Source: Verrucomicrobiota bacterium
Lineage (GTDB): Bacteria > Verrucomicrobiota > Verrucomicrobiia > Limisphaerales > Palsa-1400
Direction of reading: 5' to 3'
Length of the DNA stretch: 64,000 bases
NCBI GenBank assembly: GCA_049510745.1
Contig: JBEKYR010000002.1
Location: 160,001-224,000 of the forward strand
Of the stretch, positions 1 to 64,000 are shown one piece after another. A program made the position numbers and the translations under genes. Position 1 is the stretch's first letter. Each line of letters opens with the position of its first letter. Below the pieces are notes generated by a model. The model did no database searches. It had not been told where the DNA came from and saw nothing but the letters and a program-made list of their open reading frames with translations.

Positions 1-1
1 A

Positions 2-355
2 TGGAATTGGACTTGCGCTCAACAAGGCCGCGGGATTGGTGCGTCCTACGGAATGCGGTGGTGCCGTCAAGGTCCAGCTCACATTGGTGATGGAGGCGGC
101 GGGCACCGCGATGTTCACATCAGCCTCCAGATAAGCTGGCGTGCCGATCGCAATCGTGCTCAACCCGCCCGAATACACGGTGTTGGCCGGCAGACTATAA
201 ATTGCGACATCATTGGGTGTGACAGGCCGCGGGATGACCCGCGCATTGAGGGCGGGCGGCGAAGCCGCCCGCGCCGCCAGGGTGGCGACGATGCTGATGA
301 GCGCCACTGTCAACAGACAAGATGGCGCCTTTCTGGTTCGATTCTTTATTTTCAT
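2..355 (-). CDS. 5' part of a secreted protein truncated by the window edge (MKIKNRTRKAPSCLLTVALISIVATLAARAASPPALNARVIPRPVTP...)
   Basis: Manual translation: open frame from ATG 355 (alternative 364) to the edge, with a basic n-region, hydrophobic h-region and ARA cleavage motif. Absent from the ORF track because no stop is in the window. Confidence 0.75.
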   Translation of the reverse strand, partial: MKIKNRTRKAPSCLLTVALISIVATLAARAASPPALNARVIPRPVTPNDVAIYSLPANTVYSGGLSTIAIGTPAYLEADVNIAVPAASITNVSWTLTAPPHSVGRTNPAALLSASPIP

Positions 356-519
356 GATTTGCATTGTTTTGGGTGTTTTAAGGTTCGACGTCATGGGTAT
401 TGATGGGCATCTGCCTCGCGGCAGCGCCGTGTCGCGCTGCATCCTGACAGCCAGCCCCAACCCCTGAGCGCCTTTGGTGCCCGCCTGTCAAAATCTGTGA
501 GTTTTTCAAAATGGGGAAA

Positions 520-1605
520 TTATTTCGCATAATCAGCCAGGGGACTCTGGAAGGCCCAGCCCATCTGGGGTTGCCGCCCAGGCGTCTCCGGTTTTCTGGA
601 AGCTCCGTTGAGTTTGGCCATTAACCCGGCCGTGTGTTCTTCGATGATTTCATGGCATCGGGCCAGTTCCTGCTCCCGCAGCCGCACGTTTTCGCGCATG
701 AGTTGTTCCAGGTGGTCGATATTGTAGAGAAAGACATTTTCAAGCCGTTCCACCTCGACGGCGATGTCCCTCGGCACGGCGATGTCGATGAGAAACAACG
801 GGCGGTTGGGCCGCTGCCGCATGACCGCCTCCACGTCCTCGCGGTCCAGGATGGTTTCCGGGCAGCCGGTGGAACTGACGACAATGTCCGCCTCCCGCAT
901 CGCGGCCAGGCCGTCGTCCATATAATTGATGGCGCGCCCGCCGAAGGCGCGGGCCAGCTCCTCGGCGTGTTCGAGGGTGCGGTTGGCGACGATGATGGAG
1001 CGGATGCCTTTTTTGGCGATGTGCCGGAGGCACGCTTCCCCCATTTTGCCGGCGCCAATGATCATGACCGTTTTCTCGTGAAAATCGGCGCCGAGGATCC
1101 TCTCGGCCAATTGGACGGCCACGCTGCCCACCGAGGTGGCGCCGCGCCCGATTTGCGTCTGGGTGCGGATGGCTTTGACGACTTGAAAGGCGCGCTGGAA
1201 GGCGCAGTTGATGACCCGCCCGGTCAACTGAGCGGCGCGGGCCGCCTCGTAGGCGGTTTTTATCTGGCCGGTGATCTCCGTTTCGCCCAGGACCATCGAA
1301 TCCAGGCCGCTGGCGACGGCGAAGAGATGGCGCGCGGCGGCCTCCCCGGTATGGACATAGACATAAGGGGAGACATCCACCTTGGCGCGGGCGAGCGACG
1401 CGAGCAGATCGACCAGGCCCCCGGCATGATCGGCCACGCCGTACATTTCCACCCGGTTGCAGGTGGAAACCAGGGCCAATTCCGACAGGCCGCCCTGCTC
1501 TTTGAGCCGGGTGGCGGTCTCGATGAGACGCGACGGGATCACGGCCAGTTGCTCGCGCAATTGGACCGGCGCGGTCTTAAAGCTGATGCCTGCCACGAAC
1601 ATCAT
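520..1605 (-). CDS. hemA: Glutamyl-tRNA reductase (short C-terminus)
   Basis: STCNRVE catalytic motif, GLDSMVLGETEI, GAGKMG NADPH site, DIAVPRD; AGGAGG upstream. Confidence 0.96.
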   Translation of the reverse strand: MMFVAGISFKTAPVQLREQLAVIPSRLIETATRLKEQGGLSELALVSTCNRVEMYGVADHAGGLVDLLASLARAKVDVSPYVYVHTGEAAARHLFAVASGLDSMVLGETEITGQIKTAYEAARAAQLTGRVINCAFQRAFQVVKAIRTQTQIGRGATSVGSVAVQLAERILGADFHEKTVMIIGAGKMGEACLRHIAKKGIRSIIVANRTLEHAEELARAFGGRAINYMDDGLAAMREADIVVSSTGCPETILDREDVEAVMRQRPNRPLFLIDIAVPRDIAVEVERLENVFLYNIDHLEQLMRENVRLREQELARCHEIIEEHTAGLMAKLNGASRKPETPGRQPQMGWAFQSPLADYAK

Positions 1606-1893
1606 GCGAGCCTCCTTCCAGCGCCCGCGGGCTGCCTGAGATTTTGCCTGTTTCTCCCCTGTGATCCGCTGTTCTCAATGCGTCTTGCGCTTTTCATGTT
1701 GCCAGGAGCGTCGCTCAGGAAGGGAAAGATTAACTACACAAGCCTTGTGAAATGTTGGACATTTATTGGGCTGTTCTATGCCAAAGAGCCTGTCCAAAAT
1801 TCCGCCATTGGCCAAAAAATGGCCTGAGAATGGCAATTACCGTGGAGTCGGGGAACGGCCCCCCTTGTAAGTTGGCTGGCGAACTGGAAAACA

Positions 1894-2196
1894 ATGAAAG
1901 CGTTTGCCGAGATAATTCAATGGGATGACCGCACTCCGCCGGACGAAGAAAGACAGTGTCCGAAGCCGTTTACCTGCCCGCTCAGCCGCGTCCAAGCGGG
2001 GATGGCGGTGCGCATCACGGAGCTTTCCGCTCCGCCGGACGTGACCCGGCGCTTGCGGGAGATTGGGTTTGGCGAACAGCAGGTGATCAAACTGCTGATC
2101 CGTCAATCCAACCTGATTTGCCAGGTGTGCAACGCCCGCCTGGCTCTCAGTTCCCAACTCGCCCAGATGATTATCGTCGAGCCACTGCCGGCTTGA
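1894..2196 (+). CDS. FeoA-family (SH3-like) protein, Cys-rich
   Basis: PLS..(G)...I..L......RRL.EIGF..Q.I......R.ALS..LA..I.V pattern typical of FeoA; ends 15 bp before nuoA. Confidence 0.75.
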   Translation: MKAFAEIIQWDDRTPPDEERQCPKPFTCPLSRVQAGMAVRITELSAPPDVTRRLREIGFGEQQVIKLLIRQSNLICQVCNARLALSSQLAQMIIVEPLPA

Positions 2197-2211
2197 ACGG
2201 ACCAAAACACC

Positions 2212-2583
2212 ATGAAGGTTGGACCTTACTTGTTCCTGGCGGTTTTCGGCCTGGCCGCAATGGTCTTCGCCCTCGCGCCGCTGGCCATCGCCTGGCTGTG
2301 GGCGCGGGCTTTCTCGCCCCGGACGCCCGGCGCGGTCAAAAACGCCATTTACGAGTGCGGCTTGGAATCCAAACCCACCGGCTGGGTGCAGTTCAAATCC
2401 GAATACTATCTCTACGGCATTATCTTTCTCATCTTCGATGTCGAAACGATTTTTTTGCTGCCCTTTGCCGTCGCCTTCAAGGGTCTCTCGTTGGGAGCGT
2501 GTCTGGCGATGTTGATTTTCATCCTCTTGCTGGCCGAAGGGCTTGCCTGGGCCTGGGCCAAGGGGGTATTGGCCTGGAAATGA
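2212..2583 (+). CDS. nuoA: NADH-quinone oxidoreductase subunit A
   Basis: YECG, FLIFDVE, three TM segments, KGVLAW. Confidence 0.95.
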   Translation: MKVGPYLFLAVFGLAAMVFALAPLAIAWLWARAFSPRTPGAVKNAIYECGLESKPTGWVQFKSEYYLYGIIFLIFDVETIFLLPFAVAFKGLSLGACLAMLIFILLLAEGLAWAWAKGVLAWK

Positions 2584-2599
2584 ACGATGAACGGCTCCC

Positions 2600-3193
2600 A
2601 TGAACCAGGAACTTCAAAACAGGTTAAGCCGGCAGGGAGTGGTGCTCACCACGGTGGAGGAGCTTTACAACTGGGGCCGGAAGAATTCCCTGTGGCCGTT
2701 GCAGTTTGGCCTGGCCTGCTGCGCCATCGAGATGATCGCCGCCTCCATGGCGCGCTTTGACATGGCGCGTTTCGGCGCCGAGGTCTTTCGGCCCTCCCCC
2801 CGGCAGGCTGACCTGATGATCGTTTCCGGCACTGTCACCAAAAAAATGGCCCCGCAGGTCGTGCGTCTCTACAACCAGATGCCGGAGCCAAAATACGTCA
2901 TTGCCATGGGCGCGTGCGCCATTTGCGGCGGCCCCTTCCGGGACGGCTACAATGTGCTGCAAGGGATCGACCTTTATCTGCCGGTGGACGTTTATATCCC
3001 CGGTTGCCCGCCCCGGCCCGAAGCGCTGCTGGAGGGCCTGATGACCCTGCAACAAAAAATAGCGCGCCAGCGCCTCCAAGGCCCCGACCGCCCGCGCCAC
3101 CTGGAGGCCGACGCGCCCGGCGAATTTCCCGTTCCGCAATTCGGACCGCATGACCTTGTGGGGCCGCGCTTGCGCACACCCCAGGACACCTGA
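2600..3193 (+). CDS. nuoB: NADH-quinone oxidoreductase subunit B
   Basis: [27 protein letters not shown] (N2 cluster ligands). Confidence 0.96.
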
Positions 3194-3768
3194 TGCAAAC
3201 TCTGGAAGAAATCAAAGACCGCCTCAGCGGCCGCTTCCCGGCCGCCCGCCTGGAGGTCATCCCCAACGGCAGCCCGGCCCGGCAGCCGTCGCTGCTCCTC
3301 GACCACGAATACGCGCGGGAAATCGCCGGGTTTTTGCGCGACGATCCGGCGCTGCGCCTGGATTACGCCTCCAACGTCACGGGCGTGGACTGGCCGGAAA
3401 GGGTTGTCAAAGAGAAAGTCAAGGTCAGGAAGATCATTGACGGCGTGGAGAAGGAAACCGAGGAACTGGTCGCGCGGAAAATCCCGGGATTCCTCGAAGC
3501 CGTCTATCATCTCTATTCCATGGCGCTCGGTCACGGGCCGCTGGTGATCCGGCTGCGCACCGGCAATCGAACCGACCGCGTCGCGCTGCCCTCGCTGACG
3601 CCCATCTGGCGCAGTTGCGAGTTCCAGGAACGGGAGATCTTCGATCTTTTTGGCATCCAATTCCAAGGGCATCCCGATCTGCGCCGCATCCTGATGTGGG
3701 ACGGGTTCGCCGATCATCCCATGCGCAAGGACTATGTGCCGGCCGATCACCAGGAGGCCCGGCCATGA
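3193..3768 (+). CDS. nuoC: NADH-quinone oxidoreductase subunit C
   Basis: [19 protein letters not shown]...HPMRKDY. Confidence 0.93.
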
Positions 3769-4916
3769 TCGCGCCGCCGCCGGAACCTCAGACCCCGGCC
3801 CTCGGTGAGGCCGCCGACCACGATCTCCTCGAAGTGGCGATGGGGCCGCACCACCCCTCCACTCACGGCGTTTTTCGGATGAATGTTGTTCTGGACGGCG
3901 AAAGGGCCGTCAAACTGACGCCGGTATTCGGCTACCTCCATCGCAACCACGAAAAGATCGCGGAGAAGAACAGCTACCTGGCGTCCATCCCCTACACCGA
4001 CCGGCTGGATTACATCTGCTCGATGACCAATAACTGGGCCTATGTCCTGAGCGTGGAGAAGCTGGCCGGGCTGGCCGTGCCGGAGCGCGCCGAATACATT
4101 CGAGTCATCGTCGGCGAACTCACCCGCCTGTTCAACCACGCGTGTCTGGCGGGATTCCTCTTGCAGGACATGGGCGCGTCGGGCACGCCCCTGATGTACG
4201 CCTTTCGCGAGCGGGAAAAAATCCTCGACCTCTTCGAAGCGTTGAGCGGCTCGCGCATGATGTGCAATTACATGCGCTTCGGCGGCTGCCGCTGCGACTT
4301 TCCGCCCGGCTGGCTGGAAGAGGCCGCCAAAGTCGCGGCCGGTTTCGATGCCTTCCTCGACGAGTTCGAGGCGCTTCTGAGCGAGAACGAAATCCTCCGC
4401 GCGCGCTGCGAAGGCGTGGGCGTGCTCCCGCGCGATCTGGCGGTCAACGCCGGCGTCACCGGCCCGGGCTTGCGGGCCAGCGGAGTCAATTACGACATCC
4501 GCAAAGTGGACCAGTATGGAATTTACAGCCGCTTCAAATTCCGCGTGCCGCTCGGCCAGCGGGGGGACGTTTTTGATCGTTACATGGTGCGGATTCTCGA
4601 AATGCGGGAATCCCTCAGGATTCTCGGCCAGGCCCTGCATGACCTTCCCGCCGGAGCGATCCTCGATCCCAAATTCAAACTGCGCAATCTCCGCCCCAAA
4701 CCCGGCGAAGCCTACGGGCGGATCGAAGCGCCCAAAGGCGAATTGGGCTTCTACCTCATCAGCGACGGCGGGCCCGCGCCTTATCGTTACCGGGTCCGTC
4801 CTCCCAGTCTGATCAATCTGACCGTCCTCGAAGATATGTGCCTGGGCCATACGATTGCGGATGTGGTCATTATCCTGGGCAGCATCGACATCGTGCTCGG
4901 GGAGGTGGATCGCTAA
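3765..4916 (+). CDS. nuoD: NADH-quinone oxidoreductase subunit D
   Basis: [21 protein letters not shown]-terminal DIVLGEVDR; no NiFe CxxC motifs; ATGA overlap with nuoC sets the start. Confidence 0.95.
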
Positions 4917-5476
4917 TGCTGGGGCGCGGCATCCTTCGAGGGCTGATCGAGACGGGGCGGAATTTCTGCGGCAGCTATTATGACCCCGCCCGGCTGACCA
5001 CCGTGCAGTACCCGGAGGAGACACTTCCGCCGCTGGAAAACGCGCGCACGATTCCTTTTCTGGTCTATGATGGCAACGATCCTCTCGACGGGTTGCGCTG
5101 CACGGCTTGCACCATTTGCGCGCTGGAATGCCCGGCCCATTGCATCGAAATCGTCAAGGACACCGCAAAAAAACCTGATTACCTGGGCAAAATGCAAATA
5201 CAGCCCAAGGTCTTCGACATCGACATGGCCGTCTGCATGGAGTGCGGCATCTGCGCGGAAGTGTGCCCGTTCGATTCCATCAAAATGGACCGGGTCTTCG
5301 AGTTGGCCGGCGAGGATCGCCGGATGATATTGCACAAGGCGGACCTGGCCAAATCCAACGAGTACTTTCGCGAAATCCATCCCGCCGAAGCCGCCGCTGT
5401 GGATGCCGCGCGCGCCGAAGAACAACGGAAGGCGCAAGCCAAAAAAATCGCCGCCACCGTCCCAACCCCGGCATGA
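4916..5476 (+). CDS. nuoI: NuoI-like 2x[4Fe-4S] subunit
   Basis: TVQYPEE, CTACTICALECP and CMECGICAEVCP; TAATG overlap with nuoD. Confidence 0.92.
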   Translation: MLGRGILRGLIETGRNFCGSYYDPARLTTVQYPEETLPPLENARTIPFLVYDGNDPLDGLRCTACTICALECPAHCIEIVKDTAKKPDYLGKMQIQPKVFDIDMAVCMECGICAEVCPFDSIKMDRVFELAGEDRRMILHKADLAKSNEYFREIHPAEAAAVDAARAEEQRKAQAKKIAATVPTPA

Positions 5477-6663
5477 ACGCCCTGGACCAAATTTTTATTT
5501 CAGTGCAACACGGGCTGGCGGGCCTGGCTCCGGCGTCCATGCGGCCCCTGGTGTTGGCGCTGCTCAACATCGCGGGCCTCATGGCGGCGTTTGGAACCTG
5601 CTTTGCCCTCACCACCATCCTCGAGCGCAAAATCCTGGGCCGGATGCAAAATCGCTTCGGCCCCAATCGCGTCGGGCCTTTCGGTTTGCTGCAGCCGTTG
5701 GCCGACGGCGTCAAGATGCTGATCAAAGAGGACATTGTTCCTTTTTCCGCCGATCATGCGGTGCATTTTCTCGCGCCGCTGGCGCTGACCGTGCCGGTTT
5801 GGCTGGCCTTCGCCGTTTTGCCTTTCGGACGCAACATGAGCGCCGTTGAACTGGACGCCGGGATTCTTTTCTTTTTTGCCATTGGGTCCGCCTCCGAACT
5901 GGCGGTCTTCATGGCGGGATGGTCGAGTCAAAACAAATACTCGCTGGTGGGCGCGATGCGGGCGATCGCGCAAATGATCAGCTACGAAGTTCCGTTGGTG
6001 CTGGCCAGCGTTCCGGTGGTGATGGCGGCCGGTTCGTTGTCATTGCCGGACATTGTCCAGGCCCAATCCGGCTGCGCCCTGGGCTGGGTGCCGCGATGGA
6101 ACGTGTTCACGCCCTGGGGTCTGGCCGGGTTCGCGCTCTTCCTGATCGCCGCCGCCGCCGAATCCAACCGTTGCCCGTTTGACCTGCCGGAAGGGGAATC
6201 CGAGTTGATCGCCGGCTATCTGACCGAGTATTCCGGTTTCAAATACGCTCTGTTTTTCCTCGGAGAATACCTCGGTCTTTTCGCCGTAACCGGCCTGGGC
6301 GTGACCCTGTTTCTGGGAGGATGGCAGGCGCCGGCCAAATGGCTGGAATGGCTGCCGTCCTGGGGCTGGTTCGCCGCAAAATTCAGCGCGTTGATTTTTC
6401 TTTTCATCTGGGTGCGGGCGACCCTGCCGCGATTGCGCCTGGACCAACTGTTGAATTTCGCCTGGAAGCTTCTTGTCCCGCTCGCCCTGATCAACCTGTT
6501 CGTCGCCGGCGCCTGGTTGAAAAGCGGCGCGTGGCATTTTCCCGCGGCGTTGGAAATTCGCTGGCTGCTCTGCGCGGCCCTCCTGGCGGTACCCTATGTC
6601 TGGTTCGGCCGAAGCTGGAAAGGCCCGATGGCCAAAGAACGCCAATATAGTTATGCTGAATGA
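5473..6663 (+). CDS. nuoH: NADH-quinone oxidoreductase subunit H
   Basis: ERK..GRMQNR.GPNRVG, ADGVKMLIKED, SYE, PFDLPEGESEL; ATGA overlap with nuoI. Confidence 0.95.
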   Translation: MNALDQIFISVQHGLAGLAPASMRPLVLALLNIAGLMAAFGTCFALTTILERKILGRMQNRFGPNRVGPFGLLQPLADGVKMLIKEDIVPFSADHAVHFLAPLALTVPVWLAFAVLPFGRNMSAVELDAGILFFFAIGSASELAVFMAGWSSQNKYSLVGAMRAIAQMISYEVPLVLASVPVVMAAGSLSLPDIVQAQSGCALGWVPRWNVFTPWGLAGFALFLIAAAAESNRCPFDLPEGESELIAGYLTEYSGFKYALFFLGEYLGLFAVTGLGVTLFLGGWQAPAKWLEWLPSWGWFAAKFSALIFLFIWVRATLPRLRLDQLLNFAWKLLVPLALINLFVAGAWLKSGAWHFPAALEIRWLLCAALLAVPYVWFGRSWKGPMAKERQYSYAE

Positions 6664-7222
6664 GATCGCATTTTATCTGGCCGCCGGCCTGACCGTGGCC
6701 TTCGCCGTCGCCGCCATGACCCTGCGTCACCTGGTGCATTGCGCCTTGTGCGCCGCCGCCGCTTTTGGCGGTCTGGCCGTGATCTATTTGCAGCTCGACG
6801 CGGAGTTTGTGGGATTTGCCCAACTGCTGGTTTATGTGGGGGCGATCGCCATTCTGATCGTCTTTGCCATCCTGTTGACACGCGGCGATGAAGTCCGCCC
6901 GGGCCGCAGCCAGGCGTCGCCTTCCTGGATGACGGGGGTCGCGGCCGCCGCGCTGGTGCTGGCCGGAATCGCCCTGCCGATTCTCAGCAGCCCCAGTCTG
7001 CAACGCGGCGCCCCACCCGCGGCGGTGGCGCCGGTGAAAAAAATCGGGGAGGAATTGATGACCCGTTACGTCCTGCCGCTGGAGACAGTGGGGGTTCTGT
7101 TGACCGGCGCGTTGCTGGGAGCGGTCGTCATCGCCCTGCGCGAGGAATCCGAAGTCAAACCCCGGACCCGCTCGCCGGCGACACCGCGCGTCGAAACCGG
7201 GGAGGCGATCAACCTGCCATGA
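6653..7222 (+). CDS. nuoJ: NADH-quinone oxidoreductase subunit J
   Basis: [22 protein letters not shown]. Confidence 0.93.
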
Positions 7223-7533
7223 ACACGCCCCTCTCCCATTATCTGATTCTCTCCGCGTTGCTCTTTGGCATCGGTTTCGCGGGCGCGGTCGCCCGTCGCA
7301 GCGCCATCCTTGTGCTGATCGGCATCGAACTGATGCTCAACGCCGCGAACCTGAATTTCATCGCGTTCTGGCGCTACGGCCCCCACGCCGAAGCATTGAC
7401 CGGCGTGCTGTTCGTCCTTTTTTCCATCGCCATCGCGGCCGCCGAGGCGGCGGTGGGCCTGGCGTTGGTCATTGCCATCTACCGTCAACGAAAAACCGCG
7501 CAGGTCGATGCTTTGGATGCGCTCAAAGGTTGA
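7219..7533 (+). CDS. nuoK: NADH-quinone oxidoreductase subunit K
   Basis: [21 protein letters not shown]. Confidence 0.95.
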
Positions 7534-7536
7534 GAC

Positions 7537-9561
7537 ATGGAACCCATCGTCCAATATCTCTGGTTGATTCCGGCGATCCCGCTGGTCATGGCGGGATGGG
7601 GCGCGTTGCTCACGCGCGACCGGCGGCGGCTGGCCGCTTGGCTGGCCATTGGCGGGATGGCTCTTTCCTGGTTGCTCTCCTGCGCCGCGTTTTTGACCAG
7701 CTTGAGCGCGCGTCCCTTCCGCCAGACCTGGAGTTTTCGCTGGTTTGATCTGGCCAATACTTCCGTGCCCCTGGGCTGGGTGCTGGACCCGTTGACCGCC
7801 GTCATGCTGATGATGGTGGCGTTTCTGTCGCTGCTCATTTTCATTTACAGCCTCGGCTACATGGCGCGCGACGACAATTTCACCCGGTTCTTCTGTTTTA
7901 TGTCGCTCTTCGGCGCCGCCATGCTCGGCCTGGTCATCGCCAACAGCCTTCTATTGCTGTTCATTTGCTGGGAACTGGTTGGGTTGTCGTCCTACCTGCT
8001 CATTGGTTTCTGGTATGAAAGACCGGCCGCCGCGGCCGCGGCGAAAAAAGCGTTTATTACCACGCGCATCGGCGACCTCGGACTCCTGCTCGGAATGCTC
8101 TGGCTCTATTCCCAAAGCGGCACGCTGCTCTTTTACGACCACGGCCACGGCTGCCTGGAAGCCTCCTCGCTGGCGCGCCTGGTGGCCGGCACGACCTTGG
8201 GCGGCATGGCTGTCTCGACTGCCATCTCCCTCCTGATTTTTGCCGGCGCCGTTGGCAAATCCGGCCAGGTGCCCTTGCACGTCTGGCTCCCGGACGCGAT
8301 GGAAGGTCCGACGCCGGTCAGCGCGCTCATTCACGCGGCCACCATGGTGGCGGCGGGAGTGTTTCTGGTCGCCCGCATGTATCCGCTGATGAGCGCCGGT
8401 CCTCATCCGGCCGCGCTCCAAGTCGTCACCTGGGTGGGGGCCATCACCGCGGTCTTTGCCGCCGCCATCGCTGTCGCGCAGAACGACATCAAGCGAATCA
8501 TCGCTTATTCCACGATTTCGCAATTGGGTTACATGATGCTGGGGCTGGGAGTGGGCGGGGTGGCCGTCGGCATGTTTCATCTGATTACGCACGCCTTTTT
8601 CAAATCGCTCCTGTTCCTCGGCGCCGGTTCCGTCATTCACGGCTGCAACGGCGAACAGGACATCCGAAAAATGGGTGGCCTGAAAAAACTCATGCCCTGG
8701 ACTTTCGCGACTTACGCCGTCGGCATGATGGCGCTGTGCGGCGTGCCGCTGTTTTTTTCGGGTTTTTGGAGCAAGGACGAAATCCTGCGCGCGGCGTGGG
8801 ATTGGCCCGTTTCCGCGGTCCCGTTTTGTCTCGGCGTGGCCGGCGCGTTTCTGACGGCATTTTATATGACGCGGCAGGTGAGCTGGGTGTTCTTCGGCAA
8901 ACCGGCGGAGGCCGAAGGTTCCCCTGCTCCCGCGCACGAAAGTCCACCGGTGATGACGATCCCGCTGGTCATCCTCGCGGTCTTCGCCGTGCTGGCCGGT
9001 TTTTTGGGAACGCCGGCCTGGCCGTGGTTCCATGCTTTCTTAAATGGAGAAAGCACCCCGTTCGCGCCTGCGGCTCTTGTGGCCCGCCCGCAACTCAATC
9101 TGATGCTGCTTTCCACCCTGGTCGTGGGCACGGCTCTGTTCGTGGGCTGGAAAATCTATTCCAAAGTCGCCGTCCAAAGTTTCCGGGAGACTGATCCGCT
9201 GGAGAAATCTCTGCCGGCTCTCTTTCGATTGCTCCAGAATAAATTCTTCATCGACGAACTTTATGCCGCGACGGTGCTGCGGCTGAACGCGGCCTTTGCG
9301 GCGTGCGCCGACTGGCTGGATCGCGTGATTTGGGCGGGCGCGGTCAACGCGGTTTCGGGGTTGACGGTCGTGTGCGCGCAGATCAACCGCGCCCTTGACG
9401 AATTCGGGGTCAATGCCGGATTCGATTTCGGCTGCGAAGGATTGCGCGGCACGGGAAGTCTCCTGTCGTGGATGCAAAACGGCCGCGTCCAGCGCTATTT
9501 GCGAATCGTGGGCCTGGCGTTCAGTCTTCTGGTGCTGGCCTTGCTCGGGGGGTGCGCATGA
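7537..9561 (+). CDS. nuoL: NADH-quinone oxidoreductase subunit L with lengthened lateral helix
   Basis: WELVGLSSYLLIGFW, GKSGQVPLHVWLPDAMEGPTPVSALIHAATMV, HAFFK, FWSKD. Confidence 0.96.
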   Translation: MEPIVQYLWLIPAIPLVMAGWGALLTRDRRRLAAWLAIGGMALSWLLSCAAFLTSLSARPFRQTWSFRWFDLANTSVPLGWVLDPLTAVMLMMVAFLSLLIFIYSLGYMARDDNFTRFFCFMSLFGAAMLGLVIANSLLLLFICWELVGLSSYLLIGFWYERPAAAAAAKKAFITTRIGDLGLLLGMLWLYSQSGTLLFYDHGHGCLEASSLARLVAGTTLGGMAVSTAISLLIFAGAVGKSGQVPLHVWLPDAMEGPTPVSALIHAATMVAAGVFLVARMYPLMSAGPHPAALQVVTWVGAITAVFAAAIAVAQNDIKRIIAYSTISQLGYMMLGLGVGGVAVGMFHLITHAFFKSLLFLGAGSVIHGCNGEQDIRKMGGLKKLMPWTFATYAVGMMALCGVPLFFSGFWSKDEILRAAWDWPVSAVPFCLGVAGAFLTAFYMTRQVSWVFFGKPAEAEGSPAPAHESPPVMTIPLVILAVFAVLAGFLGTPAWPWFHAFLNGESTPFAPAALVARPQLNLMLLSTLVVGTALFVGWKIYSKVAVQSFRETDPLEKSLPALFRLLQNKFFIDELYAATVLRLNAAFAACADWLDRVIWAGAVNAVSGLTVVCAQINRALDEFGVNAGFDFGCEGLRGTGSLLSWMQNGRVQRYLRIVGLAFSLLVLALLGGCA

Positions 9562-11108
9562 AAACGTTTCCCCTCCTCACTCTTCTGACTCTGATCCCGC
9601 TGATCGGCGGCGCGGCGACGTTGCTGGCATCCAGTCAATCAAAGCTCGCCCGGCGCGTCGCCTTCCTCACCAGCCTGCTGGCGCTGGCCGTGGCGGCGCT
9701 GCTGTGGGCCGCGTTTGACACCGGCCGCGCCGGCTGGCAATTCGTCGAGCGTTTCGCCTGGGTGCCGTCGCTGGGCATCGATTACCACCTGGGCATCGAT
9801 GGATTGGGGCTTTTGATGGTGCTGCTGTCGGCGTTGCTCGTTCCGTTTGCCATGCTCGCTTCGTGGAACATCGGGCAGAATCCGAAACTTTATTTCGCGC
9901 TGATTCTGTTTTTGGAAGCCGGCTTGTTCGGCACGTTCACTGCGCTGAACTTTTTCCATTGGTTCATCTATTGGGAACTGGGCCTGATTCCGGCGTATTT
10001 CCTGATCAAAATCTGGGGCGGCCCCCGCCGCACGCGGGCGGCGAACCAATTCTTCATTTACACGCTGGCCGGCAGCGTGGCGATGCTCCTGGCGTTCCTG
10101 GCCCTTTACGCCGCGACGGGACTGTTCGACTTCGGACAACTGGCCGAACTGGCCCGCAACGGCGGCCTCGACAACGCGCTGTTCGCCAAGCTGGGCGGTT
10201 CCTTTTTCAAGTCCAGGGAAACGCTGGCCACGGTCATTTTTCTGGGCGTGTTCCTCGGGTTTGCGGTGAAGGCGCCGCTCATGCCTTTCCATACCTGGCT
10301 GCCCTCCGCTTACGCCGAAGCGCCCACCGGCACGGCCATGCTGCTGACGGGTGCGATGTCGAAAATGGGCGTCTATGGATTCCTGCGCATTTTGCTGCCG
10401 CTGTTTCCGGCGCAAATGCGCGCCCTGCAAACGCCTCTGCTCTGTCTGGCGGTGGCCACGATTGTTTTTTCGGCGGCGGCGGCCCTGGCCCAGCGCGATT
10501 TGAAACGGATGGTGGCTTATTCCTCGATCAATCACGTCGGTTACTGCCTCCTGGGAATTTTTGCCGCGGTGCAGATCACCGGCACGACCGCTGCCTGGAC
10601 CACTGAAAAGGCCGCCGCCCTCAACGGCGTCATGCTGCAAATGTTCAACCACGGGTTGACGGCCGCGGCGCTGTTTTATTTTGTCGGCCTGATCGAGCAG
10701 CGCAGTGGCGGCCTGCGCGGCCTGGACGATTTTGGCGGCCTGCGCAAAGCAGCGCCGGTTTTTTGCGGGTTGATGGGCATCACTTTGTTCGCCTCGCTCG
10801 GTCTGCCCGGCCTGAATGGATTTGTCAGCGAGTTTCTGATCTTCAAAGGTTCCCTGCCGCTGGTGGGGTGGGCGGCGGCGGTCTCGACCCTCGGTTTGCT
10901 GATCACGGCGATTTTTCTGCTCGCCATTTTGCAGCGCGTGTTCAGCGGGCCTTTGCAGAATCGCTGGGCCGGCTGGAAGGACCTGACGACCGGTGAACGG
11001 CTCACGGTGGCGCCGGTCATCGCGCTGATGCTTTTGCTCGGAATATGCCCGCAAATTCTTATCAGCGTGGCCAACCCGGCCGCTCTGGCGATCTTGAAAC
11101 TCTTTTGA
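9558..11108 (+). CDS. nuoM: NADH-quinone oxidoreductase subunit M, copy 1
   Basis: FIYWE..LIP.YFLI..WG, KAPLMPFHTWLP, AYSSINHVG, LPGLNGFVSE; ATGA overlap with nuoL. Confidence 0.93.
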   Translation: MKTFPLLTLLTLIPLIGGAATLLASSQSKLARRVAFLTSLLALAVAALLWAAFDTGRAGWQFVERFAWVPSLGIDYHLGIDGLGLLMVLLSALLVPFAMLASWNIGQNPKLYFALILFLEAGLFGTFTALNFFHWFIYWELGLIPAYFLIKIWGGPRRTRAANQFFIYTLAGSVAMLLAFLALYAATGLFDFGQLAELARNGGLDNALFAKLGGSFFKSRETLATVIFLGVFLGFAVKAPLMPFHTWLPSAYAEAPTGTAMLLTGAMSKMGVYGFLRILLPLFPAQMRALQTPLLCLAVATIVFSAAAALAQRDLKRMVAYSSINHVGYCLLGIFAAVQITGTTAAWTTEKAAALNGVMLQMFNHGLTAAALFYFVGLIEQRSGGLRGLDDFGGLRKAAPVFCGLMGITLFASLGLPGLNGFVSEFLIFKGSLPLVGWAAAVSTLGLLITAIFLLAILQRVFSGPLQNRWAGWKDLTTGERLTVAPVIALMLLLGICPQILISVANPAALAILKLF

Positions 11109-11111
11109 GTT

Positions 11112-12599
11112 ATGCTGGCCTGGACCATTTACATTTCATTTTTGGGCGCGGCGGCGCTGGCGCTTCTGCCGCCGGAGAGCCGGCGCGCGGCGCGGATCAC
11201 GGCGCTGCTGACGGCTTTGGCGGGGCTGGCCGTCGCGCTGGGCGGCGCGGCGCAGTACGAGCGCCAGACCCCGTCCGGCGCGCTGGTGGACCTGGCCAAT
11301 GTTTCGTGGATTGCGGACCTGGGCATCCGCTATCACCTGGCGGCGGACGGCGTGAGCATCACGCTGGTGTTGCTGACCGGCATTGCGGCGGTCGCGGGCG
11401 TGTTGTTTTCGTGGAACATCGAGCGCCGCGTCCGGGAGTTTTTCGCGCTCTATCTGGCGCTCATCGGCGGCGTCTATGGAGTGTTTCTGAGCTTCGATCT
11501 GTTTCTCCTGTTCGTCTTTTACGAAATCGCCATCATCCCGAAATACTTCCTCATTGCCGTCTGGGGATCGACCCGGCGCGAATACGGCGCGATGAAACTG
11601 GCGCTCTATTCGTTGGTGGGCAGCGCGATGGTGTTGATCGGCTTGATCGCCGCCTACGTCGTCTCCGGGGCGCAGACGTTCGATTTGATCGAACTGGCGA
11701 AATTTCCGTTCCCGGTCGCGTTTCAAAACTGGGCTTTCCTGCTGGTGTTTGTTGGCTTTGCGATCCTGGCTGGTCTTTGGCCGTTCCACACTTGGGCGCC
11801 GACCGGCCACGTCGCCGCGCCCACCGCCGCCTCCATGTTGCTGGCCGGGGTGGTGATGAAACTGGGCGCTTACGGCGCGTTGCGCGTGGCCATGACGCTT
11901 TTCCCGGACGGACTGCGCACCTGGCAAAATGAGATCGCCCTGCTGGCTGTCATCGGCATCGTCTATGGCGCCACGGTCGCGCTGGTGCAACGGGACATCA
12001 AATTCGTCATCGGCTATTCCAGCGTCAGCCACATGGGCTTTGTCTTGCTCGGCCTGATGACCCTTTCTCAAATCGGCCTGAGCGGCGCCGTGCTGCAAAT
12101 GTTTTCCCACGGCATTATCGCCGGACTTCTCTTTGCGGTGGTGGGGCGGATGATTTACGACCGCACCCATACCCGTGAACTGAGCGAACTTCAGCCGATG
12201 AATCTCAGCGTGCTGGCGCCCTTTGCGGCGGTCACCTTTGTGGTCGCGGGCGCCGCGTCCATGGGTCTGCCCGGTTTCAGCGGGTTTATCGCTGAATTGC
12301 AGGTGCTCACGGGCGCCTGGCAGGTCTTTCCGCGCCTGACTATTCTCGCCGGCGTCGGAATTCTTGTCGGCATCGCCTTCATCGTGCGCGTCTGGATCAA
12401 GGCTTTTTTTGCGGAGAACGACACGCAAGCCGCCGCCATCCAGATCGAACCCATTTCCATTCCCGAACGGGCTGGCGCGTATGTGCTGCTGGCAACCACC
12501 GTCCTCATCGGCCTTTGGCCCGGTTTGCTCCTGGATTTGATTACGCCGACGCTCCAATCGCCCCTGTTCCAACCGCTCTGGAAAGGAGGCCCGCCATGA
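11112..12599 (+). CDS. nuoM: NADH-quinone oxidoreductase subunit M, copy 2
   Basis: FVFYE..IIPKYFLI..WG, PFHTWAP.GH, YSSVSHMG, GLPGFSGFIAE. Confidence 0.92.
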   Translation: MLAWTIYISFLGAAALALLPPESRRAARITALLTALAGLAVALGGAAQYERQTPSGALVDLANVSWIADLGIRYHLAADGVSITLVLLTGIAAVAGVLFSWNIERRVREFFALYLALIGGVYGVFLSFDLFLLFVFYEIAIIPKYFLIAVWGSTRREYGAMKLALYSLVGSAMVLIGLIAAYVVSGAQTFDLIELAKFPFPVAFQNWAFLLVFVGFAILAGLWPFHTWAPTGHVAAPTAASMLLAGVVMKLGAYGALRVAMTLFPDGLRTWQNEIALLAVIGIVYGATVALVQRDIKFVIGYSSVSHMGFVLLGLMTLSQIGLSGAVLQMFSHGIIAGLLFAVVGRMIYDRTHTRELSELQPMNLSVLAPFAAVTFVVAGAASMGLPGFSGFIAELQVLTGAWQVFPRLTILAGVGILVGIAFIVRVWIKAFFAENDTQAAAIQIEPISIPERAGAYVLLATTVLIGLWPGLLLDLITPTLQSPLFQPLWKGGPP

Positions 12600-14083
12600 A
12601 CCCGTCTTTGGACTGGATGATTCCGCTGATTCCCGAAGAAATCATCATCGGGTTCGCGCTGGCAGTGCTGGCGCTGGATTTTGCCATCGTGCGGCGGAAA
12701 AATCTGGCCGTCCGCGCGGCAGTGATTGGCACGACGGCTTGTTTGGGTTGCGTGGCGGCCATGATCTGGATCGCGCGCGGGCCGGATGCCGGGGCGGCCG
12801 AAATGCTGGCGCTGACTCCGCTCACCCAGTTTTTAAAATTGGTGCTGCTCGCCTTGACCCTGGTGGTCGCGCTGCTGTCGTTTGGCGCGCGTTTTTCGCG
12901 GCACGTCGGCGAGTATTTTGCGCTGCTGCTCATGGCCACCGCCGGTTTGATGCTGCTCATCAGTTCGGAAAATCTTTTGATGATTTTTATCGCGCTCGAA
13001 CTGCTCAGCGTCCCGCTTTATGTCCTGACGGCCTTTAACAAGAGCAGTCCGGCGTCGGCCGAGGCGGCCCTGAAATACTTTCTCTTCGGCAGCGTGGCGG
13101 CGGCGTTCACGCTCTTTGGCATCAGCCTCCTCTATGGGCTGGCCGGCGATCTGCAACTCGCATCGCTGGCCGAAAAACTGAGAACTCAGCCGGTCGAGCC
13201 GGTTTGTTATGCCGCCCTGGTCATGACTCTGACCGGCTTCGCCTTCAAAGTGGCGGCGGCGCCGTTTCATTTCTGGGCGCCGGATGTCTATCAGGGCGCG
13301 CCGGCGCCGATCGCCTGTTTCATCGCTTCCGGCTCAAAGGTGGCCAGCTTCTTTGTCCTGGCACGAATCATCGTCGAGGGCTTTGGCCCGTGGCACGGCA
13401 GCGCCGTCTGGGAAGGGTTTCGGGCGGGATGGATGCCGCTGCTGGCGGTGTTGGCGGTGTTCTCGATGGTCGCGGGCAACATGGCCGCGCTCGTGCAGAC
13501 CAGCGTGAAACGGTTGCTCGCCTATTCGGCCATCGCCCACGCGGGCTATGCGTTGCTGGCCTTTTTTGGCAACGCGCAGCAGATGCTGCCGGCGCTCTTC
13601 TTTTATGTCATCACTTACGCGCTGACCGTGCTGGGAGCGTTTGCGGTGGTGGCGGCGGTTGAAAACAGCGGCAGCCGCGATCGGCTGGCCGATTGGGCCG
13701 GGCTGGGCCGGCGCGCGCCTCTGCTCTCCGCGTGCATGTTTGTCTTCATGCTCTCGCTGGCGGGCATTCCGCCGCTCTCCGGTTTCTTCGGCAAGTTCTA
13801 TCTCTTCACGGCGGCGGCGGCGGGCCAGCCTCATTTGGGCATGCTGTGGCTGGTCATCGTGGCGGTGGGCGCCAGCGCGGTTTCGCTCTATTACTATCTG
13901 CAAGTGCTCAAGCAGATTTACGCCGCCGAACCTCCCGCCGGCTCCAAACCCTTTTGCCCGCCCTATGCCGCGCTGCTGCCCATCGCGCTGCTGGCCGGCC
14001 TCGTCATCGCCTTTGGTTGCGCGCCCGGCTGGTTGCTGGGACAACTTTCCATGGTCCTGAACTCTTCCGCTTTCCGATTATGA
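12596..14083 (+). CDS. nuoN: NADH-quinone oxidoreductase subunit N
   Basis: EAALKYF, FKVAAAPFHFWAPDVYQGAP, KRLLAYSAIAHAGY, SLAGIPP..GFFGKF. Confidence 0.95.
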   Translation: MNPSLDWMIPLIPEEIIIGFALAVLALDFAIVRRKNLAVRAAVIGTTACLGCVAAMIWIARGPDAGAAEMLALTPLTQFLKLVLLALTLVVALLSFGARFSRHVGEYFALLLMATAGLMLLISSENLLMIFIALELLSVPLYVLTAFNKSSPASAEAALKYFLFGSVAAAFTLFGISLLYGLAGDLQLASLAEKLRTQPVEPVCYAALVMTLTGFAFKVAAAPFHFWAPDVYQGAPAPIACFIASGSKVASFFVLARIIVEGFGPWHGSAVWEGFRAGWMPLLAVLAVFSMVAGNMAALVQTSVKRLLAYSAIAHAGYALLAFFGNAQQMLPALFFYVITYALTVLGAFAVVAAVENSGSRDRLADWAGLGRRAPLLSACMFVFMLSLAGIPPLSGFFGKFYLFTAAAAGQPHLGMLWLVIVAVGASAVSLYYYLQVLKQIYAAEPPAGSKPFCPPYAALLPIALLAGLVIAFGCAPGWLLGQLSMVLNSSAFRL

Positions 14084-17000
14084 ATGCATCTCCCAAAATC
14101 CAAAGCCCGCCCGCCGCTCCCTTCGTCACGCTGGACGGGAACGAGGCCGCCGCTTCCGTCGCTTACCGCCTGACCGAAACGATCGCCATCTACCCGATTA
14201 CGCCCTCCTCGCCCATGGCCGAATGGTGCGACCAATGGTCGGCGGCGGGCCGGCCTAATTTATACGGCACTGTGCCCCGCCTGGTCGAAATGCAGTCGGA
14301 AGCCGGGGCCGCCGGCGCCCTGCACGGGATGGTGCAAGTCGGCTCGTTGAGCACAACCTTCACCGCCTCGCAGGGCCTGCTGCTGATGATCCCCAGCATG
14401 TACAAAATCGCCGGCGAACTTCTTCCCTTCTGCATGCACGTGACCGCCCGCACCCTGGCCACGCACGCCCTCTCCATTTTTGGCGATCATTCCGATGTCA
14501 TGGCGTGCCGGCAAACCGGCTTTGCCCTGCTTTCCTCCGGTTCGGTGCAGGAGGCGCAGGATTTGGCCTGCATCGGCCATGCCGCCACGCTCGAATCGCG
14601 GGTGCCGTTCCTGCATTTCTTTGACGGTTTCCGCACCTCGCACGAAGTGGCCAAGATTCGCTTGCTGACCGACGACCAATTGCGCCAGATGATGGACCAG
14701 TACGACCTGTGCCTCCAGGCCTTCCGTCATCACGGCCTGTCTCCGGACCGGCCCTGCATTCGCGGCACGGCCCAGAACCCCGACGTTTTCTTTCAGGCGC
14801 GGGAAGCGTGCAATCCTTTTTATGACCGCACGCCCGGCATCGTCCAGGAGGCCATGAACCGCTTCGCCGGGATCACCGGGCGCCAATACCGGTTGTTTGA
14901 TTACGCCGGCCATCCCCAGGCCGAGTGCGTGCTGGTCATCATGGGTTCGGGCGGCGAAACCGCGCAACAAACGGCCGAGTGGCTCCATCAGGGCGGCGAA
15001 AAAACCGGAGTGTTGAGAGTGCGCCTCTATCGGCCATTCTCGATTGAAGCCTTTGTCGGCGCGCTGCCTCCGACCACGCGCCGCCTGGCTGTGCTCGACC
15101 GCACCAAGGAACCGGGCGCGGTCGGGGAACCGCTTTATGTCGATACCGTGGCGGCCTTGCGCGAAGCTTGCGACAGAGGGCTGGCGTCCTTTGACGCCGA
15201 ACCGGCCGTGGTGGGCGGGCGTTACGGCCTCTCTTCCAAGGAATTCACGCCGGCGATGGTCAAATCTATTTTCGATGAACTCCGGCAAAAGCGCGCGCCG
15301 AAGAATCATTTTACGACCGGCATTGTCGATGATGTCACCCACACGTCGCTGCCCTTTGACGCGGAGTTTGACATCGAGCCGCCAGAGGTGGTGCGGGCGG
15401 TCTTTTTCGGACTGGGCGCGGACGGCACCATCGGCGCCAACAAGAACTCCATCAAGATCATCGGCGAGGAAACCGACCTCCATGCGCAGGGTTATTTCGT
15501 CTATGACTCCAAAAAAGCCGGCGCCGTCACCATCTCGCATCTGCGCTTCGGGCCGCATCCCATCCATTCCCCCTATCTGCTCAAGGAGGCGGACTTTGTC
15601 GCCTGCCATCAATGGCCGTTTTTGGACCGTTACAACGTGCTCGATTACGCGAAGGAGGGCGCGACGCTGCTGCTCAATTCGCCGCACGGCCCGGAGTCTG
15701 TCTGGAACCATTTTTCCGTCGAGATTCAGCGGGAAATCATCGCCAAGAAACTCAAATGCTACGTGATCGACGCCTACCCGGTGGCCAAGGCCGCCGGCAT
15801 GGGCGGGCGCATCAATACGATCATGCAGACGTGCTTCTTCGCCATTTCCAACGTGCTCTCGCGCGCCGAGGCGATTGAGCAGATCAAGAAGGCGATCCGC
15901 AAAACTTACGCCCGCAAAGGCGAGGCGGTCGTGGCCCAAAACTTCGCGGCGGTGGACCAAACCCTGGCCGCCTTGCACGAGGTCGTCATTCCCGAAGCCG
16001 TTTCCGCCGAACGCCATCAGGCGCCGATGGTTCCGGCGGAGGCGCCTGATTTTGTGCGGCGGATCACCGCGCTCATGCTGGCCAACAAGGGCGATTTGCT
16101 GCCCGTCAGCGCGTTTCCGGTGGATGGCACGTGGCCTTCCGGGACCACGCGCTGGGAAAAACGGGCCATTGCGCTGGAAATTCCCGAATGGGACCCGGCC
16201 ATTTGCATTCAGTGCAACAAATGCGTCCTGGTTTGCCCGCACGCCGCCATCCGGGCCAAGTTTTATCCCGCCGGCCTGGCCGCCAACGCCCCGGCCCATT
16301 TCAAATCCACCGCCTTTCGCTCGCAGGAATGGAAGGACTCCAAATACACGCTGCAAGTGGCGCCGGAAGATTGCACCGGCTGCACGCTGTGCGTGGCGGT
16401 TTGCCCGGTGAAATCAAAAACCGACCCGAAACAAAGAGCGATCAACATGCGGCCGATGCCCCCGTTGCGCGACCAGGAGGTTGTCAACTATGAATTCTTC
16501 CTCAAGCTGCCTTCCCCCGACCGCGCGCGCCTGGCGCTGGACGTCAAAGGGACGCAATTCCGGGAGCCGCTCTTCGAGTATTCGGGGGCGTGTTCGGGCT
16601 GCGGCGAAACGCCCTATCTCAAACTGCTCACCCAGATGTCGGGCGACCGGCTGATCGTGGCCAACGCCACCGGCTGCTCCTCCATTTACGGCGGCAACCT
16701 GCCGACGACTCCTTACACCGTCAACAGCGCCCATCGCGGCCCGGCTTGGTCCAATTCGCTCTTCGAGGACAACGCCGAGTATGGTTTTGGCCACCGGGTG
16801 GCGCTGGACAAACAAACTGAATTCGCCCGCGAACTGGCGCGGAAACTGGCGCCGCAACTGGGCGGGGAACTGGTCGATGAATTGCTCGGCGCCAAACAAG
16901 ATGACGAAGCGCAGATCTTCGCGCAACGCGAGCGGGTGTGCGAATTGCGCCGGCGCCTGCAAGGCTTGGACGCGCCGGAAGCCGCCGTCCTGCACGGCCT

Positions 17001-17694
17001 GGCGGACGCGCTGGTCAGCAAATCGGTCTGGATTGTGGGCGGCGACGGCTGGGCCTATGACATCGGTTTCGGCGGCCTGGACCATGTCATCGCCATGAAC
17101 GCGAAGGTCAACATTCTTGTGCTTGACACTGAGGTTTATTCCAACACCGGCGGGCAACAGTCCAAGGCGACGCCCCGGGGGGCGGCCGCCCGGTTCGCCG
17201 TTTCCGGCAAACGCATGGGCCGCAAGGACCTTGGGCTGATGGCCATGACTTACGGCACGGCCTACGTGGCCCAGATCGCGCTCGGCTCGAAGGACTCGCA
17301 AACGGTGAAAGCCTTCGAGGAAGCCGAGTCGTATCCCGGCACCTCGCTCATCATCGCCTACAGTCCGTGCATCGAGCATGGATACGCGCTTGGGCTGAGC
17401 CTGGAGCAGCAGAAACTGGCGGTCGATACCGGCTTCTGGCCGCTCTACCGGTTCGATCCGCGGCGCCTGGCGGCGGGCCAGCCGGGATTGAAACTGGATT
17501 CCGCGGCGCCCAAGATTCCGCTGGAAAAATTCTGGGCGACGGAACGCCGTTTCCAAGCCATCGCCAGCCAGGACCCGGCGCAGAGCAAAGCGATACTTGA
17601 CGCAGCGCAGGACGAGGTCCTGGGCCGGTTCGCCCTTTACGAAAGGATGTCCACCCAGCCGGTGGCGCCGGCCAAGCTTGTGCAGGCGAAGTGA
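14080..17694 (+). CDS. nifJ: Pyruvate:ferredoxin/flavodoxin oxidoreductase (single-chain type, ~1204 aa)
   Basis: YPITP, EMQSE, GLGADG, two CxxCxxCxxxCP clusters, GACSGCGE, GGDGWAYDIG TPP motif; ATG 14080 overlaps the nuoN stop (ATGA). Confidence 0.96.
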   Translation: MNASPKIQSPPAAPFVTLDGNEAAASVAYRLTETIAIYPITPSSPMAEWCDQWSAAGRPNLYGTVPRLVEMQSEAGAAGALHGMVQVGSLSTTFTASQGLLLMIPSMYKIAGELLPFCMHVTARTLATHALSIFGDHSDVMACRQTGFALLSSGSVQEAQDLACIGHAATLESRVPFLHFFDGFRTSHEVAKIRLLTDDQLRQMMDQYDLCLQAFRHHGLSPDRPCIRGTAQNPDVFFQAREACNPFYDRTPGIVQEAMNRFAGITGRQYRLFDYAGHPQAECVLVIMGSGGETAQQTAEWLHQGGEKTGVLRVRLYRPFSIEAFVGALPPTTRRLAVLDRTKEPGAVGEPLYVDTVAALREACDRGLASFDAEPAVVGGRYGLSSKEFTPAMVKSIFDELRQKRAPKNHFTTGIVDDVTHTSLPFDAEFDIEPPEVVRAVFFGLGADGTIGANKNSIKIIGEETDLHAQGYFVYDSKKAGAVTISHLRFGPHPIHSPYLLKEADFVACHQWPFLDRYNVLDYAKEGATLLLNSPHGPESVWNHFSVEIQREIIAKKLKCYVIDAYPVAKAAGMGGRINTIMQTCFFAISNVLSRAEAIEQIKKAIRKTYARKGEAVVAQNFAAVDQTLAALHEVVIPEAVSAERHQAPMVPAEAPDFVRRITALMLANKGDLLPVSAFPVDGTWPSGTTRWEKRAIALEIPEWDPAICIQCNKCVLVCPHAAIRAKFYPAGLAANAPAHFKSTAFRSQEWKDSKYTLQVAPEDCTGCTLCVAVCPVKSKTDPKQRAINMRPMPPLRDQEVVNYEFFLKLPSPDRARLALDVKGTQFREPLFEYSGACSGCGETPYLKLLTQMSGDRLIVANATGCSSIYGGNLPTTPYTVNSAHRGPAWSNSLFEDNAEYGFGHRVALDKQTEFARELARKLAPQLGGELVDELLGAKQDDEAQIFAQRERVCELRRRLQGLDAPEAAVLHGLADALVSKSVWIVGGDGWAYDIGFGGLDHVIAMNAKVNILVLDTEVYSNTGGQQSKATPRGAAARFAVSGKRMGRKDLGLMAMTYGTAYVAQIALGSKDSQTVKAFEEAESYPGTSLIIAYSPCIEHGYALGLSLEQQKLAVDTGFWPLYRFDPRRLAAGQPGLKLDSAAPKIPLEKFWATERRFQAIASQDPAQSKAILDAAQDEVLGRFALYERMSTQPVAPAKLVQAK

Positions 17695-17765
17695 TGCCGC
17701 GGCAATCCGCAAGGCCGCGGTCGAACGGGGGAATGACGAGTGACGAAATCCTCTGACGAAGGAAT

Positions 17766-17819
17766 TCTATCCGGCACCCCACCGCACGTCAACTTAATTG
17801 TTGAATGTATGAAGTTGAC
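17766..17819. repeat. Dispersed 54-bp repeat containing one REP-like arm (copy of 22837-22890)
   Basis: TCTATCCGGCACCCCACCGCACGTCAACTTAATTGTTGAATGTATGAAGTTGAC matches 22837-22890 with 3 mismatches. Confidence 0.9.
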
Positions 17820-17845
17820 GAACTGGCCTTATCTTCATGAACACG

Positions 17846-17895
17846 ACGGATTTCACGGATTTCACGGATGGAAACCCCGTCGCTTCTTATCCGTG
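17846..17895. repeat. Short tandem repeat ACGGATTTC x2.7 with an inverted copy (ATCCGTG)
   Basis: Read directly: acggatttc acggatttc acggat ... atccgtg. Confidence 0.6.
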
Positions 17896-18005
17896 CAAAC
17901 CAAATCAATGCAGGGGGGATGCCGCCGGAATCGCCGGTGCCCGCCCGGGTTCGCTTGCAATTGGAAGGCCCCGGCGTATGCTGGCCCGGCGCACCAGCGC
18001 GCCTC

Positions 18006-18905
18006 ATGTTGAATATCAGTCATCGCCTGGCCGGGCGCGGCGGCGCCTTCGCCGCCCTCTCCGCCGCTCTCCTCATGGCCGCGCTCTTGCTCTCGGCCCA
18101 GGCGCAGTGGGGCGGAGGGCGGGGCGGACCCTATGGCCGCGCCTATATGATTCGCGACCCGCAACGGCTGCGCGAGCAGGACGAGATGCAGAAGGCGCTC
18201 AATCCGGCGTTCAAAGAGGATGTCTTCACCTTTGCCCGCCTCAAATTCCAGGCTGACCGCGGCTACCGCTTCGGCGGACGGCGCACATGGGACGACGACG
18301 CGCCGGAGGCGGACCTGAACCTCATTTACCGGCTCTACGAAGTGACCAGCTTGAAAGTGCGGCCGGGGTTGAATTTCATCGACATCACGCCCAAGGACCT
18401 GGCCAAGTATCCGTTCGTCTATCTGGCGGCGGCGGGCCGGTTGCTGCTGACGGACGACGAGGCGGCGGCCTTGCGGCATTACCTCTTGAACGGCGGGTTC
18501 TTGATGGCGGACGATTTTTGGGGCGATGATCAATGGCAGCACTTTTATGACCAGATGAAGCGGGTCTTCCCGGAGCGCGAACCGGTGGAACTGACGCTGG
18601 CGCACCCGATCTTCCACACCGTGTTCAATTTCCGCCAGCAACCCCAGATACCGAGTGTGGGGACCTTTCTGCGGGACGGCCTGCCGTACGACCCGGAATG
18701 GCCGTTCGTGGAAAAGAACCACGACCCGCACTACTACGCCATTTCCGATGACAAGCAGCGCATGATGGTGTTGATTTGCCACAACAACCACTACGGCGAC
18801 GGCTGGGAGCACGAGACGGATGACGAAACTTATTTTGACCGGTTTTCCGAGCCGATGGGGTACCCGATGCTCATCAACATCCTGGTTTATGCGACGGCGC
18901 ATTAG
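18006..18905 (+). CDS. DUF4159-domain secreted protein
   Basis: FTFARLKF, W..DAP.AD.N, YPFVY, LR.YLLNGGFLMADDFWG, HPIFH; signal-peptide-like N-terminus; start uncertain. Confidence 0.8.
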   Translation: MLNISHRLAGRGGAFAALSAALLMAALLLSAQAQWGGGRGGPYGRAYMIRDPQRLREQDEMQKALNPAFKEDVFTFARLKFQADRGYRFGGRRTWDDDAPEADLNLIYRLYEVTSLKVRPGLNFIDITPKDLAKYPFVYLAAAGRLLLTDDEAAALRHYLLNGGFLMADDFWGDDQWQHFYDQMKRVFPEREPVELTLAHPIFHTVFNFRQQPQIPSVGTFLRDGLPYDPEWPFVEKNHDPHYYAISDDKQRMMVLICHNNHYGDGWEHETDDETYFDRFSEPMGYPMLINILVYATAH

Positions 18906-19116
18906 CCGAACCCCGGCGGGCGGCGGAATACGCGCCATTTATCGCTTGAAAATGCAGGCGGCCAAGGCACAATCCTTCCGTCCATGGAAGGCGCCGCAAA
19001 GGCGCCGGGGCGCAAAGCGCGGCCGACGAAGGGTTTTGACGCTGTTTGCCTCCGGCGATTTCTCTCGCGGGCCTATATCCGTGACAACCGGCAGACAACA
19101 ATAAAACAACACGTTA

Positions 19117-21530
<2,414 letters not shown>

Positions 21531-21571
21531 TTCAGACTTTGAACCTTGAACCTTTAACCTTAAACTAAGCT

Positions 21572-22132
21572 ATGAACCTCGACGACATTCTCCTGGAAGC
21601 GGAAGAAAAAATGACCAAGACCGAACAGGTCGTGCAGCACGAATTTGTCGGCCTGCGCACCGGCCGCGCCGCGCCGGGACTGGTGGAGAACATCATGGTG
21701 GAAGTCTATGGCTCGCACATGCGCATCCGCGAATTGGCCGGCATCACCACGCCCGAGCCGCGCGTGCTGGTCATCCAGCCCTGGGACGTGAGCACCGTGC
21801 ATCCCATCGAGAAGGGCATCCTCAAGAGCAGTCTCGGCGTGACGCCGTCCATCCAGGGAAAGATCATCCGCCTGGTCATGCCGGAATTGAGCGAGGAACG
21901 CCGCCACGAAATGGTCAAAATCGCCCACAAGATGACCGAGGACGGCCGCATCGCCATCCGCCACGTCCGCCGCGACGCCATCGAGGCGATCAAGAAGGAA
22001 ACCAAAGGCGGCGGCATCGCCAAGGACCAGGAGGACGTGGCGGAGAAGGAAGTTCAGAAACTGACCGACGAATACATCGCCAAACTGGACGGCCACCTGG
22101 CCGTCAAGGAAAAAGAAATCATGACTGTCTGA
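21572..22132 (+). CDS. frr: Ribosome recycling factor
   Basis: LRTGRA, IQPWD, PELSEERR, KEKEIM; follows pyrH. Confidence 0.97.
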   Translation: MNLDDILLEAEEKMTKTEQVVQHEFVGLRTGRAAPGLVENIMVEVYGSHMRIRELAGITTPEPRVLVIQPWDVSTVHPIEKGILKSSLGVTPSIQGKIIRLVMPELSEERRHEMVKIAHKMTEDGRIAIRHVRRDAIEAIKKETKGGGIAKDQEDVAEKEVQKLTDEYIAKLDGHLAVKEKEIMTV

Positions 22133-22159
22133 GGCGGTGAGGTTTGGGGCGGCGGGCGG

Positions 22160-22474
22160 TCATTCCGTCCGGGTGGAGGAAGGCGGATCGAAGTGGATTA
22201 CATTTTCGCCCGGTTTGGCGTAGCTGAGGCGCTCGCGCGCCAGGCGTTCGACGGTGGTGGGATTCTGCAACGCGCGCAATTCCAGGTCCAGTTTCCGGGC
22301 CGTTTCGACTTCCTTCTCGATTTTTCTGTCCAGCGCCAGCTTGTCCTCGCGCATCCGCTGGTTTTCCTCGATGACCGGTTGGTACCAGAGGACGATCCCC
22401 AGCACGCTGGCGACGACCAACAACATCAGGACCAAGCGAAAGAGCTTGTCCCAAATGCTTTGACCCACGTTCAT
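22160..22474 (-). CDS. FtsB/DivIC septum formation initiator family protein
   Basis: Single TM segment, coiled coil, ERLARERL.YAKPGE.V..F. Confidence 0.85.
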   Translation of the reverse strand: MNVGQSIWDKLFRLVLMLLVVASVLGIVLWYQPVIEENQRMREDKLALDRKIEKEVETARKLDLELRALQNPTTVERLARERLSYAKPGENVIHFDPPSSTRTE

Positions 22475-22696
22475 TTGCCCCCAGTGAACCACGGCGCGCG
22501 CCAAAACGGAAGATATTTCTTGTCAATATATTCAGGTCGGGTGCGGGACAAATTTCTTCGTATTGTGCCGATGAGGGGATGGAGCGTTCCCGCCGCGTAA
22601 AAACGCTCCGAGCAGGAATACTCGCGCGGAGGCGCAGCGCGGCAGCCGCAACCCAATTCTCACCAGGAATGCGATTTGGGGTCAGGAATGCGATTT

Positions 22697-22771
22697 GGGG
22701 TCAACTTCATACATTCAACATTTCGCCGATTTTGTTCAGCCGAGCCCAATTGAATGTATGAAGTTGACCCC
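22697..22771. repeat. REPIN-like 75-bp palindrome, copy 1 (perfect 22-bp inverted arms)
   Basis: GGGGTCAACTTCATACATTCAA-31 nt-TTGAATGTATGAAGTTGACCCC; preceded by the 19-bp tandem CAGGAATGCGATTTGGGGT x2 (22664-22701). Confidence 0.92.
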
Positions 22772-22782
22772 AATGCTTGCCA

Positions 22783-22827
22783 ATGATACCAGCCGCCCGC
22801 CTGCTCGGATCGCAAAGGCTTGGCCAT
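22783..22827 (-). pseudogene. N-terminal remnant of a REP-associated tyrosine transposase (RAYT-like)
   Basis: MAKPLRSEQAGGWYH resembles the RAYT start MARPLRIE.PGAWYH; the similarity stops next to the palindrome. Confidence 0.65.
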
Positions 22828-22836
22828 GATCCAAAC

Positions 22837-22929
22837 TCTATCCGGCGCCCCACCGCGCGTCAACTCAATTGTTGAATGTATGAAGTTGACCCCAATGCTT
22901 CTTTGTGACCCAATGCTTCTTTGTCAATG
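22837..22929. repeat. REP-like half element followed by tandem CAATGCTTC(TTTGT) repeats
   Basis: TTGAATGTATGAAGTTGACCCC at 22872-22893, then CAATGCTTC three times. Confidence 0.85.
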
Positions 22930-23012
22930 CTTCATTTGCGGGGAAAGAATGGGTTTGTCACGCGATCCAGGTCGTGCTTGTTTCGTCTGGCTGAAGAGGG
23001 CATGGTTCCGGC

Positions 23013-23858
23013 ATGGCAAAGCGGGCACGAGTTTCAATCGCCGCCCTATTTGTGGCGCTGTTGGCCTTGCTGGCGTGGACGTCGCTTCGCAGACCAGCTT
23101 CCGAGCCGGTCTTTGAAGGAAAGTCGCTGAGCGAATGGTTGGTTCAACTGGAGGATTCTGACAGTCATGTTGAGCGCGTTGAGGCGGCGTTAGCAGTCCG
23201 CCATATCGGAACCAACGGGATTCCAACCCTGCTGCAAATGCTGCGCGAGGAGGAGTCCCCGTTTACAACCAAATTCCTGGCCTGGCGCCGGGGCTGGTAC
23301 AACCCCTTTGTTTTGCATTTGTTCGGGGGACCGGCTGACATTTTTAAACGAGCGGAGGCGGGATTTGATGAACTCGGCCCTTCGGCCGCTTGCGCGGTTC
23401 CTGAGTTGAGCCGAATGCTGGACGAGGATCCTTCTCTGGATGGCACATCCTATGTCCCCAGTATATTGGGGAACATTGGCCCGGGAGCGAAGGCGGCCGT
23501 TCCGTCGCTTCTGCGGGCTGTGGTGCGCACAAATACTTTCGGGCACTACTATGAATTCAAGGCTCTTGGCCAGATTCATGCGGACCCGGATGCAGTCGTC
23601 CCGGTTTTGATGGGGGTGATTTCCAATGCTCCCAAGGATCGGATAGATGCCGTCGCTGCCCTTGGACAATTCCGAGGCGACGCCAAGCCAGCCGTCCCCG
23701 CGTTGGTCGCATTGCTTGACGATCCGAGTTTACAAGGAAACTCATCGGGCAAAGGGTTTATCTCCGACCGTTTCCAAGTCGAACGCGCCCTCCAGAAAAT
23801 TGATCCTGAAACTTATGTTCGGGTCGTCACCAACGCAGGACCACCTTCAACCCGGTAA
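23013..23858 (+). CDS. Membrane-anchored HEAT-repeat protein
   Basis: N-terminal TM segment, EP.FEGKSLSEW, repeated LG.IGP.AK.AVP.L units. Confidence 0.85.
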   Translation: MAKRARVSIAALFVALLALLAWTSLRRPASEPVFEGKSLSEWLVQLEDSDSHVERVEAALAVRHIGTNGIPTLLQMLREEESPFTTKFLAWRRGWYNPFVLHLFGGPADIFKRAEAGFDELGPSAACAVPELSRMLDEDPSLDGTSYVPSILGNIGPGAKAAVPSLLRAVVRTNTFGHYYEFKALGQIHADPDAVVPVLMGVISNAPKDRIDAVAALGQFRGDAKPAVPALVALLDDPSLQGNSSGKGFISDRFQVERALQKIDPETYVRVVTNAGPPSTR

Positions 23859-24079
23859 CCCAATGGGTGGGTATTACAGGCGCAGCTTTCGCGCCATGCT
23901 CGGACAATGCCCCCTGCCGCGCCCCCGGTCAACCCACAATGCGGCATTGCTACGGACTGACCCCTTTAACGTTCGCTGAAATCCACGGGGAAACTTAAAA
24001 ACCCGGCGGAACTATGGAAGCCCCCTGCGACAAAAGCGAACCAAAGCATGGGCGGCCCCGCTTTTTTGGGCAACGATTT

Positions 24080-24154
24080 GGGGTCAACTTCATACATTCA
24101 ACATTTCGCCGATTTTGTTCAGCCCAGCCCAATTGAATGTATGAAGTTGACCCC
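24080..24154. repeat. REPIN-like 75-bp palindrome, copy 2
   Basis: Identical to 22697-22771 except for one spacer base; shares flanks CGATTT and AATGCTT. Confidence 0.92.
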
Positions 24155-24538
24155 AATGCTTCCCGAGTTTTACTGCCGGGCAACGCAGTCTTTGCGTCGA
24201 GATTTCTTACAGTTTGAGCAGGTGTTCATCTAACTATTTGATTGCCAGTATGTTACGATGCTTTTCGGGCGATATGCAGCCTTATTTTGTCGAAATGGTT
24301 AACACTATCATTGCGTATATACTATAGTTTAGTATTACTAATAATAATATCCAATTTGTTAAGGCTTACTTCTCAGGCATTTATGACTTTTCGTCCTATG
24401 GCTGGATTTCGCAGATCAAGCGGAATATGTTATGCTTATTTACAGTTAGGCGGGGTTATTGCATTTCGCCAGAGACCTAAAGAATGACCCGGGGGATACA
24501 AACGAGATTGGCTAAAATATGATCTCGAAAACGAATAA

Positions 24539-25204
24539 ATGGAAAGGCAGGTAAATAATATGAATTACAAATCAAGAATCTTTTCAGCGGCCGTTGCTGG
24601 TCTGGCACTATTGATCGTCCAGCAAGCAAGAGCGCAGGCTATTTACGCGGGTCCGGGGTCCGACGTTACTGGTGGAGGCTGGAGCGAAGAACCCAACGGG
24701 CTCGCTGGGACCGAGTTCACCGCGAATGTGAGTTTTAACGTTACTGAATTGGGTGTAGCTCAATTCCCCGCATACAACCCCACCCCCGGCTACTTCGAAG
24801 GAAACACCGAGAGCCATGTAGTAACCCTGTTTACGGCCGGTGGCGTGCAGCTTGCCCAGGCAAACGTCCCTTTTGGGTCTCCTGATGCCAATGGGTATGA
24901 CTGGGCACAACTGGCAACTGGCGTCGAGTTAACAGCCGGGCAGACCTACATCCTGGGAGCAGCTTACCAAGATGACCACGATTGGTTCTATGATACAGCA
25001 ACAATCAACTCCGATTTTACGCTTGTTTCGGCTGTTGAGGGCAACGTCGATGGAACAGGCCTCTACACCGAAGGCATGCCTGAAGGAAACGGTTGGTTTG
25101 GGCCGAACCTCGGTGGCACCGTCCCCGATGGCGGAATGACTATGACGTTGCTGGGCATGGCCTTGGTCGGCCTCGGTTTCGTGCGGCGCCAGGTGAAGAT
25201 GTAG
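24539..25204 (+). CDS. VPDSG-CTERM (PEP-CTERM-like) exosortase-target surface protein
   Basis: Signal peptide; C-terminal VPDGG + TM segment + RR; start may be 24560. Confidence 0.88.
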   Translation: MERQVNNMNYKSRIFSAAVAGLALLIVQQARAQAIYAGPGSDVTGGGWSEEPNGLAGTEFTANVSFNVTELGVAQFPAYNPTPGYFEGNTESHVVTLFTAGGVQLAQANVPFGSPDANGYDWAQLATGVELTAGQTYILGAAYQDDHDWFYDTATINSDFTLVSAVEGNVDGTGLYTEGMPEGNGWFGPNLGGTVPDGGMTMTLLGMALVGLGFVRRQVKM

Positions 25205-25235
25205 TCCTCGCCGTTTAGTTCGATATTTTAGCCGG

Positions 25236-25265
25236 GAGCAGGCTGGTTTCCAGCCTGCTCTTTTT
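25236..25265 (+). terminator. Intrinsic terminator
   Basis: GAGCAGGCTGG-TTT-CCAGCCTGCTC followed by TTTTT. Confidence 0.8.
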
Positions 25266-25359
25266 GCTTCTCTCGCAGGCAGCATTGATCTGAGGCTCTA
25301 TGGCGGAGTCTATGGGCCAAAGTGGCCTTGCCGACGCTGGTGCCTGGCGCGTCGGCTAG

Positions 25360-25551
25360 CCCAAGTTCGTCAGGGGGCGCGAGAAAGGGCGGTTGAGTTG
25401 ATTTGCAGCGAGTTGCGCACTTTCAGCTGGCGGTTTTCGGCACTACATTTTCCAGGATTCTTGGGGTTCGCAGCACTTCCAACTGCAAATGCGCCAGCAG
25501 TTGTGCCAGCGCTTTCTCAGGCCGCGCCACCACCCGCAAACGAATCTCTCC
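25360..25551 (-). pseudogene. 3' remnant of an IS1634-like transposase with a probable terminal IR
   Basis: Frame 25551-25423 reads GEIRLRVVARPEKALAQLLAHLQLEVLRTPRILENVVPKTAS*, resembling IS1634-family C-termini; end-like CCCAAGTTCGTCAG next to CTAG. Confidence 0.55.
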
Positions 25552-25999
25552 GGGCGGCATCCATTCCGGCCTCCCTGACGTTGATTGGCATCGGCATCAA
25601 GACGCATGCCACGAGAAAGAGAAAGGGGCCTAGCATGTCAACATTTTGTTTGTCTGTGTTCATAGAGTCTCCGATTGACGGATTTCCAGGACCCCATCTC
25701 CAGCCGGTCGCAGACCCATTTGAGCGGGATTGTCACGCCACAAATCCGCCCGCTTCATTCCCGCCTTTCCCCACACCCCCGGCGCGGTCGATAAAAGCCG
25801 CTGACGAAAGCTGTCAAGAGCTTGGATCAATTCTTTGAATGCGGAAGAGATTGTAGGGGTTTCCTCTGAGTTGGCACTCAGGAAATATGCGCCAGAATCA
25901 TTAGCGAGGTGCTTGGGGACTCACCCGACAGGTCGGACAGTGTCGAACGAAAGATTCCCCCGGCGGCTGGGAGGTCAGTGGACGCGGGGCACCGCGTCC

Positions 26000-27535
26000 C
26001 TACCGAATAGGGGTTCGGCCGGCGGGGCGAAGGTCGAAGCAGGCCATTTGCACGGCGTTGCGAATGAAAATCCTGCCGCCGGCCAGGGCGGGATGGTTCC
26101 AGGTTTTTCCTTCAATGGCTTGAAAGCGGGCCAGTTCCTCGTAGCGGTCGGGATTGGCTCTGACCAAGGCCAATTCGCCGCTGCCGCTCAGAATAATCAA
26201 ATTGCCGCCCGCCAATAGAACCTGGCCGTATCCGTAACGGCCATCCTTCCATTTTCGTTCGCCGGTTTGCGCGTCGAGGCAAACCAGGATGTCTTCGTCC
26301 AGCCCGAAAACGCACCCCTGCCAAAAGACCGAGCTGGTGAATTTGTTTTTCAACGATGTGTTTTGCCAGAGGGACCGCGCGGCGAAACCACCGTCATTCT
26401 TGGAAATTTCGACGGCCCGACAGCCGGTGCCATAGCCGGCGGACAAGAGAAAGCGATTGGGTCCCAAGATGACGGGTTGGGCGTTGTTGCGATTGCCCTG
26501 GTTGACTTTCCAAGGGGTGCTCCAGAGCAACGCGCCGTCGGCGGGTTGCAGCCCGACGGCGCGCCCGGCGGTCACGATCAATAACTGCTCCTGTCCCGCC
26601 AGTTGGACGAGCATGGGAGAGGAATAGGCCGCGGGATCATCCAACACTTTCCAGAGCGGTTTGCCGGTCAGCTTGTCATAGGCGGCGACCGATTGGCCGC
26701 GCCGCCCGCCCGCTTGCACGATCAGCTTGTCCCCCACGACCAGCGGAGAGGAGGCCATGCCGTAAGTCAACAGGTCGGCAACATTGTCGGCGAGGATGTT
26801 CAGTTTCCAAACGGCCTGGCCGGTGGCGGCGTCCAGGCAGAGCAAATCGCCCAGCGCGCCCAGCGAATAGACTTTGCCCTCGCTGTAAGCGGGCGTGGCG
26901 CGCGGCCCTTCGCCGCCCAGCGCTTCGTTAAAGAAGGCGGGATAGGAGCAGGCCCAAAGTTCCCGGCCGGTGGCGGCATCGTAGGCGGTGACGGCTTCCT
27001 GCTGGCGCCGTTGCTCGATGGTGAAGGCGCGTCCGCCCGCGATGGCAAAGGAAGCGTAGCCGCCGCCGATGGGCTGTTTCCACAGGGGACGCAAGCCGTC
27101 GGCGGGCCAGTTGGTGGCGATGGGTTGTTCGTCGTAGCGGCCGTCGCGATTCGGTCCGCGAAAGCCGGGCCAATCTTCGGCGGCGATGAGCGGCGCGGCT
27201 GGAGGAGGCGTTTGGGGGAGGGCGCGGCGGCTGGTTTCGACAGCGGCGTAATTGGGATGCGTTTTGTGCCAAGTCAGCACCGGCGGGAAACCGCCGCGCC
27301 ACTCGATTTCCAACCCCGTGAACCGCATCAGCAGCGCGATGACCGCGGCGACGTAGAGCAGGGAATAAAGCGGAACGAAGATCGTGCCAAGGATTTTGCG
27401 GCCCAAACCGATCGCGCGGGCGCGCCACAGGAGGAGCAAACCCAACGGCGGGCAGAGAAGCGTGACGAGGCGAACGGTGCCCATCGGCGATGCGCGGCCG
27501 TCGCCGTGATTTGAGGCTGGGTGGTTCGACTCCAT
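26000..27535 (-). CDS. PQQ-like beta-propeller (BamB-like) membrane protein
   Basis: DWPGFRGPNRDG, repeated xxDA.TG...W motifs, YSSP; N-terminal TM segments; start uncertain. Confidence 0.85.
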   Translation of the reverse strand: MESNHPASNHGDGRASPMGTVRLVTLLCPPLGLLLLWRARAIGLGRKILGTIFVPLYSLLYVAAVIALLMRFTGLEIEWRGGFPPVLTWHKTHPNYAAVETSRRALPQTPPPAAPLIAAEDWPGFRGPNRDGRYDEQPIATNWPADGLRPLWKQPIGGGYASFAIAGGRAFTIEQRRQQEAVTAYDAATGRELWACSYPAFFNEALGGEGPRATPAYSEGKVYSLGALGDLLCLDAATGQAVWKLNILADNVADLLTYGMASSPLVVGDKLIVQAGGRRGQSVAAYDKLTGKPLWKVLDDPAAYSSPMLVQLAGQEQLLIVTAGRAVGLQPADGALLWSTPWKVNQGNRNNAQPVILGPNRFLLSAGYGTGCRAVEISKNDGGFAARSLWQNTSLKNKFTSSVFWQGCVFGLDEDILVCLDAQTGERKWKDGRYGYGQVLLAGGNLIILSGSGELALVRANPDRYEELARFQAIEGKTWNHPALAGGRIFIRNAVQMACFDLRPAGRTPIR

Positions 27536-27761
27536 GGGCGGAATGGACGGCATGGGTGAATTTAATTCGCCCGCCCTGTGTGACAATCCAAAAATTCTCA
27601 ACAGGATTGCCAACACCGGGATGCGCCCGCAACAGGAAGCTCCGGGAAATTGTCCTTGCCGCCGGGTTTTCGGCTTCTGTAAATTGCGTGTTGCTTCGGC
27701 AAAATTCGAACACGCCCGACGAGACGCCGCCGGTGGAGTCGCGTCGCGTGGCGTCGAAACA

Positions 27762-28583
27762 ATGAAAAGAAAAATGATAACGCAGACGAAAATACTGTTG
27801 ACTGCGCTGGTGTCCCTCGCGGTGGCAGGCGCCCCATCCGCCCGCGCCCAAAGCGCGGCCGCATCCTCAACCAACCAGGCCGCCGCCCCGGCCAAGCCGC
27901 TGACGGCCTCAACCAACCAATGGCACGGCAGCATGGCCCTTGGCCTGACACTGGCGCGCGGCAATACGGACACGACGCTGTTCTCTCTGACCGGCCACGC
28001 GGAAAGGAAGTGGACGGGCAACGATCTGAACCTCCGATTGGAAGGTTTGTACGGGGAATCCAGGCTGACGGGCTCGACCAAATCCACTGAGACGGCGGAA
28101 TCGTTGCACGGCTCCGCCCAAGACAACCTCAATTTCACAGACCGGCTTTTCGGCTATGGCCGGGCGGATGGATTGCACGACGGCATCGCCGACATCGAGT
28201 ATCGTTTCACGCTGGCGCCCGGCGCCGGTTATTATTTTATCAAGAATAAAGTCACGGACTTGAGCCTGGAAGCCGGCCCGGCTTACGTCTTCGAGAAGCT
28301 CGACGACCACACCCAGAGCTTCGCCATGCTGCGCGTGGCGCAAAAATTCCATTATGCCATCAGTGCGCACGCCCGGCTGTGGGAGACGCTTGAGTTTTTG
28401 CCGGAGGTGGACAACCTGGACAATTACATCGCCAACGCCGAGTTGGGGATCGAGGCCAGCTTGAACAAAAGCGACCGGCTGCTGTTGCGCACGGTGCTGC
28501 AGGACACTTACGACAGCATCCCCGCCCCCGGCCGGCTGAAGAACGATCTGAAACTCATCGCCTCCATCGCGTACAAATTCTAG
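27762..28583 (+). CDS. DUF481 (YdiY-like) outer-membrane beta-barrel
   Basis: Signal peptide, W.GS..LG....GNT, amphipathic strands, terminal YKF. Confidence 0.85.
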   Translation: MKRKMITQTKILLTALVSLAVAGAPSARAQSAAASSTNQAAAPAKPLTASTNQWHGSMALGLTLARGNTDTTLFSLTGHAERKWTGNDLNLRLEGLYGESRLTGSTKSTETAESLHGSAQDNLNFTDRLFGYGRADGLHDGIADIEYRFTLAPGAGYYFIKNKVTDLSLEAGPAYVFEKLDDHTQSFAMLRVAQKFHYAISAHARLWETLEFLPEVDNLDNYIANAELGIEASLNKSDRLLLRTVLQDTYDSIPAPGRLKNDLKLIASIAYKF

Positions 28584-28595
28584 GAGGAGACGCCC

Positions 28596-30806
28596 ATGGC
28601 CAAATCCGCGACCCCCACGCATCGCTGGCGCTTTTTCCGGGCGGGCGACTTCGATCAGGTCAAATTGGAGAGCGGGGCGGACTTGATGAATCTGGACCAA
28701 CTGGACCAGAAACTGTGGGTGGCGCTGGCCTGTCCCCTGACCGGCTTGGAATTCGACGGCAAAACGGCGGCGTTGATCGACACCGACCTGGATGGGCGCA
28801 TACGCGCGCCGGAATTGATCGCCGCCGTGAAATGGGCCGGCTTGATGTTGAAGAACCCCGATGACCTGATCACGGCCGGCGACTCCCTGCCGCTGGCGGC
28901 GATTAATGACGCCTGCCCCGAAGGCAGTCAAATCCGCGCCGCCGCCAGACAAATCCTGGCCAACCTCGGTCGCAAGGAGGCCAGGGCGATCTCCGTGGCC
29001 GAGGCCTCCGATGGCAACAAGACTTTTGCCGGCACCCTCTTTAACGGCGACGGCGTGATCGTCCTGGAATCGGCGGGCGACGAGGCGACCAAGGGGGTCA
29101 TCAGCGCCATCCTGGCCTGCATGGGGCCGGTGACCGACCAATCCGGGCAGCCGGGAATCGACCAGGGGAAGGCGGACGCGTTTTTCGCCGAGTGCGCCGC
29201 CTTCGACAGTTGGAAGCAGGCGGCGGAAAAAAGCCCCGCGATACTGCCGATAGGGGAAGGGACGGCGGCGGCGGCGGCGGCAGTGAATTCGATCAAGGGA
29301 AAAGTCGATGACTATTTCGGCCGGTGCCGGCTGGCGGCGTTCGACCCGCGCACGGCGGCGCTGGTGAACCGCAAGGAGGAGGATTACGCGGTCATCCTGA
29401 CGAAGGACCTGAGCATTGACGTGGCCGAAGTGGCGGGTTTTCCGCTGGCCCAGGTCGCCGCCGGCAAACCGCTGCCGTTGCAGGGCCCCGTCAATCCCGC
29501 CTGTGCCGAGGCTGTGGCCGCGCTGCGGAAAGAGGCCGTCAAACCGCTTCTGGGCGAGAGGGTGGAGCTGACCGAGGCGGATTGGGCCGCGGTGCAGGCC
29601 CGGCTGGAGCCGTTTGCGGCCTGGACGGCGGCCAAGGCGGGCGCGGCCGTGGAGGGACTCGGCATCGGGCGCGTCCGCGAGATTCTGGCCGGGCCGGCGC
29701 GGGAGAAGATCACGGCGCTGATCGCGCGGGACAAGGCGCTGGAATACGAGGCGGCGGCGATTGCCAGCGTCGAGAAGCTGACCCGGTTTGTCCGGGACCT
29801 GCACATCCTCTGCCTAAACTTTGTCAACTTCAAGAATCTCTATGCCGGCGACACCCCGGCGATCTTCCAGGCGGGGGTGCTCTATTTGGACCAACGGTCG
29901 TGCCATCTCTGCCTCACCGTGGACGACGCCGCCAAACACGCCACCATGGCGGGATTGGCGGGCGCGTTCCTGGCTTACGTGGATTGCGCGCGCAAAGGCA
30001 CCGGCGAGAAGTTGAGCATTGTCGCCATTTTTTCCCAGGGCGACGACGACAATTTGATGGTGGGGCGGAACGGGATATTTTATGATCGGAAAGGGCGGGA
30101 CTACGACGCGACGATCACGAAGATACTGGCCAACCCGGTCAGCCTGCGGCAGGCCTTCTGGGCGCCTTACCAGAAGGTGGTGCGCCTGATAGAAGAGCAG
30201 GTGAGCAAACGCGCTTCGACCGCCGAGGCCGAGGCGCAAATAGCCGCAGTGGTGAGCACTGGCGCGGCTTCCGCCAAACGGACGTTCGATCCGAGCGTGA
30301 TCGCCCTGGTGAGCGTGGCTCTGGGCAGCCTGGCCGCGGCGTTCGCCGGGTTCCTGGGCTACCTGAAGGGATTTGCCCTGTGGCAGCTTCCCCTCATCGC
30401 GGTGGGGATGATGCTCCTCATCTCCGGGCCTGCTGTCATCCTGGCCTACATCAAGCTGCGCAAACGGAACCTGGGACCTATTCTGGACGCCAACGGTTGG
30501 GCCATCAACACCAAGGCCAGGATCAACGTGCCCTTCGGCACCCGCCTGACCGACATCGCCGAACTGCCGCCGGGGGCATCCGTCGATCTCCGGGACCGCT
30601 ACGCGCAGAAGACGGCGGCGTGGCCCAAACTCCTGGCCGTCGTCTTCTTGCTTTGGTGGGTCTATGCTTTTATGGACGACACGGGTTTGCTCTACCGGTT
30701 GACGTCGAAGTGGGACATCCCCATTGGCAACCCGCCCGCGTCGCTCAAGGAACAGCACCAACCGCCCAAGCCGCCGGCGACGGTCTCCACCAACGCCGCA
30801 AGGTGA
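28596..30806 (+). CDS. Hypothetical membrane protein with EF-hand-like loop
   Basis: 736-aa ORF with GC-biased codons and an AGGAGG RBS; DTDLDGRIRAPE loop; C-terminal TM segments. Confidence 0.8.
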   Translation: MAKSATPTHRWRFFRAGDFDQVKLESGADLMNLDQLDQKLWVALACPLTGLEFDGKTAALIDTDLDGRIRAPELIAAVKWAGLMLKNPDDLITAGDSLPLAAINDACPEGSQIRAAARQILANLGRKEARAISVAEASDGNKTFAGTLFNGDGVIVLESAGDEATKGVISAILACMGPVTDQSGQPGIDQGKADAFFAECAAFDSWKQAAEKSPAILPIGEGTAAAAAAVNSIKGKVDDYFGRCRLAAFDPRTAALVNRKEEDYAVILTKDLSIDVAEVAGFPLAQVAAGKPLPLQGPVNPACAEAVAALRKEAVKPLLGERVELTEADWAAVQARLEPFAAWTAAKAGAAVEGLGIGRVREILAGPAREKITALIARDKALEYEAAAIASVEKLTRFVRDLHILCLNFVNFKNLYAGDTPAIFQAGVLYLDQRSCHLCLTVDDAAKHATMAGLAGAFLAYVDCARKGTGEKLSIVAIFSQGDDDNLMVGRNGIFYDRKGRDYDATITKILANPVSLRQAFWAPYQKVVRLIEEQVSKRASTAEAEAQIAAVVSTGAASAKRTFDPSVIALVSVALGSLAAAFAGFLGYLKGFALWQLPLIAVGMMLLISGPAVILAYIKLRKRNLGPILDANGWAINTKARINVPFGTRLTDIAELPPGASVDLRDRYAQKTAAWPKLLAVVFLLWWVYAFMDDTGLLYRLTSKWDIPIGNPPASLKEQHQPPKPPATVSTNAAR

Positions 30807-30837
30807 TCCCCCGTGCTGGGCGCGATTCCGGGGAAAA

Positions 30838-32658
30838 TCACGGGGAAACGATACGGTAATAGCGCTGGCTGCCCGTGGCGTTGAGGTCAATTATGGTCAG
30901 GCTGGTGCCGTTGCCCTGCAACTCGATCAGCGAAATCCAGTGGAGCAGGTTGGTCGAGTATTGAATCGTGTAAGCCGATCCGGCCACGGTGTTGAAGCTG
31001 AACTGGAATTGACCGCTGCCCAGCCACTGCGGGGCCGTGAGGAGGGGGCCGCCGCGGCCCGTGACGGTCAAACGGAAGGCATTGGTGGCATAATTGGTTT
31101 GCCAGGAGACAATCGACGGCAAGATCGCGTTGGTGAATACTCCGCTCCCGGCGGCGAACGTCACGACGGCAAAGGAACTGCCCACGCCGGGGACATAGCC
31201 ATTGTTCAAATTGGCGCTGACCGAGCCGGCCAAGGCGGCTGGGTTGCCGACCAGGACGACTTGCCCGAAATTCGTCTGGCTATTGATGCCGAAATTCAGC
31301 GCGCCGTTTGTCAAAGAATAAGCCGCGCTCAGATCGACCGTTCCGGTCTGAACGTCCAAGGTCCCGCTGTTGTTGAACGCGGCATTGAGGCCGGTGACGC
31401 CCGTGCCGCCGGATTTGCGCACCGTCCCCTGGTTGAAGAAACCGGGACCGCCACTCTCGTCGTCAATCGAAACGTCGGAGGCGATGTTGACCAAGGCTCC
31501 GGGCAGGTTGATGAACTCGCCCCATTGGTTCCAGTTGAGGTCTAAATTGCCGCTTTGCAAAAGGACCGTCCCGGCGTTGGTCAGGAATTCTCCCATGGAA
31601 TAATCCGCGCCGTCGATGCCGGCCAGCACCAGGACGCCGTTGGCCGCCAAGGTCATGCCGATTGGGGTTCCGTCGCCAATGACCCCGTTGGTCCAGGTGA
31701 TCAGCCCGCCGACCACGGCGCCGGCTCCCGCCAGCGTGGCCCCCGCCAGGGTTGTGTTGGAAGTGGCCAGACTTCCAGTCAAGGTGAACGTTCCATTGGC
31801 CAGGACATTCGTTCCCGCGCCCGAGAGCACGCCAGCCACTTCGTAATCGTTGCCAAAGGCCAGCGTGGCGCCGGCTTCGGTCTTAAAAAATCCGCCGCCG
31901 CCGCCGGTTCCGTTCACGCTGACCGTGCCGGTCTGAACGTCCAGCGTGCCGTTGTTGATGAAGATCGCATTGACGCCGGTGGCGCCCGTGCCGGCGGACT
32001 TGCGCACCGTCCCCTGGTTCGCCAGCCCTTCGGGGCCGCAGCCGTCAATGGAAACATCGGCCCGCACATCCACCAAGCCATTGGTCAAATTGTCAATCTC
32101 CCCCCAATAATCGCACCGGTTGAGGTTCAAATTGCCGCTTTGCAGGAGGATCGTTCCCGAATTGGTCACGTCCTCGCCGAGGGTGTAGTCGGTGCCGTCG
32201 ATGCCGGCCAGGGTCAGCACACCGTTTGTGGTGACGGTCAGGGTCACCGGGCTGTTCCCCAATTGGCCGGCGGTCCAATTGAACTGGCCGCTGACAGTCA
32301 GGGGACCGGAAAACAGGCCGCCCTGCAAAAGGAAGACCCCGTTGGAATCCACCAGGCTGGGCTGGGCGGACACCAGTGTCAAACTAAAGTTGGTCGTGGC
32401 CAGGGTTTGTTGTCCGCTGCTTCCCCCCAGCGTCAGGTTGGTGAGGGTGACGTTGGCGCTGAGGGTGACGGTGTAAACGCCGGCGTTGGTGATAAAAGCG
32501 GCGTCATTGGTTCCCGGCGTCTGGTTGGGGTCCCAATTGTTGGTGGCGCTCCAATCGCCGCCGGCGGCATTGGTCCAGACGAGGTTGAGGGCGTGAGCCT
32601 GGGTTCCGGCCGCCAAAAGGAGGGCGGCCACGGAGCGAAACAGACGGTGTGGGGGCAT
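30838..32658 (-). CDS. Secreted Gly/Thr/Asn-rich beta-strand-repeat (adhesin/passenger-like) protein
   Basis: Signal peptide, W....NW N-terminal motif, internal duplication with 195-aa period, C-terminal YYR domain. Confidence 0.8.
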   Translation of the reverse strand: MPPHRLFRSVAALLLAAGTQAHALNLVWTNAAGGDWSATNNWDPNQTPGTNDAAFITNAGVYTVTLSANVTLTNLTLGGSSGQQTLATTNFSLTLVSAQPSLVDSNGVFLLQGGLFSGPLTVSGQFNWTAGQLGNSPVTLTVTTNGVLTLAGIDGTDYTLGEDVTNSGTILLQSGNLNLNRCDYWGEIDNLTNGLVDVRADVSIDGCGPEGLANQGTVRKSAGTGATGVNAIFINNGTLDVQTGTVSVNGTGGGGGFFKTEAGATLAFGNDYEVAGVLSGAGTNVLANGTFTLTGSLATSNTTLAGATLAGAGAVVGGLITWTNGVIGDGTPIGMTLAANGVLVLAGIDGADYSMGEFLTNAGTVLLQSGNLDLNWNQWGEFINLPGALVNIASDVSIDDESGGPGFFNQGTVRKSGGTGVTGLNAAFNNSGTLDVQTGTVDLSAAYSLTNGALNFGINSQTNFGQVVLVGNPAALAGSVSANLNNGYVPGVGSSFAVVTFAAGSGVFTNAILPSIVSWQTNYATNAFRLTVTGRGGPLLTAPQWLGSGQFQFSFNTVAGSAYTIQYSTNLLHWISLIELQGNGTSLTIIDLNATGSQRYYRIVSP

Positions 32659-32981
32659 AGAATGGGCGGAATTACGGTCGTTATGGATCAGCGCGGTTCT
32701 TCCTCTTGTAAAATCAAGCCATCAAGTCATTTCTCCGAATAATTGTAACCGATGGCCCCTGATCGTCAACCGGTTTGATGCTGTCAAAAACCCAAGATGG
32801 AAAGGGCGGGGGAAGAGGTGTTTAAGGGGGCGTTTTTTTACGCTTTCAGAGCGCGTTTTGGAGTGCTTTTTGAAGTTTTCAGACTCCCACAACCCGTAGC
32901 GTAAGGGGCGGGAAATGGCCCCAACCGGTTGTGTTTTTTCGGCAAAAAAACATTGAATTAAAGGTTGTCTAAAACCGCTGA

Positions 32982-35546
<2,565 letters not shown>

Positions 35547-35552
35547 ACCCGG

Positions 35553-35673
35553 AAAATGACGAATGACTAAAGAATGCTCAAATGACTCAATGACGAATTC
35601 CGTGACAACAACGCCATTAGACATTAGGGCATTCGTCATTCTTTCGTCATTGGTGCTTCGTCATTAGTCATTT
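35553..35673. repeat. Intergenic inverted array of AATGAC / GTCATT units
   Basis: Four AATGAC followed by four GTCATT between gyrB and gyrA. Confidence 0.8.
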
Positions 35674-35685
35674 CTTCTCTGACAC

Positions 35686-38346
35686 ATGCCTGACGAAAAC
35701 GACAAGAACAAACCCGGCGCGCCGGAAGGGACGTCGCCCTTCGGCAGCACGCCGCTTTTTGCCGCGAACGAAAAAATCGAGAAGGTCAACGTCTCCGACG
35801 AAATCAAGAATTCGTTCCTCGATTATTCGATGTCGGTCATTATCTCGCGCGCCCTGCCCGACGCGCGGGACGGATTGAAACCGTCGCAGAGGCGCATCCT
35901 CTTCGCCATGCATGAACTTGGGGTGATGCCGACCCGAAAGACCTTGAAATGCGCCAGAATTGTCGGGGAAACGATGGGCAAATACCATCCGCACGGCGAC
36001 ATGGCCATTTATCCGACGTTGGTTCACATGGCGCAACCGTGGGCCATGCGGGAAATGCTGATCGAGGGCCAGGGAAATTTCGGCTCGGTGGAAGGCGATC
36101 CGCCGGCCTCCATGCGTTACACCGAAGCCCGCCTCCGCCCTTTGGGCGCGGCCCTGATGTTTGACATGGACAGGGACACCGTCGATTTCGTTCCCAATTA
36201 CGACGGCGAGCACCAGGAACCGACTGTTTTTCCGGCGGCCTTTCCCAATCTTTTGGTCAATGGCGGCACAGGCATTGCGGTGGGCATGGCCACCAACATG
36301 GCCCCCCACAATCTCGGCGAAATCATCGACGGCGTCTGCGCCCAGATCGACAATCCGGAAATCACGGTCGAAGGATTGATGCAGCACATCAAAGGCCCGG
36401 ATTTTCCCACCGGCTGCGCCATCTGCGGGCTGGGCGGCATCAAGGATTATTTCACCACGGGCCGCGGCACGGTCAAAATTCGCGGCAAGGTCGGCCTGGA
36501 AGAGATCAAAGGGGGCCGCGAACAAATTGTCATCACGGCCATCCCCTACAACGTCAACCGCGCCCTGCTGGTGGAGCGGATTGCGGAGTTGGTCAACGAG
36601 AAAGTCATCACCGACATCACCGCGGTGCGCGATGAATCGGACGAAAACACGCGCGTGGTCATCGAAATCAAGCGCGACGCGCTGCCCAAGGTGGTGATCA
36701 ATAACCTTTTCCAACAAACGGCGCTGGAAAGCAGTTTCGCCGTCAACGCCCTGGCCATCGATCATGGCCGCCCCAAAACGCTCGGGCTCAAGGAGCTGAT
36801 CAATTGCTACATCGAGCACCGGCGGGAAGTGGTCATCCGCCGCGCGCGCTTCGAGTTGCGCAAGGCGGAGGAACGGGCCGAAACCCTCGAGGCCTATCTC
36901 ATAGCCCTGGCCAACCTGGACGAGTTTATTCGCATCATCCGCCAATCCAACACGCGGGAGGAAGCGAAGATCAAATTGCTGGCCTTCGATTTCACCCGCC
37001 AGCAGGTCGAGAACATCGGCATCATCATTCGCAGCGAAGCGCGGCTCACCAGCGGACGTTATTCCTTCAGCGAAGCCCAGGCCAACGCCATCCTTGAATT
37101 GCGCCTCTATCAATTGACCGGGTTGGAAGCGGACAAAATCCGGGCGGAGTACCGCCAGTTGCTCGAACGGATCAAGGATTTGCTCGACCTCCTGGCCAAG
37201 GAGGCGCGCGTCTTCGCCCTGATCAAGGCTGAGCTGCGCGAGATCAAAGAAAAGCACGCCACCCCGCGCCTGACCGAGCTGCTGCCCGAGGAAGGCGAGA
37301 TCGCCCTGGAGGATTTGATCGCCAACGAAGGGGTCATCATCACCATCACGCATGGCGGCCTGATCAAGCGCACCAACGTCAGCTCCTACCGCGCCCAGCG
37401 CCGCGGCGGCAAAGGGGTCATCGGCATGACCACCCGCGAAACCTCGGCCGCGCCCGGCGAGGCGGAGGATTTTATCGAGCACCTTTTCACCGCCAGCACG
37501 CACGATTATTTGATGTTCTTCACCAACACCGGCCGCGGCTACGTCGAGCGCGTCCATGAGGTGCCCGACATGGGGCGGGCCGCCAAGGGACGGAGCATCG
37601 CCAATTTGCTCGAATTGAAGGCGGACGAGAAGATCGCCGCCCTCATCCGCATCGTCGCCAAGACCGGCCCGAACAAGGAGGACCTCACCTGGACGGAGCC
37701 TCATTTCGTTTTCTTTGCCACGCAAAAAGGCACGGTCAAGAAAACCAGCCTGGAGGAATTCGCCAATGTGCGCAAAGGCGGCATCATCGCCATTGGAATC
37801 GAGGCGGGCGACACGCTCATCGACGTGCAGCTCACCGGCGGCCATGACGAGGTCGTGCTCATCACGCGCGAAGGCCAGAGCATCCGGTTTTCCGAAGAGG
37901 ACGCGCGGCCCATGGGCCGGCCGGCCGGTGGCGTCCGCGGCATTTCCCTGGAATCCTCCGACGCCGTGATAGCGTTGGCGGTGGTGGTGCCCGACGCGAC
38001 GCTGCTGGTGGCGGGCGAGAACGGCATCGGCAAACGCACCGATTTCGGCGAATACCGCCTCCAATCCCGCGGCGGCAAAGGCATCATCACCATGAAGACG
38101 ACGGACCGGACCGGGCACGTCGTCGGCGCGCTGACGGTGAAGGATGCCGACGAGATCATGCTCATTACGGTGGCCGGCCAGATGGTGCGCACGCGGGTGA
38201 GCGACATCCGCGAAGCCGGACGCAACACGCAGGGTGTCAAATTAATAGACCTGGAAGGGACGGACAAACTCAAGGCCATCGCGCCGGTCATCAGCGAGGA
38301 GAAGGAAGAAGGCGCCGAGGAACCGGAGCCTCCCGCGCCGAAGTAA
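35686..38346 (+). CDS. gyrA: DNA gyrase subunit A
   Basis: [23 protein letters not shown], GyrA-box QRRGGKG, CTD pinwheel repeats. Confidence 0.97.
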
Positions 38347-38367
38347 AGGCGCCGGCTTTCGCAGGCC

Positions 38368-39960
38368 ATGAGATTCATCGCGCAACTTTTGGGCGCAGGC
38401 GCGTTTGCCGCGCTGCTGGTTTCAAAAAACCTTTCCGCGGCCGGCAGCGTCGAACAATGGGGCGTCTTTGAACTCGCGCTCAACGGGCCGACAAATGGAA
38501 ACCCATTCGTGGATGTGAATTTGTCCGCGCGGTTCACCCAAGGTGACGCCGCCATTGAGGCGGGTGGATTTTACGACGGCGAGGGAGTTTACCGTGTCCG
38601 GTTCATGCCGGAGAGGCAAGGGACGTGGCACTACGTCACGACGAGCAGCGCGAAAGAGTTGGGCGGCAAGTCAGGCGAACTCTCCGTCGCGCCGCCGTCC
38701 GCCGACAACCATGGCCCGGTTCACGTCGCGCACACGTTTCACTTCGCTTACGCCGATGGCAGGCCCTACCGGGAGCTGGGCACGACCTGTTACGCGTGGA
38801 TTCATCAGAATGAAGACCTGCAGGAGCAAACGCTGAGAACGCTGGCGTCGTCGCCGTTCAACAAAGTGCGCATGTGCGTTTTTCCGAAGCGCTATGATTG
38901 GAACAAGAACGAGCCGCCGCTCTATCCCTTTGAAGGCCAGCCGGCGAGCTTGTGGGACTTCACGCGCTTGAATCCAAGATTTTTCCAGCACCTCGAGCGG
39001 CGCGTTCTCGATCTGCAAAAACTGGGCATCGAGGCGGACGTCATTCTGTTTCATCCGTATGACCAAGGGCATTGGGGCTTTGACCGGATGCCGGCGGAGG
39101 CGGACGATCGCTATCTGCGCTATGTGGTGGCGCGGCTGGCGGCGTATCGAAACGTCTGGTGGTCGCTGGCCAATGAATACGATTTCATGAAGAAGAAAAA
39201 GGAGTCGGACTTTGTGCGTTTCGGTGAAATGGTTTCGCGCGACGATCCCTATCATCACCTGCTCTCGATTCACAACGGGGGGAAAATTTTCAACCAGACT
39301 TTGCCGTGGATCACGCACGCGAGCATTCAGAACGGCTCGGCGGTCGAGGACGCGGGCCGCGCTGTGCTGTATCGCGACGCGTATGGCAAGCCGGTTGTTT
39401 TCGACGAAGTGAAATACGAAGGCAACCTGCCGAGGCGCTGGGGAGATTTGTCGGCGGAAGAATTGGTGTTCCGGTTTTGGGAAGGCACGATTGCCGGAAC
39501 ATACGTCGGCCACGGCGAAACGTATCTAAGTCCTGACGATGTGATCTGGTGGTCCAAAGGCGGGGTGCTTAAAGGCCAAAGTCCGGCGCGCCTGGCGTTT
39601 CTGAAAACGGTTCTCGACGAAGCTCCGCCAGAAGGCATTGAGCCGATTGATAAATGGCAGGATCCGACTTACGGCGGTCAGGCGTCGAAATTTTATCTCG
39701 TCTATCTCGGCAAGCAGACACCGCAGTCGTGGGAATTTCAAATCCCAAAAGCGGCGCAAGGCGGCGGCATGGCGCCCGCCGCCGGCATGAAGTTCACCGC
39801 CGAGGTTCTCGATACATGGAATATGACCCTCACGCCGGTGGAAGGCGTCTTCACGCTGAAGAAGAAGGACAATTTTTCTTTCGCGGACAAGGATGGACGC
39901 CCGATAGCGCTTCCAGGCCGGCCTTACATGGCGATTCGGATCAAGCGGGTGAGCGAGTGA
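38368..39960 (+). CDS. Secreted DUF5060/DUF4038/DUF5605 glycoside-hydrolase-like (apiosidase-like) protein
   Basis: GNPF.DV...A.F, GFYDG.G.Y.VRFMP, GTTCYAW, WWSLANEYD, DEVKYEG. Confidence 0.8.
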   Translation: MRFIAQLLGAGAFAALLVSKNLSAAGSVEQWGVFELALNGPTNGNPFVDVNLSARFTQGDAAIEAGGFYDGEGVYRVRFMPERQGTWHYVTTSSAKELGGKSGELSVAPPSADNHGPVHVAHTFHFAYADGRPYRELGTTCYAWIHQNEDLQEQTLRTLASSPFNKVRMCVFPKRYDWNKNEPPLYPFEGQPASLWDFTRLNPRFFQHLERRVLDLQKLGIEADVILFHPYDQGHWGFDRMPAEADDRYLRYVVARLAAYRNVWWSLANEYDFMKKKKESDFVRFGEMVSRDDPYHHLLSIHNGGKIFNQTLPWITHASIQNGSAVEDAGRAVLYRDAYGKPVVFDEVKYEGNLPRRWGDLSAEELVFRFWEGTIAGTYVGHGETYLSPDDVIWWSKGGVLKGQSPARLAFLKTVLDEAPPEGIEPIDKWQDPTYGGQASKFYLVYLGKQTPQSWEFQIPKAAQGGGMAPAAGMKFTAEVLDTWNMTLTPVEGVFTLKKKDNFSFADKDGRPIALPGRPYMAIRIKRVSE

Positions 39961-40167
39961 AAGAATCAAACGCACAGGATTCCGGCAAGTTTTGAATTCC
40001 GCCGTCTTCCTCCTCCCTGTCTTCGGCTAAACCCTCCGGGGTGCAAGTTCGGGGCAAAATCGGTTGAGTTTTCAGCAAAAAACGGAGAGCGGCAGAAATC
40101 AGGCCGCCTTACGTTGGCTTCGTAATAAATAAGCAAAATTCAGACTGCGTTCAATAAGGCAAACACG

Positions 40168-40458
40168 ATGCCAAGATGGAAGCACATTTTTTTGACGCTC
40201 GCGCTGGTGGAGTTTGCAATGGGGTCCAGCGACCTGCGGTCGACGCCCTTGTTTTTCCTGGGTCCGCCGCTGGGGGCGATACTGTTTGGGCTGTTTCTGA
40301 TAGCCCAAATGTTAGAAAAGGAACCGGCTCTGCTGGATGAGCAGAACCGTGCAGCGGGCCTGGACCAACACGAACCGGTCTGGAATCCAGGACCGCCTAA
40401 GAACTCTCACGATGAGGTGGCTACACATCCAGTCCCCGCCATAGCTCGATCCCACTGA
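40168..40458 (+). CDS. Small hypothetical membrane protein
   Basis: Two hydrophobic segments; followed by a hairpin and T-tract. Confidence 0.55.
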   Translation: MPRWKHIFLTLALVEFAMGSSDLRSTPLFFLGPPLGAILFGLFLIAQMLEKEPALLDEQNRAAGLDQHEPVWNPGPPKNSHDEVATHPVPAIARSH

Positions 40459-40482
40459 GCTTACTGGAGCAAAGACAACGAT

Positions 40483-40517
40483 GGACGGCGCGCCCCAAAC
40501 GCGCCGTCCGGCTTTTT
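40483..40517 (+). terminator. Probable intrinsic terminator
   Basis: GGACGGCGCG-7 nt-CGCGCCGTCC then GGCTTTTT. Confidence 0.5.
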
Positions 40518-40705
40518 GGGCGGAGGCGCCAACCGGGACGGCGCCCGGAAACGATGACGGGGCGCTTGTCCGGCGCGACAGGGTGCCCAAAATTCAAAAT
40601 GAAAACCTCGCCTGCTTCAACTACGCCGACCCGTTCACCCTGAAAGCAGCGCCTTGACGCGGCCCTGGCGGAAGGCTGTGGGCGCGCCTTCGTCAAAACA
40701 AGCGG

Positions 40706-40732
40706 AACGGCAGGCGGCAGACGCCTGCCGTT
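40706..40732. terminator. Hairpin downstream of the minus-strand 97-aa gene
   Basis: AACGGCAGGCG-GCAGA-CGCCTGCCGTT. Confidence 0.4.
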
Positions 40733-40750
40733 TCCTTTGAGAGCGGGGGG

Positions 40751-41044
40751 CTATTTCTTCTTTTTCGCCGCCGCCTTACCCTTGGATTCGCTGGCGAGGC
40801 GATAGGTCAGCGTCTGGTTGCGGCGCTTGGACCCTGAATACTTCCGCGCCCATTCCCGGTTGGCGATGGCGTGCTTCAAGCAATGCCAGGCCGTCACCTT
40901 GGGTTCCCCGCAGATGACGCATCGCCCCTCTTTCGCCCGGCGAAGCTGCCATTTCTGCTGCCGGGAAATCGGCAGGTCTGTGAACTCGTCGATGATTTTC
41001 TTGCGTGTATAGGTGTTCGGTTTTTTCTTTTGTCCTTTTTTCAT
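40751..41044 (-). CDS. Small very basic protein with a C-x2-C...C-x2-H putative zinc site
   Basis: CVICGEPKVTAWHCLKH; Lys/Arg-rich. Confidence 0.7.
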   Translation of the reverse strand: MKKGQKKKPNTYTRKKIIDEFTDLPISRQQKWQLRRAKEGRCVICGEPKVTAWHCLKHAIANREWARKYSGSKRRNQTLTYRLASESKGKAAAKKKK

Positions 41045-41432
41045 ATAATTCGCTCATCTCGTGCTTGAATGTTTTCCGCCCGCGGCCGCCGGAAGGCCCG
41101 CGAGTTTCCGTTTCCGCCGATCCATCAACCGGCCTCGAAAACCGTGTTTGCCGCCCGCCCTTCAGCCGCCCGCCATTCGTTATCCCGCAAAAATATGATA
41201 TACGCCCGCGAAAGAAAAGGAAAAAATGGGCTTGTCGCAAAGAATTTGTCGGCGCCCCTCCGGCCGCGCGTCCGGGCCGCCCGGCCCAAGGAGCCGGGGC
41301 GGCTCCGGCCGACGACAGTTTCGGGCTTCCTGTTGTCCGCGATCTTTGCTTAACTGAGGCGAAATCGGCATGGATAGATAGGGAAGCCCTTCCTCACTAC
41401 GCCCACGGAGCGGGGTTCTCCGCGCTTTTTTC

Positions 41433-41451
41433 TTTTACGGATTTTTTACGG
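41433..41451 (+). promoter_or_regulatory. Putative KdpE (OmpR-family) binding site
   Basis: TTTTACGG direct repeat with 11-bp period about 85 bp upstream of the kdp operon, resembling T-rich KdpE boxes. Confidence 0.55.
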
Positions 41452-41534
41452 CTTGGGCCGGTTTTTTGATTACCGCGCCGCCGGGGGCGATGGCACTGTT
41501 TCCCACGTCAAGGGCGCCGAACGCCCCAAAATTT

Positions 41535-41618
41535 ATGAATGATTTGATTTTTATCGCGGTCATCGCCGGCTTCTTCATCGCAGCCGCGCTCTACGTCCGT
41601 TTTTGCGAGAAGCTTTAG
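41535..41618 (+). CDS. 27-aa single-TM peptide upstream of kdpF
   Basis: Manual translation MNDLIFIAVIAGFFIAAALYVRFCEKL*. Confidence 0.7.
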   Translation: MNDLIFIAVIAGFFIAAALYVRFCEKL

Positions 41619-41629
41619 GAGCCTGTTTT

Positions 41630-41713
41630 ATGTGGAACATCATTGTCGGCATTATTTCCCTGCTGCTGTTTATTTATCTGTTCGTGGCCATGATCCGGCC
41701 GGAAAAATTTTAA
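41630..41713 (+). CDS. kdpF: K+-transporting ATPase subunit F
   Basis: Manual translation MWNIIVGIISLLLFIYLFVAMIRPEKF* with the YL..A...PEKF signature; AGGAG RBS. Confidence 0.9.
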   Translation: MWNIIVGIISLLLFIYLFVAMIRPEKF

Positions 41714-41722
41714 GGAGACACC

Positions 41723-43525
41723 ATGAACCACTCTCTGGACTGGCTGCAGTTGGCCTGCTTTGTCGCCGTGCTGGCGTTGGTGACCAAGCCCATGGGCTTA
41801 TACTTGTGCCAGGTGCTCGACGCCCGCGGCAAAACCTGGCTGGACGCGGTCCTCAAACCGCTGGAAAAGCTCACTTACCGGGTGATGGGAGTGGACCCGG
41901 AGCGCGAGCAGGACTGGAAGCAATACGCCTTCGCCATGCTTCTGTTCAGCCTGGTGAGTTGTTTGTTCACTTACGCCATCCTGCGCTTGCAACAACGGCT
42001 GCCGCTCAACCCGCAAGCCTTTGGCGCACTGAGTCCCGACCTGGCCTTTAACACCGCGGTCAGCTTCACCACCAACACCAACTGGCAAAGTTACTCCGGG
42101 GAATCGACCATGTCCTACCTGTCCCAAATGCTGGCGCTGGTCATTCATAATTTCGCCTCTGCCGCCACCGGCATCGCCCTGGCCGCCGCGCTGGTGCGGG
42201 CGGTGGCGCGGAATTCCGCCCGCACGCTGGGCAATTTCTGGGTCGATTTGATTCGCACCACCTACTACCTGCTGGTGCCGGTCTGCGTCGTCGTCGCGGT
42301 CTTCCTGGTGTCGCAGGGGATGATCCAGAACTTCAAGCCGTACACCAAGGCGGCGCTGCTCGAACCGCTGAAGATCAGCGTCGAGAAGAAAAACGACAAG
42401 GGCGAAACGATCAAAGGGCCGGACGGCAAAGCGGTCATGGAAGAACAAACGGTGACCGACCAATCCATTCCGCAGGGGCCGATGGCGTCGCAAGTCGCCA
42501 TCAAGATGCTCGGCACCAACGGGGGCGGTTACGCCAACGCCAACGCCGCTTATCCGTTCGAGAATCCCACCCCGCTCTCCAACTTCATCCAGATGCTCTC
42601 CATCTTCGCCATCGGCAGCGGGCTGACTTATTACCTGGGGCGCCAGACCAAAAACCAGGGTCATGGCTGGTCGGTCTGGGCGTCGATGATGGTCTTGTTT
42701 CTGGCCGGCTGCTTCCTGTGCTGGTGGGCGGAGGCGGGCGGCAACCCGATTCATCAGCATCTGGGCGTCGCCGCGGCCGGCGGCAACATGGAGGGCAAGG
42801 AAGTGCGCTTCGGCATCTTTAACTCCGCCCTCTTCGCCACCGTGACCACCGACGCTTCCTGCGGCGCGGTCAACTCCATGCACGATTCCTTCACGCCGCT
42901 GGGCGGTTTTGTCCCGCTGTTCAACATTCAACTGGGGGAAATCATCATCGGCGGCGTCGGGGCGGGGCTGTATGGGATGTTGGTTTTTGTGGTGCTGGCC
43001 GTGTTCATCGCGGGATTGATGGTCGGACGGACGCCGGAATACCTCGGGAAGAAAATCCAGGCTTACGACGTGAAAATGGCGATGCTGGCCCTGCTGGTGC
43101 TGGCGGTCTCCATCCTCGGATTCGCCGCCTGGGCCTCGGTCAGCAAATGGGGATTGGACGGGCTGAACAACAGCGGCCCGCACGGTTTGAGCGAAATCCT
43201 TTACGCGTTCAGCTCCGCCAACGGCAACAATGGCAGCGCCTTTGCCGGGCTGAACGCGAACACGCCCTGGTACAACACCACCCTGGGAATTGCGATGCTG
43301 GTGGGACGGTTTCTGATGATTGTGCCGATCATGGGCCTGGCCGGATCGCTGGTGGCGAAGAAAATCTCCCCGCCCAGCGCCGGGACCTTTCCCGTGGCCG
43401 GCGTCACGTTCGTCATCCTGCTGCTCGGCACGGTGCTGCTGGTGGGCGCGCTGAACTTTCTGCCCGCGCTGACCCTGGGGCCGATCATCGAGCATTTCCA
43501 GGCCCTCCACGGCAAACTGTATTGA
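41723..43525 (+). CDS. kdpA: K+-transporting ATPase subunit A
   Basis: [31 protein letters not shown]. Confidence 0.97.
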
Positions 43526-43529
43526 TTTT

Positions 43530-45572
<2,043 letters not shown>

Positions 45573-45576
45573 GCTT

Positions 45577-46161
45577 ATGAAAGAATTCTTCGCCGAAATA
45601 CGCGGGGCGGTCATGGCCACCGTCATGCTGGCCATCGTCTGCTGCGGGGTTTATCCGCTGGTGGTGTTTGGCTGCGGCCGGCTCCTGTTCGCCGACAAAG
45701 CCGACGGCAGCCTGATTATTGACTCCAAAGGCGCCGTCCGCGGCTCCAGGCTGCTGGGCCAGTCCTTCAGCGGCGACAAGTATTTTCATCCCCGCCCCTC
45801 CGCCGCCGGCAACGGTTATGACCCGACCAGTTCCGGCGGAAGCAATCTCGGACCCACCTCCAAAAAGCTGGCCGATTCCATCGCGCAAAACATCGCCGAT
45901 TACCGGTCGCAAAACGGCCTCGACACCAACGCGCCCGTCCCCGCCGACGCGGTCACGGCCAGCGGCAGCGGCCTGGACCCGCACATCAGCCTGGCCAACG
46001 CGGAGTTGCAGGCGGCCCGCGTGGCCAAGGCCCGCGGCCTGACGGTCCCGGCGGTGCGCGCGCTCATCGACCGGCACATCGACAAGCCGGACCTTGGATT
46101 TCTCGGCGACCCCGGCGTCAACGTCCTGCCCCTGAATCTGGACCTTGATGGGGTCAAGTAG
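45577..46161 (+). CDS. kdpC: K+-transporting ATPase subunit C
   Basis: YFHPRPSA, SGGSNLGP, VTASGSGLDPHIS. Confidence 0.97.
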   Translation: MKEFFAEIRGAVMATVMLAIVCCGVYPLVVFGCGRLLFADKADGSLIIDSKGAVRGSRLLGQSFSGDKYFHPRPSAAGNGYDPTSSGGSNLGPTSKKLADSIAQNIADYRSQNGLDTNAPVPADAVTASGSGLDPHISLANAELQAARVAKARGLTVPAVRALIDRHIDKPDLGFLGDPGVNVLPLNLDLDGVK

Positions 46162-46209
46162 ATTTACGGATTTTCCGCCCGGCCAAAGTCATTGGGGGGA
46201 AAATCCCGA

Positions 46210-47715
46210 TCAGGTGTATCCGAACGCGCGGCAGAATGGTTCCAAAACGGGGAAAATCGGGGCCAGGTGTTTCTCGTAAGCATGCCACCGGGCCACCGAG
46301 CGGTGATAGACCGGACGGGTCACGTCCTGGTAGGTTGGGGAGTAAAGGTGCTTGGCGGCGCTCTTTTCGTAAAATCGCGCCTGATCCGGGTGCCATTCCA
46401 GGGCAAGGAACTCGGTGACCCGGCGTCCCTCCGCCGGCAGGTCGGCGACGATGTCCTCGTAACGGGTCTGAATCCAGGCAAAGCCTTCCCATTCGCGCAC
46501 CATCAGCCAAATGCCCATGAGGTCGGCGTAGTGCTTGGCCAGGCGCCCGAAATCGAGGAAGTTCACATTGGCCGAGTTGAGGGGGATGTTTTGAAAGTAA
46601 CAACTGAGCGCGACATCGCGGGGATCGCGCAAGGCGATGAGCACGCGCAGTTCCGGGAAGACGCGCAGCCAGAGCGGAAGCCGGGCGGTCGGAGAGGGAT
46701 TTTTGTCCACGAGGATTTTACCGGCCGCGTCGCCGCCCAGGTCCTGCCGGAGCGCCTGGATATAGTGCCGGCGCAGGACATTGACGCGCGCGCTGGAAAG
46801 GGAGTTGGACTTGTGAAACTCCGGCTGGAGAACTTCCAGGAACGCCGCCGGCTCATCGACCGCGGCCACGCCCGGGTGAGCGTCCAGAATTTGCTCCAGC
46901 AAGGTCGTGCCGCTGCGGGGATGGCCGCCGAGAAAGGCCAGCGGCGGGATGGCTTCCCGCTTGCGCTCCGGAAAGAGTTTTGCCCAAGTGCGGAGAACGT
47001 CCTTGGGCTGGCTGGCCGTAAACCGCCGGATGCTCTCCGCGCTTTGATCGTATCCGCGCATGAGCAAGGCCGCGTCCGCCAAGCCGCGCACGATGTCCTT
47101 TGCCTCGCCCAGCAGGCGCATCGCTTCATCGAAACGGTCCGTTCGATCCAGGACCTGGGCCAATTCGTAGCGGGCGGCGTAACGGACGTAGGGATGCCGG
47201 GGCTCGGAGGCGATCAGGTCGCGCAGCCGGCGTTCGGCCTCCTCCAATTTGCCCTCGCGCCGGTCAAGAAGGGCGGAGAAATAGCGGGCCTGGTCGTCTT
47301 GGGGATCAATGGCCAGACACTCGGCGACGGCCGCCCGGGCCTGATCCAGACAATGCGTCTTCTCCAGAAGGACGGCCAGGCTGATGCGGGAGTTGATGCC
47401 ACGCGGATCGGCGGCGGCGGCCCGGAGGAAACAAGCGCGGGCCTTTTCCGGGAAGCGCGACGCCTCGTATTGATGGCCCACCAGGCCGATGAGTTCGGCG
47501 TTGTGCGGCTCCAGTTCGATCGCTTTGCTCCAGGCGCGGTCCGCCAGCTCCAATTGGCGCAATTTGCAGGCGGCATTGCCGCATTCATACCAAACGACCG
47601 CCGCGCCAGGGCATTGCCGGGTCAATTTCTGATAAAGCGCCAAGGCCCGGCTGGCATCGCCGCCAAGCAAGAGATCCCGGGCTCGATTCAGATCGTTCTG
47701 GGCATGGGCCGCCAT
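46210..47715 (-). CDS. TPR-repeat sulfotransferase
   Basis: N-terminal TPRs; PRSGTTLLEQIL (5'-PSB), RDPRDVALS (3'-PB), RYEDIV. Confidence 0.88.
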   Translation of the reverse strand: MAAHAQNDLNRARDLLLGGDASRALALYQKLTRQCPGAAVVWYECGNAACKLRQLELADRAWSKAIELEPHNAELIGLVGHQYEASRFPEKARACFLRAAAADPRGINSRISLAVLLEKTHCLDQARAAVAECLAIDPQDDQARYFSALLDRREGKLEEAERRLRDLIASEPRHPYVRYAARYELAQVLDRTDRFDEAMRLLGEAKDIVRGLADAALLMRGYDQSAESIRRFTASQPKDVLRTWAKLFPERKREAIPPLAFLGGHPRSGTTLLEQILDAHPGVAAVDEPAAFLEVLQPEFHKSNSLSSARVNVLRRHYIQALRQDLGGDAAGKILVDKNPSPTARLPLWLRVFPELRVLIALRDPRDVALSCYFQNIPLNSANVNFLDFGRLAKHYADLMGIWLMVREWEGFAWIQTRYEDIVADLPAEGRRVTEFLALEWHPDQARFYEKSAAKHLYSPTYQDVTRPVYHRSVARWHAYEKHLAPIFPVLEPFCRAFGYT

Positions 47716-47955
47716 AATGACACAAGGCGCAAACGCGCGCCGGCCCAAGGTGCCCCGGCCAAATGAGCGTCACAAGACCCAAATCCGCGCCGTCCCCAAA
47801 CCACCAAAACCGGGCCAAGACAAAAGAGCTTGACAACTCGATTGGCCCTGCTGTTAGATGCACCCACGCTAACCCCCAAGCTGTGGGCCGATTGTGATCG
47901 CTGCGTCGGATCGACGGCTTGCGAAAAAGTGAAGGCTAATAAACAGGAAAGTCTT

Positions 47956-49998
47956 ATGAAAAAACTGCGCTGCTCCCCCAAAATCTCCCGCACCAAGAAA
48001 ATCGCCTGCACCGTCTCGGCGGCCGCCCTCATGCTGGGCGTCAGCTCGGCGGCCACAGTGGGCTTGCACTTCCAGGAAAACTACTGCGGCTCCGCCCGTT
48101 ACTCCGGTTTTCCGGTCACCTTGACCGCGTTCGGCATCGCCCCGAGCGGCTGGGAAAATCTGATCCCGATGGACACGGGCTACGATGGTTGTTCCATCGC
48201 AAGCGCCCCGTATAGTTTCACGTTGAACGAAGTCATCGACACCACCACTTCGGCCAACGGGTTGAATCCCCTGCCAAACGGTTCACTCAATGTGACCTGG
48301 AGCGCCAATGACGCCAATTTCAGCGGATTTGCCGGTTATGGCGGCAAGCCTCCCAGCTATGCCTACGATGGGGCCCCGCCCAACCCCATTCCAACAGGAG
48401 AATGGCAGGTTTACTCAACATTTCTGCGCGACGGAGTTAATTTTGGCATCACTGCGTCGGGCGACTACGATTATCTTTATTGCGGTGACAATTCCCAGCC
48501 TGGTTATACAGTCGATATCACGGGCCTGCACAGCCTCTTCACCAACGGCCCCTTTGTGATCGAATTAATTGCGGCCGCCGATTCCATGCAGACGCTCACG
48601 AATGCCTTTATCATTGACGTGGCTTCTTCCACGACGAATTCGGTCACCTATCCCAGCACTCCCACTCCTTATGACGAGGGGGGAACTTGTAGTCAATGGC
48701 TTCGGGGGCATGGCGGAGGGCTCAGCACGGTCAGCGGGACGTTGAACACCGATCATGTGCAGATTATGAGCAACCATCCGCAACACGGAGGCGTCGGCGT
48801 CCCGCCCAACGGCTTTGACAACGCCGGCACCATCTCCGGCTTCATCATCACCGACAAGCCCGTGGTCACCATGCCGCCCCAATCGCTCTTGGCGAATCTG
48901 GGAGACACAGTTCTGCTGAACCCTTATGCCATTGGCGTGCCGCCGCTGTCGTACCAGTGGCGCAGGAACGGAAGCGCGATTGCCAGCGCCACCGATTCAT
49001 CCTACACGATTGCCGCAGTCACCCTCGGGAACGCCGGAAATTACGATCTGGTGGTCACCAATCTTTACGGCGCCACCACAAGCCTCGTTGCCACCGTGGG
49101 AAGCTTCATCACGCAGGCGTCCGCCGCCGAGGTTGTTGCTGATTCCAATCCCGCCAACCCGGAACGGGACGGCACGGACCTGGGAGCAACCTGGCTGGCT
49201 TCCAGTTCGGATGGCACGACCACCCGTTCAGGCGTGATGCAATTCGTGGCGGCCCAGACCAACGGCATTTCAGTCCAGGGAACCACCAACTTCGATGTCG
49301 ACGCGGGCACGGTCATGTTCTGGATGCAGTCGGCGGGGACTGATACCAGCACGAGCGGAGCCAACGGAGCGTCGCTCTTTTGCCGGCCTTCCGGCACGGC
49401 GGGCGTTGACTTTATGGTGCTGCAGCAAGACGACGGCACCCTCGAGTTCATAGCCCCCGAATCGGCCAACATTTTTGGCTCTGTGGCAAACGTGTCGGAC
49501 AACAAGTGGCATTTTGTGGCGGTCACCTTTGACTCCTCGGGGGCCGGTGGCGCCATCCTCTATGTCGATGGCGCCTTGGATACGACCAATGCCAATTTCC
49601 TCTCATGGTCCTGGCCGGTGGGCCAGCCGCTTCAGATCGGCTTCTCCACGGACTCGACCTGGAGGGCTTACAATGGCTTGCTGGACGACGTTCGCTTCTA
49701 CAACCGCCAGTTGACCGCGGCTGAGATCGCCTCTGTCTTCCATACCGGCGCTTTGGTGGACACCAACGCGCTCCAGATGCAACTCAATTTCAGCGCCCCT
49801 CCCGGAATGGGAATCGTTCTGAGTTGGAAGGAGAGCACCGCCGTCCTCCAATCAGCTTCCAAAGTAAACGGGCCTTATTTGGATGTGCCGGCGGCGGTTT
49901 CGCCCTATATCGTCGTCCCCGAGGCGACTGAAAAGTTCTTCCGCTACCGCTACCTCCACGCGCCGCAATCGCTGATCAGCAATCCCTATCTCATGTGA
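47956..49998 (+). CDS. Secreted protein with Ig-like and LamG/concanavalin-like domains
   Basis: Signal peptide; PPLSYQW..NG...Y.LVVTN.YG (Ig); WHFVAVT..LYVDG..GLLDDVRFYNR.L (LamG). Confidence 0.85.
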   Translation: MKKLRCSPKISRTKKIACTVSAAALMLGVSSAATVGLHFQENYCGSARYSGFPVTLTAFGIAPSGWENLIPMDTGYDGCSIASAPYSFTLNEVIDTTTSANGLNPLPNGSLNVTWSANDANFSGFAGYGGKPPSYAYDGAPPNPIPTGEWQVYSTFLRDGVNFGITASGDYDYLYCGDNSQPGYTVDITGLHSLFTNGPFVIELIAAADSMQTLTNAFIIDVASSTTNSVTYPSTPTPYDEGGTCSQWLRGHGGGLSTVSGTLNTDHVQIMSNHPQHGGVGVPPNGFDNAGTISGFIITDKPVVTMPPQSLLANLGDTVLLNPYAIGVPPLSYQWRRNGSAIASATDSSYTIAAVTLGNAGNYDLVVTNLYGATTSLVATVGSFITQASAAEVVADSNPANPERDGTDLGATWLASSSDGTTTRSGVMQFVAAQTNGISVQGTTNFDVDAGTVMFWMQSAGTDTSTSGANGASLFCRPSGTAGVDFMVLQQDDGTLEFIAPESANIFGSVANVSDNKWHFVAVTFDSSGAGGAILYVDGALDTTNANFLSWSWPVGQPLQIGFSTDSTWRAYNGLLDDVRFYNRQLTAAEIASVFHTGALVDTNALQMQLNFSAPPGMGIVLSWKESTAVLQSASKVNGPYLDVPAAVSPYIVVPEATEKFFRYRYLHAPQSLISNPYLM

Positions 49999-50036
49999 TC
50001 CCTTAACCCCGGCACAGGGGCGCCGAAAAGAGGAAG

Positions 50037-51107
50037 CTATTTGGCCTCCGCTGCCGTGGCGGGGAGGGCGTTGCGTTTGGCCATGATGGCGGCGACAATC
50101 TTTTCGGCCAGGGCGGGTTTCTCCACCAGGGCCTGGCGGGCGGCCTCCTTGCCCTGGCCGATTAACTCGCCCTCGAATTGCAGCCAGGCGCCTTTCTTGT
50201 CCACCACGCCGTGGGCGATGCCCACGTCCAGGATGCTGCCTTCCTTGTTGATGCCGTGATCGTAGAGAATCTCGAATTCCGCCTCGGCGAAGGGCGGGGC
50301 GACTTTGTTTTTGACAATTTTCACCTTGACTGCGTTGCCGATGGCGGCGCCGGCCGCGTCCTTCAAGGTGTCGCGCCGGCGGATGTCGATGCGGATGCTG
50401 GCGTAGAATTTGAGCGCCTTGCCGCCGGGGGTCGTTTCCGGGTTGCCGAACATCACGCCGACTTTTTCGCGCAACTGGTTGGTGAAGATGCAGGTGGTTT
50501 TGGATTTGGCGAGGATGGCGGTGAGTTTGCGCAAGGCCTGGCTCATCAGGCGCGCCTGCATGCCCATCGTCGCCATGCCCATCTCGCCTTCCAACTCGGC
50601 CTTCGGCACGAGGGCGGCGACCGAATCGACCACAATGACGTCCAGGGCGTTGGAGCGGGCCAGTGTTTCACAGATGCTCAGGGCCTCCTCGCCGCTGTCC
50701 GGCTGGGAAACCAGCAGGTCATCGAGATTCACCCCCAGTTTCTTGGCGTAGGCCGGGTCCAGCGCGTGTTCGGCGTCGATGAACGCGGCCAGGCCGCCGG
50801 CTTTCTGCGCGCTGGCAATGACATGCAGCATCAGGGTGGTTTTGCCGGAGGATTCGGGGCCGAAAATCTCGACCACCCGCCCGCGCGGCACCCCGCCCAC
50901 CCCCAGCGCCAAGTCCACCGCCAGCGCGCCGGTGGGGATGACCGCGATGCCCACCTTGGCCCGGGCGTCGCCCAGCCGCATGATGCTGCCGTCCCCGTAT
51001 GTTTTGGTGATCGAGGAAATGGCGGCGTCGAGGTCCCGCTGGCGCGTGGCCGAGATTTTGGGATCGGCGGGTTTTGTTTCGGCCGGTTTTTCGGATTTAG
51101 GAGGCAT
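50037..51107 (-). CDS. recA: Recombinase A
   Basis: [42 protein letters not shown]. Confidence 0.98.
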
Positions 51108-51135
51108 GAGGCAAGTTTAAGGTTAAGGTTTAAAG

Positions 51136-51969
51136 TTAAAAGTCTTCTGAATTTGCATCCGCTTGGGCGGTTGAGTCAATGGCGGGTTCGCCGGCCCCGG
51201 CGCCGCGGTGGCAGCAGACGCCGCGCCGGCTGGCGGCGATGAAATCGAGCAGCACGGTGGCGGACGCGCCGGTGAATTGCGTCCGCGCCTCGGCCACCGC
51301 CTCGGAAAGATTCTGCCCGGAGCGAAAGAGCTTGTGGTAAAGCCGTTTCAATTCCAGGCGCTCCTCGGCGCTGAATTGGGCGCGGCGCAGGCCGATGACG
51401 TTGAGTCCACAGAGGTTGTTGACGCCGCGCGCGATGGCAAAGGGAGGCACGTCCTGGCTGACGGCCGTGCCGCCTTGCAGGATGACCAGCGTGCCGAGGC
51501 GCACGAATTGATGCACCAGACAGTTGCCGGAGATGAACACGCCATCGGCCACTTGCGCATAGCCGCCCAGCAAGGCGCCGTTGGCCACGATGACGCGGCT
51601 GCCCAGGCAGACATTGTGGCCGACGTGCGAATTGACCATGAGAAAATTGTCCGAGCCAATGACGGTGGCTTCATCGGGTTTGGCCGAGCCATGCACGGTG
51701 ACCCCTTCGCGAAAGAGGTTGCGGTCGCCGATGACCAGGCGCGCCGGCTCGCCCTTGTATTTGACATCCTGGGGCGCGTCGCCGATGACGCAGCCGGCGT
51801 GGAAATGGTTGCCGGCGCCGATGGTGGCGTGGCCGGTGAGATACACGTGCGGCCCGACCCGGCAGCCCGGGCCGAGAGAGACATGCGCGTCAATCACGGC
51901 GCAGGGGCGGACCTCGACCGTGGAATCCAGTTGGGCTTTTGGACTAATGATGGCCGTTGGATGGATCAT
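51136..51969 (-). CDS. lpxA: UDP-N-acetylglucosamine O-acyltransferase
   Basis: MIHPTAII, hexapeptide repeats, PQD.KY.GE, SHVGHN, VHQF, GLN.IGLRR. Confidence 0.9.
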   Translation of the reverse strand: MIHPTAIISPKAQLDSTVEVRPCAVIDAHVSLGPGCRVGPHVYLTGHATIGAGNHFHAGCVIGDAPQDVKYKGEPARLVIGDRNLFREGVTVHGSAKPDEATVIGSDNFLMVNSHVGHNVCLGSRVIVANGALLGGYAQVADGVFISGNCLVHQFVRLGTLVILQGGTAVSQDVPPFAIARGVNNLCGLNVIGLRRAQFSAEERLELKRLYHKLFRSGQNLSEAVAEARTQFTGASATVLLDFIAASRRGVCCHRGAGAGEPAIDSTAQADANSEDF

Positions 51970-52089
51970 GCAACCGGCTTCATAAAAGGCACAACGCCGC
52001 CGAAGCGTCAAGCTCCGCCATCCTTGGGCAATGTCCTAATTTGGACGAATTGACGTTTGTAATCGGGGTTGGCACGGAAATTGATTTAT

Positions 52090-52572
52090 CTATTTTGGAA
52101 AATAAAATTTAACCTTTTCCGCGGCAAGCATTTGAAACGGATTTACGCAACCAACATCCATTGCTTTGCAGGCATTTGGAATTTTGACCTGCTTCCCGCT
52201 TGATGCAATTTCAGTCGTGACGACCATGTGCTTGTACGCATGGGCATAGCCAACTAACACAAAATCTGCATCCCCCAAGAATTTAGCCTGTGCCGCACCG
52301 GTATAATTATCAAGAACCCAACCGGTTAAGATCTTTAAACTTTCATAAGTTTGCCCTTCATTAGTTTCAACAAACATTGTCCTTCTCTGTTTGGCCCAGT
52401 TAGAGAGCCAGTCTTGCCGCCCCATCAATTCATCTCGAACTCTTTTAATGCTTAAAACTTTCCCGTTTGCATGTGCATGATCCAGCCATTCCCAAAATCC
52501 AGGACATATAGCAGGTCCATAGTAATGGTTTTTTGCTTCAATAAAAACGTTCGAGTCTAATAGATAGGCCAT
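52090..52572 (-). CDS. DUF4411-family PIN-like nuclease
   Basis: YLLDSNVFI...YY....PGFW.WL, V.DEL, AD..LV..A, VVT.E, KIPNAC. Confidence 0.88.
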   Translation of the reverse strand: MAYLLDSNVFIEAKNHYYGPAICPGFWEWLDHAHANGKVLSIKRVRDELMGRQDWLSNWAKQRRTMFVETNEGQTYESLKILTGWVLDNYTGAAQAKFLGDADFVLVGYAHAYKHMVVTTEIASSGKQVKIPNACKAMDVGCVNPFQMLAAEKVKFYFPK

Positions 52573-53717
52573 TCCGTTCCCTTTTGTAGCTCCCTGATAT
52601 ATTTTAGGAAAGTTGCCTCTTTTTTTATACCAAGAAACTGCATCGCATCACGTTGCATTGTTCGTCCAGCAAGGGCCTCCTGAATGATCGTTATAGAAAA
52701 CCTTCTGCTATGTTTATATTGCTCATTTACATAATAATTCCCACCGGTGGATTTGGTTGCCACGCTGGCAATCATTTTGTAATAAGAATTGAATTTAGCC
52801 TCTGTGAGTAAGGCGGCATCGCGGGCACGCCTTGCGACCACAACACGGCTGATTTTATATTCACGGGATAATCTGTCAATCTCACCAATATCATTTATCT
52901 CCCCTCGCCATGAAACACGAAGTTCTTCAAGTGGCAAGAGAACCTCTGCGGCTACACTGTTGCAATAGCGTTCGAGTTCAGTGTGGGTGGAATATGTCCT
53001 TTCAAGATTAGAAACTCCGGTTTCGCCAAGCCACACATGAGCAATTTCGTGGGCAATCGTGAATATCTGCGCTGCCGGAGCGTCGGCCCCGTTTATGAAA
53101 ATCAGCGGAGCATATTCATCGGATAGCGCGAATCCGCGAAATTCATCAACTGATAATATACGACTTGTGTTCTCCCCGACGTATCCAGACCTCAAAACAA
53201 GAATGCCAGAATCCTCTGCCGCCTCAATCGTGTACCTGATCGTGTCTTCCCATTTTACCGTCCTTTGGGCTAATGCAGGGCCGATGTTTAACGTTCTCCT
53301 GATGTCTTCTGCGGTTTCTCGCGCCGGGATTCGTATGGAAGATTTACCAACAAAAGGTAATGGCGTTTTGCCGTTGGAAATCAGATACTCTCGATACCAA
53401 TCTTGTTTGAGTTGTGCGCTGTAAATGACATCCAAGAGATCGTTGCTTGGGTCCGACGAATCTGCACCGTCAACTCGGCGAAAATCGGCAATTGGCAGAC
53501 TAGGCTGCGGTGGCTCTTGCAGAAATAAAAATCCAAATGGGGTATCCGTTTTATCAGCCAATGGTTCCACCAAAGAAAATGGAATGGAGCCAGTTGCCTC
53601 CCATTTCTTCACAAGTCCCAATTGAACCCCAATACGCTCGGCCAATGTGGCCTCAGAAAGGCCCGCCTTGTTGCGCGCCCAGCGCAAGACGCCCGGATTA
53701 AGTATTGCATCGCTCAT
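52557..53717 (-). CDS. XRE-HTH + ImmA/IrrE (DUF955) zinc metallopeptidase
   Basis: L.WAR..AGLS...LA HTH, DFR, EFRGFAL, FTIAHEIAH (HExxH), E.YCN.VAAE.LLP. Confidence 0.9.
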   Translation of the reverse strand: MSDAILNPGVLRWARNKAGLSEATLAERIGVQLGLVKKWEATGSIPFSLVEPLADKTDTPFGFLFLQEPPQPSLPIADFRRVDGADSSDPSNDLLDVIYSAQLKQDWYREYLISNGKTPLPFVGKSSIRIPARETAEDIRRTLNIGPALAQRTVKWEDTIRYTIEAAEDSGILVLRSGYVGENTSRILSVDEFRGFALSDEYAPLIFINGADAPAAQIFTIAHEIAHVWLGETGVSNLERTYSTHTELERYCNSVAAEVLLPLEELRVSWRGEINDIGEIDRLSREYKISRVVVARRARDAALLTEAKFNSYYKMIASVATKSTGGNYYVNEQYKHSRRFSITIIQEALAGRTMQRDAMQFLGIKKEATFLKYIRELQKGTEWPIY

Positions 53718-53944
53718 AATACAGCCTCCGATTTAAGCAGGCTGCCGCCAGTTTTGATGTAATCCGAAACCAGCCAATCCACTAACCATGACGGCTTCTT
53801 TTTCCACTGATTCCGTGCAGCCTGCCAGTTTTGTTCGTTTAAGGAAACACAAATTTTTACGGTCCCGCCTGGTCTCGGTTTTCTCCCGGCATTTTTTCTC
53901 CACCCTCCCCATCCCGATTTTTTCTTCATTTTTTCGTTTGACAT
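53714..53944 (-). CDS. Small DNA-binding protein (GG.R.NAGRKP + RHH-like)
   Basis: GWGGWRKNAGRKP motif; ATGA overlap with the IrrE gene; divergent from the transposase. Confidence 0.6.
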   Translation of the reverse strand: MSNEKMKKKSGWGGWRKNAGRKPRPGGTVKICVSLNEQNWQAARNQWKKKPSWLVDWLVSDYIKTGGSLLKSEAVL

Positions 53945-54001
53945 ATCTACTTGATATAGTACGATTAAATCAAACTAGGCGAAAAGTCAAAGGAAAAATT
54001 T

Positions 54002-54668
54002 ATGGCAAATGAACTGAAAACCGAAAAAAAAGACGGTTGCGGTTTCCATGCTGGCCGAAGGCAGCAGCATCCGCTCCATTGAACGAACCATCGGCATTCA
54101 CCGCGATACGGTCATGCGGCTTGGCGTGCGCGTTGGCCAGGGTTGCCAGCGCATCATGGACGAAAAGCTCCGCAACCTGAATTGTGGGCGGATTGAGGTT
54201 GACGAGGTATGGGGATTTATCGGGATGAAGCAAAAAACGGCCATGCGGATGAATCAGCCTGGCCCTGACGTTGGCGACATTTGGACGTGGGTTGCCCTTG
54301 ACCCGGAAACCACACTTGTGCCGACGTTTGCCATTGGCGACCGGACGCAATACATGGCGAATTGTTTCATTGAGGATTTGGCGTCTCGCCTTGCTCACCG
54401 GGTTCCACTTTCCAGTGACGGCCTCGAAGCGTATCAGGACGCACTTGAACGCGCTTTCGGCTGCGAAGTGGACTACGGCTCAATTATCAAAATCTTTGGC
54501 CATACGGAACTTGCGGAACAACGGCGGTATTCCCCGCCGGAAGTCGTGAGGGTTAACAGGGTGGCCATCCAAGGGATGCCGGATGTTGACCTAATCTCCA
54601 CAAGCCACGTTGAAAAACAAATCCGCAATTTGGAAGACAAGTTGAGCAGTCTTAAAAAACCAAATTAG
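54002..54668 (+). pseudogene. IS1-family DDE transposase, frameshifted and 3'-truncated
   Basis: EGSSIRSIER..G.HRDT, VDEVWGF, SDG..AY, YSP, ISTSHVEKQ; an extra A in the A8 run (54024-54031) puts ATG 54002 out of frame; similarity ends after VEKQ. Confidence 0.85.
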
Positions 54669-54849
54669 GACACTACCCATCCTTGAAAATCCAAAGCGCA
54701 AGTCCCGATTTTCAAGGATCAGGATTCGGCCCCCCGGGAACCGGGGCGGGCACAGTCCCTCTCAATCGCGCCCGGCCGCTTCTTTCGACAAACAATTCTC
54801 CCGCGTCCGCCGAAAGCGGGCGCGGGAGAAGTCGTGCAGCGGAGCAGGG

Positions 54850-56352
54850 TCAACCTGCTTTGCTCTCATCCACCACCAGGTAGTGGCTGCCATTGCCGCT
54901 CCAAACATGGAGCAGGGTTGTTTTGTCCTTCGCGTGCTCAGTGAACTTGACGGCGTCATCGGCGCTTTTCACCGGGTGATGGTTGATCTCCAGGATCACG
55001 TCGCCCGGCTTGAGGCCCGCTTCGGCCGCGGCGGAGTTGGGGGCGACCTCCGTCACCACCGCGCCTTTGACGTGTTCGGGGATGCCGAATTGCTGGTGGG
55101 CCTGCGCGTTCAGGTCGCTCACCGCCACGCCTTGGAGAGTGTCGGTGTCCTGCGAATTGTCCGCGTCGTTTTTGGCCAACTGGTCGCTGCCCGGCAATTC
55201 CTTCACCTTGACTTCCAGGGTCCTGGTGGAACCGTCGCGGAGGATTTCCACCGGCACTTTGTCGCCGGGAGCGGTGTTGGCCACGGCCAGTTTCAGATGA
55301 CGGCTGTCGCTGACCTTGTGGCCGTTGAACTCGACAATCACGTCGCCGTTTTGCAGGCCCGCCTTGGAGGCCGGGCCATCGGGCACAACCCCGCCCACCA
55401 GCGCGCCCTGGTCGTTCTTGAGGTTGAACTCCCTGGCCAGCGGCGGAGTAATATCCTGGATCATGACGCCCAGGTAGCCGCGGGTCACTTTGCCGTACTC
55501 GATGAGGCTGACCATGATCCCGCGCGCCAGATCGGTCGGGATGGCGAAACCTATGCCCTGGTTGCCGCCGTTGCGGCTGTAAATCGCGGTGTTAATGCCG
55601 ATCAAACGGCCCTCCGCATCCACCAATGCGCCGCCGGAATTGCCCGGGTTGATCGCGGCATCCGTCTGGATGAAGTCCTCATAATCCAGGCCCAACGTGG
55701 CGCGCCCGGTCGCGCTGATGATGCCCATCGTCACCGTCTGGCCGATGGCATAGGGATTGCCGATGGCCAAAACGACATCGCCGACCTCGGCTTTGTCGCT
55801 CTCGGCAAAGGAGACGGCGGGAAGGTCGTGGGCGTCGATCTTGATGACGGCGAGGTCGGATTTGGGGTCTTTGCCGATGACTTTGGCGGTAAACTCCCGG
55901 CCGTCGTTGAGCGTGACAGTGACTTCGTTGGCGCCATCGACGACGTGATTATTGGTCAGGATGTAGCCGTCCTTGGTGACGAGGACGCCGGAGCCGGCGC
56001 CGTGTTCGGGCGGCGTGTATAATTTCTGATGGAAGCCGGGAAATTGCGGCCCAAAGAATTGGCGGAAGAAAGGATCCTCGGGCAGGTTGAGATTGGCCGG
56101 GGTTTCCTTGGCCGCGATTTTCACCGCCACCTTGACGACGCTGGGGATGACTTTCTTGACGATGGGGGCGAAGCTGGCGCTGAGTTTGACGTCATGCGCC
56201 AGCGGGCGGTCATCCACGACCAGGCCGAGGGATTTGACCTTTGACGCCTGGTCGCTGGCATGAACCGTGGTCACCACGGCGTAGCTGCCGGCCAGGAAAG
56301 CGCCGCCCAAGAGGAGGGCGGCCACGCTGCGAAATGTCTGATTTGTTTTCAT
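54850..56352 (-). CDS. degP: DegP/HtrA (Do) serine protease with two PDZ domains
   Basis: GSG..ILTNNHVV, DLAVIKI, QTDAAINPGNSGG, two PDZ domains. Confidence 0.92.
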   Translation of the reverse strand: MKTNQTFRSVAALLLGGAFLAGSYAVVTTVHASDQASKVKSLGLVVDDRPLAHDVKLSASFAPIVKKVIPSVVKVAVKIAAKETPANLNLPEDPFFRQFFGPQFPGFHQKLYTPPEHGAGSGVLVTKDGYILTNNHVVDGANEVTVTLNDGREFTAKVIGKDPKSDLAVIKIDAHDLPAVSFAESDKAEVGDVVLAIGNPYAIGQTVTMGIISATGRATLGLDYEDFIQTDAAINPGNSGGALVDAEGRLIGINTAIYSRNGGNQGIGFAIPTDLARGIMVSLIEYGKVTRGYLGVMIQDITPPLAREFNLKNDQGALVGGVVPDGPASKAGLQNGDVIVEFNGHKVSDSRHLKLAVANTAPGDKVPVEILRDGSTRTLEVKVKELPGSDQLAKNDADNSQDTDTLQGVAVSDLNAQAHQQFGIPEHVKGAVVTEVAPNSAAAEAGLKPGDVILEINHHPVKSADDAVKFTEHAKDKTTLLHVWSGNGSHYLVVDESKAG

Positions 56353-56468
56353 TGTTCGTTCTGATTCTTGTTTCCGTTGCACTTTGCATTCGTTACCGAA
56401 AACAAGATGGCAGGGCCGGATGACAGCAGGCTTTCCGGAGTATTACAAATTGGTAAGGAAAACGCCCT

Positions 56469-57755
56469 TCACGGGCGCGCGGCGACGGCCCCGGCTTTCG
56501 CCACCGAATTGGAAAGCACTTCAATGGCCTTGAGCAGTTGAGCGTCGCCGGAAGATTGCAATTGCTCCGGCGTTAACTCGCGTTCCGAGGCGGGCCGGAG
56601 CGGCGCCGTGTCGGGCGGGAGCGCGACCTTCACGTCCGGCTCGATGCCTCGGTGCCAGAAGGAGCGCTTGTCCGGCGTGAGCCATTCCTGCACCGCCAGC
56701 AGCAGGGCGGAGCCGTCGGCGAGCTGGAACTGGCTCAAAACGGTGCCGGTGCCAAAAGTCGTCTCGCCCACGAGCGTGGCGCGGTGGGCGTCGTGGAGGG
56801 CGCCGGCCACGATTTCCGAGTCGCTGGCCGAGCCGCCGTTAATCAGGACGGCCAGCGCCATGTCCGTCGCCAGGCCGCCGGGCCGGACGGGCACCGGCGT
56901 AATGCCGCCCCGGGCGTCCTTTTCCCACAGGACATTGCCCGATTTGAGGAACTGGCTGGCGTTGGTCACGGCTTCGTCCAGGACGCCGCCGGGATTGTTG
57001 CGCAAGTCAAGAATAATGCCTTGGAGGCCCTGCCGCTTGATTTCGAGCAAAGCTCTGCGCAAGTCGGCCGACTCTCCCTCGCTGAACATGGCAATGCGCA
57101 AATGGGCCAGGCTGGTCCCCGGCAGCCGCTGCCAGGTGACGTTGTTGAGCTTGATGGAGGCGCGCACGATTTTGACCTCGCGCCGCTGGCCGTCGCGCGG
57201 ATTGATGACGGTCAATTGGACCGCTTGCCCCGCCTCGCCGGAAATCCGGGCCGAAATCTGGTGCATCGAAAGGCCCGCCACCGGGTGGCCGTCCACCTGC
57301 AGGATGACATCGCCCGGCCGCACGCCGGCCAGTTGCGCCGGCGAGCCGTCGATCGGCGCCACGACCACCGCCTGGCGGTCGCGCGACTGGATTTCGATGC
57401 CGACGCCGGTCAGCCTGCCCTGGACGGCGGACCCCGCCTTGCGCGCCTGGGGTGGAGTCAGGTAAACACTGTGGCCGGTGTCGCCGAGGGCTTCGGCCAT
57501 GCCGTTGATGGCGCCCTGGGTCATGGCGGCGTGGCGGACGGCGGCCCGGTCCACGTAGAATCTGTCAATTGTATTCCAGGCCTGGGCCATCAGCCGGAAG
57601 TCGTCCTTGGCGTCCGCGGGCATCCCGCTCCGCAAAATCCAGCGCTCCAGCGCGGCGCCGCCGCTTAACGCCATCACCAGGGCGAGCGTCACCACGAATC
57701 CTCTCCGGATGCGGAAGGAAAAGAGCGTCAACTTTTCGCCTGGGGCGGCATTCAT
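56469..57755 (-). CDS. S41 carboxy-terminal processing protease
   Basis: PDZ domain, LDLRNNPGG, SASDSEIVAGAL, GE.TFG.G.V. Confidence 0.92.
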   Translation of the reverse strand: MNAAPGEKLTLFSFRIRRGFVVTLALVMALSGGAALERWILRSGMPADAKDDFRLMAQAWNTIDRFYVDRAAVRHAAMTQGAINGMAEALGDTGHSVYLTPPQARKAGSAVQGRLTGVGIEIQSRDRQAVVVAPIDGSPAQLAGVRPGDVILQVDGHPVAGLSMHQISARISGEAGQAVQLTVINPRDGQRREVKIVRASIKLNNVTWQRLPGTSLAHLRIAMFSEGESADLRRALLEIKRQGLQGIILDLRNNPGGVLDEAVTNASQFLKSGNVLWEKDARGGITPVPVRPGGLATDMALAVLINGGSASDSEIVAGALHDAHRATLVGETTFGTGTVLSQFQLADGSALLLAVQEWLTPDKRSFWHRGIEPDVKVALPPDTAPLRPASERELTPEQLQSSGDAQLLKAIEVLSNSVAKAGAVAARP

Positions 57756-57802
57756 GGAAGCGTAAGAGTACGAGCAGGATTAGGAATAGGAACCAAAAAC
57801 GG

Positions 57803-58306
57803 CTACATTTGTGTGATCTCCGGGCGGAGGGGTTCCAGGTCGGGGTCTTGCAGGGACATTTGCTTGAGTTGGCGGGCGTCGCCCAGTTTGAAGGCTTCGC
57901 GCAGCCAAGTGCGCGCCTGGGTCAAATTGCCCAACTGGCATTCGTAGCAGGCCAGGTTGTAGGCGATCAACGGCTCGTTCGGAAAGCGCTGGCGGGCGGC
58001 GGCCAGGATGGCTTTGGCGGGGGAAATGCCGCCGCCCGGTCTGCGGCGCGCGGCGTAGGCCTGGGCGATCCAGGCGCCGCGCTCGCCCGGGGCGGTCTTG
58101 GTCCAGGCGGAGGCGGTTTCGGCCGCCAATTCCCAGTGGCCGGCCTTGGCCAGGATTTCATACCGCACCGCCAGGACATCGGGGTGCGAGGAGAAGGCGG
58201 GGTTGACGTGTTTCAGTTCCTCGCCGGCTTCCTGCCAATTGCCCAAGCCCAGCCAGCCGGCAGCGGCGGAGACAAAATGCGAATCGGGCGGCGGCAGCGG
58301 TTTCAT
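57803..58306 (-). CDS. TPR-like protein
   Basis: YNLACYECQLG...A..WL..A...DPDL C-terminal motif. Confidence 0.78.
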   Translation of the reverse strand: MKPLPPPDSHFVSAAAGWLGLGNWQEAGEELKHVNPAFSSHPDVLAVRYEILAKAGHWELAAETASAWTKTAPGERGAWIAQAYAARRRPGGGISPAKAILAAARQRFPNEPLIAYNLACYECQLGNLTQARTWLREAFKLGDARQLKQMSLQDPDLEPLRPEITQM

Positions 58307-59694
58307 CAGTCCAGATTAATCGGTTGGTAGCGCGGCACGAGCAGTTTCATCATTGCCCAGGCAGCCAGGTAACTCAACGCGCAAATGATGAACATGAAAT
58401 GGTAGGCCGTCTGCGGGGCCTTTTGGAAATGATCGTTGAGCGCGCCGGCAATTTTTTGGATGATCACCCCGCCGATGCCGCCGGCCATGGTGCCGATGCC
58501 CGTGACCGAGGCGACGGCTTTTTTCGGAAACATATCGGATACGGTCGTGAACAAATTTGACGACCACGCCTGATGCGCGGCGGCGCCGACGCAGATTGCG
58601 GCCACGGCGAGCACGGCCGCCATTTCCCCGAATTGACTGACGTTGCCGAAGTATTGCGTGGTCAAAACGGCGAGCGGAAAAAGGGCGATCAGGAACATGG
58701 CCGTCATGCGCGCCTTGTAAACCTCCATTCCTCTTTTGATGAGGGTCATCGGAATGATGCCGCCATAAACGCTGCCCACGATGGCGACGCCATACACGAT
58801 GAAGGTGGGCAGCATGACCTCGTGCTTGGTCATGCCGAATTGTTTTTTCAGATAGTCTGGCAGCCAGAAAAGGTAGAACCACCAGACGCCATCGGTCATG
58901 AATTTGCCGAAAAAGAAGGCCCACGTCTGGCGGAAGCCAAAAAGGCTGCCCCACGAAACTTTTTTTGTCCTGTCGCCGGCTTGCTGGTCGGCGGCCGCCT
59001 GGTCGTCAATATGAATATAATCGTACTCGGCTTTGGAAAGCCGTTTTTGCCGCGCGGGAATTTCGTAAAGCCAAAACCAGAAAATCAGCCAGAAAAAACC
59101 CGCCGCGCCGGTCAGAATGAAAGCCATTTTCCATCCCTGCGCGTCCCCGAAATGAATCAGGCACCAGGGAACAAACAAGGCGGAGACCATGGCGCCAAAA
59201 TTTGAGCCGCTGTTGAAGATGCCGGTGGCCAGGGCGCGTTCGCGTTTGGGAAACCATTCCGCGACGGTTTTGATGGAGGCGGGAAAATTTCCGGCTTCGC
59301 CGATGCCGAAGGCGCTTCGGATAAAGATGTGCATCAGGACGAGGCGTCCGACGAAGGCGTTGAGGATTCCAAAAATCGACCAAATGATGAGGGAAAGGGC
59401 CAGTCCCAATTTCGTCCCGATTTTGTCAATGACCCAGCCGGCAAGGATGGTCATGCCGGCGTAAAACGCGGTGAAGGCGGAGGTCAAATTGGCAAAGTCG
59501 GTGTTCGACCAACCAAAGCCGCCCTGCGCCGCCGGGGAGCAGAAAAACTCCTTCAGGTAGCTGATGACCTGCCGGTCCATGTAATTGACAGTTGTGGCGA
59601 AAAACAGCAGGCCGCAGATGACCCAGCGATAGTTGCCGGCGATCAACCCTGGCGCCCCGGCGGTTTCGGGCGCGTCTTTAACCGGGGAGGACAT
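58306..59694 (-). CDS. MFS hexuronate transporter (ExuT/ACS family)
   Basis: RW.IC.LLFFAT.VNYMDRQ, GEAGNFP, WFPKRERALATGIFNSG, AAHQAWS.N. Confidence 0.9.
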   Translation of the reverse strand: MSSPVKDAPETAGAPGLIAGNYRWVICGLLFFATTVNYMDRQVISYLKEFFCSPAAQGGFGWSNTDFANLTSAFTAFYAGMTILAGWVIDKIGTKLGLALSLIIWSIFGILNAFVGRLVLMHIFIRSAFGIGEAGNFPASIKTVAEWFPKRERALATGIFNSGSNFGAMVSALFVPWCLIHFGDAQGWKMAFILTGAAGFFWLIFWFWLYEIPARQKRLSKAEYDYIHIDDQAAADQQAGDRTKKVSWGSLFGFRQTWAFFFGKFMTDGVWWFYLFWLPDYLKKQFGMTKHEVMLPTFIVYGVAIVGSVYGGIIPMTLIKRGMEVYKARMTAMFLIALFPLAVLTTQYFGNVSQFGEMAAVLAVAAICVGAAAHQAWSSNLFTTVSDMFPKKAVASVTGIGTMAGGIGGVIIQKIAGALNDHFQKAPQTAYHFMFIICALSYLAAWAMMKLLVPRYQPINLD

Positions 59695-59708
59695 GATTCA
59701 GTGTTTGG

Positions 59709-60986
59709 TCATTGGCCGCCGGACACAAGGGAAATTTGCGGCACGCGGGCGTCGGCGGGATCGGCCCAGCGGTTGTTCGGGATGGTCGGCGCCCAACCGG
59801 GCCGCAACGGGTCCTGGTCGTAGGGATAGCCGCCCAGCCTCTTGTAAAGTTCGGCATACTCCGCCAGCTTGCCGCGGTCGAGGCGGACGCCCAGACCGGG
59901 GCCGGAGGGCACGCGGATGGCGCCGTTCTCGTAGCGCATCTGGCCGCCCTCGATGATGTCGCCGGTCAAATGATGATAATGAGCGTCGGCCGCGAAGGTG
60001 AGATTGGGCAGGACGGCGCCGAGGTGGAGCATGGTCGCCAGTTGAATGCCCAGCTCGCCGGAGGAATGCACGGCCACGCCCAGTTGGAAGGTGTCGCAAA
60101 CGGCGGCCGCCTTGACGCATTGGCGGATGCCGCCCCAAAAGGTGGTGTCAAGCAGAATTACATCGACGGCCGTGTCCAGCACGTTGGCCGCCAGTTGCTC
60201 GAAGTTCACCACCACCGTGTTGGTCGCGAGCGGCACCCGCGCCAGTTGCCGGACGCGCCGCATCCCGTTGAGGCCGAAGACCGGGTCCTCCAGGTAATCG
60301 TTGTTCAGCCCCTCGATGGCCTGGGCGAAGCGGATGGACTGCTCGGTGGACCAGACGCCGTTGGGATCGAACCGGAAGCGGTCGCCCGGGAGCGAGGCGG
60401 CCAGCGCGCGGTAGCATTCCAACTCATAGTCCGGCGGGAACACGCCGCCTTTGAGTTTGTGGGAAGTGAAGCCGAAGCGCCGCTTGTTGGCGGCCGCCTC
60501 CGCCACCAGTTGGCCCGGTTCGCGCACTTCGCCCAGTCCGGTTTTGGCGTTGGGATAGCGGAAGAACAAGTAGGAAGCAAACGGCACCGTGTCCTGCAAT
60601 TTGCCGCCGAGAATGTCATAGACCGGCACGCCCCATTTCTGGCCGAGGATGTCCAGGCAGGCGAATTCCAGCGCGGCCAGCATTTGGGTGCGATTGTTGT
60701 AAAGCGAGGCGGTGGGATTGCTGATGCGAAAGCGCATCTCCTCCAGCCGCGCCGGATCGTGTCCGGCCAGATACGGCTTGAGCGCGCGCAGGGCCGCTTC
60801 GGCCGATTCGCCGCCGCCGCCCAATTCGCCCAGGCCGGTGATGCCTTCGTCGGTTTCGACCTCGACGACGGTGCGGACAAAGCGGCCCCAATGACAGCCG
60901 TTGGCGTGGCGCAAGGGAGCTTCCAGGGGGACCGTGACGGTCGTGGCTTTGATGTCGGTGATCTTCATTTTTGACAGGTTGCTCAT
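59709..60986 (-). CDS. Enolase-superfamily acid-sugar (glucarate-dehydratase-like) dehydratase
   Basis: KLKGGV, DPNG.W, EDP, PLATN, HS..ELG; adjacent to a hexuronate MFS transporter. Confidence 0.85.
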
Positions 60987-61161
60987 TCAACTGCCAGAAC
61001 TGACGCGAAAAGCCAAGGAGATTAGTGGCAGCATGAACGGGCAAGAATGAAGTCAAGCGGCGCAGCGGTCGCGCCGGATGGCGGGTAGCTTATACGAAAT
61101 ACCGCACACAAAAGTCACAACCGGCATTGACATGGCGAATGAAGTTTTCTAGGTTTCGCGC

Positions 61162-61320
61162 ATGGCGAAAAAGGCCTCCCGAGAAGAACTCGTTGCCGCG
61201 CCCCGGCGAAAATCCTCTGCGCTGGTGTACAACTGCGACTGGCACGCCGACCATTATTCCAAAGTCATCGGCGACGACATTTTTGGCGAAAATAATTTTC
61301 AAAACGAAATCGTTCGGTAA
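61162..61320 (+). pseudogene. Internally deleted remnant of an N4/N6 DNA methyltransferase
   Basis: Manual translation MAKKASREELVAAPRRKSSALVYNCDWHADHYSKVIGDDIFGENNFQNEIVR*; CDWHA.HY.KV..D.IFG..NF.NEIV is typical of beta-class methyltransferases. Confidence 0.7.
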
Positions 61321-61333
61321 AAACTGTTCTGCA

Positions 61334-63718
61334 ATGAAATTGGTTAAACACCCCTTCGACGAAGCCGTAATCGCCGAAACGCATCCTTCGCATTACATGA
61401 TGCACAAGTATTGGGCGCGAAAACCGTCGAATGTGGTCGGCCGTTACATTGAGTATTACACGAAGCCGGGTGACATCGTGCTTGATCCGTTTATGGGCAG
61501 CGGAGTCACCATTATTGAATCAACTCGGCTAGGACGAAATGGGATTGGCGTGGACTTGAATCCAGTCGCTTGCTTCATAGCGCGAATGACGTTGGCGCCA
61601 GTTGACATTTTAAAACTTCAGCAGGCCTATGAGCGTGTTCAAACAGCGGTCAAAGAGGAAATTTACTCAACTTATCTTGTTGAATGCTCGAATGAAAAAT
61701 GCGGCAAAGGTGCGCTTGCCACCCATATTGTTTGGCAGCGGGACAAATTTAAGGGTGAAAAAATTTTTCTTTTGAAAGTCGCGTGTCCACATTGCGGTAG
61801 GCGCGAAAAACGAAAACCAACAGATGCTGATCTTGCAGGTTACGCAAAAGTCTCAAAACAAAAAATTCCATTCTTTTATCCCAAGAATGTCAAACTGCAT
61901 TCGACTGCCAAGCGCAGCGTCGAGTGTATTGACCAATTGTTTACCCGTCGCGCTCTGATTAACCTTTCGCATCTTCACCAGGCGATTCAAAAGGAAAACG
62001 GCATCTTGCGAGAATTGCTGATGTTCACGCTGACTTCAACGCTTGCTCAAGTCAGCCGAATGCCGCCATACGCGCCTTCGAGCGGAATCAGTTGGAAAGT
62101 TCCAAACTATTGGGTGCCGCCGCTTCATTGGGAGCAAAATGTTTGGGATGCTTTTGAAGAACGGTTCAAAAAAGTCATCAAAGGCAAAAAAGAATCTGCG
62201 GAAATTCTCAAATCAGACAGTGCAAAGGTTTTCAATGGCGATGCAACCAACTTAAAACTAATCGCATCAGATTCTGTTGACTATATTTTTACCGATCCGC
62301 CATACGGTGACGCCGTTCCCTATTTTGGTTTATCGTTAATGTGGGCGGCGTGGCTTGGCCTGGACAAGCAATTGGATTTTGAGAAGGAAATTATCGTTTC
62401 AGAACGCGGCGATTACGAGCAGGAGCTTGAAGATTATCGCAGGATGCTCAAGGATGCTTTTGGGGAGATCTTTCGCGTTTTGAGAAACAACGGTACGGTC
62501 ACGGTGACTTTTCACAACCGCGAGATTCGCGTCTGGAACGCCTTGGTCGCAGCGGCGTTTGAGGCTGGATTTGTTTATGAAAACGACAATTATGTTTTGC
62601 CGGCGGTAAAATCTTCCAAGTCGCAACTCGCCGCGAGCGGAAGCATGACGGGCGATATCTACATCAATTTCCGCAAACCCGCAAAAGTCCGGGAGCAGCG
62701 GGAACTGACTTTTGACGAGGTAAATCAAATTATGAGTGATGAGGCGAAGTTGATTATTCAATCGCGTAACGGACAGGCGACGACGGATCAGCTTGCGCGC
62801 GGAATTTATTCGCATCTCATCAAGGAAAATCTTTTCAACAAGGTGCCGAGCACGGACATTCAAAAAGTGTTGATGGGTTTGCCGATTGTCCAAGTCATGC
62901 CGAACGTCTGGTCGCTTCATAAAACCGAACCAGAAACGATGCTCGCTTATATTCCCCTCACCCGACGCGTGGAGTTCATTGTTGACAGTGTTTTGGAAAG
63001 CAACCGCAAGCAAGGCTATGAACTGGATGATTTTCTTGTCCCGATTTTCACGCAATTAAAAAATGGTCTGACGCCTGAAGGCAAAGAAATCATGGGGGTT
63101 CTTCGGCAGCGTGCCGACGTCAAACGCGACAAATGGTATCCGGCACGCGAACACCAGCCGGAATTGATTGCCGAATATGAAGTTCCAAAAAAACAAGTGC
63201 TTCCGGAAGAAGATCTGCGCGAGCATGAGCAGTTTATTTATCAACTGGCGAAGCTGGGAAGGGAATTGGGTTTTGAGATTTGGGTCGGTAGGAACGAGCA
63301 GAACAAAAGCGAACTTCTGCAAAATTTAAGTGTCAGGCGGCTTGAAATTCCGGGGCTGAACGAGGAATTTATCTCTCAAAACCGGATAGATCAGATTGAC
63401 TTAATTTGGATGAATTCTGATGACGCAAAATATGTTGCCTTTGAAATTGAGAATTCCACAGGTGTCGTTTCGGGAATCAATCGTTTGAGCAATTTGACTG
63501 GAAAATTGAAGCATCTCAAAATTCCGGCTTACGTTGTCATTCCGGATAAATTTCGCAACATGGCGCAGAAAATTTTTGCTTCACCAAGCGGGCGCATTCT
63601 CGACAGCGAGCATCGCCGCGTGATCGTGTACTCAAAACTGCTTCATCACATTGATTTGTTGCAGAAGAAATTGATTTCACCGGCGGATTTGTTGGAAAGC
63701 ATTTCAGAGGTGGCATGA
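61334..63718 (+). CDS. Amino-methyltransferase with Zn ribbon fused to a C-terminal PD-(D/E)xK-like nuclease domain
   Basis: HKYWARKP, VLDPFMGSG (motif I), C..C/CPHC, TDPPY (motif IV); C-terminal IDLIW...FEIENST; AT-richer than neighbours. Confidence 0.82.
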   Translation: MKLVKHPFDEAVIAETHPSHYMMHKYWARKPSNVVGRYIEYYTKPGDIVLDPFMGSGVTIIESTRLGRNGIGVDLNPVACFIARMTLAPVDILKLQQAYERVQTAVKEEIYSTYLVECSNEKCGKGALATHIVWQRDKFKGEKIFLLKVACPHCGRREKRKPTDADLAGYAKVSKQKIPFFYPKNVKLHSTAKRSVECIDQLFTRRALINLSHLHQAIQKENGILRELLMFTLTSTLAQVSRMPPYAPSSGISWKVPNYWVPPLHWEQNVWDAFEERFKKVIKGKKESAEILKSDSAKVFNGDATNLKLIASDSVDYIFTDPPYGDAVPYFGLSLMWAAWLGLDKQLDFEKEIIVSERGDYEQELEDYRRMLKDAFGEIFRVLRNNGTVTVTFHNREIRVWNALVAAAFEAGFVYENDNYVLPAVKSSKSQLAASGSMTGDIYINFRKPAKVREQRELTFDEVNQIMSDEAKLIIQSRNGQATTDQLARGIYSHLIKENLFNKVPSTDIQKVLMGLPIVQVMPNVWSLHKTEPETMLAYIPLTRRVEFIVDSVLESNRKQGYELDDFLVPIFTQLKNGLTPEGKEIMGVLRQRADVKRDKWYPAREHQPELIAEYEVPKKQVLPEEDLREHEQFIYQLAKLGRELGFEIWVGRNEQNKSELLQNLSVRRLEIPGLNEEFISQNRIDQIDLIWMNSDDAKYVAFEIENSTGVVSGINRLSNLTGKLKHLKIPAYVVIPDKFRNMAQKIFASPSGRILDSEHRRVIVYSKLLHHIDLLQKKLISPADLLESISEVA

Positions 63719-63969
63719 ATTCTTTAACTGACACGGCTCGCTCCGCCGCCCACGTGGATGGCTGGATCGTCGTCCGCATGGAAAGTGGCGCGGAGATTCG
63801 ATTTCCGGTGGCGGAGAATCCACGACTGGCGGCTGGCACGCACCCGCAGTTGAATCATATCGAGATTTCCCCGTTCGGTCTTCACTGGCCTGATCTGGAT
63901 GAGGACTTGTCTTTTCACGGGTTGCTCGAAGGCAATCACGGGCAGTTTCAGAACAAGGTTAAGGTCTGA
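63715..63969 (+). CDS. DUF2442-domain protein
   Basis: PRL..(A)T..QL...E....GLHWPDLDEDLS..GLL; ATGA overlap with the methyltransferase. Confidence 0.88.
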   Translation: MNSLTDTARSAAHVDGWIVVRMESGAEIRFPVAENPRLAAGTHPQLNHIEISPFGLHWPDLDEDLSFHGLLEGNHGQFQNKVKV

Positions 63970-64000
63970 CGGGCACATTTACCGCCCGTACTGCCGCACA

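What the first reader, a model, noticed from the sequence alone, without database searches (positions are those of the whole stretch)
1894..17694. Operon joining an N-module-less, double-NuoM complex I to pyruvate:ferredoxin oxidoreductase
Seen: feoA-like, nuoA-B-C-D-I-H-J-K-L-M1-M2-N and PFOR are co-oriented with overlaps or gaps of 16 bp or less; nuoE/F/G are absent; nuoI precedes nuoH; the PFOR ATG overlaps the nuoN stop. NuoD keeps the quinone-site residues (HPSTHG, RLDY) and has no NiFe ligands. Known: complexes lacking the N-module take electrons from ferredoxin-like donors, and '2M' complex I variants with an extra antiporter subunit have been described and proposed to pump more protons. 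Inference: PFOR, which has its own 2x[4Fe-4S] domain, replaces the NADH module directly or via ferredoxin, giving a pyruvate:quinone proton pump. The reverse direction (pmf-driven ferredoxin reduction for pyruvate synthesis) is also possible.
Basis: partly seen in the sequence, partly recalled or inferred. Interest (0 to 1): 0.85.

Follow-up and report, generated by a model that had tools for sequence, protein, structure and literature searches.

The report
Ferredoxin-fed four-pump respiratory island
A family of verrucomicrobial bacteria packs a respiratory complex I that lacks its NADH input and carries an extra pump subunit into one operon with the pyruvate-oxidising, ferredoxin-reducing enzyme PFOR, back to back with a large cytochrome-porin cluster, which points to an untested low-oxygen chain from pyruvate to acceptors outside the cell.

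Summary
In detail: feoA-like, nuoA-B-C-D-I-H-J-K-L-M1-M2-N and PFOR are tightly packed, without nuoEFG. It is a member of the known 2M complex I type (second NuoM, NuoL helix 26 residues longer). The genome also has a canonical nuoEFG operon. nuoN-PFOR coupling is family-specific: 15 of 22 evaluable genomes, ancestral, lost at least twice, 0 of 80 loci outside. The scan noted this operon before in another genome.

Added here: (1) related 2M operons, mainly acidobacterial, lie beside other 2-oxoacid:ferredoxin oxidoreductase types (17 of 40 genomes within 25 kb, about 1 expected), and all keep a lysine-rich NuoI loop like the ferredoxin site of NDH-1. This favours a soluble ferredoxin shuttle over PFOR as a docked subunit. 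(2) The operon is divergent from hemA and a conserved 25-kb multiheme-cytochrome/porin cluster.

Best reading: pyruvate to PFOR to ferredoxin to 2M complex to menaquinone to cytochromes under low oxygen; reverse flow is possible. Nothing is shown biochemically, NuoM2 lacks the usual TM7 lysine, and I could not read the defining 2M paper.

The parts
1..442 (-). 5' part of an 811-aa nine-heme cytochrome c, first of the cytochrome-porin cluster that continues 25 kb beyond the window (G000:C2:135868-160442)
   Evidence: 9 CxxCH motifs; Cytochrome_C7 and MtrC-like hits; conserved next to hemA in relatives
520..1605 (-). hemA, glutamyl-tRNA reductase; head gene of the divergent heme/cytochrome arm
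   Evidence: PF05201, PF01488; same position in relatives
1606..1893 (.). Divergent intergenic region with conserved blocks, shared by feoA-nuo-PFOR loci and feoA-PFOR loci; regulator unidentified
   Evidence: Alignment of 10 loci plus the C32 feoA region; Rex family not found in the genome
1894..2196 (+). FeoA-like protein; paralogue of the feoAB-linked feoA, probably a head gene of the transcript and not a subunit
   Evidence: PF04023; 74% identical to the C32 copy beside feoB; other genes follow it in G003, G005, G010, G012, G017
2212..2583 (+). nuoA
   Evidence: PF00507
2600..3193 (+). nuoB, with the tandem Cys of cluster N2
   Evidence: PF01058, TIGR01957; sequence
3193..3768 (+). nuoC
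   Evidence: PF00329
3765..4916 (+). nuoD; quinone-site His and Tyr present, no NiFe ligand pairs
   Evidence: PF00346, NF004739 over cut-off; alignment with the hydrogenase subunit
4916..5476 (+). nuoI, 2x[4Fe-4S], with a Lys-rich loop (K81, K85, K86) between the cluster motifs; candidate ferredoxin docking site
   Evidence: The three Lys are at least 90% conserved in 74 sequences; not at the loop tip of the canonical NuoI of this genome
5473..6663 (+). nuoH
   Evidence: PF00146, NF004741 over cut-off
6653..7222 (+). nuoJ
   Evidence: PF00499; start at 6653
7219..7533 (+). nuoK
   Evidence: PF00420
7537..9561 (+). nuoL with a lateral helix about 26 residues longer than usual
   Evidence: Split alignment to 6hum_F gives 26; segment of 70 residues against 43 in the canonical NuoL, and exactly 70 in 64 of 72 homologues
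9558..11108 (+). nuoM1, with the full set of charged residues in TM5, TM7, TM8 and TM12
   Evidence: TIGR01972; TM7 Lys in 110 of 110 matched sequences
11112..12599 (+). nuoM2; TM7 Lys replaced by Leu, a new Lys six residues after the TM5 Glu
   Evidence: TIGR01972; pattern in 113 of 115 sequences; alignment to E. coli and Paracoccus NuoM
12596..14083 (+). nuoN
   Evidence: TIGR01770 over cut-off
14080..17694 (+). Single-chain (NifJ-type) pyruvate:ferredoxin/flavodoxin oxidoreductase, 1204 aa
   Evidence: TIGR02176 1716 bits; POR_N, POR, Fer4 and TPP domains; 4-bp overlap with nuoN

Best explanation
The operon encodes a ferredoxin:menaquinone oxidoreductase, a 12-subunit 2M complex I without NADH module, together with the enzyme that makes its reductant. 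Under low oxygen PFOR oxidises pyruvate to acetyl-CoA and CO2 and reduces a soluble ferredoxin. The ferredoxin docks on the basic loop of NuoI, electrons pass N6a-N6b-N2 to menaquinone, and the larger redox drop (about 0.7-0.85 V per two electrons, against 0.5 V from NADH) pays for a fourth antiporter subunit. Menaquinol is reoxidised by the NrfD/DsrP- and NapC-type proteins of the divergent arm, which pass electrons through multiheme cytochromes and probably a porin-cytochrome conduit to an outside acceptor such as humic quinones or Fe(III). With oxygen, pyruvate dehydrogenase and the canonical NADH complex I do the job. Shown: gene content, order, conservation, residues. Inferred: co-transcription, ferredoxin as carrier (about 0.8), net forward direction (about 0.7), five protons per two electrons (about 0.45), the extracellular acceptor (about 0.45).
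For: Translational coupling of all genes. Linkage in 14 of 21 evaluable family genomes plus G000, in 7 of the 9 genera with the complex, including the early-branching G005 and G007; in G005 PFOR stayed with nuoM2-N when the operon split. Independent pairing of the same 2M clade with other ferredoxin-reducing enzymes: 17 of 40 non-family genomes have a POR_N gene within 25 kb of nuoM2, 1.1 expected, in at least three arrangements on separate branches. NuoI K81/K85/K86 conserved; NdhI Lys86/89/91 contact ferredoxin in NDH-1 (PMC7021789, passages). One small acidic ferredoxin in the genome (76 aa, 15 D+E, 6 K+R). Menaquinone by the futalosine route; Rnf not found; a 2-oxoacid dehydrogenase E1 alpha and heme-copper oxidases present. 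The divergent arm holds 7 of the genome's 14 ORFs with three or more CxxCH and is conserved beside hemA-feoA in 17 family genomes including G000. Precedent: PFOR-ferredoxin was proposed as donor of an 11-subunit complex I needed for growth on pyruvate or lactate (PMC11238625, passages).
Against: All evidence is genomic. Most 2M operons of the order have no such enzyme nearby: 0 of 15 loci of other families, and only 2 of the 18 non-acidobacterial genomes among the 40. PFOR and the nuo block were separated in G010, G012, G017 and G025, and no NifJ-type PFOR was found in G004, G022 and G026. Kin are not independent, so 17 of 40 reflects a handful of events. NuoM2 lacks the TM7 lysine, so a fifth proton is not assured. 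The net charge of the whole NuoI inter-cluster segment is zero in G000 in both the 2M and the canonical copy; only the position of the lysines differs. Ferredoxin-to-menaquinone at five protons is close to equilibrium, so the direction is not fixed. The porin model is low-confidence (pLDDT 53).
Confidence: 0.58

Rival explanations
1. Reverse operation: the complex spends proton-motive force to reduce ferredoxin from menaquinol, and PFOR works as pyruvate synthase (acetyl-CoA + CO2). The porin-cytochrome arm could then import electrons from reduced humics or Fe(II).
For: This is the role proposed for the Nitrospira 2M complex (PMC6606698, section 22). The span is near equilibrium at five protons. 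MtrB/PioB-type conduits serve both directions (recalled). Rnf was not found as an alternative ferredoxin reductant.
Against: No sign of autotrophy was obtained; the ATP-citrate-lyase search found nothing but its control did not ring, so it is uninformative. The genome has several ferredoxin-reducing catabolic enzymes, two PFORs and an alpha-beta OFOR, which need a ferredoxin sink more than a source. Verrucomicrobia of humic lakes are described as saccharide degraders (PMC5615132, passages).
Confidence: 0.17
2. Co-regulation only: the genes were gathered under one low-oxygen/iron promoter; PFOR's ferredoxin goes mainly to hydrogenases, and the 2M complex takes electrons from other donors.
For: The hemA-feoA intergenic region drives PFOR alone in G010, G012 and G017 and other genes in G003 and G005. 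The genome has group-4 hydrogenases next to a second PFOR on C33 and on C17.
Against: The 4-bp overlap and the ancestral nuoN-PFOR junction, kept even without feoA upstream (G021, G003, G005), and the repeated pairing with other OFOR types in another phylum.
Confidence: 0.1
3. Direct docking: PFOR binds the peripheral arm in place of NuoEFG and passes electrons from its own 2x[4Fe-4S] domain to NuoI, a pyruvate:quinone supercomplex.
For: Translational coupling suggests stoichiometric synthesis; the junction is ancestral in the family.
Against: The NuoI loop is the same with or without an adjacent PFOR. The partners elsewhere have different architectures, and alpha-beta OFORs have no ferredoxin domain of their own (recalled). 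PFOR has a standard length and domain set, with no extra docking domain. The link was lost at least twice with both parts kept.
Confidence: 0.08
4. The complex borrows an NADH module (NuoEFG from the canonical operon, or the NuoEF-like fusion on C29) and is an NADH:quinone pump after all.
For: Both modules exist in the genome.
Against: NuoEFG sit inside their own complete operon, and the second NuoF-like gene in a cluster of its own. NADH to menaquinone supports only about three protons, which fits badly with an extra pump. No E/F/G hit in any locus examined.
Confidence: 0.07

Closest known systems
2M complex I (Chadwick, Hemp, Fischer, Orphan 2018, ISME J 12:2668; not held, known to me only through PMC6606698, PMC9040806, PMC7117926, PMC8004040, PMC11636273); 'NUO11+M' in PMC4758237
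   Same: Second NuoM and a NuoL helix about 26 residues longer; no NuoEF; coexists with a canonical complex I. Same gene order as the Acidobacteriaceae operons, including Telmatobacter bradus, the family of Acidobacterium capsulatum, whose duplicated-nuoM complex is cited as of this type.
   Different: Unlike the Nitrospira clade-3 operon it has nuoH and no nuoG; unlike the Anaerolinea type nuoBCDI are inside the operon and C and D are unfused. It ends in a translationally coupled PFOR and faces a cytochrome-porin cluster. I found neither in the passages read, but the defining paper was not seen.
[quoted passage not shown]
   Same: No N-module; PFOR and ferredoxin proposed as donor; menaquinone as acceptor in anaerobic respiration.
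   Different: No second NuoM is mentioned in the passages read, and its PFOR link rests on co-expression, not on one operon.
Cyanobacterial/plastid NDH-1 (PMC7021789; 6HUM)
   Same: Proven ferredoxin:quinone complex I; basic NdhI residues bind ferredoxin; NdhF1 is the best solved match of this NuoL.
   Different: Three antiporter subunits, plant-type ferredoxin, plastoquinone and extra subunits NdhO/S/V, none of which is encoded in this operon.
Verrucomicrobial porin-multiheme cytochrome c clusters (He et al. 2017, PMC5615132)
   Same: Large predicted beta-barrel beside a periplasmic multiheme cytochrome, proposed for extracellular electron transfer in anoxic humic water.
   Different: Here it is physically joined to hemA, quinol oxidases, the 2M complex and PFOR; homology to their clusters was not tested.

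Membership tests
2M complex I | Two NuoM genes between nuoL and nuoN | tested here: met
   Both pass TIGR01972; 33% identical to each other
2M complex I | NuoL lateral helix lengthened by about 26 residues | tested here: met
   26 against 6hum_F; 70 against 43 residues; feature as described in PMC9040806
2M complex I | All four antiporter subunits keep the charged axis | tested here: inconclusive
   L, M1 and N complete; M2 has TM7 Lys to Leu plus a new TM5 Lys in 113 of 115. The genome's canonical single NuoM also lacks the TM7 Lys, so its loss need not inactivate
2M complex I | More than four protons per two electrons | not testable with these tools
   A proposal in the citing papers; the thermodynamic ceiling allows about 4-6
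2M complex I | Placement in one of the published clades | tested here: inconclusive
   The tree groups it with Verrucomicrobiota and Acidobacteriaceae operons; reference sequences of the published clades were not included and the paper was not held
N-module-less, ferredoxin-dependent complex I (NUO11 / NDH-1 type) | No nuoE/F/G in the operon | tested here: met
   no E/F/G hit in the loci
N-module-less, ferredoxin-dependent complex I (NUO11 / NDH-1 type) | No N-module anywhere in the genome (strict NUO11 definition in PMC4758237) | tested here: not met
   Canonical nuoEFG on C15 and a second NuoF-like gene on C29
N-module-less, ferredoxin-dependent complex I (NUO11 / NDH-1 type) | Basic ferredoxin-binding surface on NuoI | tested here: inconclusive
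   Conserved K81/K85/K86 in the inter-cluster loop; equivalence to NdhI K86/89/91 rests on recalled cysteine numbering, no direct alignment was obtained
N-module-less, ferredoxin-dependent complex I (NUO11 / NDH-1 type) | Measured ferredoxin:quinone activity | not testable with these tools
   Needs biochemistry
Group 4 [NiFe] energy-converting hydrogenase | Two CxxC pairs in the large subunit | tested here: not met
   Present in the C33 HycE-like protein, absent in this NuoD
NifJ-type single-chain PFOR | Full-length match over the TIGR02176 cut-off with 2x[4Fe-4S] and TPP domains | tested here: met
Porin-cytochrome complex (MtrAB-like) | Large outer-membrane beta-barrel gene next to a periplasmic multiheme cytochrome | tested here: inconclusive
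   708-aa protein after a 7-CxxCH DmsE/GSU2203-like cytochrome below the family cut-offs; no Pfam or NCBIfam hit; Atlas cluster with 10% MtrB_PioB; model with about 27 strands at pLDDT 53 matches barrels, TonB receptors first and MtrB 6r2q_B at rank 49

The most novel reading that the evidence does not exclude
The locus is a complete genomic blueprint of an uncharacterised respiratory chain, pyruvate - PFOR - ferredoxin - four-antiporter complex I - menaquinone - quinol oxidases - porin-cytochrome conduit - humics or Fe(III). The recurrent pairing with different 2-oxoacid:ferredoxin oxidoreductases in two phyla identifies the donor and forward direction of the soil-bacterial 2M complexes, whose NuoM2 has a rewired TM5/TM7 ion pair.
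Probability: 0.35. Interest if true: 0.8.

Novelty: new variant of a known kind. Interest (0 to 1): 0.6.

Why it matters
2M complexes were proposed to pump an extra proton; the papers I read describe them from genomes and transcripts only, with donor and direction left as hypotheses. Gene context in two phyla now names a testable donor system, and a cultured carrier exists: Telmatobacter bradus has a Vor-type enzyme about 5 kb upstream and a NifJ-type PFOR about 11 kb downstream of its operon. If the island works as drawn, these Verrucomicrobia would gain more ATP per pyruvate under low oxygen and respire humics or iron, which would bear on carbon turnover in anoxic soils and waters. The rewired NuoM2 is a natural variant for testing the coupling mechanism of complex I.

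Tried and rejected
Chadwick 2018 could not be opened by DOI, PMC id or PubMed id, so it may already note OFOR neighbours or the NuoM2 change. Paper searches that found no description of a nuoN-PFOR operon: 0 papers; 4, none on this by listing; one read in passages; 0; 30 listed, none on Verrucomicrobia by title; 1, Nitrospina, a different complex. The library lacks most subscription papers. Complex prediction of NuoI 1-160 with PFOR 426-800: no answer, score 0.00, which is evidence neither way. RNA runs: none was listed, so co-transcription is untested. The sigma-70 and terminator scan showed nothing convincing at the nuoN-PFOR junction; the excess of terminator-like hits (40 against 23) falls mostly inside the T-rich membrane genes. 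A Rex-like site upstream was dropped: it is not conserved and the family was not found. FeoA as an NdhS-like SH3 subunit was rejected: it is a close paralogue of the feoB-linked feoA, is absent from the 2M loci outside the family and stays with hemA when nuo moves. The first rpoB tree used a wrong reading frame and was discarded (redone). The ATP-citrate-lyase search was uninformative because no control rang. No direct alignment to NdhI was obtained. The search for mutagenesis papers on the NuoM TM7 lysine gave nothing usable; its importance is recalled. My first conclusion, that OFOR linkage exists only in this family, came from 1.5-8.5 kb flanks and a NifJ query and was overturned by whole-genome joins.

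Full report
Observation. Fourteen intact genes run on the + strand from 1894 to 17694 with gaps of +16 to -11 bp, and PFOR starts inside the nuoN stop. Pfam and NCBIfam confirm feoA-like, nuoA-B-C-D-I-H-J-K-L-M-M-N and a NifJ-type PFOR. NuoD keeps the quinone-site His and Tyr and lacks the two CxxC pairs seen in the genome's own hydrogenase subunit. GC content across the operon matches its surroundings.

Genome context. G000 (94% complete) has a second, canonical operon nuoB-C-D-E-F-G-H-I-J-K-L-M-N on C15, nuoA on C40, group-4 hydrogenase clusters on C17 and C33, a second PFOR on C33 and an alpha-beta OFOR on C36. It has futalosine-route menaquinone genes (menD below cut-off), heme-copper oxidases and a 2-oxoacid dehydrogenase E1 alpha; RnfD/NqrB was not found. 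A motif scan of all frames found one small ferredoxin, a 76-aa acidic single-cluster protein on C45. The window operon is therefore an additional, specialised entry point.

It is a 2M complex. NuoL has a lateral helix 26 residues longer than NdhF1. The measured segment is 70 residues here, 43 in the canonical copy, and exactly 70 in 64 of 72 homologues. This and the second NuoM are the defining features as reported by papers citing Chadwick et al. 2018 (PMC9040806, passages; PMC6606698, passages and section 22). I could not read the original. One caveat is new to me: NuoM2 has Leu in place of the TM7 Lys and a new Lys six residues after the TM5 Glu in 113 of 115 sequences, while NuoM1 keeps the Lys in 110 of 110. 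The genome's single canonical NuoM also lacks it, so the change need not inactivate, but a fifth proton is not assured.

Distribution. NuoM2 has a close match in 45 of 61 genomes of the order, G000 included. One of them, G036, is a single-M operon. Only 1 of 150 genomes drawn from the rest of the phylum had a close NuoN. The 80 best loci of a GTDB-wide scan are mostly Verrucomicrobiota and Acidobacteriaceae by record title, with the same A-B-C-D-I-H-J-K-L-M-M-N order. So the odd gene order and the missing nuoEFG belong to the clade, not to this genome.

The PFOR junction. In the family (31 genomes held), 21 besides G000 had nuoN with at least 1.5 kb downstream. PFOR followed within about 50 bp in 14, after 2.4 kb in 1, and not at all in 6. 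Outside the family it followed in 0 of 15 evaluable loci of 20 from other families, and in 0 of 65 evaluable of 75 scan loci, five duplicates of family genomes having been removed. In the rpoB tree the early branches G005 and G007 are linked. Unlinked PFORs nest inside linked ones (quick tree), and in the NuoL-M1-M2 tree the unlinked genomes form one clade plus G025 (FastTree). The junction is thus ancestral in the family and was lost at least twice. In G010, G012 and G017 PFOR follows the feoA position directly while nuo lies elsewhere; in G005 PFOR stayed with nuoM2-N when the operon split. The link is selected but not obligatory.

Convergent partners. For 40 of the 75 non-family scan loci, chosen for long contigs, I joined whole-genome positions of NuoM2 and POR_N genes. 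Seventeen have one within 25 kb, against 1.1 expected: 15 of 22 with acidobacterial titles and 2 of the other 18. I inspected 8 of 13 fetched regions. An alpha-beta OFOR is transcribed divergently 350-520 bp from nuoA in L217, L218 and L219. A Vor-type delta-alpha-beta/gamma set lies co-oriented a few genes upstream in L221, L222 and L225. A NifJ-type PFOR is divergent from nuoA in L224. In G108, of another order, a PFOR with its DHOD-like partner converges on nuoN. These sit on separate branches, but kin share them, so they count as a few events and not seventeen. Different enzyme architectures beside one complex point to their common product, reduced ferredoxin, not to a shared docking surface. 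An alpha-beta OFOR is present in 57 of 61 genomes of the order, so carriers without NifJ still have a source.

Docking site. NuoI K81, K85 and K86, between the two cluster motifs, are at least 90% conserved in 74 sequences with or without a neighbouring PFOR; the canonical NuoI has a Pro/Gly-rich tip there. In NDH-1, NdhI Lys86, 89 and 91 contact ferredoxin (PMC7021789, passages). The positional equivalence rests on recalled numbering.

The other arm. hemA (520-1605, minus strand) heads a 25-kb cluster that lies mostly outside the window: two nine-heme cytochromes, a DmsE-like cytochrome, a 708-aa probable beta-barrel, DsrO/DsrP-like and NrfC/NrfD-like pairs, a NapC-like protein and an 11-heme cytochrome with a cytochrome b domain. 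It holds 7 of the genome's 14 ORFs with three or more CxxCH. A multiheme cluster lies beside hemA-feoA in 16 further family genomes, all that I fetched with enough sequence. Barrel, nuoM2 and PFOR share one contig within about 35 kb in G000, G001, G002, G006, G010, G011, G014, G016 and G028. In the 13 genomes of other families that have both a close barrel and the 2M complex they are on different contigs. Similar verrucomicrobial porin-cytochrome clusters were proposed for reducing humics (PMC5615132, passages).

Mechanism. With ferredoxin at -420 to -500 mV and NADH at -320 mV (PMC3578206, passages) and menaquinone at -74 mV (recalled), ferredoxin to menaquinone can pay for 3.8-5.7 protons at 180-150 mV and NADH for 2.7-3.3. 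A four-antiporter pump suits the ferredoxin donor and runs near equilibrium. I put 0.58 on forward, ferredoxin-shuttled respiration, 0.17 on reverse flow for pyruvate synthesis, 0.10 on co-regulation only, 0.08 on direct docking and 0.07 on a borrowed NADH module.

Novelty. The 2M type and the idea PFOR-ferredoxin-complex I are in print (PMC11238625, passages; 'NUO11+M' in PMC4758237, passages), and the scan recorded the same operon in another genome (e1-3229431). The searches did not return the operon, the convergent OFOR pairing or the joined cytochrome arm, but the key paper and its supplements were not visible. Other papers seen only in passages: PMC11636273, PMC8129789, PMC7117926, PMC8004040. 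Verdict: a new variant of a known kind, interest 0.6.

Noticed in passing
G000:C33:27082-43806: A second PFOR, a DHOD-like flavoprotein, a formate-dehydrogenase-like gene, AsrAB-like genes and a group-4 [NiFe] hydrogenase form one co-oriented cluster: a second PFOR-to-complex-I-family link in the same genome. Annotated from tblastn hits and by eye.
   Followed up: partly
window 11112-12599: NuoM2 TM7 Lys to Leu with a new TM5 Lys in 113 of 115 homologues; the canonical NuoM on C15 lacks the TM7 Lys without that replacement.
   Followed up: partly
G000:C2:143074-144810 (L194:15077-16810): DsrP/NrfD-like subunit with an inserted cyclic-nucleotide-binding domain; already noted by the scan (e1-7821334).
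   Followed up: no
window 1606-1893: Conserved blocks in the hemA-feoA intergenic region, one with GG-N10-GC spacing like a sigma-54 site in 7 of 10 loci by eye, and also upstream of the C32 feoA; regulator unknown.
   Followed up: partly
G000:C15:77342-81413: The canonical nuo operon carries inserted genes: one between nuoC and nuoD and two, one DNA-methylase-like by eye, between nuoE and nuoF; its NuoG is short (583 aa).
   Followed up: no
L157:1066-5322 (G006): An 11-heme cytochrome/cytochrome b gene and a small cytochrome c gene are inserted, co-oriented, between feoA and nuoA, putting cytochrome genes inside the nuo-PFOR unit.
   Followed up: partly
L124:46-3716 (G234): PFOR and the DHOD-like gene directly precede nuoI-H-J-K-L-M-M-N, an independent joining of PFOR to the 2M genes.
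   Followed up: partly
L038, L041-L044, L046, L048, L032, L022: The 2M operons of relatives often carry inserted genes between subunit genes or before PFOR, among them PIN-like toxin-antitoxin pairs and a kinase pair, judged by eye.
   Followed up: no
window 19117-20736: GNAT-like plus cyclic-nucleotide-binding protein downstream of the operon, after a DUF4159 gene; not conserved next to the operon in relatives.
   Followed up: no
G000:C10:9274-9345: A 24-codon fragment 92% identical to the start of the window's nuoI lies on another contig.
   Followed up: no
L224 (G236:C29): G236 has two 2M operons, each divergent from a different 2-oxoacid:ferredoxin oxidoreductase.
   Followed up: partly
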